Shown one piece after another: positions 1 to 64,000 of a stretch of 64,000 nucleotides of DNA. The notes beneath the pieces were generated by a model. The model saw nothing but the letters and a program-made list of their open reading frames with translations, did not search any database and was not told the DNA's origin. Source of the stretch: Mayamaea pseudoterrestris (taxonomy: Eukaryota); contig BROI01000011.1 of the NCBI GenBank assembly GCA_027923505.1, positions 1 to 64,000 of the forward strand, in the 5' to 3' direction. The position numbers and the translations under genes were made by a program. Each line of letters begins with the position of its first letter. Position 1 is the first letter of the stretch.

Positions 1-168
1 CCTAGCCTAACCCTAACCCTAACCCTAACCCTAACCCTAACCCTAACCCTAACCCTAACCCTAACCCTAACCCTAACCCTAACCCTAACCCTAACCCTAA
101 CCCTAACCCTAACCCTAACCCTAACCCTAACCCTAACCCTAACCCTAACCCTAACCCTAACCCTAACC
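1..168 (+). repeat. Telomeric repeat array (CCCTAA)n, C-rich strand, left chromosome end
   Basis: 26 perfect CCCTAA units at 11-166, preceded by the variant CCTAGCCTAA at the window start. Confidence 0.98.
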
Positions 169-169
169 T

Positions 170-2219
170 GACCATTCCATGCTTTAGGCCTCCAGGCAGT
201 CCGTTTTGTACCATGTCAGACCATCCTCATGTCCATGGCACACCCTGGACATGTTTTGTTTGACTCCTTGGGTTGTTGGGTGATCAGGGGACGGGGCATT
301 GTAGTGCTATGATTCCATAATTTGCGGTGTTGGCCACACCCATTTTGCAGATGGTGTAGGCTTTCAGGCAGTCCGTTTTGCACCATTTCAGCCCATCCTC
401 ATGTCAATGGCACACCCTGGACATGTTTTGCCTGACTCATTGGGTTGTTGGGTGGCCAGGGCATGGGGCATTGTAGTGGTATGATTCCTTAATTTGGGGT
501 GTTGGCCACACCCATCTTGTAGACCATTCCATGCTGTAGGCCTCCAGGCAGTCCGTTTTGTACCATGTCAGACCATCCTCATGTCAATGGCACACCCTGG
601 ACATGTTTTGCATGACTCATTGGGTTGTTGGGTGATCAGGGGACGGGGCATTGTAGTGGTATGATTCCATAATTTGCGGTGTTGGCCACACCCATTTTGC
701 AGATGGTGTAGGCCTCCAGGCAGTCCGTTTTGCACCATTTCAGCCCATCCTCATGTCAATGGCACACCCTGGACATGTTTTGCCTGACTCATTGGGTTGT
801 TGGGTGGCCAGGGCATGGGGCATTGTAGTGGTATGATTCCATAATTTGGGGTGTTGGCCACACCCATCTTGTAGACCATTCCATGCTGTAGGCCTCCAGG
901 CAGTCCGTTTTGTACCATGTCAGACCATCCTCATGTCAATGGCACACCCTGGACATGTTTTGCATGACTCATTGGGTTGTTGGGTGATCAGGGGACGGGG
1001 CATTGTAGTGGTATGATTCCATAATTTGCGGTGTTGGCCACACACAATTTGCAGATGGTGTAGGCCTCCAGGCAGTCCGTTTTGCACCATTTCAGCCCAT
1101 CCTCATGTCAATGGCACACCCTGGACATGTTTTGCCTGACTCATTGGGTTGTTGGGTGGCCAGGGCATGGGGCATTGTAGTGGTATGATTCCATAGTTTG
1201 GGGTGTTGGCCACACCCATCTTGTAGACCATTCCATGCTGTAGGCCTCCAGGCAGTCCGTTTTGTACCATGTCAGACCATCCTCATGTCAATGGCACACC
1301 CTGGACATGTTTTGCATGACTCATTGGGTTGTTGGGTGATCAGGGGACGGGGCATTGTAGTGGTATGATTCCATAATTTGCGGTGTTGGCCACACCCATT
1401 TTTCAGATGGTGTAGGCCTCCAGGCAGTCCGTTTTGCACCATTTCAGCCCATCCTCATGTCAATGGCACACCCTGGACATGTTTTGCCTGACTCATTGGG
1501 TTGTTGGGTGGTCAGGGCATGGGGCATTGTAGTGGTATGATTCCATAATTTGGGGTGTTGGCCACACCCATCTTGTAGACCATTCCATGCTGTAGGCCTC
1601 CAGGCAGTCCGTTTTGTACCATGTCAGCCCATCCTCATGTCAATGGCACACCCTGGACATGTTTTGCCTGACTCATTGGGTTGTTGGGTGGCCAGGGCAT
1701 GGGGCATTGTAGTGGTATGATTCCATAATTTGGGGTGTTGGCCACACCCATCTTGTAGACCATTCCATGCTGTAGGCCTCCAGGCAGACCGTTTTGTACC
1801 ATGTCAGACCATCCTCATGTCAATGGCACACCCTGGACATGTTTTGCATGACTCATTGGGTTGTTGGGTGATCAGGGGACGGGGCATAGTAGTGGTATGA
1901 TTCCATAATTTGCGGTGTTGGCCACACCCATTTTGCAGATGGTGTAGGCCTCCAGGCAGTCCGTTTTGCACCATTTCAGCCCATCCTCATGTCAATGGCA
2001 CACCCTGGACATGTTTTGCCTGACTCATTGGGTTGTTGGGTGGCCAGGGCATGGGGCATTGTAGTGGTATGATTCCATAATTTGGGGTGTTGGCCACACC
2101 CATCTTGTAGACCATTCCATGCTGTAGGCCTCCAGGCAGTCCGTTTTATACCATGTCAGACCATCCTCATGTCAATGGCACACCCTGGACATGTTTTGCA
2201 TGACTCATTGGGTTGTTGG
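170..2219 (+). repeat. Subtelomeric satellite I, distal block (~11.5 monomers of 172/180 bp, mostly alternating as a 352-bp dimer)
   Basis: GGCCTCCAGG recurs at 539, 711, 891, 1063 and 1243 (spacings 172, 180, 172, 180); monomers are near-identical. Confidence 0.97.
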
Positions 2220-2548
2220 TGACACAATATTATTGAGTTGAGTTGACCTGCGTCTTATGACAAGACGGTTAGCTACCTGTGTTTTGTATGCATTTAATCC
2301 TGTGCAGGGTTGAGTCACACTTGTGACCGAATCCTCACATACATGAGTGAAATCGCTGACGATCGAGGCGTGAACCTCGACCGTGAACCCAGTGAGAACG
2401 AGAAGGAAGCGCACGAGTAGAGTAGCGAGTAACATGCACTATTCTAGCAATTGAGTTTGTTTGTTTGCTTTACGCTGGACGAAGAGGTTGATCGCTCCGA
2501 GTCCATTGTAGTCGCTGGAATAAAGGTTCGTCTGATATTATCGTGTCA
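2220..2548 (+). repeat. 5' LTR (329 bp)
   Basis: Starts TGACAC and ends GTGTCA (terminal inverted repeat); 2220-2414 matches 8563-8757 at 194/195; AATAAA at 2519-2524. Confidence 0.9.
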
Positions 2549-2563
2549 GATTAACAGTCTTGC
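2549..2563 (+). promoter_or_regulatory. Putative primer-binding site complementary to a tRNA-Asn(GUU) anticodon arm
   Basis: GATTAACAGTCTTGC directly abuts the LTR end; its reverse complement GCAAGA-CTGTTAA-TC reads as an anticodon stem plus CU-GUU-AA loop. Confidence 0.6.
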
Positions 2564-2767
2564 TAGCTTGTCTTGACCTGAGAGAGCTGTGCGAAAGAGA
2601 GAGAGTGAAAGAATCGAGAAATTGAGAGAGAAAGAGCAGATTCCTTGCGGCGTCGTCAATCCGAATACTTGACACGAGCGCGTAGAACAGGATCGTATAA
2701 GGCTCGACTGCATTGAGAGCGGTTGTTGTGTAAGAAAGGACTTGCGGAAAGCGAGGTATTCACTATC

Positions 2768-4249
2768 ATGGTTGCGATTACTGCGGAAGCTTTGCAGCTT
2801 CTCTGCACGAACGTTTTCGGACGAGACATCCAAGAAGCGTTCTTGTTTTGGAATGTAACCACCACTACCCAGATGTTGAGATTGACCAAGGAGCAACTTG
2901 AAGCCCCCTACTGGGTCGACAGAGCCGCCATCCAAGCTGGCGTTGGACAACCTGAAGGCGCGCAACCCGACGATGCGCCCGGCGACGAGCCGGCCGAGGA
3001 ACCGGCCGAGGAACAAGCAGCCGCCGCCCCAGAACGATACGAAACGACACTAGCACCAGTCTACGTGAACCTTGTCCTCGATGCATGCGAATGGTTTACC
3101 ATGCACGACGGACCCCCGAACACCAAGAAGTGGGCGTTGCTTGATTTAGGCAAGCTCGAGCGATACCAAGCGATTCTCGCGGAACAAGAAATCGCGCGGA
3201 AGCGTGAAGAAGGATACTATGTACTCGAGTCCAAGAAGAAGCAAGCCGAGCTACTTGCCAAGCAACTCGAAAATGAGACCATCAAGGCTGAGAAGGCCGA
3301 AAAGGAAGAAGATGCCAAGGGTCGTTTCTCGAACCTCAAGACGAAACGAGACTATAAGGACTACAAAACGTTCCAACATCCCCACGCGTGGTTGAGTTGG
3401 AGCGCGTCTACCAAGGCAATCGCCAAGCTCCATGGCTGTTCTAACGTGCTCGACAGCAAGTACGTACCAGTCACGGAAGAAGAGAAATTAGAATTCGAGA
3501 ATCAGCAAGTCTTCATGTACACTGCGTTTCGCAATTGTCTCGAAGTCCCTGGACACCAGTCGCTCCTGATGAAGTACGGCGACAAGTCTGACGCTCAAGG
3601 CGTCTATCGCGAACTCGCGACCAAGTTTGGTTCCGGCGAGTTAGCTACCATCCAAGCGAACGAACTGCAAGCCAAGCTTGCGACGATTCGCCTAGATTCG
3701 ACCTGGACGAAAGGACACTACAAGTTCCTAAACTACATCGAACAGCTCATGAAGAATCTCGAAGAGTTCCGTCCTGGAGTGACGGATGACAAGAAAAAGT
3801 ACTACTGGCTCCGAGCTGCAGTGGAAGGCGACGAAGAATTCGGCCCCACATGCACGACGTTCGACCAGCACTTGCAATTTGAACGACGACGCATCATCAG
3901 TGCAAATGGTGACCCAGACGCCGTCGTGACGGAAGATTATGACTGTCTTTTCGACATGTTGTCGCAGCAGGCTCTGCGCGTCGACAACAAGAACGCCAAG
4001 TTGAATAAGGGCAAGAAGAACGCCGACCGCCAAGCGAACAACGCGAACACTTCCGGACAAGGACGTGGTAATGGACGCGGTTCCGGTCGTGGCGGAGGAC
4101 GCGGCGGCCAAGGCGGACGCGGCGGTGGACGAGACGGTGGACGCGGTTCCCAAGTGAGCCGTGGTTCCGGAGGACGAGGCGCTTCCGCAACCAGCCACTA
4201 CCAGCCGGTACGCCAAAAGCGCATCGAATCGATCCTGGTGATTATCTGA
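2768..4249 (+). CDS. gag: Copia Gag-like protein with RGG-rich C-terminal region
   Basis: Long ORF from ATG 2768 just after the LTR/PBS; GRGGGRGGQGGRGGGR tract; frame becomes broken between about 4200 and 4610. Confidence 0.75.
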   Translation: MVAITAEALQLLCTNVFGRDIQEAFLFWNVTTTTQMLRLTKEQLEAPYWVDRAAIQAGVGQPEGAQPDDAPGDEPAEEPAEEQAAAAPERYETTLAPVYVNLVLDACEWFTMHDGPPNTKKWALLDLGKLERYQAILAEQEIARKREEGYYVLESKKKQAELLAKQLENETIKAEKAEKEEDAKGRFSNLKTKRDYKDYKTFQHPHAWLSWSASTKAIAKLHGCSNVLDSKYVPVTEEEKLEFENQQVFMYTAFRNCLEVPGHQSLLMKYGDKSDAQGVYRELATKFGSGELATIQANELQAKLATIRLDSTWTKGHYKFLNYIEQLMKNLEEFRPGVTDDKKKYYWLRAAVEGDEEFGPTCTTFDQHLQFERRRIISANGDPDAVVTEDYDCLFDMLSQQALRVDNKNAKLNKGKKNADRQANNANTSGQGRGNGRGSGRGGGRGGQGGRGGGRDGGRGSQVSRGSGGRGASATSHYQPVRQKRIESILVII

Positions 4250-4607
4250 ACTTTGAACAGTTGTTGCAGAACCCCTGGTCGTATATGTCGTACGAACGAC
4301 TCGGCGCGACAACGACGAAACCCCGCTCATGGCTCGACGCGAAGCCGTCCCAAGACCAGCCACGACAAGACGCGCGAACAATGACAAAGGCCGCGCGTAC
4401 AACGCAGACACAGCGGCTGCCGCGGTGCCTGGTACAATCCTGTATCGGATGATGCTGTCTCGATCGCACCGGGACGACAGCCACCAAGAGGCGCACCGGA
4501 TGACATGATTAGATCTTTCCTTGCGAACGCTGCGTCGCGCGCACTCAAGCTGCGAATAACACCCAGCAAGAGTTTATGGGAAGCGATGGGCGTCGGTACG
4601 CGCGCGA

Positions 4608-7600
4608 ATGGTATCGGTGCGCTACACTGTGAATCGAGCTCGCAGCAACGAGACCCGCCAAGGATCGCTGATTGACGGCGGTGCGAACGGTGGACTCGCT
4701 GGAAGCGATATGAGAATCTTGAGTACTACCAACCACACGTGTAACGTGACAGGTTTGAGCGACCACACGGTTCGCGACCTCCAAGTCGGAACTGGCGTCG
4801 CATTGATTGAGACTCGGACTGGACCCATTATCGGTCAGTTCAACCAGTATGCTTTGTACGACGGTGCTGAATCCATTCATGCACCATCGCAGCTTCGTTC
4901 GTTCGGCCATCTGATCGACGACGTTGCTCGCTCCCAGAATGGAACACAAGCCATTGTCACCAGTTGTGGCAAGACCATCCCCTTGGCGATCCGCGACGGT
5001 TTGCCTCGAATGGATATGCGTCCGCCGACGGACGCAGAGTTGGAAATGTATCCGACGGTCATTTTCTCTGCGGACACCCTTTGGGATCCGGCGGACTTGG
5101 ACAATGAATGGAACGAAGAAGAACTTGAGTTTAATCGTCACCTCGACGAATTGGAAGAAACCCATGGTTTCGTCGACGCCCGCATGGATGACTTCGGCGA
5201 CGCCACCTACCGGAACAACATGAATTCAGTGGAACGTGTGGTGCAGTATGTCGATCGCAATCAGGCTGATACGACGCGCCAAGCCAATGCACGACGCATA
5301 ATGCCACAAGAACCTGACTACCAAGCGCTTCGACCCTACCTTGGCTACACGCCACTTGAACGAGTCAAGCGCACCATTAAGAATACGACACAGCTTTTCC
5401 GTGCATCGGCACACACCCCATTTCGCCAACACTTTAAGTCGCGATTCCCTGCCGCCAATGTGGTTCGTTTCCATGACGATACGGCGACAGATACCTGGTT
5501 TTCCAAGGAAGCTGCCTTTAACGACGGAATCCGCGGCCATGGCGGATGCAAGATGATGCAACTGTTCGTCGGCAAGAAGAGTCTGCTGACGAGGGGATAC
5601 CCACTGAGAACCGAGAGTGACATGCCCATGGCGCTCGAAGACTTCATTCGAGACATTGGCGCTCCCGACTTGCTCATTAGCGATAACTCGCGAGTGCAGC
5701 TCGGGAAGCAAGTTGAAACCTTGTTGCGATTCTACGCGATTCGTGACCAACAGAGCGAGCCCGGATACCAGAACCAGAACCCTGCCGAGCGTCGCATCCA
5801 AGAAGTCAAGTCATCAGTCCAGAACATCATGAACCGTACGGGCGCACCCGCTGGAGCCTGGCTCCTATGCGCGCTGTACGTAATCGCCTTATTCAACAAT
5901 CTGGCGACCGAGTCCCTCAACTGGAAGACCCCTACTGAAGCCGCCTTCAACCGAGTACCCGACATTTCGCCGTTCCTGCAGTTCAAGTTCTGGGAACGAG
6001 TCCTGTACGAGGCTGGAGCCGACGAGCCGCCGACATTTCCTCACACCAAGGAAGCAGCAGGACGCTGGGTCGGCATTGCAGAGAACAAGGGTGACATCCT
6101 CACGTACCAAGTTCGATCCGATCGGACTGGAATGGTTGTCGTCCGATCCAACGTTCGTCCCTTCTCCGAAGGACGTAACCTACGCGCTGAAGCTGAAAGC
6201 GCTCCTGAACCCGAGTCCGAACGACCACTGTTCGCGGAACCTGTCTTCGACGCGCGCCCTGCGCGTGAACGAGTCCAAGTTGAAACTGTCGACGAGTTTG
6301 ACGACGAATATGACCTAGTCGGTCCGGTGTTTGAACACGACCTTACACCGACCCCAGCGCCTGATTCTGGGGGAACCGTGGATGAAGACGCATTCACGTT
6401 GGAAAGCGCTGCCGAGTTAGCCGGTCTGGATCCCGACGGACCCATGCCGTCCTTTACTCCGGCTGAACTGATGGGACGCACTGTCCTTCTTGACGAGGAA
6501 GACGGCTCCACGCGACGTTACAAGGTTATTGAGCAACTAAACGATCGCGATGAAGCCAACCACAAGATTATCAAGTTTCGATTGAGTCTCGGCGACGGCG
6601 ACGTCGACGAACTTATTACCTACAACGAACTAGCCGACCTGTGCGAACGGCAAGATTCTTTACGACTGGGGGACGATGACAACGACGATCAGTACTACAA
6701 GTTTGATTTCATTGACGGACATGAAGGTCCACTGACACAAGCCGACGCTACGTATCGCGGCTCATCCTACAACTTGCTCATCCAATGGGCAAATGGCGAG
6801 AAGACCTGGGAGCCACTCGCATTGATTATCAAGTCCGACCCTGTGACCGTTGCCGAGTATGGCAAGCGCAAGGGCATGCTGGACAAGGATGGATGGAAGC
6901 GTTTGAAGCGCATGGCAGGACGCACTAAATTGTTTAACCGCATGTGCAAGGCTGCAAAGAAGAACCGTGTCCAAGAAGCGCGTTTCAAGTTTGGCGTTCA
7001 AGTTCCTAATACCTGGAAGGAAGCGAACCGCCTCGACGCTGCTAATGGAAACACCCTGTGGGCTGACGCCGTCAAGACTGAGATGGAGCAGCTACACGAG
7101 TACGACACTTTCATCGACAAGGGCATTGGTGCCTTCATGGAAAGTGACTGGAAGCGCATCAACGCGCATCTTGTTTTCGACTGCAAGAACGATCTACGAC
7201 GTAAGGCCCGACTCGTCGCCGGGGGACATCTGACCGCTCCGCCCAAGGACTCCGCCTACTCCGGCGTTGTATCTATGCGAAGCATCCGAACCATAGCACT
7301 GTTAGCTGAACTGAACGACCTCAAGTTTTGGGCTGCCGATGTCGGTAACGCCTACCTCGAGGCCAAGACCAAGGAAAAGGTCTACATTGTTGCCGGTCCC
7401 GAGTTTGGACCATTGGAAGGCCATACCTTGGTCATCTACAAGGCACTATACGGATTGCGCACTTCTGGCGCGCGTTGGCATGAGCACTTTGCCGACACAC
7501 TCCGCGACATTGGATTCTACCCAAGCTACGCGGATCCTGACGTCTGGATGAAAGACTGTGGCACTCACTACGAGTACGTCGGCGTGTTCGTCGACGATCT

Positions 7601-8015
7601 GGCTATGGCCATGAAAGATCCACAAGCCTTCACGGACCTCCTCAAAGAGAAGTACAAGTACAAGTTGAAGGGCGTCGGCGACATCAAGTATCACCTTGGA
7701 GCCGACTTCTATCGTGATCCCGATGGAACCCTCTGCATGAGCGCAAAGACCTACGTCGGTCGCATGCTCAAGAACTACGAGACCATGTTTGGCGAGAAGC
7801 CACGCAAGCGCAAGTCACCGCTTGACGACGGGGACCACCCCGAACTTGACCTTACCGAAGAGCTGGATGCCCGTGGCATTCAACAGTACCAGTCTCTTAT
7901 CGGTGCCCTCCAGTGGGCAGTGACCCTATGTCGACTTGACATTCCTTGTACCGTGCTGACACTTGGCCGATTCCGCTGCGCTCCGCTGCCAAGCTGCGGT
8001 ACCGGACCTGATTGA
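4608..8015 (+). CDS. pol: Copia Pol: aspartic protease, integrase, chromodomain-like region, reverse transcriptase (C-terminus disrupted)
   Basis: LIDGGANGG protease; TATD...SDNS...NPAERRI integrase DDE; KARLVAGG, ADVGNAYL, KALYGL and VFVDDL RT motifs. Confidence 0.93.
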   Translation: MVSVRYTVNRARSNETRQGSLIDGGANGGLAGSDMRILSTTNHTCNVTGLSDHTVRDLQVGTGVALIETRTGPIIGQFNQYALYDGAESIHAPSQLRSFGHLIDDVARSQNGTQAIVTSCGKTIPLAIRDGLPRMDMRPPTDAELEMYPTVIFSADTLWDPADLDNEWNEEELEFNRHLDELEETHGFVDARMDDFGDATYRNNMNSVERVVQYVDRNQADTTRQANARRIMPQEPDYQALRPYLGYTPLERVKRTIKNTTQLFRASAHTPFRQHFKSRFPAANVVRFHDDTATDTWFSKEAAFNDGIRGHGGCKMMQLFVGKKSLLTRGYPLRTESDMPMALEDFIRDIGAPDLLISDNSRVQLGKQVETLLRFYAIRDQQSEPGYQNQNPAERRIQEVKSSVQNIMNRTGAPAGAWLLCALYVIALFNNLATESLNWKTPTEAAFNRVPDISPFLQFKFWERVLYEAGADEPPTFPHTKEAAGRWVGIAENKGDILTYQVRSDRTGMVVVRSNVRPFSEGRNLRAEAESAPEPESERPLFAEPVFDARPARERVQVETVDEFDDEYDLVGPVFEHDLTPTPAPDSGGTVDEDAFTLESAAELAGLDPDGPMPSFTPAELMGRTVLLDEEDGSTRRYKVIEQLNDRDEANHKIIKFRLSLGDGDVDELITYNELADLCERQDSLRLGDDDNDDQYYKFDFIDGHEGPLTQADATYRGSSYNLLIQWANGEKTWEPLALIIKSDPVTVAEYGKRKGMLDKDGWKRLKRMAGRTKLFNRMCKAAKKNRVQEARFKFGVQVPNTWKEANRLDAANGNTLWADAVKTEMEQLHEYDTFIDKGIGAFMESDWKRINAHLVFDCKNDLRRKARLVAGGHLTAPPKDSAYSGVVSMRSIRTIALLAELNDLKFWAADVGNAYLEAKTKEKVYIVAGPEFGPLEGHTLVIYKALYGLRTSGARWHEHFADTLRDIGFYPSYADPDVWMKDCGTHYEYVGVFVDDLAMAMKDPQAFTDLLKEKYKYKLKGVGDIKYHLGADFYRDPDGTLCMSAKTYVGRMLKNYETMFGEKPRKRKSPLDDGDHPELDLTEELDARGIQQYQSLIGALQWAVTLCRLDIPCTVLTLGRFRCAPLPSCGTGPD

Positions 8016-8551
8016 CCGGACCAAGCCAAGCGAAGACCCGCGGGCTCGTGCAACTAACTACCTTTATGGACGCGAACCTGTACCATGATTACACTACTGG
8101 ACGTTCCGCAATGGGAGTCCTGCATTTCCTGAACCAGACGCCCGTCGAATGGTTCTGCAAGCGTCAGAATACTGTCGAGACTGCAACGTATGGATCCGAG
8201 TTCGTCGTCGCCAAGACCGCGACGGAACAGATTATGGATTTCCGATACTCCCTACGCATGTTGGGAGTTCCTTTGAGTGGACCAGCCTGGATGTTCGGCG
8301 ACAACGAAAGTGTCAAGAAGTCGTCAACGATCCCGCACTCCACACTTTCTAAGCGACACAATGCGCTCGCCTACCATCGAGTTCGCGAGGCCATTGCAAG
8401 CAATGTTCTGTACTTTGAGCACATCTTCGGCAAGCAGAACGTCGCCGACGTTCTTACCAAGTTCTTGCCGCATGCCACGTTCCGACCCCTGATCATCCCG
8501 ATTCTTTTCTGGAAGGGTGATACGACAAACCGATCGTTGTCACAAGCCTAG
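8012..8551 (+). CDS. Copia RNase H domain (separated from RT by an apparent deletion/frameshift)
   Basis: TFMDANL, QNTVETATYGSEF, FGDN, HRVREA and NVADVLTK motifs; stop at 8549-8551. Confidence 0.9.
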   Translation: MTGPSQAKTRGLVQLTTFMDANLYHDYTTGRSAMGVLHFLNQTPVEWFCKRQNTVETATYGSEFVVAKTATEQIMDFRYSLRMLGVPLSGPAWMFGDNESVKKSSTIPHSTLSKRHNALAYHRVREAIASNVLYFEHIFGKQNVADVLTKFLPHATFRPLIIPILFWKGDTTNRSLSQA

Positions 8552-8554
8552 ATC

Positions 8555-8562
8555 AAGGGGGA
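8555..8562 (+). promoter_or_regulatory. Polypurine tract
   Basis: AAGGGGGA immediately before the TG start of the 3' LTR. Confidence 0.85.
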
Positions 8563-8757
8563 TGACACAATATTATTGAGTTGAGTTGACCTGCGTCTTA
8601 TGACAAGACGGTTAGCTACCTGTGTTTTGTATGCATTTAATCCTGTGCAGGGTTGAGTCACACTTGTGACCGAATCCTCACATACATGAGTGAAATCGCT
8701 GACGATTGAGGCGTGAACCTCGACCGTGAACCCAGTGAGAACGAGAAGGAAGCGCAC
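8563..8757 (+). repeat. 3' LTR, truncated after 195 of 329 bp
   Basis: Matches 2220-2414 except C>T at 8707, then runs into satellite II. Confidence 0.92.
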
Positions 8758-11700
8758 TGCATTATTCTCACTGCCTCACTGCCTCGCTGGAAAAAGTTCC
8801 TCACGTGCCTCACTGGAATTCTCACTGCCTCACTGCAATCCTCACTGCCTCACTGTCTCACTGCCTCACTGCAATTCTCACTGCCTCACTGCAATTCTCA
8901 CTGCCTCACTGCAATCCTCACTGCCTCACTGCCTCACTGCTCACTGCCTCACTGCCTCACTGCAATTCTCACTGCCTCACTGCAATCCTCACTGCCTCAC
9001 TGCAATTCTCACTGCCTCACTGCAATTCTCACTGCCTCACTGCAATCCTCACTGCCTCACTGCAATTCTCACTGCCTCACTGCAATCCTCACTGCCTCAC
9101 TGCCTCACTGCAATTCTCACTGCCTCACTGCAATCCTCACTGCCTCACTGCCTCACTGCAATTCTCACTGCCTCACTGCAATTCTCACTGCCTCACTGCC
9201 TCACTGCCTCACTGCAATCCTCACTGCCCACGCCTCTCCTGCCTCACTGCAACTCCACTGCCTCACCTCACTGCAATCCTCACTGCCTCACTGCCTCACT
9301 GCCTCACTGCAATTCTCACTGCCTCACTGCAATCCTCACTGCCTCACTGCCACACTGCCTCACTGCAATTCTACCGCCCCTCACCTCTCATCCTGCCCAA
9401 CTCACTGCCTCACTGCAATTCTCACTGCAATTCTCACTGCCTCACTGCAATCCTCACTGCCTCACTGCCTCACTGCCTCACTGCAATTCTCACTGCCTCA
9501 CTGCAATCCTCACTGCCTCACTGCAATTCTCACTGCCTCACTGCAATTCTCACTGCCTCACTGCCTCACTGCAATTCTCACTGCCTCACTGCCTCACTGC
9601 AATTCTCACTGCCTCACTGCAATCCTCACTGCGCCTCACGCCTCACTGCATCTCTGCCCTCCTCACTGCCTCACTGCCTCACTGCCTCACTGCCTCACCC
9701 TACTGCAATTCTCACTGCCTCACTGCAATTCTCACTGCCTCACTGCCTCACTGCTTCTCACTGCCTCACTGCAATCCTCACGCCTCACTGCACCTCACTG
9801 CCTCACGCAATTCTCACTGCCTCACTGCCCACCTCACTGCTCTCACTGCCTCACTGCAATCCTCACCTCCCTCCCTCACTGCAATTCTCACTGCCTCACT
9901 GCAATTCTCACTGCCTCACTGCAATTCTCACTGCCTCACTGCAATCCTCACTGCCTCACTGCAATTCTCACTGCCTCACTGCAATCCTCACTGCCTCACT
10001 GCAATTCTCACTGCCTCACTGCAATTCTCACTGCCTCACTGCCTCACTGCAATTCTCACTGCCTCACTGCCTCACTGCCTCACTGCAATTCTCACTGCCT
10101 CACTGCAATCCTCACTGCCTCACTGCAATTCTCACTGCCTCACTGCAATTCTCACTGCCTCACTGCCTCACTGCAATTCTCACTGCCTCACTGCAATCCT
10201 CACTGCCTCACTGCAATTCTCACTGCCTCACTGCAATCCTCACTGCCTCACTGCCTCACTGCCTCACTGCCTCACTGCCTCACTGCAATTCTCACTGCCT
10301 CACTGCCTCACTGCAATTCTCACTGCCTCACTGCCTCACTGCAATCCTCACTGCCTCACTGCAATTCTCACTGCCTCACTGCCTCACTGCCTCACTGCCT
10401 CACTGCAATTCTCACTGCCTCACTGCAATCCTCCCTGCCTCACTGCCTCACTGCCTCACTGCAATTCTCACTGCCTCACTGCCTTTCTCACTGCCTCACT
10501 GCAATTCTCACTGCCTCACTGCAACCCTCCCTGCCTCACTGCCTCACTGCCTCACTGCCTCACTGCCTCACTGCAATCCTCACTGCCTCACTGCAATTCT
10601 CACTGCCTCACTGCAATCCTCACTGCCTCACTGCAATTCTCACTGCCTCACTGCAATCCTCACTGCCTCACTGCCTCACTGCAATTCTCACTGCCTCACT
10701 GCAATCCTCACTGCCTCACTGCAATTCTCACTGCCTCACTGCAATTCTCACTGCCTCACTGCCTCACTGCAATTCTCACTGCCTCACTGCAATTCTCACT
10801 GCCTCACTGCAATTCTCACTGCCTCACTGCCTCACTGCAATTCTCACTGCCTCACTGCAATTCTCACTGCCTCACTGCCTCACTGCCTCACTGCAATTCT
10901 CACTGCCTCACTCACTGCCTCACTCACTGCCTCACTCACTGCCTCACTGCAATCCTCACTGCCTCACTGCAATTCTCACTGCCTCACTGCCTCACTGCAA
11001 TTCTCACTGCCTCACTGCAATTCTCACTGCCTCACTGCCTCACTGCCTCACTGCAATTCTCACTGCCTCACTGCAATCCTCACTGCCTCACTGCAATTCT
11101 CACTGCCTCACTGCAATTCTCACTGCCTCACTGCCTCACTGCAATTCTCACTGCCTCACTGCAATCCTCACTGCCTCACTGCAATTCTCACTGCCTCACT
11201 GCCTCACTGCAATCCTCACTGCCTCACTGCAATTCTCACTGCCTCACTGCAATTCTCACTGCCTCACTGCCTCACTGCAATTCTCACTGCCTCACTGCAA
11301 TTCTCACTGCCTCACTGCCTCACTGCCTCACTGCAATTCTCACTGCCTCACTGCAATCCTCACTGCCTCACTGCAATTCTCACTGCCTCACTGCAATCCT
11401 CACTGCCTCACTGCCTCACTGCAATCCTCACTGCCTCACTGCCTCACTGCAATTCTCACTGCCTCACTGCCTCACTGCCTCACTGCCTCACTGCCTCACT
11501 GCAATTCTCACTGCCTCACTGCAATCCTCACTGCCTCACTGCAATTCTCACTGCCTCACTGCCTCACTGCAATTCTCACTGCCTCACTGCAATCCTCACT
11601 GCCTCACTGCAATTCTCACTGCCTCACTGCAATTCTCACTGCCTCACTGCCTCACTGCCTCACTGCAATTCTCACTGCCTCACTGCAATTCTCACTGCCT

Positions 11701-14700
11701 CACTGCAATTCTCACTGCCTCACTGCAATTCTCACTGCCTCACTGCAATTCTCACTGCCTCACTGCCTCACTGCAATTCTCACTGCCTCACTGCAATCCT
11801 CACTGCCTCACTGCCTCACTGCCTCACTGCAATTCTCACTGCCTCACTGCAATCCTCACTGCCTCACTGCAATTCTCACTGCCTCACTGCAATTCTCACT
11901 GCCTCACTGCCTCACTGCCTCACTGCCTCACTGCCTCACTGCCTCACTGCAATTCTCACTGCCTCACTGCAATCCTCACTGCCTCACTGCAATTCTCACT
12001 GCCTCACTGCAATTCTCACTGCCTCACTGCAATCCTCACTGCCTCACTGCCTCACTGCCTCACTGCAATTCTCACTGCCTCACTGCAATTCTCACTGCCT
12101 CACTGCCTCACTGCAATCCTCACTGCCTCACTGCCTCACTGCCTCACTGCAATTCTCACTGCCTCACTGCCTCACTGCCTCACTGCAATTCTCACTGCCT
12201 CACTGCAATCCTCACTGCCTCACTGCAATTCTCACTGCCTCACTGCAATCCTCACTGCCTCACTGCAATTCTCACTGCCTCACTGCAATTCTCACTGCCT
12301 CACTGCAATTCAAACTGCCTCACTGCAATTCTCACTGCCTCACTGCAATCCTCACTGCCTCACTGCCTCACTGCCTCACTGCAATTCTCACTGCCTCACT
12401 GCAATCCTCACTGCCTCACTGCAATTCTCACTGCCTCACTGCAATTCTCACTGCCTCACTGCAATTCTCACTGCCTCACTGCAATTCTCACTGCCTCACT
12501 GCCTCACTGCAATTCTCACTGCCTCACTGCCATCCTCACTGCCTCACTGCAATTCTCACTGCCTCACTGCAATTCTCACTGCCTCACTGCCTCACTGCAA
12601 TTCTCACTGCCTCACTGCAATCCTCACTGCCTCACTGCAATTCTCACTGCCTCACTGCAATTCTCACTGCCTCACTGCCTCACTGCAATCCTCACTGCCT
12701 CACTGCCTCACTGCAATTCTCACTGCCTCACTGCAATCCTCACTGCCTCACTGCAATTCTCACTGCCTCACTGCAATTCTCACTGCCTCACTGCCTCACT
12801 GCAATTCTCACTGCCTCACTGCAATCCTCACTGCCTCACTGCCTCACTGCAATTCTCACTGCCTCACTGCAATCCTCACTGCCTCACTGCCTCACTGCAA
12901 TTCTCACTGCCTCACTGCCTCACTGCAATTCTCACTGCCTCACTGCAATCCTCACTGCCTCACTGCCTCACTGCCTCACTGCAATTCTCACTGCCTCACT
13001 GCCTCACTGCAATTCTCACTGCCTCACTGCAATCCTCACTGCCTCACTGCAATCCTCACTGCCTCACTGCAATTCTCACTGCCTCACTGCAATTCTCACT
13101 GCCTCACTGCCTCACTGCCTCACTGCAATTCTCACTGCCTCACTGCAATCCTCACTGCCTCACTGCCTCCCTCCCTTCCTCACTGCCTCACTGCCACCCT
13201 CACTGCCTCACTGCAATTCTCACTGCCTCACTGCAATCCTCACTGCCTCACTGCAATTCTCACTGCCTCACTGCAATCCTCACTGCCTCACTGCAATCCT
13301 CACTGCCTCACTGCAATTCTCACTGCCTCACTGCAATTCTCACTGCCTCACTGCAATCCTCACTGCCTCACTGCAATTCTCACTGCCTCACTGCAATCCT
13401 CACTGCCTCACTGCAATCCTCACTGCCTCACTGCAATTCTCACTGCCTCACTGCAATTCTCACTGCCTCACTGCCTCACTGCAATTCTCACTGCCTCACT
13501 GCCTCACTGCCTCACTGCAATACTCACTGCCTCACTGCAATCCTCACTGCCTCACTGCCTCACTGCAATTCTCACTGCCTCACTGCAATCCTCACTGCCT
13601 CACTGCCTCACTGCAATTCTCACTGCCTCACTGCAATCCTCACTGCCTCACTGCAATTCTCACTGCCTCACTGCAATCCTCACTGCCTCACTGCAATTCT
13701 CACTGCCTCACTGCCTCACTGCAATTCTCACTGCCTCACTGCAATTCTCACTGCCTCACTGCAATCCTCACTGCCTCACTGCAATTCTCACTGCCTCACT
13801 GCAATTCTCACTGCCTCACTGCCTCACTGCAATTCTCACTGCCTCACTGCAATCCTCACTGCCTCACTGCCTCACTGCCTCACTGCCTCACTGCAATCCT
13901 CACTGCCTCACTGCCTCACTGCCTCACTGCAATTCTCACTGCCTCACTGCCATTCTCCCTGCCCCCACCTCCTTCACTGCCGTCACCAATCCCTGCCTCA
14001 CTGCCTCACTGCAAAACCCTCACTGCCTCACTGCAATTCTCACTGCCTCACTGCCTCACTGCAATTCTCACTGCCTCACTGCAATCCTCACTGCCTCACT
14101 GCCTCACTGCCTCACTGCAATTCTCACTGCCTCACTGCCATCCTCACTGCCTCACTGCCTCACTGCAATTCTCACTGCCTCACTGCAATCCTCACTGCCT
14201 CACTGCAATTCTCACTGCCTCACTGCAATTCTCACTGCCTCACTGCCTCACTGCCTCACTGCAATTCTCACTGCCTCACTGCAATCCTCACTGCCTCACT
14301 GCAATTCTCACTGCCTCACTGCAATCCTCACTGCCTCACTGCAATTCTCACTGCCTCACTGCAATTCTCACTGCCTCACTGCCTCACTGCAATTCTCACT
14401 GCCTCACTGCCTCACTGCAATTCTCACTGCCTCACTGCAATTCTCACTGCCTCACTGCAATCCTCACTGCCTCACTGCAATTCTCACTGCCTCACTGCAA
14501 TTCTCACTGCCTCACTGCCTCACTGCAATTCTCACTGCCTCACTGCAATTCTCACTGCCTCACTGCCTCACTGCAATTCTCACTGCCTCACTGCAATCCT
14601 CACTGCCTCACTGCCTCACTGCAATTCTCACTGCCTCACTGCAATCCTCACTGCCTCACTGCAATTCTCACTGCCTCACTGCAATTCTCACTGCCTCACT

Positions 14701-15183
14701 GCCTCACTGCAATCCTCACTGCCTCACTGCCTCACTGCCTCACTGCAATCCTCACTGCCTCACTGCAATTCTCACTGCCTCACTGCAATTCTCACTGCCT
14801 CACTGCCTCACTGCAATTCTCACTGCCTCACTGCAATCCTCACTGCCTCACTGCCTCACTGCCTCACTGCAATTCTCACTGCCTCACTGCAATCCTCACT
14901 GCCTCACTGCAATTCTCACTGCCTCACTGCAATTCTCACTGCCTCACTGCCTCACTGCAATTCTCACTGCCTCACTGCAATCCTCACTGCCTCACTGCAT
15001 CACTGCCTCACTGCAATCCTCACTGCCTCACTGCAATTCTCACTGCCTCACTGCAATTCTCACTGCCTCACTGCAATTCTCACTGCCTCACTGCAATCCT
15101 CACTGCCTCACTGCAATTCTCACTGCCTCACTGCAATCCTCACTGCCTCACTGCAATTCTCACTGCCTCACTGCAATTCTCAC
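8758..15183 (+). repeat. Satellite II block 1: irregular array of CTCACTGC / CTCACTGCAATT / CTCACTGCAATC
   Basis: About 6.4 kb built almost entirely from these three words. Confidence 0.98.
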
Positions 15184-17004
15184 GCCACGCTGGGCGACCT
15201 CGTCGCCGGCCAAGGGCACTGTGTGCGCATCGTGGAACACGATTTCGACGCCCTACCGAACGAGACGATCCCAACGACCGACGACATCGCGTGCGCCTGG
15301 TGGGACGACCACGACTGGACCGGCATGCTAGGCAACTGCGTACTCCAAGACCCGGGATTCGTGGATGACGGTTCGGTCGGCGACCCGCTTCCGGGACGCG
15401 TGGCGCGAGTGCGACGCACGTGCTACTTGCAGACGGCAGACGCGATGGATCACGACTACGAACCCGCCAAGGCCTACCGCACCGTGTTGCATCGCGCGCG
15501 AGCGCTTGACCAAGTTGACAATTATCGCGAACTACTCAACTTTCTCCTTGTCTGCACCACGTCGGAGCGAAACAATCGACCGGCGTCGCTCGCCTTGGCG
15601 CCGCCGCCAGTGCCAGTGCTGATGACGCAATCACTCGCCGAGCAGCGTGTCACCGTGCATCGCATGTACCTCCTGCTGCCGGCGCCGCCTCAAGCACCAA
15701 TCGACAGCATCCGACTGATGACGCTCCTCGCTCAAGAACGCAGCGCATCACGCAAAGACGACACGGACCCCGCGACGCAACTCACCAAGACGTTCGGCGT
15801 AGGCGGCATGAACTTGCTGGGGCGCCTGCTGGGAACGGACGACAGCGACGCGTGGCCGCCTATCTGGGCGGTCCTCGTGGGTAGCACCAGCGCCAACGCA
15901 TTGAACAACTTGGCCGACGCCTACCGCCAGTCGGGCGAACCAGGCTGCCGCCCCATCGCCACGCCAGCGCACTTGAGCCTCCTCAAGCACGTCGCGCTCG
16001 CGCCCGACAACATCAACGACTTGACGCAAGGCCTCCAGCCGTTTATCGTCGCCACGCTCGACACCAGCACAAACTCAGCATCGACTCGAACGGCCGAGAT
16101 CCAAGCCAACGTGGAAGACCACCAACTGGTTTTTGAAGGGGGCTCCGTGGACTTGCGCGACGCCATCTCGTTCCGCGAGGCGAATCGCAAAATCTTCGCC
16201 CCGAACACCCCGACTCAGTTCCGCTCGCAGATGGAAGCCTACCTCAAGGTACTCAAGCAGGTACTAGGGGCGACGCACACGCTCACGGTAACAGTCGACA
16301 CGTTCATGGTAATGTACCGAGAGAAGGAGCACGACTATGAAGGCTACCTCGGCCGCATTGAAAAAGGTCCAAGCAAGGCGATGCGTTGGATCCAGATCCG
16401 TGTCGGCCACTTCCTTCGCGACTTGGCGGATGGAGCGCGGGACACGACAGCGCCAGCGCTTCTCAGTCTCCTCCGCATGTGGAACTACCAAGACCGCAGC
16501 TGGAACGACTTCGAGCTGCCGGGCCTCGGTCCGCGCACGCCTGGGGCGCGGGGAGGCATCGTCGACGGCGGACCCTCGGATGACTCGACACTTTCGACAA
16601 GGGGAACGGGCACCCGCACGGGAGCGTCGCAAGGTGGCGGCGCGCCACGCAACAGCGGTGCCGCTCCGGGCTCAAGCGGCACGCAAGGCGGCGGCGGCGC
16701 AGGCGGCGGCGGCGCAGGCGGCGGCGGCGGCGGAGGCGGCACGCGCGAGGCCCTCCCGGCGGCCGACACACCTCCGGAACTCCTTGCCTTTCGCAACGCC
16801 CAGGAGCCGAATTTTTGCATTGGGAACATCACGGCCGGACGCGGCGCTTTCCCGGTACGCGACGACGGCACACCGATGTGTCTAACCTACCATGTACGAG
16901 GCAGTTGCACGACCGCGTGCGCACGCCGCGCCGACCATGGCCCCCACACGCCGACTGAGACGGCGCGCTTGGTGGCCTGGTGCCAGTCCGTGCCGTCCCC
17001 GTAG
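15184..17004 (+). CDS. Ngaro ORF1 (Gag-like), 5'-truncated, with Gly-rich linker and C-terminal CCCH-type finger
   Basis: Non-repetitive tail of ORF 8713-17004; CLTYHVRGSCTTACARRADH near the C-terminus. Confidence 0.75.
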   Translation, partial: ATLGDLVAGQGHCVRIVEHDFDALPNETIPTTDDIACAWWDDHDWTGMLGNCVLQDPGFVDDGSVGDPLPGRVARVRRTCYLQTADAMDHDYEPAKAYRTVLHRARALDQVDNYRELLNFLLVCTTSERNNRPASLALAPPPVPVLMTQSLAEQRVTVHRMYLLLPAPPQAPIDSIRLMTLLAQERSASRKDDTDPATQLTKTFGVGGMNLLGRLLGTDDSDAWPPIWAVLVGSTSANALNNLADAYRQSGEPGCRPIATPAHLSLLKHVALAPDNINDLTQGLQPFIVATLDTSTNSASTRTAEIQANVEDHQLVFEGGSVDLRDAISFREANRKIFAPNTPTQFRSQMEAYLKVLKQVLGATHTLTVTVDTFMVMYREKEHDYEGYLGRIEKGPSKAMRWIQIRVGHFLRDLADGARDTTAPALLSLLRMWNYQDRSWNDFELPGLGPRTPGARGGIVDGGPSDDSTLSTRGTGTRTGASQGGGAPRNSGAAPGSSGTQGGGGAGGGGAGGGGGGGGTREALPAADTPPELLAFRNAQEPNFCIGNITAGRGAFPVRDDGTPMCLTYHVRGSCTTACARRADHGPHTPTETARLVAWCQSVPSP

Positions 17005-17127
17005 GGGGTCAGCAGGCCGTCGCCTGGCGCGCGACAGTCACAGCCTGCAAGTCTTCGGGAGGGTCGTCAAGTGAGGCAGCGGATCGAAGAAGGCAGGAAA
17101 AGTCTAACTGAAAACCTAACTAGTCAC

Positions 17128-19788
17128 ATGTTTGTTCCAAACGCTAATCTAGGTAAGCCACCATTCGACGGAGCCGTTGGCAAACTGACCCAGCGCTCCA
17201 CCACCACGTTACGCAGACGCCGCGCTGCACCGACCCCGACATTCCGACCGACATAAGTGTCCATCCCCGAGTCTATCGAGGAGACGCTCGACCCCTCGAC
17301 ACCGACAAGCGAAGTAGCGACTCGCGCCCCACCGACATCCTTCGACGCATCACGCACGCCACCGCACACGCGCGGGGGTCCACGCGACGCACCTCCACGG
17401 CCATTGACACCCACGGCGCCTCGGCCGGCGCAACTCCTCGACGACCCACTCGGCGACCTAGTACGCGAAGCACACCACACGCTGCAGGCCTCCACGTCGT
17501 GGGAGGACTTTATCAATCGAGTACGCGACCCGCTGGACCTCGCCGACACGGTTGGCGACATTGACCATCCAGCGCGCCACCTCCTACGCCATCTTCGGGA
17601 CCGGGGCGCGCCCGTCCAACTGCAAACCGCGCCGTGGACGGCTGAACGACGACAAGCCGCGATTGACCGTGGCCCACATCAGTCCGCCAAGGACCATCAT
17701 GCTTTTCTACGCGAAGAGTTCGCCGACATGATACACAAGGGACATTGGATCGTGGTACCAGCGTGTTCCGTCGCCCACTTGCCCGACTTGCGACTCAGCC
17801 CCGTGGGCGCCGTGGAACAACGCGAGCGACGACCGCGCACGATCGTGGATTACAGCTTCTTCGGCGTAAACGACGAGTCCGTGCCGATCGCACCATTCGA
17901 GTCGATGCAATTCGGCCGGGCATTGCACCGAATCATGTACAACATCGCACGCGCCAATCCACGTTACGGAAACGTACGCCTCGCGAAAATCGACATCACC
18001 GACGGCTTTTACCGCATCGGGCTACGACCGGCCGACATACCAAAGTTGGGCGTCCTCTTTCCCACGAGTCCGGGCGAAGAACAACTGATCGCCTTTCCGC
18101 TCACGCTACCCATGGGGTGGGTACATTCGCCGCCATTCTTCACGTCGGCCACCGAGACGATCGCCGACATCGCCAACGCCACGCCACGCCACAACACCAC
18201 GCCGCACCGGCTGGAAAGCGAAGCCGACACGCCCCCAGCGCCGGGGCCCACCGCACCGTGCGACGACGAGGCTCCGGACACGATGCCGCTCCCGGCCACG
18301 TCGACAGCGACATACTTCCAACGACCGGTCGGCCACCATGTATGACGCGTGATTATTGACTGAGCAAGCGCGCCACGCCAGCGCCAGCTACGCCGCGATC
18401 TCTTCCACGCGCTCGACACGGTGTTCCGTCCACTGCTCCCAACTGACAATCCACATCGACAGGAACCCATCTCGGTAAAGAAGTTACGCAAAGGCGACGG
18501 CGCGTGGTCCACTCGGAAGACCATACTGGGGTGGGACATCGACACGGTCGCAGGCACCATCACGCTACCGCCGCATCGCCTCGCGCGTCTCCACGCGATA
18601 CTCGAGTCAATCCCTCCCACGCAGCACCGCGTGGGCCGCAAAACGTGGCATAAGGTATTGGGGGAGCTGCGCTCCATGTCGCTCGCCTTGCCTGGCGTAC
18701 GCGGACTCTTCAGTCTGCTACAAGAGGCTTTTCGCCACCCCCTCGAGCACTCAGGGAGACTTCGCCTGAAGCCCGCCGTGCACACTTTTCTCGCCGACTT
18801 TCGCGTCGTGGCACGTCGCCTCGCCGCGCGCCCTGCTCGCATTCTCGAAGTGGTCCCTCAGCCCACGGGCCTTCCCGGCACCACGGATGCAGCCGGCCGT
18901 GGCATGGGCGGCGCAGCGTTCTTCACCGACTCGCAGCGTCGGGTGCGCCCCGTCGTGTGGCGCCACCCTTTCACGCCACGCATCCAGTCCAAACTGGTGT
19001 CCAGCGACAACCCCCACGGTACCATCACCAACAGCGACTTGGAACTGGCCGGCAGCGTGGCGCACCACGACGTCATCGCCCAGCTCGCGGACGTGGCTGA
19101 GCGCACGATCCACAGCCTCCACGACAACGTCGCTGCCGTCAGCTGGCAACAACACAGCTCCACGACCACCGTCGGCCCAGCCACGTATCTCTTGCACCTC
19201 CAAAGTTGGCACCAGCGTCACTACCGCTATGTCCCACGACACGACTACATTCCGGGCCCTTGTAACGTCATGGCCGACGACGCGTCGCGCCTTTGGGAAT
19301 TGTCCGACGATGAGTTTCTCACGCACTTTAACACCACTTACCCACAGGATTCCCCATGGACACTCTGCCATCTGCGACCCGCCATGAGCTCCGCGATCAG
19401 CTCCGCCTTGTTGCGTACGGCGTCCGACACGGTGTCGTTTCTTCCACCGCCCGGTCCGCCGACACCGCCTGGCAGTGCTGGACCGCCTTCTGCACCCGCT
19501 ACGGATTGGCGCCCACACTGCCCCATTGTTCCGACCCAATCCAACCCCTACTGGTATTCGCGCAGCTCTATCGATCGGGCGACATCGCACCCCGCGGTCG
19601 ACCCGTCCGGGCTAGCACCGTGGATGACGCCCTACGTGCCGTCGGCCAGGCGTTTGCCCTCATGGGGACCCGCGACATCCGGTACGACGCCACGGGCAAA
19701 ACCGACATTCGCCTCCAACGCCTGCTCAAGTACTTTGGCCGCGCCGATCCACCGCCAAATCGCGTCAAGCCCCTCCCGATCCAAGTAG
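17128..19788 (+). pseudogene. Ngaro RT-RNase H ORF interrupted by in-frame stops (17254, 18343, 18361)
   Basis: KIDITDGFYRI and LPMGWVHSP RT motifs; RNase H TDAAG, DLELAG, HDN and NVMADDASR; the expected YxDD region is garbled at about 18335-18365. Confidence 0.85.
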
Positions 19789-20495
19789 TGCGCTCGTGTC
19801 TCCACGCTGCGCACGCACCGGCCGGCACGCCTCTACTCCAAGCCATCGCCGATATGACTACCATTGCCTATTTCTTTCTCCTCCGCCCCGGCGAATACAC
19901 TGGCGTCACAGTCGACTCCGAACCGTTTCGGTTCTGCGATGTCCAGCTGTTCCACGCTGGCGGTCGCTGGGATCTCGCCACTGCAACCTCGGCCGACATG
20001 GCACGCTCCACTGGTTGCAGCCTGACTTTCACTACCCAAAAGAATGGTACGCGCGGGGAGGTCGTCGCCCATGGCGTCACGGGCGACCCCCTCCTTTGCC
20101 CTACTCGCGCAATCATTCGCCGCCTCCTTCACCTCCGCGCACACGCGGCCGACACTACCACCCCGCTCGCCACCGTCTACCTTCCCGAACCCTACGCGCT
20201 ACGCTCCGGCGACATCACCACAGCCCTTCGCGACACCGTGGTGTTGCTCGGCCCCGCGCTGGGCATTCTTCCGACCGACATCAACGCCCGCTCGCTTCGC
20301 GCGGGCGGCGCCCAAGCTCTACTCTGCTCCAACGTGGACTCCGACCGCATCCGACTCATTGGTCGCTGGCACTCCGATGCCATGCTCCGCTACCTCCACG
20401 TTCAAGCCCTGCCCGCCATGCACCACTACGCCCAACTCATGGTCGCTGGCGGCCAATTTAATGTTATTCCCAACCATTTCGTTCCACTCATGTAA
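19356..20495 (+). CDS. Tyrosine recombinase (DIRS/Ngaro type)
   Basis: FFLLRPGEY (catalytic R), TTQKNG (K), ARSLRAGGA (HxxR-equivalent), GRWHSDAMLRY (W, Y). Confidence 0.93.
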   Translation: MDTLPSATRHELRDQLRLVAYGVRHGVVSSTARSADTAWQCWTAFCTRYGLAPTLPHCSDPIQPLLVFAQLYRSGDIAPRGRPVRASTVDDALRAVGQAFALMGTRDIRYDATGKTDIRLQRLLKYFGRADPPPNRVKPLPIQVVRSCLHAAHAPAGTPLLQAIADMTTIAYFFLLRPGEYTGVTVDSEPFRFCDVQLFHAGGRWDLATATSADMARSTGCSLTFTTQKNGTRGEVVAHGVTGDPLLCPTRAIIRRLLHLRAHAADTTTPLATVYLPEPYALRSGDITTALRDTVVLLGPALGILPTDINARSLRAGGAQALLCSNVDSDRIRLIGRWHSDAMLRYLHVQALPAMHHYAQLMVAGGQFNVIPNHFVPLM

Positions 20496-20600
20496 TTTCC
20501 TCGCGCGCCGTCTCGCGCCCCTCGCCCGCGCGCTTCGCTCCCACCCAGACTTGTCGTGGCCTGATTTCTCAGACTTCCTCCGAAATGGGAGGCTGTTGGA

Positions 20601-21100
20601 GCGACACTGGGCCTGGGGGGGGCTGGCAAGTAAACTGCCTGTTAACACCAACTCGTCTCTCCAACTAGCTAGCTGCCTAGATGGGCTGGATGACAGCAAG
20701 CCGGTATGTCGGCTAGGACAAAGGACTGGCCGTCATTCCGGTGCAGGGGGAAGAAAGCCGCACCGGACAATTGAACACCAAGAAGCACATGCACCTACTC
20801 GAGACTTTACCTGATACCGCCTTACTACGCTCCGCGCGGCGAAAGCCTCGCGACGTCGATTCTCGTCTCCTCATTCTGTTGCACGAAGTCAACTGCAGAC
20901 ATCCGAGTCAAGCAGTTCCAGTACTTCATTAGATAGTCTCATAAGCTTCACCCTCCTCACCCACCCTCGCGACACTGGGCCTGGGGGGGGCTGGCAAGTA
21001 AACTGCCTGTTAACACCAACTCGTCTCTCCAACTAGCTAGCTGCCTAGATGGGCTGGATGACAGCAAGCCGGTATGTCGGCTAGGACAAAGGACTGGCCG
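20601..21100 (+). repeat. Split direct repeats of copy 1: B1 20601-20732, A2 20733-20968, B2 20969-21100
   Basis: A 132-bp segment GCGACACTGG...GGACTGGCCG occurs twice, 236 bp apart. Confidence 0.9.
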
Positions 21101-21132
21101 ATCATGCTTTTCTACGCGAAGAGTTCGCCGAC

Positions 21133-23193
21133 ATGATACACAAGGGACATTGGATCGTGGTACCAGCGTGTTCCGTCGCCCACTTGCCCGACTTGCGACT
21201 CAGCCCCGTGGGCGCCGTGGAACAACGCGAGCGACGACCGCGCACGATCGTGGATTACAGCTTCTTCGGCGTAAACGACGAGTCCGTGCCGATCGCACCA
21301 TTCGAGTCGATGCAATTCGGCCGGGCATTGCACCGAATCATGTACAACATCGCACGCGCCAATCCACGTTACGGAAACGTACGCCTCGCGAAAATCGACA
21401 TCACCGACGGCTTTTACCGCATCGGGCTACGACCGGCCGACATACCAAAGTTGGGCGTCCTCTTTCCCACGAGTCCGGGCGAAGAACAACTGATCGCCTT
21501 TCCGCTCACGCTACCCATGGGGTGGGTACATTCGCCGCCATTCTTCACGTCGGCCACCGAGACGATCGCCGACATCGCCAACGCCACGCCACGCCACAAC
21601 ACCACGCCGCACCGGCTGGAAAGCGAAGCCGACACGCCCCCAGCGCCGGGGCCCACCGCACCGTGCGACGACGAGGCTCCGGACACGATGCCGCTCCCGG
21701 CCACGTCGACAGCGACATACTTCCAACGACCGGTCGGCCACCATGTATGACGCGTGATTATTGACTGAGCAAGCGCGCCACGCCAGCGCCAGCTACGCCG
21801 CGATCTCTTCCACGCGCTCGACACGGTGTTCCGTCCACTGCTCCCAACTGACAATCCACATCGACAGGAACCCATCTCGGTAAAGAAGTTACGCAAAGGC
21901 GACGGCGCGTGGTCCACTCGGAAGACCATACTGGGGTGGGACATCGACACGGTCGCAGGCACCATCACGCTACCGCCGCATCGCCTCGCGCGTCTCCACG
22001 CGATACTCGAGTCAATCCCTCCCACGCAGCACCGCGTGGGCCGCAAAACGTGGCATAAGGTATTGGGGGAGCTGCGCTCCATGTCGCTCGCCTTGCCTGG
22101 CGTACGCGGACTCTTCAGTCTGCTACAAGAGGCTTTTCGCCACCCCCTCGAGCACTCAGGGAGACTTCGCCTGAAGCCCGCCGTGCACACTTTTCTCGCC
22201 GACTTTCGCGTCGTGGCACGTCGCCTCGCCGCGCGCCCTGCTCGCATTCTCGAAGTGGTCCCTCAGCCCACGGGCCTTCCCGGCACCACGGATGCAGCCG
22301 GCCGTGGCATGGGCGGCGCAGCGTTCTTCACCGACTCGCAGCGTCGGGTGCGCCCCGTCGTGTGGCGCCACCCTTTCACGCCACGCATCCAGTCCAAACT
22401 GGTGTCCAGCGACAACCCCCACGGTACCATCACCAACAGCGACTTGGAACTGGCCGGCAGCGTGGCGCACCACGACGTCATCGCCCAGCTCGCGGACGTG
22501 GCTGAGCGCACGATCCACAGCCTCCACGACAACGTCGCTGCCGTCAGCTGGCAACAACACAGCTCCACGACCACCGTCGGCCCAGCCACGTATCTCTTGC
22601 ACCTCCAAAGTTGGCACCAGCGTCACTACCGCTATGTCCCACGACACGACTACATTCCGGGCCCTTGTAACGTCATGGCCGACGACGCGTCGCGCCTTTG
22701 GGAATTGTCCGACGATGAGTTTCTCACGCACTTTAACACCACTTACCCACAGGATTCCCCATGGACACTCTGCCATCTGCGACCCGCCATGAGCTCCGCG
22801 ATCAGCTCCGCCTTGTTGCGTACGGCGTCCGACACGGTGTCGTTTCTTCCACCGCCCGGTCCGCCGACACCGCCTGGCAGTGCTGGACCGCCTTCTGCAC
22901 CCGCTACGGATTGGCGCCCACACTGCCCCATTGTTCCGACCCAATCCAACCCCTACTGGTATTCGCGCAGCTCTATCGATCGGGCGACATCGCACCCCGC
23001 GGTCGACCCGTCCGGGCTAGCACCGTGGATGACGCCCTACGTGCCGTCGGCCAGGCGTTTGCCCTCATGGGGACCCGCGACATCCGGTACGACGCCACGG
23101 GCAAAACCGACATTCGCCTCCAACGCCTGCTCAAGTACTTTGGCCGCGCCGATCCACCGCCAAATCGCGTCAAGCCCCTCCCGATCCAAGTAG
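21133..23193 (+). pseudogene. Ngaro RT-RNase H, copy 2 (5'-truncated, same lesion as copy 1)
   Basis: ORFs 21133-21750 and 21826-23193 match the copy 1 translations. Confidence 0.85.
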
Positions 23194-23900
23194 TGCGCTC
23201 GTGTCTCCACGCTGCGCACGCACCGGCCGGCACGCCTCTACTCCAAGCCATCGCCGATATGACTACCATTGCCTATTTCTTTCTCCTCCGCCCCGGCGAA
23301 TACACTGGCGTCACAGTCGACTCCGAACCGTTTCGGTTCTGCGATGTCCAGCTGTTCCACGCTGGCGGTCGCTGGGATCTCGCCACTGCAACCTCGGCCG
23401 ACATGGCACGCTCCACTGGTTGCAGCCTGACTTTCACTACCCAAAAGAATGGTACGCGCGGGGAGGTCGTCGCCCATGGCGTCACGGGCGACCCCCTCCT
23501 TTGCCCTACTCGCGCAATCATTCGCCGCCTCCTTCACCTCCGCGCACACGCGGCCGACACTACCACCCCGCTCGCCACCGTCTACCTTCCCGAACCCTAC
23601 GCGCTACGCTCCGGCGACATCACCACAGCCCTTCGCGACACCGTGGTGTTGCTCGGCCCCGCGCTGGGCATTCTTCCGACCGACATCAACGCCCGCTCGC
23701 TTCGCGCGGGCGGCGCCCAAGCTCTACTCTGCTCCAACGTGGACTCCGACCGCATCCGACTCATTGGTCGCTGGCACTCCGATGCCATGCTCCGCTACCT
23801 CCACGTTCAAGCCCTGCCCGCCATGCACCACTACGCCCAACTCATGGTCGCTGGCGGCCAATTTAATGTTATTCCCAACCATTTCGTTCCACTCATGTAA
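22761..23900 (+). CDS. Tyrosine recombinase, copy 2
   Basis: Same 379-aa translation as 19356-20495. Confidence 0.92.
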   Translation: MDTLPSATRHELRDQLRLVAYGVRHGVVSSTARSADTAWQCWTAFCTRYGLAPTLPHCSDPIQPLLVFAQLYRSGDIAPRGRPVRASTVDDALRAVGQAFALMGTRDIRYDATGKTDIRLQRLLKYFGRADPPPNRVKPLPIQVVRSCLHAAHAPAGTPLLQAIADMTTIAYFFLLRPGEYTGVTVDSEPFRFCDVQLFHAGGRWDLATATSADMARSTGCSLTFTTQKNGTRGEVVAHGVTGDPLLCPTRAIIRRLLHLRAHAADTTTPLATVYLPEPYALRSGDITTALRDTVVLLGPALGILPTDINARSLRAGGAQALLCSNVDSDRIRLIGRWHSDAMLRYLHVQALPAMHHYAQLMVAGGQFNVIPNHFVPLM

Positions 23901-24505
23901 TTTCCTCGCGCGCCGTCTCGCGCCCCTCGCCCGCGCGCTTCGCTCCCACCCAGACTTGTCGTGGCCTGATTTCTCAGACTTCCTCCGAAATGGGAGGCTG
24001 TTGGAGCGACACTGGGCCTGGGGGGGGCTGGCAAGTAAACTGCCTGTTAACACCAACTCGTCTCTCCAACTAGCTAGCTGCCTAGATGGGCTGGATGACA
24101 GCAAGCCGGTATGTCGGCTAGGACAAAGGACTGGCCGTCATTCCGGTGCAGGGGGAAGAAAGCCGCACCGGACAATTGAACACCAAGAAGCACATGCACC
24201 TACTCGAGACTTTACCTGATACCGCCTTACTACGCTCCGCGCGGCGAAAGCCTCGCGACGTCGATTCTCGTCTCCTCATTCTGTTGCACGAAGTCAACTG
24301 CAGACATCCGAGTCAAGCAGTTCCAGTACTTCATTAGATAGTCTCATAAGCTTCACCCTCCTCACCCACCCTCGCGACACTGGGCCTGGGGGGGGCTGGC
24401 AAGTAAACTGCCTGTTAACACCAACTCGTCTCTCCAACTAGCTAGCTGCCTAGATGGGCTGGATGACAGCAAGCCGGTATGTCGGCTAGGACAAAGGACT
24501 GGCCG

Positions 24506-27500
24506 GAGCATAGAGCCTGAACCTAAGCATGAGCACCTGAGCCTGAGCACCTGAGCCTGAGCCTAACCTGAGCCTGAGCCTAGCCTGAGCCTACCTGAGC
24601 CTACCTGAGCCTAACTGAGCCTAACTGAGCCTAACTGAGCTTACCTGAGCCTACCTGAACCTACCTGGGCCTAACTGAGCCTAACTAACCTCACTGAGCC
24701 TAACTGAGCATAACTGAGCCTAACTGAGCCTGAGACAGAGCATGGAGCATAGAGCCTGAACCTGAGCATGAGCATATGAGCCTGAACCTGAGCATGAGCA
24801 CCTGAGCCTGAGCACCTGAGCCTGGGCACCTGAGCCTGAGCCTAGCCTGAGCCTCACTGAGCCTACCTGAGCCTACCTGAGCCTACCTGAGCCTACCTGA
24901 GCCTAACTGAGCCTAACTAAACCTAACTGAGCCTAACTGAGCCTAACTGAGCCTAACTGTGCCTGAGACTGGGCATGGAGCATAAGAGCCTAACCTGAGC
25001 ACTGAGCTACTGAGCCTGAACCCTAACCTGAGCCTGAGACTGAGCCTGGAGCCTACCTGAGCCTGAACCTGAGCCATGAGCTAACTGAGCCCTGAGCACC
25101 TGAGCCTGGCCTGAGCCTAACTGAGCCTAACTGAGCCTAAGCCCTGAGCCTAACTGAGCACCTGAGCCTACTGAGCCTACCTGAGCCAGACCTACACCCC
25201 CTGAGCCCACCTGAGGCCCTACCTGAGCCCACACTCGAGCCAACACTGAGGCAACTGAGAGCACTAAACAAGGAGCCCCGAGCATGAGCATATGAGCCTG
25301 AGCCTTAACCTGAGCCTGAGACGATGGATAGAGCCTGAACTGGAGCATCAGCACCTGAGCCTGAGCACCTGAGCCTGAGCACCTGAGCCTGAGCCTAGCC
25401 TGAGCCTACCTGAGCCTACCTGAGCCTGCCTGAGCCTACCTGAGCCTACCTGAGCCTAACTGAGCCTAACTGAGCCTAACTGAGCCTGAGACTGAGCATG
25501 GAGCATAGAGCCTGAACCTGAGCATGAGCGTATGAGCCTGATCCTAAGCCTGAGCCTGAGACTGAGCATGGAGCATAGAGCCTGAACCTGAGCATGAGCA
25601 CCTGAGCCTGAGCCTAGCCTGAGCCTAACTGAGCCTACCTGAGCCTACCTGAGCCTACCTGAGCCTACCTGAGCCTAACTGAGCCTAACTGAGCCTGAGA
25701 CTGAGCATGGAGCATAGAGCCTGAACCTGAGCATGAGCATATGAGCCTGAGCCTAAGCCTGAGCCTGAGACTGAGCATGGAGCATAGAGCCTGAACCTGA
25801 GCATGAGCACCTGAGCCTGAGCCTAGCCTGAGCCTAACTGAGCCTACCTGAGCCTAACTGAGCCTACCTGAGCCTACCTGAGCCTAACTGAGCCTAACTG
25901 AGCCTAACTGAGCCTAACTGAGCCTAACTGAGCCTAACTGAGCCTGAGACTGAGCATGGAGCATAGAGCCTGAACCTGAGCATGAGCATGAGCATATGAG
26001 CCTGAGCCTAAGCCTGAGCCTGAGACTGAGCATGGAGCATAGAGCCTGAACCTGAGCATGAGCACCTGAGCATGAGCACCTGAGCCTGAGCACCTGAGCC
26101 TGAGCACCTGAGCCTGAGCCTAACTGAGCCTAACTGAGCCTACCTGAGCCTACCTGAGCCTACCTGAGCCTACCTGAGCCTAACTGAGCCTAACTGAGCC
26201 TAACTGAGCCTGAGACTGAGCATGGAGCATAGAGCCTGAACCTGAGCATGAGCATATGAGCCTGAGCCTAAGCCTAAGCCTGAGCCTGAGACTGAGCATG
26301 GAGCATAGAGCCTGAACCTGAGCATGAGCACCTGAGCCTGAGCACCTGAGCCTGAGCACCTGAGCCTGAGCACCTGAGCCTGAGCACCTGAGCCTGAGCC
26401 TAACTGAGCCTAACTGAGCCTAACTGAGCCTACCTGAGCCTACCTGAGCCTAACTGAGCCTACCTGAGCCTACCTGAGCCTACCTGAGCCTACCTGAGCC
26501 TAACTGAGCCTAACTGAGCCTAACTAAACCTAACTGAGCCTGAGACTGAGCATGGAGCATAGAGCCTGAACCTGAGCATGAGCATATGAGCCTGAGCCTA
26601 AGCCTGAGCCTGAGCCTGAGACTGAGCATGGAGCATTAAGCCTGAACCTGAGCATGAGCACCTGAGCCTGAGCACCTGAGCCTGAGCACCTGAGCCTGAG
26701 CACCTGAGCCTGAGCACCTGAGCCTGAGCCTAGCCTGAGCCTAACTGAGCCTACCTGAGCCTAACTGAGCCTAACTGAGCCTAACTGAGCCTACCTGAGC
26801 CTACCTGAGCCTAACTGAGCCTACCTGAGCCTACCTGAGCCTACCTGAGCCTACCTGAGCCTACCTGAGCCTACATGAGCCTACCTGAGCCTAACTGAGC
26901 ATAACTGAGCCTAACTGAGCCTGAGACTGAGCATGAAGCATAGAGCCTAAACCTGAGCATGAGCATATGAGCCTGAGCCTTAACCTGAGCCTGAGACTGA
27001 GTATAGAGCATAGAGCCTGAACCTGAGCCTGAGCACCTGAGCCTGAGCACCTGAGCCTGAGCCTAGCCTGAGCCTACCTGAGCCTACCTGAGCCTGCCTG
27101 AGCCTACCTGAGCCTACCTGAGCCTAACTGAGCCTAACTGAGCCTAACTGAGCTGGAGCATAGAGCCCGAGCCTGATCCTAAGCCTGAGCCTGAGACTGA
27201 GCATGGAGCATAGAGCCTGAACCTGAGCATGAGCACCTGAGCCTGAGCCTAGCCTGAGCCTAACTGAGCCTACCTGAGCCTACCTGAGCCTACCTGAGCC
27301 TAACTGAGCCTAACTGAGCCTGAGACTGAGCATGGAGCATAGAGCCTGAACCTGAGCATGAGCATATGAGCCTGAGCCTGAGCCTAAGCCTGAGCCTGAG
27401 ACTGAGCATGGAGCATAGAGCCTGAACCTGAGCATGAGCACCTGAGCCTGAGCCTAGCCTGAGCCTAACTGAGCCTACCTGAGCCTAACTGAGCCTACCT

Positions 27501-29248
27501 GAGCCTACCTGAGCCTACCTGAGCCTAACTGAGCCTAACTGAGCCTAACTGAGCCTAACTGAGCTTAACTGAGCCTAACTGAGCCTGAGACTGAGCATGG
27601 AGCATAGAGCCTGAACCTGAGCATGAGCATGAGCATATGAGCCTGAGCCTAAGCCTGAGCCTGAGACTGAGCATGGAGCATAGAGCCTGAACCTGAGCAT
27701 GAGCACCTGAGCCTGAGCACCTGAGCCTGAGCACCTGAGCCTGAGCCTAACTGAGCCTAACTGAGCCTACCTGAGCCTACCTGAGCCTACCTGAGCCTAC
27801 CTGAGCCTAACTGAGCCTAACTGAGCCTAACTGAGCCTAACTGAGCCTGAGACTGAGCATGGAGCATAGAGCCTGAACCTGAGCATGAGCATATGAGCCT
27901 GAGCCTAAGCCTAAGCCTGAGCCTGAGACTGAGCATGGAGCATAGAGCCTGAACCTGAGCATGAGCACCTGAGCCTGAGCACCTGAGCCTGAGCACCTGA
28001 GCCTGAGCACCTGAGCCTGAGCACCTGAGCCTGAGCCTAACTGAGCCTAACTGAGCCTAACTGAGCCTACCTGAGCCTACCTGAGCCTAACTGAGCCTAC
28101 CTGAGCCTACCTGAGCCTACCTGAGCCTAACTGAGCCTAACTGAGCCTAACTAAACCTAACTGAGCCTGAGACTGAGCATGGAGCATAGAGCCTGAACCT
28201 GAGCATGAGCATATGAGCCTGAGCCTAAGCCTGAGCCTGAGCCTGAGACTGAGCATGGAGCATTAAGCCTGAACCTGAGCATGAGCACCTGAGCCTGAGC
28301 ACCTGGCCTGAGCACCTGAGCCTGAGCACCTGAGCCTGAGCACCTGAGCCTGAGCCTAGCCTGAGCCTAACTGAGCCTACCTGAGCCTAACTGAGCCTAA
28401 CTGAGCCTAACTGAGCCTACCTGAGCCTACCTGAGCCTAACTGAGCCTAACTGAGCCTAACTGAGCATAACTGAGCCTAACTGAGCCTGAGACTGAGCAT
28501 GGAGCTTAGAGCCTGAACCTGAACCTGAGCATGAGCCTGAGCCTAAGCCTGAGCCTGAGCCTGAGACTGAGCATGGAGCATAGAGCCTGAACCTGAGCCT
28601 GAGCACCTGAGCCTGAGCACCTGAGCCTGAGTATCTGAGCCTGAGCACCTGAGCCTGAGCCTAGCCTGAGCCTACCTGAGCCTTTCTGAGCCTACCTGAG
28701 CCTACCTGAGCCTAACTGAGCCTAACTAAGCCTAACTGAGCCTAACTGAGCATAACTGAGCTTAACTGAGCCTGAGACTGAGCATGGAGCTTAGAGCCTG
28801 AACCTGAACCTGAGCATGAGCATATGAGCCTGAGCCTAAGCCTGACCCTGAGACTGAGCATGGAGCATAGAGCCTGAACCTGAGCATGAGCACCTGAGCC
28901 TGAGCACCTGAGCCTGAGCACCTGAGCCTGAGCACCTGAGCCTGAGCCTAGCCTGAGCCTAACTGAGCCTACCTGAGCCTACCTGAGCCTAACTGAGCCT
29001 AACTGAGCCTAACTGAGCCTAACTGAGCCTGAGACTGAGCATGGAGCATAGAGCCTGAACCTGAGCATGAGCATATGAGCCTGAGCCTAAGCCTGAGCCT
29101 GAGACTGAGCATGGAGCATAGAGCCTGAACCTGAGCATGAGCACCTGAGCCTGAGCACCTGAGCCTGAGCCTAGCCTGAGCCTAACTGAGCCTACCTGAG
29201 CCTACCTGAGCCTAACGCCTCAGCCTCCACCTGAGCCTCCTCACTGAG
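24506..29248 (+). repeat. Satellite III: GAGCCT / GAGCCTAACT / GAGCCTACCT / GAGCACCT units with a spacer GAGACTGAGCATGGAGCATAGAGCCTGAACCT
   Basis: About 4.7 kb complex array with ~1.6-kb higher-order periodicity. Confidence 0.96.
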
Positions 29249-32200
29249 CTGCAATTCTCACTGCCTCACTGCAATCCTCACTGCCTCACTGCCTCACTGC
29301 CTCACTGCAATTCTCACTGCCTCACTGCAATCCTCACTGCCTCACTGCAATTCTCACTGCCTCACTGCAATTCTCACTGCCTCACTGCCTCACTGCAATT
29401 CTCACTGCCTCACTGCAATCCTCACTGCCTCACTGCCTCACTGCAATCCTCACTGCCTCACTGCCTCACTGCCTCACTGCAATTCTCACTGCCTCACTGC
29501 AATTCTCACTGCCTCACTGCCTCACTGCCTCACTGTCACCCACCTCACTGCCTCACTGCATCCACTGCCCTCACTGCAATCCTCACTGCCTCACTGCAAT
29601 TCTCACTGCCTCACTGCAATTCTCACTGCCTCACTGCCTCACTGCAATTCTCACTGCCTCACTGCAATCCTCACTGCCTCACTGCAATTCTCACTGCCCT
29701 CTCCCCCACTGCAATTCTCACTGCCTCACTGCCTCACTGCAATTCTTCACTGCCTCACTGCAATCCTCACTGCCTCACTGCCTCACTGGCCTCACTGGCC
29801 TAACTGCCTCACTGCCTCACTGCAATTCTCACTGCCTCACTGCCTCACTGCAATCCTCACTGCCTCACTGCCTCACTGCAATTCTCACTGCCTCACTGCA
29901 ATCCTCACTGCCTCACTGCAATTCTCACTGCCTCACTGCCTCACTGCAATTCTCACTGCCTCACTGCAATCCTCACTGCCTCACTGCCTCACTGCCTCAC
30001 TGCCTCACTGCACATGCCTGACCTCATCACCTCAGCCTACACTGCCTCACTGCCTCACCTAGCCTCACTGCCTTGCCTCACTGCAATTCTCACTGCCTCA
30101 CTGCAATTCTCACTGCCTCACTGCCTCACTGCAATTCTCACTGCCTCACTGCAATCCTCACTGCCTCACTGCCTCACTGCCTCCCTCCCTTCCTCACTGC
30201 CTCACTGCAATCCTCACTGCCTCACTGCAATTCTCACTGCCTCACTGCAATTCTCACTGCCTCACTGCCTCACTGCAATTCTCACTGCCTCACTGCAATC
30301 CTCACTGCCTCACTGCCTCACTGCAATTCTCACTGCCTCACTGCAATCCTCACTGCCTCACTGCAATTCTCACTGCCTCACTGCAATTCTCACTGCCTCA
30401 CTGCCTCACTGCAATTCTCACTGCCTCACTGCCTCACTGCCTCACTGCAATTCTCACTGCCTCACTGCAATCCTCACTGCCTCACTGCAATTCTCACTGC
30501 CTCACTGCAATTCTCACTGCCTCACTGCCTCACTGCAATTCTCACTGCCTCACTGCAATTCTCACTGCCTCACTGCCTCACTGCCTCACTGCCTCACTGC
30601 CTCACTGCCTCACTGCCTCACTGCCTCACTGCCTCACTGCAATTCTCACTGCCTCACTGCAATCCTCACTGCCTCACTGCCTCACTGCAATTCTCACTGC
30701 CTCACTGCAATTCTCACTGCCTCACTGCCTCACTGCCATCCTCACTGCCTCACTGCAATCCTCACTGCCTCACTGCCTCACTGCCTCACTGCAATCCTCA
30801 CTGCCTCACTGCAATCCTCACTGCCTCACTGCAATTCTCACTGCCTCACTGCCTCCCTCACTGCCTCACTGCCTCACTGCAATTCTCACTGCCTCACTGC
30901 AATCCTCACTGCCTCACTGCCTTTCTCACTGCCTCACTGCAATTCTCACTGCAATTCTCACTGCCTCACTGCCTCACTGCAATTCTCACTGCCTCACTGC
31001 AATTCTCACTGCAATCCTCACTGCCTCACTGCAATCCTCACTGCCTCACTGCAATTCTCACTGCCTCACTGCAATCCTCACTGCCTCACTGCAATTCTCA
31101 CTGCCTCACTGCAATTCTCACTGCCTCACTGCCTCACTGCCTCACTGCTTCACTGCCTAACTGCCTCACTGCCTCACTGCCTCACTGCCTCACTGCCTCA
31201 CTGCAATTCTCACTGCCTCACTGCAATCCTCACTGCCTCACTGCCATTCTCCCTGCCTCACTGCCTCACTCCCTTCCTCACTGCCTCACTGCCTCACTGC
31301 AATTCTCACTGCCTCACTGCAATCCTCACTGCCTCACTGCATCACTGCCTCACTGCAATTCTCACTGCCTCACTGCAATCCTCACTGCCTCACTGCCTCA
31401 CTGCAATTCTCACTGCCTCACTGCAATTCTCACTGCCTCACTGCAATCCTCACTGCCTCACTGCAATTCTCACTGCCTCACTGCAATCCTCACTGCCTCA
31501 CTGCCTCACTGCCTCACTGCAATTCTCACTGCCTCACTGCAATCCTCACTGCCTCACTGCAATTCTCACTGCCTCACTGCAATTCTCACTGCCTCACTGC
31601 CTCACTGCCTCACTGCAATTCTCACTGCCTCACTGCAATCCTCACTGCCTCACTGCAATTCTCACTGCCTCACTGCAATCCTCACTGCCTCACTGCAATT
31701 CTCACTGCCTCACTGCAATTCTCACTGCCTCACTGCAATCCTCACTGCCTCACTGCAATTCTCACTGCCTCACTGCAATCCTCACTGCCTCACTGCAATT
31801 CTCACTGCCTCACTGCAATTCTCACTGCCTCACTGCCTCACTGCAATTCTCACTGCCTCACTGCAATCCTCACTGCCTCACTGCCTCACTGCCTCACTGC
31901 CTCACTGCCTCACTGCAATTCTCACTGCCTCACTGCCTCACTGCAATTCTCACTGCCTCACTGCAATTCTCACTGCCTCACTGCAATTCTCACTGCCTCA
32001 CTGCATCGCTGCCTCACTGCACTCACTGCCTCACTGCAATCTCACTGCCTCACTGCAATCCTCACTGCCTCACTGCAATTCTCACTGCCTCACTGCCTCA
32101 CTGCAATTCTCACTGCCTCACTGCAATTCACCGCTTCTCACTGCCTCACTGCACTCACTGCCTCACTGCAACTCACTGCCTCACTGCAATTCTCACCGCC

Positions 32201-35200
32201 CACTGCAATTCTCACTGCCTCACTGCCTCACTGCAATCCTTACTGCAATTCTCACTGCCTCACTGCAATCCTCACTGCCTCACTGCAATTCTCACTGCCT
32301 CACTGCAATCCTCACTGCCTCACTGCCTCACTGCCTCACTGCAATTCTCACTGCCTCACTGCAATCCTCACTGCCTCACTGCAATTCTCACTGCCTCACT
32401 GCAATTCTCACTGCCTCACTGCCTCACTGCAATCCTCACTGCCTCACTGCAATTCTCACTGCCTCACTGCAATTCTCACTGCCTCACTGCAATCCTCACT
32501 GCCTCACTGCAATTCTCACTGCCTCACTGCCTCACTGCCTCACTGCCTCACTGCCTCACTGCAATCCTCACTGCCTCACTGCAATTCTCACTGCCTCACT
32601 GCAATTCTCACTGCCTCACTGCAATTCTCACTGCCTCACTGCCTCACTGCAATTCTCACTGCCTCACTGCAATCCTCACTGCCTCACTGCAATCCTCACT
32701 GCCTCACTGCCTCACTGCCTCACTGCAATTCTCACTGCCTCACTGCAATCCTCACTTCACCTCTCCTCCTACTCACCTCTCCCTGCCTCACTGCAATTCT
32801 CACTGCCTCACTGCAATTCTCACTGCCTCACTGCAATCCTCACTGCCTCACTGCCTCACTGCAATTCTCACTGCCTCACTGCATCACTGCCTGTCTCACT
32901 GCCTCACTGCAATTCTCACTGCCTCACTGCAATTCTCACTGCCTCACTGCCTCACTGCAATTCTCACTGCCTCACTGCAATCTCACCCTCACCGCCCACT
33001 GCCTCACTGCCTCACTGCAATTCTCACTGCCTCACTGCAATCCTCACTGCCTCACTGCAATTCTCACTGCCTCACTGCAATGCCTCACTGCAATTCTCAC
33101 TGCCTCACTGCAATCCTCACTGCCTCACTGCCTCACTGCCTCACTGCCTCACTGCAATTCTCACTGCCTCACTGCAATTCTCACTGCCTCACTGCAATTC
33201 TCACTGCCTCACTGCCTCACTGCAATTCTCACTGCCTCACTGCAATTCTCACTGCCTCACTGCCTCACTGACAGTCTCACTGCCTCACTGCAATTCTCAC
33301 TGCCTCACTGCAATCCTCACTGCCTCACTGCAATTCTCACTGCCTCACTGCAATTCTCACTGCCTCACTGCCTCACTGCAATTCTCACTGCCTCACTGCA
33401 ATTCTCACTGCCTCACTGCAATCCTCACTGCCTCACTGCCTCACTGCCTCACTGCAATTCTCACTGCCTCACTGCAATCCTCACTGCCTCACTGCAATTC
33501 TCACTGCCTCACTGCAATTCTCACTGCCTCACTGCCTCACTGCAATCCTCACTGCCTCACTGCAATTCTCACTGCCTCACTGCAATCCTCACTGCCTCAC
33601 TGCCTCACTGCAATTCTCACTGCCTCACTGCAATCCTCACTGCCTCACTGCAATTCTCACTGCCTCACTGCCTCACTGCAATTCTCACTGCCTCACTGCA
33701 ATCCTCACTGCCTCACTGCCTCACTGCCTCACTGCCTCACTGCAATTCTCACTGCCTCACTGCAATCCTCACTGCCTCACTGCAATTCTCACTGCCTCAC
33801 TGCAATTCTCACTGCCTCACTGCCTCACTGCAATTCTCACTGCCTCACTGCAATCCTCACTGCCTCACTGCCTCACTGCAATTCTCACTGCCTCACTGCA
33901 ATCCTCACTGCCTCACTGCAATCCTCACTGCCTCACTGCAATTCTCACTGCCTCACTGCCTCACTGCAATTCTCACTGCCTCACTGCAATCCTCACTGCC
34001 TCACTGCCTCACTGCCTCACTGCCTCACTGCAATTCTCACTGCCTCACTGCAATCCTCACTGCCTCACTGCAATTCTCACTGCCTCACTGCAATTCTCAC
34101 TGCAATTCTCACTGCCTCACTGCAATCCTCACTGCCTCACTGCAATCCTCACTGCCTCACTGCCTCACTGCAATTCTCACTGCCTCACTGCAATTCTCAC
34201 TGCCTCACTGCAATTCTCCCAGTCTCACTGCCTCACTGCAAGCCTCCCTCCCTCACTGCCTCACTGCCTCACTCACTGCCTCACTGCCACCCTCACTGCC
34301 TCACTGCAATCCTCACTGCCTCACTGCCTCACTGCCTCACTGCAATTCTCACTGCCTCACTGCAATTCTCACTGCCTCACTGCAATTCTCACTGCCTCAC
34401 TGCAATTCTCACTGCAATCCTCACTGCCTCACTGCAATCCTCACTGCCTCACTGCAATTCTCACTGCCTCACTTCCTCCCTGCAATGCCTGCGCAATTCT
34501 CACTGCCTCACTGCAATCCTCACTGCCTCACTGCCACACTGCCTCACTGCAATTCTCACTGCCTCACTGCAATCCTCACTGCCTCACTGCAATTCTCACT
34601 GCCTCACTGCAATTCTCACCACTGCAATTCTCACTGCCTCACTGCCTCACTGCCTCACTGCAATCCTCACTGCCTCACTGCCTCACTGCCTCACTGCAAT
34701 CCTCACTGCCTCACTGCCTCACTGCAATTCTCACTGCCTCACTGCAATTCTCACTGCCTCACTGCCTCACTGCAATTCTCACTGCCTCACTGCAATCCTC
34801 ACTGCCTCACTGCAATTCTCACTGCCTCACTGCAATTCTCACTGCCTCACTGCCTCACTGCAATTCTCACTGCCTCACTGCAATCCTCACTGCCTCACTG
34901 CCTCACTGCCTCACTGCAATTCTCACTGCCTCACTGCAATTCTCACTGCCTCACTGCAATTCTCACTGCCTCACTGCCTCACTGCAATTCTCACTGCCTC
35001 ACTGCAATTCTCACTGACTCACTGCCTCACTGCAATTCTCACTGCCTCACTGCAATCCTCACTGCCTCACTGCAATCCTCACTGCCTCACTGCAATCCTC
35101 ACTGCCTCACTGCAATTCTCACTGCCTCACTGCAATTCTCACTGCCTCACTGCAATCCTCACTGCCTCACTGCAATTCTCACTGCCTCACTGCAATTCTC

Positions 35201-35628
35201 ACTGCCTCACTGCAATCCTCACTGCCTCACTGCAATTCTCACTGCCTCACTGCAATCCTCACTGCCTCAGCTCCTCACTGCCTCACTCACACTGCCATCA
35301 CTGCTTCTCACTGCCTCACTGCAATTCTCACTGCCTCACTGCAATTCTCACTGCTCCGCAATCCCTCACTGCCTCACTGCCTCACTGCAACCACTGCCTC
35401 ACTGCCCACTCACACTCCTCCCTGGACTCACTGCCTCACTGCAATTCCTCACTGCACTGCCACACTGCAATTCTCACTGCCTCACTGCCTCACTGCAATT
35501 TCACTCACTGCAACTCCCTCACTGCCTCACTGCAATCCTACCCCCCTGCCTCACTGCCTCCACACCCACTGCCTCACTGCCTCACTGCAATTCTCACTGC
35601 CTCACTGCACATCTCACTGCCTCACTGC
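29249..35628 (+). repeat. Satellite II block 2
   Basis: Same three-word array and orientation as block 1, about 6.4 kb. Confidence 0.97.
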
Positions 35629-35632
35629 GTGG

Positions 35633-38600
35633 CATAATTTGGGGTGTTGGCCACACCCATTTTGCAGATGGTGTAGGCCTCCAGGCAGTCCGTTTTGCAC
35701 CATTTCAGCCCATCCTCATGTCAATGGCACACCCTGGACATGTTTTGTCTGACTCATTGGGTTGTTGGGTGGCCAGGGCATGGGGCATTGTAGTGGTATG
35801 ATTCCATAATTTGGGGTGTTGGCCACACCCATCTTGTAGACCATTCCATGCTGTAGGCCTCCAGGCAGTCCATTTTGTACCATGTCAGACCATCCTCATG
35901 TCAATGGCACACCCTGGACATGTTTTGCCTGACTCATTGGGTTGTTGGGTGGCCAGGGCATGGGGCATTGTAGTGGTATGATTCCATAATTTGGGGTGTT
36001 GGCCACACCCATCTTGTAGACCACTCCATGCTGTAGGCCTCCAGGCAGTCCGTTTTGTACCATGTCAGACCATCCTCATGTCAATGGCACACCCTGGACA
36101 TGTTTTGCCTGACTCATTGGGTTGTTGGGTGATCAGGGCACGGGGCATTGTAGTGGTATGATTCCATAATTTGCGGTGTTGGCCACACCCATTTTGCAGA
36201 TGGTGTAGGCCTCCAGGCAGTCCGTTTTGCACCATTTCAGCACATCCTCATGTCAATGGCACACCCTGGACATGTTTTGCCTGACTCATTGGGTTGTTGG
36301 GTGGCCAGGGCATGGGGCATTGTAGTGGTATGATTCCATAATTTGGGGTGTTGGCCACACCCATCTTGTAGACCATTCCATGCTGTAGGCCTCCAGGCAG
36401 TCCGTTTTGTACCATGTCAGACCATCCTCATGTCAATGGCACACCCTGGACATGTTTTGCATGACTCATTGGGTTGTTGGGTGATCAGGGCACGGGGCAT
36501 TGTAGTGGTATGATTCCATAATTTGGGGTGTTGGCCACACCCATTTTGCAGATGGTGTAGGCCCTCCAGGCAGTCTGTTTTGCACCATTTCAGACCATCC
36601 TCATGTCAACGGCACACCCTAGACATGTTTTGCATGACTCATTGGGTTGTTGGGTGGCCAGGGCATGGGGGATTGTAGTGGTATGATTCCATAATTTGGG
36701 GTGTTGGCCACACTTATCTTGTAGACCATTCCATGCTGTAGGCCTCCAGGCAGTCCGTTTTGTACCATGTCAGACCATCCTCATCAGGCACACCCTGGAC
36801 ATTTTTGCATGACTCATCATAATTTGGGGTGTTGGCCACACCCATTTTGCAGATGGTGTAGGCCTCCAGGCAGTCCGTTTTGCACCATTTCAGCCCATCC
36901 TCATGTCAATGGCACACCCTGGACATGTTTTGTCTGACTCATTGGGTTGTTGGGTGGCCAGGGCATGGGGCATTGTAGTGGTATGATTCCATAATTTGGG
37001 GTGTTGGCCACACCCATCTTGTAGACCATTCCATGCTGTAGGCCTCCAGGCAGTCCATTTTGTACCATGTCAGACCATCCTCATGTCAATGGCACACCCT
37101 GGACATGTTTTGCCTGACTCATTGGGTTGTTGGGTGGCCAGGGCATGGGGCATTGTAGTGGTATGATTCCATAATTTGGGGTGTTGGCCACACCCATCTT
37201 GTAGACCACTCCATGCTGTAGGCCTCCAGGCAGTCCGTTTTGTACCATGTCAGACCATCCTCATGTCAATGGCACACCCTGGACATGTTTTGCCTGACTC
37301 ATTGGGTTGTTGGGTGATCAGGGCACGGGGCATTGTAGTGGTATGATTCCATAATTTGCGGTGTTGGCCACACCCATTTTGCAGATGGTGTAGGCCTCCA
37401 GGCAGTCCGTTTTGCACCATTTCAGCACATCCTCATGTCAATGGCACACCCTGGACATGTTTTGCCTGACTCATTGGGTTGTTGGGTGGCCAGGGCATGG
37501 GGCATTGTAGTGGTATGATTCCATAATTTGGGGTGTTGGCCACACCCATCTTGTAGACCATTCCATGCTGTAGGCCTCCAGGCAGTCCGTTTTGTACCAT
37601 GTCAGACCATCCTCATGTCAATGGCACACCCTGGACATGTTTTGCATGACTCATTGGGTTGTTGGGTGATCAGGGCACGGGGCATTGTAGTGGTATGATT
37701 CCATAATTTGGGGTGTTGGCCACACCCATTTTGCAGATGGTGTAGGCCCTCCAGGCAGTCTGTTTTGCACCATTTCAGACCATCCTCATGTCAACGGCAC
37801 ACCCTAGACATGTTTTGCATGACTCATTGGGTTGTTGGGTGGCCAGGGCATGGGGGATTGTAGTGGTATGATTCCATAATTTGGGGTGTTGGCCACACTT
37901 ATCTTGTAGACCATTCCATGCTGTAGGCCTCCAGGCAGTCCGTTTTGTACCATGTCAGACCATCCTCATCAGGCACACCCTGGACATTTTTGCATGACTC
38001 ATCTGGCGGTCCGTTTTTGCAGACCATCCTCTCTCACCCTGGACATGTTTTGCATGACTCATTGGGTTGTTGGGTGATCAGGGCACGGGGCATTGTAGTG
38101 GTATGATTCCATAATTTGGGGTGTTGGCCACACCCATCTTGCAGACCATTCCATGCTGTAGGCCTCCAGGCAGTCCGTTTTGCACCATGTCAGACCATCC
38201 TCATGTCAATGGCACACCCTGGACATGTTTTGCCTGACTCATTGGGTTGTTGGGTGGCCAGGGCATGGGGCATTGTAGTGGTATGATTCCATAATTTGGG
38301 GTGTTGGCCACACCCATCTTGCAGACCATTCCATACTGTAGATCTCCAGGCAGTCCGTTTTGCACCATGTCAGACCATCCTCATGTCAATGGCACACCAA
38401 GGACATGTTCTGCATGACTCATTGGGTTGTTGGGTGATCAGGGCACGGGGCATTGTAGTGGTATGATTCCATAATTTGGGGTGTTGGCCACACCATTTTG
38501 CAGATGGTGTAGGCCTCCAGGCAGTCTGTTTTGCACCATTTCAGACCATCCTCATGTCAATGGCACACCCTGGACATGTTTTGCCTGACTCATTGGGTTG

Positions 38601-40238
38601 TTGGGTGGCCAGGGCACGGGGCATTGTAGTGGTATGATTCCATAATTTGGGGTGTTGGCCACACCCATTTTGCAGATGCTGTAGGCCTCCAGGCAGTCCG
38701 TTTTGCACCATGTCAGACCATCCTCGTGTCCATGGCACACCCTGGACATGTTTTGCATGACTCATTGGGTTGTTGGGTGGCCAGGGCATGGGGCATTGTA
38801 GTGGTATGATTCCATAATTTGGGGTGTTGGCCACACCCATCTTGTAGACCATTCCATGCTGTAGGCCTCCAGGCAGTCCGTTTTGCACCATGTCAGACCA
38901 TCCTCGTGTCCATGGCACACCCTGGACATGTTTTGCATGACTCATTGGGTTGTTGGGTGATCAGGGCTTGGGGCATTGTAGTGGTACGATTCATAATTTG
39001 GGGTGTTGGCCACACCCATTTTGCAGATGGTGTAGGCCTCCAGGCAGTCCATTTTGCTCCATTGCAGACCATCCTCATGTCAATGGTACACCCTGGACAT
39101 GTTTTGCCTGACTCATTGGGTTGTTGGGTGGCCAGGGCATGGGGCATTGTAGTGGTATGATTTCATAATTTGGGGTGTTGGCCACACCCATCTTGCAGAC
39201 CATTCCATGCTGTTGATCTCCAGGCACTCCGTTTTGCAGCATGTCAGACCATCCTCATGTCAATGGTACACCATGGACATGTTCTGCATGACTCATTGGG
39301 TTGTTGGGTGATCAGGGCACGGGGCATTGTAGTGGTATGATTCCATAATTTGGGGTGTTGGCCACACCCATTTTGCAGATGGTGTAGGCCTCCAGGCAGT
39401 CCGTTTTGCACCATTTCAGACCATCCTCATGTCAATGGCACACCCTGGACATGTTTTGCCTGACTCATTGGGTTGTTGGGTGGCCAGGGCACGGGGCATT
39501 GTAGTGGTATGATTCCATAATTTGGGGTGTTGGCCACACCCATTTTGCAGACGGTGTAGGCCTCCAGGCAGTCCGTTTTGCACCATTTCAGACCATCCAC
39601 ATGTCAATGGCACACCCTGGACATGTTTTGCCTGGCTCATCGGGTTGTTGGGTGGCCAGGGCATGGGGCATTGTAGTGGTATGATTCAACAATTTGGGGT
39701 GTTGGCCACACCCATTTTGCAGATGGTGTAGGCATCCAGGCAGTCCGTTTTGCACCATTTCAGACCATCCACATGTCAATGGCACACCCTGGACATGTTT
39801 TGCCTGGCTCATCGGGTTGTTGGGTGGCCAGGGCATGGGGCATTGTAGTGGTATGATTCAACAATTTGGGGTGTTGGCCACACCCATCTTGTAGAAAATT
39901 CCATGCTGTAGGCCTCCAGGCAGTCTGTTTTGTACCATGTCAGACCATCCTCATGTCGATGGCACACCCTGGACATGTTTTGCATGACTCACTGGGTTGT
40001 TGGGTGATCAGGGGACGGGGCATTGTAGTGGTATGATTCCATAATTTGGGGTGTTGGACACACCCATTTTGCAGATGGTGTAGGCCTCCAGGCAGTCCGT
40101 TTTGCACCATTTCAGCCCATCCTCATGTCAACGGCACACCCTGGACATGTTTTGCCTGACTGATTGGGTTGTTGGGTGGCCAGGGCACGGGGCATTGTAG
40201 CGGTATGATTCCATAATTTGGGGTGTTGGCCACACCCA
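35633..40238 (+). repeat. Satellite I proximal block (~26 monomers)
   Basis: Same 172/180-bp monomers and orientation as 170-2219; more substitutions towards the gene side. Confidence 0.96.
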
Positions 40239-40638
40239 CACCGCCTGTCCCACTTTGAATCTGGCATGACGTACTTAATAGATCTAGTGTTTTAAATCTT
40301 TAGTTTCTTCCTTCTGTGCGCTATAAACTGGAACGATGGATGCTGCTGCAAATGGTGGATGGTTGGTCGATCCGCGGCGTCGTGAAAACCTGGAAAATCT
40401 GAAATGAAATGGCAATATATGCTCGTGTTGCTTCGTTTGATGTTGATGGTAGTCCACAGAAGTTAGTTGGACGATCGAGTCAATTTTGGAAGGTTCGCAC
40501 CGTGTCTCGTTTGAACCGCATGCAAGCCTTGCTCACACTGTGGGTAATATAGTTGCGGTGACAACGATAACCGCTGCGATACGCTTGAAACCGAGAGCGC
40601 GCTGAAGGATCGCATCAACTTGCTCACATGCATGCACC

Positions 40639-41469
40639 ATGATGCTGCGGTCTCTCTTGATCCTTCTTTCATGTTGCTTTGCATTTGTGCGAGGCTTTCA
40701 AACAGATTCGAGACTGGGGAGACATAGGACAAGTAGTTGCATGAGAGTGATTTACTGTCGACCTTGCGCTGAGGATTATGGTATATCAACCTCGCGTCAT
40801 CAATCTCGACGAGCAATCTTTCGTCAGTCTTTCCTCGCCGCCATTACCACTGCTGCACTCACTCCAGCAGCCATTGCTTTTGAAGGAGGCGTTGGAGGCT
40901 TGGGAAAGACTAGACCAGAAACTGGATTAATTTTCTTGAGCGATCCAATCTCCAGCAATGGAATCGTGAGCGGCGAGTTACTGCTGCCCGACGCATCGGC
41001 TCTACTCGTCAACTTTGAGACGCCAAAGAGCTGGCCGCTATTGACTGGAAATGGATTAGACGCAAGAGATTTGCAGACTGGGGACTCTGCCTTTGTGCAA
41101 ATTGTAAAAAAGGCCAAGCAGCCAACGTCGTCCGATCAGCTCAAGCTTGTGTTACTTGATTCAGTGCTCTCCATCAAGGGCAAGTTTGGAGCCTACGGGT
41201 CGCCCACTGACATTAAAGTCAAGTCAACGGATACACTTGATATATTTGCAGTTTCATTTACGACTCTGACTCCAGGTCAGCGCGAGTCGGAGCGCAAATT
41301 GTACGTCAAGGCGCAGGCGGTCGGCTCGTCGCTCTTGCTCTTCGCCGTTGGTAGCACTAGGCAGCGATTCATTTCCCAGGAAGCCACCTTTCGACGCATT
41401 ATTGATAGCTTTCTAGCGGTTCCGGCGCCAGCGTCGAACTTGTCGTCTCGTTTATGGATAGGACAATAG
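40639..41469 (+). CDS. PsbP-domain-like thylakoid lumen protein with tripartite targeting
   Basis: Signal peptide ending VRG|F, transit peptide, twin-arginine SRR...AIA signal, then a mature domain starting FEGGVGGLGK. Confidence 0.65.
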   Translation: MMLRSLLILLSCCFAFVRGFQTDSRLGRHRTSSCMRVIYCRPCAEDYGISTSRHQSRRAIFRQSFLAAITTAALTPAAIAFEGGVGGLGKTRPETGLIFLSDPISSNGIVSGELLLPDASALLVNFETPKSWPLLTGNGLDARDLQTGDSAFVQIVKKAKQPTSSDQLKLVLLDSVLSIKGKFGAYGSPTDIKVKSTDTLDIFAVSFTTLTPGQRESERKLYVKAQAVGSSLLLFAVGSTRQRFISQEATFRRIIDSFLAVPAPASNLSSRLWIGQ

Positions 41470-41676
41470 TGCTTGGTGCGAGTGCGAGTCAAACTACCCA
41501 GAGTCGATGCTGCAGTGGCAACTGCTGCAAGTGATCGACGCGAAAATAATCGACGCGCTTACTGTCATGCACCGTAAAGAATGTAGAGTAGTATAAATAT
41601 GATATAATGTTACATTATATGCGATCAATTCAATCAAATGAATCATCCGCAACCGTTCAAACACCAAAGCCTCTCA

Positions 41677-42664
41677 CTATCCACTCGACGCGCACGAGTA
41701 ATTATGCTGCGACAATATCAGCGCCACAATGAGTCCATACAAGGCCAGTGCTTCCGAAAAGATTAACATAATGAGCATGCCAACGTAGAGCTTGTTGGCT
41801 CCTTCCGTTGACGATGCTCTACCAAAGTCGTCTCCATCCGAACCTCCACCAGCGGCATTAGACGCCCACCACTTGCGTCCATCCGATGCCTTGGTTCCAA
41901 AGGCTCGAACGCCAACATCTCCTAGAATACCAATGGTACCGCCGGCAGCTAGACACGACAAGCCGCAACATAGTCCAGCTGCAAACTGTAAAGAAAAGGA
42001 TGATACGGCAGAAGGTGAGCATTTGCTCAAGGTGCACTCGACTCATCATTTACTTCATTCGCTCGCTCGCAACAATCAACGCACATGAGTATAACCATTA
42101 AAGGTCGAGTAGGCATTCCCCAGAGACGACGGAACTGTGATAGCTTGCGTGATAATGACAGAGACAATCAATCCATAAATGCCAAGCACTCCAGCCATGA
42201 CGATTGGAACAATATTCTTAATGACTCCAGCCGGATGATCAATTCCCATTTGACAAACGCCGAGTCCGGCGCGCCATGTTCCCCAGGCACTGCCCCATGC
42301 ACTGAGAATCATGCAACTGCTGGCGCCCAAGTAGCCGCTATAGTGACATTGATGATAATGATTGTGAATTGTAAATACCGCAGGAGCAAGTGTGGAATAA
42401 AAATAGAATAGATGGAGTGAGTGTTCATGACGACTGCAAGACGAGACAAGCATCGGCAATTCGCTCCAATGATCCTTCATTCAAATTGCTACATCCTGCA
42501 TCGCATTTCTTTCTTTCACTAATTGCAGCTGCTGCTGCTCATCGAATCTCCAAGTGCAAGCAGCGTGGAAGAAGGAAGGATCCTCGCCACTGCCATTCGA
42601 ATTATACTTACTAAGCGACGGCCCATGATGGACAAGTCTCGTATCCTGCTATTACTGTAGTCAT
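41677..42664 (-). CDS. V-type H+-ATPase proteolipid subunit c paralog A (exons 42664-42612, 42337-42085, 41985-41677; 204 aa)
   Basis: [17 protein letters not shown] and [23 protein letters not shown] introns restore the frame. Confidence 0.92.
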
Positions 42665-43226
42665 GATATATTCAAAGCTGTATCGTGTAGTCTTCTCGTT
42701 GCCTATTGCTTTCCCTCCTTCACCTGCAAGCTGGAAATCGATGTTGTTGTCGTCGGTCAACTCGTGCTTCCGCGACGAGACTCCTCCGCCGCGCCTCGCT
42801 CGAAAGGGATAACGCTTAGGGATAGCAGTATTCAACGCCAGGGCAATGCAAAAGAATTGGTCGTGCGTTAAGTAGAGAAAGTCACAACGGAAGCGTTTCA
42901 TTCCGGGCAATAGTGAATGTGACGAATACTTAGGGGTGACGGAGGGAGAAGCCGGTCACGGTCCGCCGCGCCATGAGAGGATGGTGCGAAAGGACGAGTC
43001 TTGGAGACGAAAAGTCGAGAGCCATATTGCGCATCGACCCTTGCTTGCTTGTATAGAGTGGAAATCCAGCTGCAAGCGACTGGCTCATCATTACCTCTTC
43101 TATCGAACAAATCGCTACATTGATTTGAACAGCAGCGAATCTCTGCTCGCTCCCTCGCTCGTCACACTGCTCAATCTCTCGACTGACTGCGACTCTCCAA
43201 TCATAATATCACTATTATAATATATC

Positions 43227-44051
43227 ATGGTCGACCAAATGACATTGGAAGTGGTGCAATGTCCATCCTGGGCGACGGCATTGGGATATGGAGGCGTTGC
43301 GGCTGCAGTTTGTTTATCCAATTGGGGGAGTGCGGTGAGTTTTCGAAAGATGCGGACGCTTGAAATTGAACAGGAGATGGAGACGAAAGCTAGAAATACA
43401 TTCGGAACTCAGTGGAAGAAGAAATAGACTATTATTGAGGCGTCGTCGCGTCACGTGATACTTGGCTCCATTTCAATTTTCTCACTCCGATTCTCCGTCC
43501 ACTCTCACGTATTGTGTATTCAGTGCGGAACATGGAAGTCAGGCATTAGCATACTACACACTGGCATTCGCCATCCGTCCTCCGTCATGAAGAATGTCAT
43601 TCCCATTGTCATGGCTGGTGTGATTGGCATTTATGGACTCATCGTTGGAGTGATTTTGGGACAATCCATTGTGCTGCCAACCAGTGACCGTGAAAATACC
43701 TACAGCACCTATAGTGGCATGGCGCATCTATGTGCTGGACTATGCTGTGGCATTTCCGGATTGGCAGCGGGAATTTGTATTGGGATTGTTGGTGACGCAG
43801 GTATTCGAGCCGTGGGTTACAGGGCGAGCGCCATGACGCTCTTTCCGTCGGATCGAGAGTCGGCGGGTTACAGCACCATTCCAGACAATGATGGAGGCGG
43901 CGGTGGAGCGTCGGAGGATATTAGTGGGAGTGACGATCAAAACAAACTCTTTGTGGGAATGCTCATCATGCTAATCTTTTCAGAGGCGCTGGCGCTGTAC
44001 GGAATGATTGTTGCGCTCATTGTCAGTCAACATTCCTACTCGTGTCTGTGA
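43227..44051 (+). CDS. V-type H+-ATPase proteolipid subunit c paralog B (exons 43227-43334, 43524-44051; 211 aa)
   Basis: VIPIVMAGVIGIYGLIV and [25 protein letters not shown]...CAG phase-0 intron. Confidence 0.92.
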
Positions 44052-44234
44052 GAGAAATGCAGCAAACGAGAGTACAACGAGGCAGTATCTGCAACTAATA
44101 GAGTAACAGTTTCATTGTCTGCTGTTTACGTTACTACAAAGTTTTGATAGTAGCAAAGGTTTTGATCTTTTGTTTTAAATGATTAAGGGGCCGCTTACAA
44201 TAACTCAATACACAATGTATACTTGTGAAACATT

Positions 44235-47200
44235 TTAACGGCGTCGGTTTGCTCCCATCTTTTTGCGTAACGCCGCGTTGCCACGGCTCGTGCGGGCCGC
44301 AGCGGCAACACCTCCATTCACAGTTGCAGCAGAGCCAGAGATTCCAAAGCCTCCAGCTGCAGGAGCAATACCAAATGAAGTCGCTCCAAATGATGGAGCA
44401 GTCGCTTGGCTGGACGAACCAAACATTGGATTGGATGTAGAAGCTCCAGTTGCACCAAAGCCGCCCGATGATGGAGCAGTCACTTGGCCAAACATTGGAT
44501 TTGAAGCTTGCGCTCCATTCCCACCAAAGCCACCCGATGATGGAGCAGTCACTTGGCCGGATGAGCCAAACATTGGATTCGAAGCTTGCGCTACAGCCAC
44601 ACCAAAGCCGCCGGATGACGCAGCGGAATCAAACATCGAGGCTGGTCCCTGGTTTCCAAACGAGCTCGCCGTCGCTGGAGCAGCAAATGTAGAAGGTGTT
44701 GCTCCGGAATATGAAGGAGTCGTCACGCTATTCATGACAGGCGCCGTCATAGTTCCAAACGGTGCAGTTGTTGTGCCAGCGGTGGGCGTCGAGAACGGAC
44801 CAACGCTGGGTCCAGCCAAGCCATTGTTGTTTTCAAAAGATGCGTTGGGAGTACTATTCAGCGCCGTACTGAACGAGTTCGTCGATGGTCCTTGAGCCGG
44901 CGTCGAAGCAAAAACAGGATTTGAATTGTTTGAGCTAAATGACGATGCTGGTTGTGTAAAACCTTGCGCCGACGGAAAGGATTGGGCAGCAGGTGCGTTG
45001 AACGACGTTGCGTTTGTACCGGCTGATAATCCAAACGACATTGGTGCGGCAGTACTCGACGCAAATCCATTGCTTGGTGCTGAATCGCTGCCAGACACAT
45101 TCGAAGTTGGAGTCGTTGTCAATCCATTTGCTCCGTCACCAAATTTGAATGCGTGACTTCCAGAGGAAAAGATATCTGTTCCAGTAGATTGATTCATCGC
45201 ATTTTGAGATGTTAGTATATGGTCACTTGCAGGTACGATCTTGGAAAACATTGATGATGCATTTTCAAAAGTCGGTGCAGCGCTTGATGGGGTCGTCACG
45301 GCAGCTGCCTGTATCGCAGTTGGTTGCGAATCCGATGGAGCAATCGTTGGCGTCGCCGAAGCCCCTAGAGCTCCAAACATTGACGCAGGCGCTACTGAAC
45401 CAAATGCAAACGGTGCTCCTGTACTCGCCTGCGAAGCCGACGCGGCAGCAGCTGGTGTACTCGCACCGAAACCGTTGATTGGAACAGTTGATTGCGATGT
45501 TTGTGTGGCGGTGTTAGTATTAGCAAACGGTGGTGCGGACGAGGGCGCAGTAAACAAGAATCCCGCTGGAACGGGTGCTGACACTGGACCAGGAGCTGGC
45601 GTGTTCTCGGCCGTCGATCCAAACAAAAAGGCTGGTTGAGGAGCCGATGGCGTACCGTTTGTAACTGCTGAACCAAATGCAGTGGCTGGTTGCGAGGCAG
45701 GAGTCGTCGTCCCAGGTGCTACATTTGAGCCCCTACCGTTCTGTGTCGACGTCGCAGGTGTGGCCGCGGCCGTTCCGAAAGTGACTGGCTGGGCCGCATT
45801 AGCAGGTGCTGCGTTTGCGGAGCCAAATGCAGCGATAGGCGGTGGAGCAGGCGTCGTTGCTCCAGGTGGTGCAATCAGACCAGAACCGTTCTGCGTCATC
45901 GTCGAAGCAGGCATGGCCGCGGCAGTTTCAAGCATGTTTGGCTGGGCCGCATTCGCAGGTGCTGTATTTGCAGAGCCAAATTCAGAGGCAGGCTGTGGAG
46001 CAGGAGTAGTCGTTCCAGGTGCTGCATTTGGCACCACTCCGTTCTGCGTCAATGTTGTGGTTGCGGCTGCTGCTCCAAACGTAAACGGCTGCGCAATGGA
46101 TGAAGCAGTAGACGCCTGAGGAGCTTGATTGCTCAAATTGCCTGGCGCTGTTGATGGAGTCGTCAATGTTGTGGTTGCGGCTGCTGCTCCAAATGTAAAC
46201 GGCTGCGCAGTGGATGGAGCAATAGACGCCTCAGGAGCTTGATTGCTCGAACTGTCAGGCGCCGTTGCAGGAGTCGTGTTATTGCTCGCCGCCGCCGATC
46301 CAAAGCTAATTGTCGTAGCATTATTCATTGCATTCAACGGCACATTGCTTGCACCAGCATCGGCTGTACTACTACTTTTGGGTTTCTTGTTGAGTTGCTC
46401 ATAGACATGTTCAAATCGCTGCTGATACATGCGCTTGCGTGCCGCAGGAGAGGTCACGTGCAATGGCTGCACCGATCGAGCCGTCAGTGGCAGTCGTCCA
46501 CGCTTCAAGACTGGTTCCTGGGTGAGTTGTTGCTGCTGCCCTTCTGCAGTTCCATCCGTCAATTCCAACTGGCGCTTGCGATCAAATCGTTCGCGGAGTG
46601 TTTCGTGAACCTTGGTACGAACAAGTGCCGTAGTGACTGGCTTCGCTGGCGGGCGGTGCGTTGATGACTGCTGGTTTGCAGTCGTTGAACGAAACTGATG
46701 CGATGATTGCTGCGTGATATCTTTTGGCTGATCCGCGGCGCGCGACTCGTTTCGCTGCGGCGTCCCAGCGTTTGTTGCTCGGTAGCCATTGCTAGTGCTT
46801 CGAGTTGAACTGCCTTTGCTGCTGCTGTTGTCGCTGTTGTTAACGTGCTGCTGGCGGTGCTCACTCATTAAATTTTCAATTCCATCATTTCGCTTCACTT
46901 TGGCTGGCGGCGTTTGCACCCGATGAACCTTGCGATTCTGCCGAGACGGCGTCTCGCCAACGTTGCGCACTCGATCCTGCGGCGATGACATTTGCGTCGC
47001 TGGAGCAGCCGTATCAAAGTAGACGACTGTATCGCGCATGCGTCCGCTGTCCGACTCGGCGAATGCCACGCGACGTACTGCTGCAGTCGCTGCCACTGGA
47101 TGAGAAGCCCTGGAAGATGCTTTAGATGGACTCTTGTCGCTTGGATTTGCATCGCTGCGTTCGTCACGTCGCTTGCGCTGCTGCACCTTGTCGCGCACAC

Positions 47201-47645
47201 AGTGAATCAGCCGCACTCCAAGCCTTTGCATCCACTCCCAAGCGACTCGCATGACTCGATAGCTCTTGCAGCTTAATCGGTAAACAAAATTTCCCAGTTT
47301 CCCTCCATGAATGAGTAAAAACTCGAACAGTTTGCATAGATAATGCAGCGTCCGTGCCATGACGGCGCGAACCAACGCTGCCACGCGAGGCTGCTTGGGC
47401 GAATGCATGAGAATGGCTCCGGGATGCAGCTGCTGCTGTCGCTCCAAAAGGTAATTGAACAACCAAATGTAAAGGTAATGCACCATGACGGCCAATGTAA
47501 TGAATATGCAAAAGATTGGAACGAGCCATTGCGATGCAAGCGACAGCCAGTGCGTGTCCGTCATGTGTGAGAATGAGTGGCGCAATGTATCCATGAACGC
47601 TTGCTGGATGAGCATTCGAGGCGTCGAATGATATAAAAAGGTCAT
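44235..47645 (-). CDS. FG-repeat nucleoporin-like protein with an N-terminal transmembrane segment
   Basis: Hydrophobic WLVPIFCIFITLAVMVHYLYIWLF; basic NLS-like clusters; more than 20 FG motifs (FTFG, FAFG, MFG, GFG) in an S/T/A/P-rich tail; basic C-terminus RKKMGANRRR; first ATG at 47645. Confidence 0.75.
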   Translation of the reverse strand: MTFLYHSTPRMLIQQAFMDTLRHSFSHMTDTHWLSLASQWLVPIFCIFITLAVMVHYLYIWLFNYLLERQQQLHPGAILMHSPKQPRVAALVRAVMARTLHYLCKLFEFLLIHGGKLGNFVYRLSCKSYRVMRVAWEWMQRLGVRLIHCVRDKVQQRKRRDERSDANPSDKSPSKASSRASHPVAATAAVRRVAFAESDSGRMRDTVVYFDTAAPATQMSSPQDRVRNVGETPSRQNRKVHRVQTPPAKVKRNDGIENLMSEHRQQHVNNSDNSSSKGSSTRSTSNGYRATNAGTPQRNESRAADQPKDITQQSSHQFRSTTANQQSSTHRPPAKPVTTALVRTKVHETLRERFDRKRQLELTDGTAEGQQQQLTQEPVLKRGRLPLTARSVQPLHVTSPAARKRMYQQRFEHVYEQLNKKPKSSSTADAGASNVPLNAMNNATTISFGSAAASNNTTPATAPDSSSNQAPEASIAPSTAQPFTFGAAAATTTLTTPSTAPGNLSNQAPQASTASSIAQPFTFGAAAATTTLTQNGVVPNAAPGTTTPAPQPASEFGSANTAPANAAQPNMLETAAAMPASTMTQNGSGLIAPPGATTPAPPPIAAFGSANAAPANAAQPVTFGTAAATPATSTQNGRGSNVAPGTTTPASQPATAFGSAVTNGTPSAPQPAFLFGSTAENTPAPGPVSAPVPAGFLFTAPSSAPPFANTNTATQTSQSTVPINGFGASTPAAAASASQASTGAPFAFGSVAPASMFGALGASATPTIAPSDSQPTAIQAAAVTTPSSAAPTFENASSMFSKIVPASDHILTSQNAMNQSTGTDIFSSGSHAFKFGDGANGLTTTPTSNVSGSDSAPSNGFASSTAAPMSFGLSAGTNATSFNAPAAQSFPSAQGFTQPASSFSSNNSNPVFASTPAQGPSTNSFSTALNSTPNASFENNNGLAGPSVGPFSTPTAGTTTAPFGTMTAPVMNSVTTPSYSGATPSTFAAPATASSFGNQGPASMFDSAASSGGFGVAVAQASNPMFGSSGQVTAPSSGGFGGNGAQASNPMFGQVTAPSSGGFGATGASTSNPMFGSSSQATAPSFGATSFGIAPAAGGFGISGSAATVNGGVAAAARTSRGNAALRKKMGANRRR

Positions 47646-47935
47646 GCTAATTGCTGAGAGTACTGCTGCGCTGCCAGTCAATGCTTATTCAGGTAAAAGA
47701 CGTCGTTGAGAAGCAGTGCGTCTTTGCACAAGTCCATGGTCGACGACGACGGTGAATGGAAGAGACGAGCGACCGTTTAAACATTGATGGTGCGACACAA
47801 GTTAAGCGAATCAAAACAGACTGCGAGCCAGCCGGCATTACCGATACGACATTTGTGACTGACACGACGAAACACGCAGCTCCACAACTTCTTGCTTGTC
47901 ACAAGATCTCCATCACCTTCAATAGTATACCAACA

Positions 47936-48648
47936 ATGATACAGCAACCACTACTAGCAATCTGCGTGCTCCTCCTCTGCATGGCAGTTGTCACGCAAGC
48001 CATGCATTCTCCCATTAAAACGTCGTCGTCATCACCAGTCGCTGCGCCAGTCTTTGGAACCGACAAGGTGTTTGGAGTATCGGCCAAGAAAATTCCCTCC
48101 ACTCGTAGTAGAACTACTTGCAGCAGTATTCACTCGCTACGAGGCGGCGCCGTCCATGAACCAGAAACTCTGGCTGACGTGGAAGCTCTCTTGATCAAGG
48201 CGGGAAGTGAAGGAAAGCTTGTCGTCATTGACTTTTCCGCCACTTGGTTAGTCGCATGAATGCATGAATAATATTCTTTCGCTTGCAACAGACAAACGAC
48301 TCACTACTATCGATTCGTCTTCCTCCGTTCAGGTGCGGACCCTGCAAAATGATTGCTCCCTTGGTGAGTTTTGACGAGTGGAACGTGCAGTAGACTCACC
48401 TTTTTGTCTTGACACGTCTCACATTCATCGCCTTATCTCCACTATTACTACAGTTTGAACAACTCTCCGAGTCATTCACAAACGTCATTTTCATCAAGGT
48501 TGACGTTGACGCGAATCCAGACACGGCCGCCAAGTACTCGGTCAGTGCCATGCCAACCTTTTTGTTCATCAAGCGAGGCGAAGTGCTGGACAAGTTGATG
48601 GGAGCCAGTCCGGAGCAACTGGAGTCGCTCATTCGGGAGCATCAGTGA
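47936..48648 (+). CDS. Thioredoxin with signal peptide/presequence (exons 47936-48246, 48333-48363, 48454-48648)
   Basis: Splicing rebuilds DFSATWCGPCKMIAP; FIKVDVD and AMPTF motifs. Confidence 0.92.
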
Positions 48649-48825
48649 ATATTTGAATAATAATTAAGTGTTACTACTGGTAGCAGTAGTAAAACAGTAG
48701 ATAACAGATGATTTGAGTGATTAAGTTTACGTAGATTGACTGTTAATGCAAGTGGTCTATAAAGAAAAGTATGCATGGAAAATGTACAGCAAGCATCTGT
48801 GCACGTGCGAAACAGCCCTGCCGTT

Positions 48826-51601
48826 CTAGTATTTGGTCACGCGATCCATCAAGCCAAGCGGCACTTCGATCTTCGGCATGAGTTTCTTGTGGCCGGCAGG
48901 GTACGGATTGTTTTGAACGACGCTTTCGTAGTCGGAGTCGACAGCCGTGGAACGAGTGATGCCGCCGCCTCCGCCTCCACCTCCGCTTGCACCATACGGC
49001 TGCTCCTCCGTGTATCGGCCCGACTGTCGATCAAAGAACAAGGGAACGTGACCTAGGTCGCCATTGAAGCGATTCTTCTTGACTTCCATGCTCTTCTTGC
49101 CGCGTTCATTTTGCAGAATCAGCACCGTGTCTGCTTCCTGCGTCGCCTTGGCGCTGCCGTAGAAACTGGAAATGTTGAGACGCGTATCCTCCGCTTCCTT
49201 TCGGGGATGACAAACTAGCGTCAAATGCACATTGCGGTCCGTGGCAAATTTGCGAAACTTTTCAATTGCCTGGTCCTGCACGTCAAACTTGTCCCATGAC
49301 GAGTTGGTTGACTTGCGGCTAATCATGAACTGCATATTGTCGAGAATGACATGCTGGCAATCGTTAACATAAACCTAGTAAAGTTGTGGTAGTGAAAGAA
49401 GTGAATAAGTCTGAAAGGTGAACCCGACGACGAGATCATCAAGTCGACGCACCGCATAGTCCATGGCATCCAACACATCATCCACGTCGGAGCCGCCATG
49501 AAACTTCAAAAAATACAGTGGTAGTCGCGCAAATCGATCCGCAATTGCCTCGAGCTTGCCCGACATTGCCTCGTCGCCACTGGGCAATGGTTCGCGCACG
49601 TATTGCTGCATGAGCTTGTGAATGAGACGAGTGTTTTTGATCTCAAAGCTTCCCCAGAGAACGTTAACATCCTGCTCGGCAAGGTCCAGCGACATTTGAC
49701 CAAGGAAGGTGGTTTTGCTGTAGTGACGGTAAAAAGGATGACAAAGCCAGCGTGTGAGACATTTATCAGTTACACAGTTCGAGAACCTATCGCTCCTTCA
49801 CTCTCGACTATAGAACCTACCCGCTACCCGTCGGCCCAGTCAAGACGGTCAATTCCCCTCGTCGCAAGCCCTTAATTTTGCTTGTTACCATTGGAAGGCT
49901 TGTCATTGGTGTTCCAACATACTTGTCGGGATACATGATTTCGTGCAGCACGTCGAGGCGTAATTCGTCAAATGTGAGAATCTGCTCGTGTGGCGTAAGC
50001 TTGGCGTCGTCCAAAATGCTTGTCAAATTGCATCCCATGAGCAGCGCTTCATTGGCATCCTTGGGTAGTTTGCTGTTGCCGATACTGTCGTTTGTAGTTG
50101 CCGCGGCATCAACACCAATATTTTGTTGCGTCGGCCGCACAATGTAGCACCGCTCCAGTCCCAACTTTTTGCTAAACAACTCTGCTCCTTCTTGTCCTGG
50201 TCCATCATGATCCATCCACAAGTAAATGCGATCAAACTCTTCCAGCATGGGCAATGTTTCCACTGGCAGTGAACGACATCCATTCGGCAAGCTAATGGCT
50301 GGTCGTCCGGTGGCTTGCCACACGGCCATGGCATCGTACTCGCCCTCACACAAGACGACTTCCTTGGCGCCCTTTGGAACGGTATGGTAGCCAAAGAATC
50401 CCCAGGCACCGCCGGGTGGATCGAGTCGCTGGTGTGCCTTGTTGTGTAGCGAGCGAGCCTTGATGCGGCGCGTGACAAAGGTTGATTCGAGGTTTGTATT
50501 CAATGACGTATTGGTGGTAGATGCATCATCGTCGGAATCGCTACTAGTATTTGTTGCTTTCGCTTTCACTGCTGCTACTTGATAGTCCTGCAAGTTGAGT
50601 GCACTTCCTCGAAGTTCCTCCTGCACTTGGGCATCCTTGACTGACATGATCCATCCAAAGGTGACGCAATCCTCTTTAACGTAGGCGCCATGTTCATTGG
50701 CGAAGGAATATTGCGCTTGGCCGACGCCGTACTTGCGCAGGGTTGCATGGTTCAAGCCGCGCGTCTTGGTCAAGTAATCGAGGACTGATGGAGATGAAAC
50801 TGATGATGAGGACGACGAAGAATCGTTTGAATTTGCTGCTGCTGCAAACAGATTGTTGCTGTAGAGCGCCTGGAGTCGTCGCGGCGGCATGGGGAGTGGA
50901 GGCAACTGACGCGTCGGTGAAGGACCTTGACGCGATCCAGCCGAGAAACCCGACGAGTCGTAGCCATGACTGTTGCGACTGCTATCTTTGCTGCCTCCAC
51001 TGCCGCCTGACTTGAACTTCTGCACTCCAACCATGCTACTACTGCTACTGCTGCCATTGGATGACGCGTAGTTTGCATTCGCGCCGCCAAGTTGAATCTT
51101 GTAGTCGAACCAACTTCCACTGGCGCCGCATCGATGACAAAAGTAGGCGCCACCTCCAATCTGAACATAGAGCTTGTAAAAGTTATCAGCCTTGTTTTTG
51201 GTAGGCTTACTGCAAAAGCAGCATTCCTTTAGAATGACGTGCGAGTTGGTAACGCGAGCGTCGTGTGTTTCAATGCCGTGGGCTTGACTGTACTCTAGAA
51301 TGTTTTGAGCGGAAACATTCAAGCTTTGATTATGTTTCGAGACAAATACGGAACTAAAGGATCGGTTAATAGTAGTAGTCGATGTATTGAGCGTAGTGCA
51401 GTAGTGTGAATGGAGCAAGGAGCTTGATGATGATGCCAATGGGGACGAAAAGCATGATGCTGCTGCTACTGTGAGTGACGGCGAGCTGCTACACAATGCA
51501 GGTCCTCCATTTGAGACATTCAGTGCATTTACTTGCTTGACTGCTGCTCGAGCAAGACCTCGAGACCGACGAAAGTGCAGCAAAGAGGGTCGAATCATCA
51601 T
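48826..51601 (-). CDS. TWNK: Twinkle primase-helicase, probably mitochondrial (exons 51601-49821, 49717-49453, 49374-48826)
   Basis: Zn finger CCFC...CHRC; TOPRIM EGEYD and DHD; spliced Walker A GPTGSGKTT; HVILDN; GSAKATQEAD; KNRF. Confidence 0.93.
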
Positions 51602-51930
51602 GGTCGATTGCTTTGTGTGTCGGCAAGCGAACAAAATGACATCCGATCCAAAGCCCGGCTGGCGTCGCACAAAACACGTGCCGGTACTCAACGGAAGATT
51701 TGAGTGTTGCAGCTAATACCGGTCAGTCAGCATGACGTTTTCTTCCATTGGAACGAGGCGCGCCACCATGGAAAGCCACTCGTTCCTCGTTCCTTCGTTC
51801 CTTCGATGCGACGGCGACGCTAATTCACAGTCAATCCAAAAGTCTTACGCAATCAATCCAGTATCAAGTCAAGCAACGAAATAATCTCTAAGCTTTGCAC
51901 TCTTTCGACGAACAATTTATTTAATTTACA

Positions 51931-52395
51931 ATGGTCGTTCAGATTCTTTCCGCCGACCGCACCACTCTGTTTGAAGACATTTTTGAAGTCACGGCGCTCA
52001 ATCCAGACGGCGTCAAGTGGGACAAGGTGAATCGCATTCAGGCGACTGGCTCCACCTTTGAGTGCGACTTGCTGCTGGATGTTCACTGCGAATTGTATCG
52101 ACTGGATGAATCCGACAAGTTTACACTCGTATTGGCAAGCACCTTGCACTTGGATGGATCTCCAGCCGATCATTCCTCCTATCATCCACACTCCAGTCAG
52201 TCGGAACCATCACTGGCTGATCACTATGACTATGTTATGCATGGACGAGTCTTTGACGTGGAATACAAAAAGGATAATACAGTTACCGTCAAGCTTAGTT
52301 TCGGGGGGTTGTTGATGCGACTGGTGGGTGATCAAAAGCACTTGACGAGTGTACAGCCGGATCAAAAGTTGTACTTGCTTTTGAAAAAGGATTGA
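51931..52395 (+). CDS. RPB8: RNA polymerase I/II/III shared subunit RPABC3
   Basis: LFEDIF, YDYVMHG and SFGGLLM signature. Confidence 0.96.
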   Translation: MVVQILSADRTTLFEDIFEVTALNPDGVKWDKVNRIQATGSTFECDLLLDVHCELYRLDESDKFTLVLASTLHLDGSPADHSSYHPHSSQSEPSLADHYDYVMHGRVFDVEYKKDNTVTVKLSFGGLLMRLVGDQKHLTSVQPDQKLYLLLKKD

Positions 52396-52666
52396 AACGA
52401 GTAAATGTTGGATGTTGTTATACAGCCAGTTGGATGTGGCTTGGATAGGTTGCTGTGCACTCATATATAAACTAAACTAATTGAGTAGCATAATATGTCA
52501 TGTCCTTGTAAATGCACCATGCTCGAATTTAGACCAAATACAACTGAAGTCAATGCTATGCGAGTAATGTCAAGGTGTGTGTTGTAAATGGTAAGTAGTC
52601 TCTAGGCCAGCCGCCGAGCATGTCGAGAGCACGCACGTTGAGAGCTTACACCTTACACCACTCCAC

Positions 52667-54468
52667 TCATCCGTAAAAGACATTGTTACAAGCCCTTGTC
52701 AGCGTCATGCCATACTCGCCAGCAATAACAGTTACTGCCGTTCCCGCCGAGCAAAACGTCGACACACCAAAGGAAACGGGCAGCGAAACGATCCGTTCCT
52801 GCTCAAGCTTGCCATCCCCTTCAATCACCAGCAAGACCGAAGGACTATTTACGTTTGCAATCTCGTAGCGCGCATTGGCCGGCACAACAATTTGTTCGAC
52901 GCAAAAGTCTTGGACTGGCGGAATATACCGAGTGGTGCAGGAATCAATCGCTTCGCCAAACGTTGTTTCCGGCCGACAAGTCTTGTATGTGAGCATGTTT
53001 ACCAGCGTCGGCACATCCTTGAGCTTTGGTGTCAAGCCAGCCCGAACGACATTATCGCTACAAGCCATGCATTCAATAATCTCACCCGAAATGTACGCGT
53101 GCGGCTCATTCGCGTCAATGAACAAGGCCTCGCCCTTGCTCATTTGAAGAATGTTGAAAATGAGCGGAGCAAAAATGCCGCAGTCACCAGGAAACTGCTC
53201 GTGCAACTGAAACATGAGCTTTGGAACGTCTTCCAAAAAGGTGGGCGTGGAAGGTCTACTGTTGCTTTCGTCGTCGTTATCCGAAATGGTTCGTAGTCGC
53301 AGCAACATGTCGTCAACCGCTTGGCGAATGGTGTCGTCGTGCGCCGTAATGTAGTCGTGAAACATGTTGCGCAAGGCCGTCTTAACCAATTGTTCAATCT
53401 CCTCATCTTCAGCTTCATCCTTGCTTTTGCTGTGAAACAATCCATGATGCTGAAATTGTTGCTGCTGCTTTTGTGCACTGCGAGCTGCCAAACGATTCGT
53501 CACCTGCAACACTTGCTCCGTCGCCGCTGGTCCAATCAATCGCTGAAACTCTGGATATTCTTGCAAGTGTTGCGCAATCTCATCCAGCGGTCGAAAGCCA
53601 AACATGGCTCGCACTCGCTCCGAAAGAGCAATGGCCATTTCCGGCTTGTGGTTGTCGTCCTTGTAAACGTTTGGATGAATCGCGTGCAACTGTTCGGCAA
53701 GGCGCTTGTCGGGATGCGCCTGAATCGACAAGACTTTTCGGACACTGAGTATTTTGAGTAAAAACTGCAAGTCCTGCTCGTGCTTGTGGCCCATGTGTAG
53801 TGCTGGATCGGATTGAACGTATTCGAGGAGTGACACGGAGCGGCAATCGTCGGCGGCTTCGTTATTGTTGCTACTGGTCGCGTCTACTTCCATTGGATGA
53901 CTTTCTGGTTGATTCAAACTCAGCACTACCGAGTCCGGAACAATGACGCTGCACATTCCGCTGGGATGCGTTCCCAGCCACAGTTCTGCGTACGGCGCCC
54001 CTTCATCCAAGTCAAACGTCAAATCAGCCGCCTCCTTCATGCGAGCCACTGTACTGGACGATCCAATACGACCCCATGCGTATTCCTGAGCGACTGAGAC
54101 TAGTGGCTGCGAACGAGAAGGCAAAGCAGCAAATTAGTGAGTGAATGATGAATTCAGGCGAGCGCGACGAGCGACGAGACTCTTCCTTTGCTTCGCCTCC
54201 AAAACGCTCCAATCCCTATCATTCATTCAATCAGAAAAAAATTACGTACCCTGAGACAATTGGCATTCGTCACCTTCTTGTTCCATCGCAAGGACGACTG
54301 CTTCTTCCGCCGTTGAGGATGCAAGACGTTATTCATCGTATTGCTAATGGTGGAACTCTTTCTGCCACTCGCTTCAGTGTCAATTTGGTCACTTGCAATT
54401 GTACTCTTGTTCGAGTCAGAGTCGTCGTCAAGATTCTGCTGCTGCTGCGTCTGAAGATTGGGTGGCAT
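52667..54468 (-). CDS. MPI: Mannose-6-phosphate isomerase type I (exons 54468-54250, 54106-52667)
   Basis: QEYAWG, YAELWLGTHP, LSIQAHPDK, YKDDNHKPE, EPHAY, SDNVVRAGLTPK; upstream exon inferred from an in-phase GTACGT...CAG intron. Confidence 0.93.
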
Positions 54469-55258
54469 GTGTGGAAATTGGAAATCGACCGTTGATTGTT
54501 GCTGCTTCCTCGTTCCGTGAAAGCGATGATCGAGCAACTTGACTCGGTTCTTCGCTGACTCTCGTTTACTCGATTCTTTTTACTTTGGCTCGCACTGCTC
54601 AGTGATCAATGTATTCAAGTAGTATTAGTCGAGTGTGTTTCAAGCTTTCTGGAAAGAATCAGTCGAGAGCCTTTGCATCCGAAAGCTGATGCTTGACGAT
54701 GAAACGGAAACGGACACGTTCAGTCATCCAGCTAGGGTCATCGCCAGTCGCACTCCTGAAGCGATTTGTGACATAGTAATGACTAATTGATTGTCTCTTC
54801 TGATATTGCCTTTTGTCTTGATGCACGCCAATGAGTAAAATAAATCGGACTGGTACTCGAGACATTCCAGACATTCGATGTGCGATGCAAGACTGAAAAC
54901 TCAGTGACATTTCATTTGAAAGAACGCACCTTTGTCTTGATCCGTCGCTTTTCGCTTTGAAACGACTCCAGTGACTCTTGCGCTTTGAAACGACCAGCAG
55001 CAGCACTTACGAGCAAACCTCCATGCCGCCATGGTCACACGAAGCTTGATACAGCACCGACCAGCAGCAGCATGGCTACCGCAACCAAAGGATGACGAAC
55101 AATTTTCTTTGCCGCCGTAAGCATCAGGAGGCCCCGTTGAAGGTCGACTGGCTGCGGCATGCGAGTTCGCCTTCCTCCGCAATGAAATAAAGGAAACAAG
55201 GCTTACCTAGGCTTTCATCATCATTACCAGCTGCAGGAAGCAACTCTCTCAATTTCCC

Positions 55259-56518
55259 AAAAGTACTGGCGCTATACTTTCCGCAGTTTCACAAAGACAT
55301 TTCCAATGATCGCTTCTGGGGCGACGGTTTTACCGATTGGCTCAGTCTGCGATCTGCTCCACAACGAAAATCGCCTGGGCTTTCGGATTCCTCGACCACT
55401 TGCCGACGAAAAAGGAGCTTGGTTACAACGACTTGATGCGCAGATGAGCGTTCGAAATCGACATGGCGAATTGGCGCAACAGCATGTAATCGATGGTTTC
55501 GTCCATCATCACTACTGATTGCTGATTCTTTACGATGACTCGTTGAAGGAGCATATTCCGCCGCTGTTTGCACCGCTTTTGGGAAATCCAAGGATAATGG
55601 ACCGAATCTACCCCTTTGCTTTGCATTGGGCAAACATTGGATGGGCACAAAAATGGACCAGTCGAGCCAAGGTCAAGGTGGATGGCGACTGGCGCAAGCG
55701 TCAGCGATTTCCACAAATTAAAAAGGAGGCTGCCGTGGAAGCACTATGCGTGGCTTCGTCCCTTCTTTCACCATATCAACTATCTAGGTGGACGGTCAAC
55801 CAGTCTTTATGATTTTACTCCTGGCAGTTTCAACATGCAGTTCGAACGCTGCGGCGACTTGCCATGGAGGATGGCTTTCCAGGCTTGTACGTTGCAGCTG
55901 ATGTGATCATGACGCACGATGAGCTCTTTCCGGAAGGTTGCACAAGGTCGCACCAAGGGAGCTACACGAGAGATTTGTACGACAATTTATTTGGTGAACA
56001 ACACGATGGCGTACCCGCATCCCAACGATCAAAATGGCCGGCAAACCTTGCGCGCGTCCCAGACTGGTGCATGAATCGAAGGCCATCGGGCGCCAGCAAG
56101 CTTGACAGCACTAGCAGTAGTACTGCTACTCCTTTCGAGGCGCGGATCAAGCCGATTGCTGGCTTGATGACATTTTTTGACAATACACCTCGCCGGGCGT
56201 TCAACGATTCCACGATTTTGGTCCGCATATGGGCTCAACGTTGTGGTGCAGCGATTTGCGAAAGTCTTGCGGCGGCCGTTTACTACGAAACGTGCTGCGT
56301 GAAAATGAACCAAAATAATATGAGTGGCAATCGCCGAGGCAACGCACATGATAGTGGCGACGAGTCCAAGTTCATTCTCGTCAACGCTTGGATGGGCCGA
56401 AGGAATGGCGCTGGAAACGAGCGACGTCTTTGGGACACAAATGCTAGAGGTTGTAGCGCGAGTGAATCAAAAAGTGCTGGCAACGGGCTGTGAAGCGATA
56501 AACCAAGACTCGTCATGA
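55259..56518 (+). pseudogene. WbsX-type glycosyltransferase / GH99-like pseudogene
   Basis: Motifs spread over several frames: LYFPQFH..NDRFWGDGFTDW, ELGYNDL, IDGFVHHHY*, LHWANIGW, FDNTPRR, VNAW, WAEGMALE; several frameshifts and stops. Confidence 0.75.
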
Positions 56519-56695
56519 TTGGACTTAGCTGTCAGTATGCAGAGATTCTCGACGGGGTGAGCGACGTCTATGGGAAACGAACGCTAGGGGTTGTTGCGCA
56601 AATGAAGCAAAAAGTGCTGGTTATGGGCTGTGAAACGATAAACAAGGACCCATCATTGGACTTTGCTGTCAGTGTGCAGTGATTCTCGACGGGGT
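56419..56695 (+). repeat. Diverged ~140-bp tandem duplication of the pseudogene 3' end
   Basis: GAGCGACGTCT...GATTCTCGACGGGGT at 56419-56558 and 56559-56695. Confidence 0.85.
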
Positions 56696-57177
56696 ATAAA
56701 GCGAGATGCGGCGCGCGAGTGGAAGTTGCCGTAGTGGTGGAAGACACGATCTGGAGAGACCAATTGACCTTGCAATGTTATACTAATTATGTATTAATGA
56801 TATTGTCGTCTACTTTTTGGTTAACGTAGCGTTGTGTCATTGCGCAGCTAAAACGTTCCATGCATGACACTCAAGGACAAGCTCTATCATATCGATACTG
56901 TACACAGGAATTCCAATGTGCAGTATCCAGCAAGAGTAAATAATGGTGGCATGTCAAGCAACAATTGGAGAGAAATGCCTCCGACAAAATCTCTCACTCT
57001 CGTTCGCGAGAGGCTCCGAATCGAAATTAATGCTACCAATCGGTCATCCATATTCAACGGGCAACAATGTCAGACATTTGGGTATCGGTAACAAAAAATG
57101 TGGCATCTGTGGAACTTGGCGTTTCATTCAAACCACCCTTCCAAGGACGTGTTAAAGCAACGGTACCAATGAATGAA

Positions 57178-60066
57178 TCACCCCCGAATGCGCAAGCCCT
57201 TTGGATCAAACATTGGCCGAAACGACAACTCCACTGGGTAATATTGGATCCCCACTTGCACTTGCCATTCTCCTTTGCGAATGTAGCACTTGTCGATGAC
57301 TGAATCGTCCTCTTCTAGCATGGCCAAGCCAATGGCGCCTCCGATCGAGTGACCATAGGAAGCCCCTCGAACATCAGCCAATGCTTCGTCGTTTCGCCAC
57401 AAGACTTCGCCATGATGCAAAAGAGGGCCCGCATCCTTGACCAAGACACTGGCGATGCGTTTGTGCAAACCGCCACGTTGTCGTTGATGATGCCTGTCTT
57501 TGGGCAAGCACATGCTCTTGTCCAATGAACGGAATATTTTTATCGAAATCACATGTTAACGACAAACCAACGTCCAGCAAGGTATCAGTATTATCCATGT
57601 CATGGCCGTAGTCTCGATAACCCTTTTCCTGGTTGTTATAGAACCTCACCAGAATGTGAGTGGCTATAAAAATGTTCCATCTAAACTAGGGGAGCTCAAT
57701 CTCCGAACGTACCATTCGTAGCGAGCCGAGCGCTTTAAGCCCTGCATGTTTCAGATCAAACGCCCGACCAGCTTCGAAAATAATATCGTAAACATGGCGA
57801 GCCTGCTCCACGGGGACAAATAGCTCATAGCCGAGTTCGCCAACGTATGTGATGCGGCAACAAAGCACTCTTGCCAACCCAATGTCAATCGTTCTTGCAC
57901 ACCGAAACGGAAAATTGGCATCTTTCAATACTTCGCTCGTCAAAGTCTGAAGCAGCTCACGGGAGCGAGGTCCTTGTAGATTGATTAGTGCGTATCGGGC
58001 TGTCATGTCTTTGATAAAGACGTGGTCCTGTTGTACATTAGAGAAGGGGACGTTAAGAATACAGTTAATTGCAGATTTCTTTCGCCACCATCAACATACT
58101 CACTTGTGTTGTCATTCGTTGCAGCATGTGATTCATGACTTGGTTATGCATTGTGTCAGTCGCCACCACCAAAAATTCTTCGTCGTTCACCTTTGTGACG
58201 GTCAAGTCCGCTTGCATGTAACCTCGCTCGTCAAGCCACTGCGTGTAAGTGATGCGGCCAGCATCTCCGTCAACGTTAGCCGTCGATAGTCGATTCAGAA
58301 AAGCCCCAGCATCTCGACCCTGTACGAAGAACTTGGACATGAAACTCATGTCAAACAGAGCTACATTGTTGCGGCATGCCAAGTGTTCCGCTTCCCATTG
58401 CGGAAACCAATTTTCGCGCCCAAAGCTTTCCTTTTCTACCACTGGACGCTCTCCTGACGATGCATACCACAAGGGCGACTCCCATCCCGAAACATTACCA
58501 AAGTAAGCGCCCCGCGTCGCGAGTCGATCGTGTAATGGTGATTGCTTGGCGTCGCGACAAGTGCTTGGTTGATGGTTTGGATAATGAATTCGATACGTGT
58601 TCGCCAACGTTTCGGGCGCCCGATGCTTTCGATCCAGTGGATTAGATTGGAAAGGATGAAAACGATTGACATGGACACTTGTCACGTCAATGTGGTTGGG
58701 TGCATGCCCGTGTTTGATCCACTCTGCCAGAAGCTTGCCGACGCCACCAGCCGAGAGAATGCCCAATGAATTCATTCCGGCTGCGACGTAGTAGTTGCGA
58801 AGTTCGGGTGACTCGCCAATAATTGGGTTGCCATCTGAGTACGATATCGAGGCCGAAACGAGTAGATGAGGCCAGCCTCGGACTGTATTTACTCACGCAA
58901 AGCAAACGCAATCGTAAATGCAACATCTTACCTGGCGTAAAGGACTCGGGACCACAAAACAACTTTTTGACGCCAGCATTCTTCACGTCTGGTATGATTT
59001 CCATTGCCTTTTCAATAAACGGCATCATGCGATCCCAGTCTGGTTCCAGCTCCAGAAAAGATGCATCGTTTGGAACGCCAGTCTCATCGTGCTTCCAGCT
59101 CCTGGCGTCCGTTTCAAACAGTCCAAGCAATAATCCACCACCTTCGGGTCGTAAGTACATGCACCGACTCGCATCCTCCACCACGGGCCAAGACGAGTCT
59201 ACCGTCTCGATTGGCTCCGTCAGCAAATAGTAATGCTCCGCCGCCTGGTTGGGTATTGCGTGCACGTTACTGGCTTGTGCAAACTGTCGGGCCCACATTC
59301 CGGCACAATTGACAACTTTATGGCAGTGAATAACATTACCATTCTCCAGCAAGACGCCACTGACAGACGGCGGACCAAAACCATGATTAGATTTCGTGGA
59401 TAGTACTTTAGCGACTGGCGCATGCTCCAAGACGGTCACGCCGTTTCGTTTCGCCGCCGCAATGAGCGCCATGGTGACATCGGTCGGATTCGCTCGACCA
59501 TCGGTTGGAACGTGAAAGCCTGCCAATACCAAGGATGTATCAATCATGGGGCAAAGGTCTTTGACTTGCGTTGGTGTAATTTCTTGCACATTGACGCCGC
59601 AGAATTGATTAAAGGCCGCAACGCGTCGGTAGTAGTCAAGTCGTTCCTCATTGCAGGCCAATTCTACCAAGCCAACCTCCATCCATCCGGTTGACATGCC
59701 TGTCTCTTGAGGCAATATTTCACTGTATAGCTGTCTTGTATACTTTCGAAATTCTGTACTTGTTCGACTTAAACTTCCAAAGGTATTCACCAAGCCAGCC
59801 GCGTGCCATGTCGTTCCTGATGTCAGCTGATGGCGCTCCAGCAAGACTACATTTTTAACGTGCAGTTTCGATAAATGGTAAGCGACGGATGCTCCAATGA
59901 CTCCCCCACCGACAATGACTACATTTGCTTCTGATGGATATTGATTTGATGTTGGGGATGATGGAAATGAAGCATATGCAAGTGATTCCAGCGACGTGAA
60001 AGAATGCGACAAGGCTCGATTTTGACGAGCTGCAAGAGTATGGGAAATACTTTTTGCAAGTCTCAT
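57178..60066 (-). CDS. Dimethylglycine/sarcosine dehydrogenase family protein (FAD oxidoreductase + GcvT); exons 60066-58932, 58834-58104, 58027-57713, 57628-57178, with a frameshift near 57490
   Basis: VIVGGGVIG, LTSGTTWHAAGL, spliced GPESFTPDG, RITYVGELGYE, LRMEKGYRDYGHD; C-terminal domain lies in a shifted frame. Confidence 0.88.
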
Positions 60067-60440
60067 GGTCGCATTCAAGACGGTCTCAAAATGTCATGTA
60101 GCAAGCTAACTTTCGTCTATCTTCATTGCATTTTTAGCAGCGAACATAAGATCGTGCCATGATCAATGATCAATTCCATTCTGGAAGTGTCACAGCGGTT
60201 TCAGTTCGCATTGCCCCTTCTGGGCTTATGCTAAATTTTCTTTTCATGACTTCTTTTCACGACTTCTGTGCGTCCAAGTGCGCACTTGGCGCGCAGCGCG
60301 CACGGCGGGCGAACGTTCACCGCAAGCACCATCCAAAATGGAAGAAAACTGCAGCTGTCGATTTCGACACTCGCTCCAACAACGCAGCAGCAGCCATCAC
60401 AATACGACAAGCATTGCAAAAGACTTACAAAATCATCGAT

Positions 60441-60830
60441 ATGACTACTACTACTATGAACAAGCTTTCCCTCCTCCTCGTGGCTCTCGTCGCTGCTAGC
60501 ACCAACGCATGGGTCTCATCATCAACAACATTTACGTCTCGCTCGTCAAACAGTCGCTTGATGATGGCTGACATCAACAAGGGAACGGTCAAGTGGTTCG
60601 ACAGCACCAAGGGCTTTGGCTTCATTGCTCCGGACGATGAAACGAGCCAGGACGTGTTTGTCCATCAGACTGCCATTCAAACCGAGGGCTACCGCAGTTT
60701 GGCCCAAGGCGAAGCCGTCGAATACCAAACACACGAAGAGAATGGAAGATTGAAGGCCATTCACGTGACTGGACCCAACGGAGCGGATGTTCAGGGAGCT
60801 CCGTTTGCACCAAGACTTGATTACAACTAA
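60441..60830 (+). CDS. Cold-shock domain protein with bipartite plastid-type presequence
   Basis: [16 protein letters not shown] (RNP1) and DVFVHQT (RNP2); signal peptide ending TNA|W then an S/T/R-rich transit peptide. Confidence 0.9.
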
Positions 60831-61650
60831 ATGACAATGGATAGTAATGGGAGCAAAGGAGAAGGAAAAACTGATGAGATTGAGTTTGAGGTGCGACTCT
60901 CGTGTCATTCGACGGGGCGGCGAAGAAAGCATTAGCGCAGCAGAATTAAGCGTATAGCAAAGATTTTGTGTAATTAGAGTTGCTTGGATGCTAGCATAGT
61001 TAATTGCATGTCGGCGTCAACCCGGCATCCTCTTCCATCTTGGTTGTGGCAGAAACTACCGTAGCTATGTAAACCTTAACTAACCCTACATTGACTGGAT
61101 CTTGCGAGGGATACAAGCATGGAATCTTGTGACGACGGAATTTTGCCGAAAGAGTCATCGGCATGGCAGCCTCGCAAAACGAGCACAAGCACGCGAGCGT
61201 CTTGATCCTGCATCGAGCGGCTGCCCAAGTCTCCCTGACTCTTTTTTAGACGAGTCTCTCATTTAATTGAAAGGATTGGTAAGTCATGCCTGCATGAATA
61301 TGTGCTTAGAAGGAGGATTAGCAGCTACCTTTAGTCTCGGGGAGGCTTTGAAGGAAGCGCAAGTAGAGAGCGACGAAGATGAACACGAGGATGATACTCT
61401 ACACGTGTCAGACTCGCTGGAAGATGTTTCTCGTCGCGCGTCATCTTATTCGAGTCTCGCGACCACTAGCGAAAGCTACTGGCTTGATTTTTGCCTTTGC
61501 TGCAATGTATACTGACTCTCTCTCCACTCTTTCTTACTTGGTTATTGCAGCCAAAATCTTCCTGTCTTTCCATTTCGTTCCATCTACACCGAAGAAGGAT
61601 CGCTCTTTTTCGTCTTGTGCGAACTCTTTCACATTTAATTCAGCAGCAAA

Positions 61651-63132
61651 ATGGTTCGATTGAATCCAGTTGATCCAGACTTGGCTGCGACGGCTGCCAG
61701 CGACGAGCAGTCGCAGGAGTCTCTGGGCGCGCAGGCACAGGTCGTTGACGATTTGCTTTCCAACTATCGCACCAAGGAACCCAAGTCATCGTTGGATTAC
61801 AAGGCTCCGGCAGGAGGAGCTGATCAAGTTCTTCCGCCGCCCATTCCCAAGAATGAAAATGAGCAGCAGCAGCATACCATGGAATTGAACTATGAGCAAT
61901 TTGCCGGCATGACGCCGGACGAAATTGTTCAAAAGATTCAGGACAATCCGGAACTGCTCCTTGAGGCTCAGAAACAGCAGCAGCAGCAGTCATCGTCTTC
62001 CACCAAGACGCCGCCTCCTACTTCGTCCTCCTCGTCGTCGTCCAAAAAGAGTCGCCAGCGCCTTGAGAAACTTGGAATTGATCAAAGCAAGCAGGTTCCA
62101 GTAGCGCAGTGGGTCATTTTGCTCTTACTCATGGCCTATGGCGCTTGGAAGCTGTATGCGAGCAAGCAGCAACATGCTGCTGCTGCTAACAAAAAGACTG
62201 CCACGAATCGCAGCGTTACGAGCAAGGTTAAGACTGGTAATTCCAAGAGTAAGCAGCAGCAAGCCAAGGGCAAGAATGGCGCGCCCAAGCACGAAACTGC
62301 CAAGAAGACTCCAAAGGCTGCCACCGAAACCACTGGAACCAAGAAGAAGAAACCAAAGACCAAGCCAAGCAAGCCGGCGGTCACCTTCAAGCAGGATTCC
62401 GAGGAGGAATCCGATTCCGACTCGTCGTCATCCTCGAGCGACCGCGCCAAGCCGGCCGTCAAGCCAAAGGCTCCTGTTACCATGCAAAAGGCCAAGAGCG
62501 CTCCCGCTCCAGTTCAACAAGCTGTGCTTGAAAATGACATTGTGGAGGATGGCTGGCAGACAGTCAAGGGAGGCAATGGCGTTGCAAACGACAAGAAGCC
62601 AAAGGCAAACAAGCTCAATGGCAGCGTCAACACTCCGAGCGCAACGCAAGAGTCGGTAGCTGACGCGCCACCTTCTGTAGCTGTTCCGGCTACAGTGGCA
62701 ATGTCGGATGCGGCAGTTGTCAACGCCAATCCGAGCAATGGAGTCGCTACTTCCGAGCCTGCTGCGATTCCACAGGAGGTTGGCTTTGTCGCCGCTCCAA
62801 CGTCATCCAAGAACAAGAAGAAGAAGAAAAAGAGGTTGACGAGTGATGCGGGATCGACGATTAGCAATTTGTCCGCCTCGTCGTCAACGGCATCCCCCAA
62901 CACGGAGGCGGATGCAGCCTTGGCGGCTCGTTTGCAGGAGGCGGAAAACAATTTTGACGCGCCAGCCGAGGAGGACGATTGGGCCCAGGTTAGCAAGAGG
63001 TCCAAGCCAAAGCGAGAAAAGGCCAAGGAAAGCGAAGCGGCGGCTGCAGTTGCAGCCGAAGGCGACGTTGACGTTGCTGCAAGCGTTGCCGCCATTGAGG
63101 CAGAGGGAGGTGAGACGCAAGAGGAGGAATAA
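61651..63132 (+). CDS. Uncharacterised single-pass membrane protein with Lys/Ser-rich disordered tail
   Basis: 493-aa ORF; TM segment WVILLLLMAYGAW; poly-K tracts. Confidence 0.75.
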   Translation: MVRLNPVDPDLAATAASDEQSQESLGAQAQVVDDLLSNYRTKEPKSSLDYKAPAGGADQVLPPPIPKNENEQQQHTMELNYEQFAGMTPDEIVQKIQDNPELLLEAQKQQQQQSSSSTKTPPPTSSSSSSSKKSRQRLEKLGIDQSKQVPVAQWVILLLLMAYGAWKLYASKQQHAAAANKKTATNRSVTSKVKTGNSKSKQQQAKGKNGAPKHETAKKTPKAATETTGTKKKKPKTKPSKPAVTFKQDSEEESDSDSSSSSSDRAKPAVKPKAPVTMQKAKSAPAPVQQAVLENDIVEDGWQTVKGGNGVANDKKPKANKLNGSVNTPSATQESVADAPPSVAVPATVAMSDAAVVNANPSNGVATSEPAAIPQEVGFVAAPTSSKNKKKKKKRLTSDAGSTISNLSASSSTASPNTEADAALAARLQEAENNFDAPAEEDDWAQVSKRSKPKREKAKESEAAAAVAAEGDVDVAASVAAIEAEGGETQEEE

Positions 63133-63350
63133 TTGAGTTCAATTTGTCGACTACTCTACGACGGACATGATAGTATAGTTGCAGCATCAAGATGATCTTG
63201 ACGCTTTAGTTGTTATAAATTGATAATACTTATTTTGTGTTACATTTCGTGAATTAAATTTTGTGCAGAACAAGGGCGAGTCGTCATGTCGAGTCGCTCG
63301 TTTCGTTGGGAACGGCTGCGCAAGTGCCACTTACAACCTGTTCATCTGCA

Positions 63351-64000
63351 TCATTGATCGTTGGAAACTGCTGCGCTATTGTCACTGACAACCTGTTCAT
63401 CGGCATCATTAAGTTGTTGTATACCAAGGCAAACTTTTGCTAAAGATAGAAAGGCCTGCGAATACGTGAATTCGCCTCGTCTCGGCTCAAGAATAACTCC
63501 GCGTTGCTGCAGCTTCTCCATTAGCTCGTCGGCACTTAAACGCTTCCAGTCCATCAGCTCCTTTTCGTATTGCAGTCGCTCGTCGGTATTGCGTCGTCGG
63601 TTGAGTAGCAGCTGCTTGGCCGCATGCTTGGTTTCCGCTTCGATTCGTCCAAACAGTCGGCCTCGTTCAAACGCTCGCGCCGTTCCATTCTGTGATTCCT
63701 GCAAGCACTTTGATATGATGCGCTGCTTGACGATGCGACGAACATCGCGCAAGACTTGGTGAATGTCATGATGTGTATTTCTCCATGCTCGTGGATCCTC
63801 AATGATGAAAAGTGGAATGTCTTGCTCGTCACATAACTTCTGCAACAGCCGCATCGCCTTTGGGACTGCCTGCAAAGCCGCACCATTGGCAATGACTGCG
63901 TGCGGCTTGTTCGCGTCAACAAGACGACTACCAATTGATGCTGCCGTGGCGTTTGTAAAGACACTCATCCATCCTTCGCTGCTACCACGAGACGCAGGGT
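63351..64000 (-). CDS. Uncharacterised protein, 3' part (probably extends past the window)
   Basis: At least a 205-aa ORF converging on the previous gene; no motif recognised. Confidence 0.55.
   Translation of the reverse strand, partial: PASRGSSEGWMSVFTNATAASIGSRLVDANKPHAVIANGAALQAVPKAMRLLQKLCDEQDIPLFIIEDPRAWRNTHHDIHQVLRDVRRIVKQRIISKCLQESQNGTARAFERGRLFGRIEAETKHAAKQLLLNRRRNTDERLQYEKELMDWKRLSADELMEKLQQRGVILEPRRGEFTYSQAFLSLAKVCLGIQQLNDADEQVVSDNSAAVSNDQ

Follow-up and report, generated by a model that had tools for sequence, protein, structure and literature searches.

Which RNA starts reverse transcription in an LTR retrotransposon whose 5' LTR is not followed by the usual TGG? The question is raised by a Copia element situated some 2 kb inside a chromosome end, in the 64,000-nt stretch of DNA analyzed here (the window), which begins with a telomere repeat. 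The initial annotation had read the LTR end GTGTCA as running directly into GATTAACAGTCTTGC without a TGG, and direct reading gives the same arrangement, with GTGTCA at 2543-2548, GATTAACAGTCTTGC at 2549-2563, and no TGG in the first 30 nt past the 5' LTR. It had further proposed that these nucleotides pair with an internal segment of tRNA-Asn(GUU), in the geometry used by copia and Ty5. The structural, comparative and literature evidence presented here suggests that reverse transcription in this Copia lineage is probably primed by a fragment of tRNA-Asn.

Structure of the Copia element

Judged by its sequence, the element is a subtelomeric and now defective Ty1/copia-type LTR retrotransposon of the diatom kind, present in one copy in the window. 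It has inserted into a subtelomeric satellite (170-2219, unstranded; period 352 and sub-period 180 in the repeat analysis), which follows an unstranded (CCCTAA)n telomere repeat at positions 1-168 (period 6, 27 copies, 100% matches). All parts of the element lie on the + strand. Its 329-nt 5' LTR, TGACAC...GTGTCA (2220-2548), is delimited by a direct repeat, a terminal inverted repeat and the terminus consensus of the family. The 3' LTR (8563-8757), recognized as a direct repeat of the 5' LTR, retains 195 nt and is cut by a 20-bp satellite array (8755-15183). The two copies start at T2220 (TGACAC...) and T8563, and are 99% identical over 195 nt (2220-2414 versus 8563-8757). Because the 3' LTR is broken off at 8757, the 5-bp target duplication is unreadable and the LTR pair alone cannot fix the 3' end of the LTR. 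The end at 2548 was placed by the terminal inverted repeat TGACAC/GTGTCA, which by reading matches at 12 of 15 positions, and by a terminus common to relatives (T-T-R-T-Y-A). A polypurine tract, AAGGGGGA (8555-8562), was read from the sequence directly 5' of the 3' LTR, such that LTRs with TG...CA ends and a polypurine tract are both present, as in Ty1/copia.

Between the LTRs, a gag reading frame (2768-4249) is supported at 3068-4045 by homology to relatives' Gag part, and a Pfam search of this frame returned no match. The pol reading frame (4608-8015; protease, putative integrase and RT) lies in a different frame from gag, with homology in frame 2 over 4626-7985. It has 331 homologues and carries, at residues 846-1058 (about nt 7143-7781), an RVT_2 reverse transcriptase domain, recognized as PF07727 with E 1.5e-25 and a score of 90.7 bits where the cut-off is 31.6. 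Upstream of this domain, ~840 residues are conserved with relatives; an integrase family search of the window pol gave no match reaching E 0.01, and in the homologue P0021 a precomputed PF00665 is listed ahead of PF07727. The C-terminal RNase H part of pol forms a third reading segment (8012-8551), identified by comparison with P0001, the best homologue (57% identity over pol). Just one homologue carries the name of an organism, a protein from the diatom Mayamaea pseudoterrestris that is 50% identical.

Compared with P0001, the window copy changes frame between gag and pol and lacks ~130 nt at 7986-8047, where no more than 62 nt stand opposite residues 1727-1790 of P0001. On the evidence of its frames and LTRs the copy is young but dead, broken in gag-pol and in the 3' LTR, such that its primer site would be a recent relic without current autonomous use.

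A match to the anticodon arm of tRNA-Asn(GUU)

The site that follows the 5' LTR, GATTAACAGTCTTG (2549-2562), is the complement of tRNA-Asn(GUU) positions 27-40. In tRNA terms it takes in the anticodon stem's 5' strand and the complete loop, and reaches two bases into the 3' strand. Its assignment as the primer binding site draws on natural tRNA-Asn arms, on conservation in relatives, and on the LTR boundary in two related loci (L141 and L148). A generic test for half-tRNA geometry, which asks for an A in front, for N-Y-N-N-N-A-R as the complement of the loop and for two base pairs of the stem closing that loop, gave a single match in the region 2220-2800, at 2549. A tRNA gene search of the window found none.

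Natural genes with this arm are found in viral contigs. The exact 15-mer occurs at 98 places in IMG/VR, and 32 of these are tRNA-Asn(gtt) genes identified by ARAGORN, representing 11 distinct tRNAs which, coming from viral contigs, may not be diatom genes. The 15-mer is always antisense in them, at positions 26-40 counted from the anticodon, beginning one base before the anticodon stem and ending two bases into the 3' strand; it is followed by TTG in every case, closing a CAAGA/TCTTG stem. Positions 30-40 of the tRNA (GA, the loop CUGUUAA, UC) are moreover common to tRNA-Asn genes with three different stems, namely those of L217, of L229 and of the viral set. Of the other 66 places, six (L099-L104) share a flank and have the 15-mer inside a replicase frame, and were set aside as coincidence, leaving 60 more. 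The gene content of these six contigs (maturation, coat, replicase) resembles that of single-stranded RNA phages.

A random sequence behind the LTR might also come to resemble an anticodon arm by chance. The window contains a single copy of the 15-mer and, with up to two mismatches allowed, 17 of 100 shuffled windows hold at least one match to it somewhere, so that its occurrence alone is weak evidence. Chance must, however, account for an exact match at the sole position where a primer binding site must be, and for the recurrence of the site in 48 of 78 relatives with a strict strand bias (see below). Given the relatives' counts and the natural tRNA-Asn arms, we reject a chance likeness, which has hardly any probability left.

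Conservation of the site among relatives

We examined the conservation of the site in metagenomic relatives of the Pol protein, using 78 related loci taken from metagenome contigs by alignment of 47 sequences. Coding-strand copies of the 9-mer GATTAACAG were found in 48 of these loci. Over 465,172 nt there were 52 coding-strand matches and 2 on the other strand, whereas 200 permuted 9-mers averaged 2.0 matches and reached 15 at most. The base before the 9-mer is A in all 52 matches, and the next two bases are TC in 49 and TT in 3. The matches lie either 1.7-3.1 kb 5' of pol or 0.9-1.4 kb beyond the point where the pol match ends (2.1 kb in one case), the latter in contigs that run pol-LTR-site, where the motif again comes after an LTR; the one exception, L181, has it within a disrupted pol match. 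In L141 and L148, one copy of a repeated LTR stops exactly before the 9-mer and the other copy before a flank unrelated to it, which fixes the LTR end without recourse to the motif. Together with the identical natural arms, this conservation bears out the proposal that the site pairs with an internal segment of tRNA-Asn(GUU) in the geometry of copia and Ty5.

To define the extent of the site, matches were collapsed to 38 non-redundant contexts, the window included. Site positions 1-11 are near invariant, and this extends to two positions outside the search motif, with T at position 10 in 38/38 contexts and C at position 11 in 35/38; the T at position 11 in the other three would mean that A30 and C40 of the tRNA are mismatched, unless a G-U pair forms with the primer. 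At positions 12-14 there are a few classes (GCA in 10 contexts, TCG in 7, ACA in 5, TTG in 5, GTA in 5, others in 6), the window belonging to the TTG class. From position 15 onward conservation is nil, stopping at the base of the anticodon stem, and we accordingly take the functional site to be 14 nt long. The pairing of 15 nt originally proposed thus holds for its 14 conserved positions (2549-2562, tRNA 27-40), while position 15, the pair with G26, is variable in relatives; C2563 of the window copy could add this 15th pair.

The Asn-type site is present in all major subclades of the 103-row Pol ingroup, including beside the branch of the window element (FastTree, 107 RT segments). Of the 30 loci without the 9-mer, 12 are too short (less than 1.6 kb upstream and less than 0.9 kb downstream of the pol match). 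The 18 such loci among the 66 that are long enough consist of L121, which has a Lys-type site, L126, whose site is one base longer, and 16 others, which include a 9-row clade without any Asn-type site. Among loci from 'bacterial' metagenome-assembled genomes (MAGs), only 8 of 34 have the site, and many of these contigs are short.

The latter group (L183-L216) comprises diatom-type Copia contigs in MAGs labelled bacteria or archaea, with 14 of the 34 loci coming from one Sphingobacteriaceae MAG and one 266-kb contig from a Methanotrichaceae MAG; eukaryotic contamination of the bins is the most likely source. Viral contigs, searched with a single protein, yielded no Pol relatives. Many metagenome contigs of these elements (L106, L120, L121, L124, L126, L137, L142, L145, L149, L159, L180 and others) have identical overlaps of 91-127 nt at both contig ends, i.e. 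assembled as circles, which fits LTR collapse, tandem copies or one-LTR circles.

A conserved block at this place might instead be an RNA element that acts in cis and has nothing to do with tRNA, for example a signal for packaging or dimerisation, a GalEa-like hairpin or a Tf1-like self-priming sequence, with the likeness to tRNA-Asn being incidental. Precedents have been described, as fungal GalEa Copia elements are reported to have a conserved hairpin for a primer site and Tf1 to prime itself (PMC5445492), and the primer of the present element is a predicted one. Yet the block equals real tRNA-Asn arms letter for letter, is not palindromic, unlike the GalEa hairpin, and loses its conservation exactly at the base of the anticodon stem. 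One relative has switched to a real tRNA-Lys(UUU) arm (L121), and another extends the site into the complement of a tRNA D-arm stretch (L108; both described below). Furthermore, no stretch of 7 nt or more in the LTR is complementary to the site, and none of the 48 loci has a complementary 9-mer on its coding strand, which excludes Tf1-type self-priming at that length. We consider a cis element of this kind very unlikely.

Variable stems and variant sites

While the loop complement hardly varies, the stem classes differ among relatives, which could also be expected if the site were a relic unmatched to the tRNA-Asn of the host, for instance after horizontal arrival, in a family unable to prime here. 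That the window copy is defective agrees with such a history. Against it stands the 99% identity of the LTR copies over their common 195 nt, which we take as a sign of recent insertion by a working priming step. The TCTTG class of the window also recurs in 5 of 38 independent contexts and in 5/5 element contigs of one bin (G001), despite their differing LTR ends, and we regard a relic of this kind as highly improbable. A second bin, G002, holds two stem classes together. The bins with element contigs (G001-G010) yielded tRNA-Asn genes only in L217 and L229, which have arms unfit for the sites and are taken to be bacterial; a gtt call in L231, from the same bins, is without the 11-mer, and a tRNA gene search of the 78 metagenome loci found none.

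Complementarity can reach further into the tRNA. In L108 (4731-4753) it covers 23 contiguous nt, GATTAACAGTCGCAAGCTCTAAC, running into the complement of the D-arm stretch GTTAGAGC, which L217 and L229 have in their tRNA-Asn genes. An extension matching at 8 of 8 D-arm positions was seen in 1 of 50 contexts, that of L108, and suggests that the tRNA concerned has a D-arm of another type than that of L024 (100-225), a tRNA-Asn gene with the same arm on a viral contig. Contigs of four sequencing runs that contain the element (X1, X3, X4, X5) gave no match to this gene at 80% likeness, a negative of no weight either way.

The identity of the tRNA can change as well. Past the LTR end of L121 (318-331) stands GATTAAAAGTCTGG, which has the same geometry with one loop base changed; of 119 viral loci, 43 are tRNA-Lys(ttt) genes whose arm is complementary to this 14-mer. 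This looks like a switch of primer from Asn(GUU) to Lys(UUU) through one loop base. Two unrelated elements, in L126 (~92-115) and L188 (~5487-5510), have TTGACA followed by GATTAACAAGTCTTG, with an extra A in the loop complement, a form that could correspond to a bulged pairing or to a tRNA with an unusual loop.

Relation to known half-tRNA primers

Half-tRNA priming is an established mode of Copia elements, known as the hemivirus type (PMC5371799, PMC6317226, PMC8515867). As reported for Drosophila copia and yeast Ty5, the site in the window adjoins the 5' LTR and complements the anticodon stem-loop rather than the 3' end of a tRNA (PMC5371799, PMC8515867). The primer of copia and Ty5 is a 5' tRNA fragment, for Ty5 reportedly produced by internal cleavage of tRNA-iMet (PMC5371799, PMC8515867); a like fragment is deduced here from the site. 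Unlike these two elements, which use initiator Met, the window element matches tRNA-Asn(GUU). In a published scheme, copia-like hemiviruses branch apart from diatom Copia (PMC2774666).

Non-initiator primers of this type have been described elsewhere. The closest in letters is FunCo1 of filamentous ascomycetes, whose site ATTAAGAGTCT is reported to complement an internal region of tRNA-Lys (PMC5445492). It is one letter apart from window positions 2550-2560, ATTAACAGTCT, the difference lying in the anticodon complement. FunCo1 has a Lys(CUU) site and fungal hosts, unlike the window element with its Asn(GUU) site, a comparison made by site letters. Another Copia case uses a segment from within tRNA-Arg(UCU) (PMC4139406), likewise a non-initiator primer, with both the tRNA and the host kingdom differing from those here. 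A survey of plant Copia lineages gives half tRNA-Ile for Bianca and half tRNA-Met for Osser, Bryco and Gymco-II, describes half-molecule primers as confined to Ty1/copia lineages, and treats primer type as characteristic of the lineage (PMC6317226). Within that survey's account tRNA-Asn is confined to sites of the 3'-end type, in 2% of elements, and is never a half molecule (PMC6317226).

The description of the primer as unusual therefore needs qualification. The use of tRNA-Asn in this role appears to be new, but half or internal primers other than iMet are already in print for Ile (PMC6317226), Arg(UCU) (PMC4139406) and Lys (PMC5445492). The CoDi elements (Maumus et al. 2009, PMC2806351) are likewise diatom Copia, the likeness of the window element to diatom elements being drawn through the one homologue, 50% identical, that is named to a diatom. 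The CoDi paper's main text does not contain the word 'tRNA', and uses 'PBS' only for a buffer (PMC2806351). The literature searched, which excluded Repbase, GyDB and subscription journals, contains no description of a half-tRNA-Asn site or of any diatom Copia primer site. By this comparison of sites, the mechanism is an established one and the tRNA a new one, and the combination is widespread in a diatom-type Copia lineage. tRNA-Asn would thereby join the short list of half-molecule Copia primers, as a lineage-wide trait and more than a one-off. Filtering of LTR candidates by primer site has been described for LTRharvest/LTRdigest (PMC7466962), and pipelines that keep only sites for tRNA 3' ends can be expected to miss or discard the family.

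A model for priming by a tRNA-Asn fragment

The complementarity to tRNA-Asn, the exact position of the site, its lineage-wide conservation and the exclusion of self-priming are what the sequences show, and on these we chart a model of how priming would proceed. A 5' fragment of tRNA-Asn of ~40 nt, ending at C40, would anneal to the site, and its 3'-OH would prime minus-strand strong-stop DNA, as the tRNA-iMet fragment does in copia and Ty5. The model presumes a CAAGA stem in the host tRNA-Asn, a fragment whose end is at position 40, and a nuclease that makes it. Overall, we think it likely that this is a defective diatom-type Copia element whose site after U5 pairs with tRNA-Asn(GUU) 27-40 and that a 5' fragment of ~40 nt serves as the primer.

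The tRNA-Asn sequence might also pair as described while belonging to a primer other than a 5' half ending at C40, such as a whole tRNA with a nick, a tRNA that is still a precursor or was misprocessed, or a different small RNA with the same arm. A site placed directly at the LTR end merely needs a 3'-OH opposite G2549, which any of these might supply. On the other side, conservation starts exactly at the complement of position 40 in 38/38 contexts, which points to a fixed primer 3' end, and the primer of copia and Ty5 is reported to be an internally cleaved fragment of the initiator tRNA (PMC5371799), a point that bears on the present element by analogy only. We judge a primer of another form to be quite unlikely, if somewhat less so than a cis element or a relic.

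Under the fragment model, the primer would be recopied by the plus strand in each cycle, such that the site tracks the tRNA of the host. Recopying of this kind would explain why the core (tRNA 30-40) is invariant while three bases (tRNA 27-29) vary, and it is possible that each site has been matched to, or recopied from, the tRNA-Asn of its own host. The single stem class of G001, the D-arm extension of L108 and the Lys switch of L121 all fit such recopying, whereas the two classes together in G002 run contrary to it. The invariant core and variable stem offer a natural experiment on the recopying of a site from its primer.

The model also names a specific 40-nt tRNA fragment for diatom small-RNA data. 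Table S3 of a Phaeodactylum study lists Asn-GTT fragments by counts only, with no sequences and no 5'-half pattern flagged there (PMC4247016), and speaks neither for nor against the model. The diatom Copia element Blackbeard has been reported to show stress-induced activation (PMC2806351). The suggestion that tRNA cleavage controls mobilisation is speculation. A far-reaching version would hold that a widespread lineage is primed by a C40-cut 5' fragment of tRNA-Asn(GUU), that its 14-nt site co-evolves with the anticodon stem of the host and sometimes jumps to tRNA-Lys(UUU), that production of the fragment, beyond transcription, limits mobilisation, and that stress activation acts partly via tRNA processing; we find this version as a whole unlikely.

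The surrounding chromosome end

The end of the chromosome is built of repeats (window 1-40238). The telomere is followed by the 352-bp satellite (170-2219), the Copia element, and the 20-bp satellite CTCACTGCCTCACTGCAATT (8755-15183). After this first 20-bp array comes a GC-rich stretch with ORFs repeating at a spacing of 3405 nt (~18.0-24.2 kb), for which a Pfam search gave zero matches. Further inward, an array of the hexamer GAGCCT (24513-29238) is followed by a second stretch of the 20-bp satellite (29249-35628) and then one of the 352-bp satellite (35633-40238), so that the repeats are nested around the centre of 1-40238 in a roughly mirror-like layout.

The 352-bp satellite, which recurs in the window at 35633-40238, has a sub-period of 180 bp in both arrays (170-2219 and 35633-40238). 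This can be set beside small RNAs of 25-30 nt in Phaeodactylum, for which an unexplained 180-nt periodicity has been reported at highly methylated regions (PMC4247016). Beyond the repeats, the window carries three intron-free host genes on the - strand, encoding a Toprim-like domain protein (49817-51601), a type I phosphomannose isomerase (52667-54040) and an FAD-dependent oxidoreductase (58687-60066).
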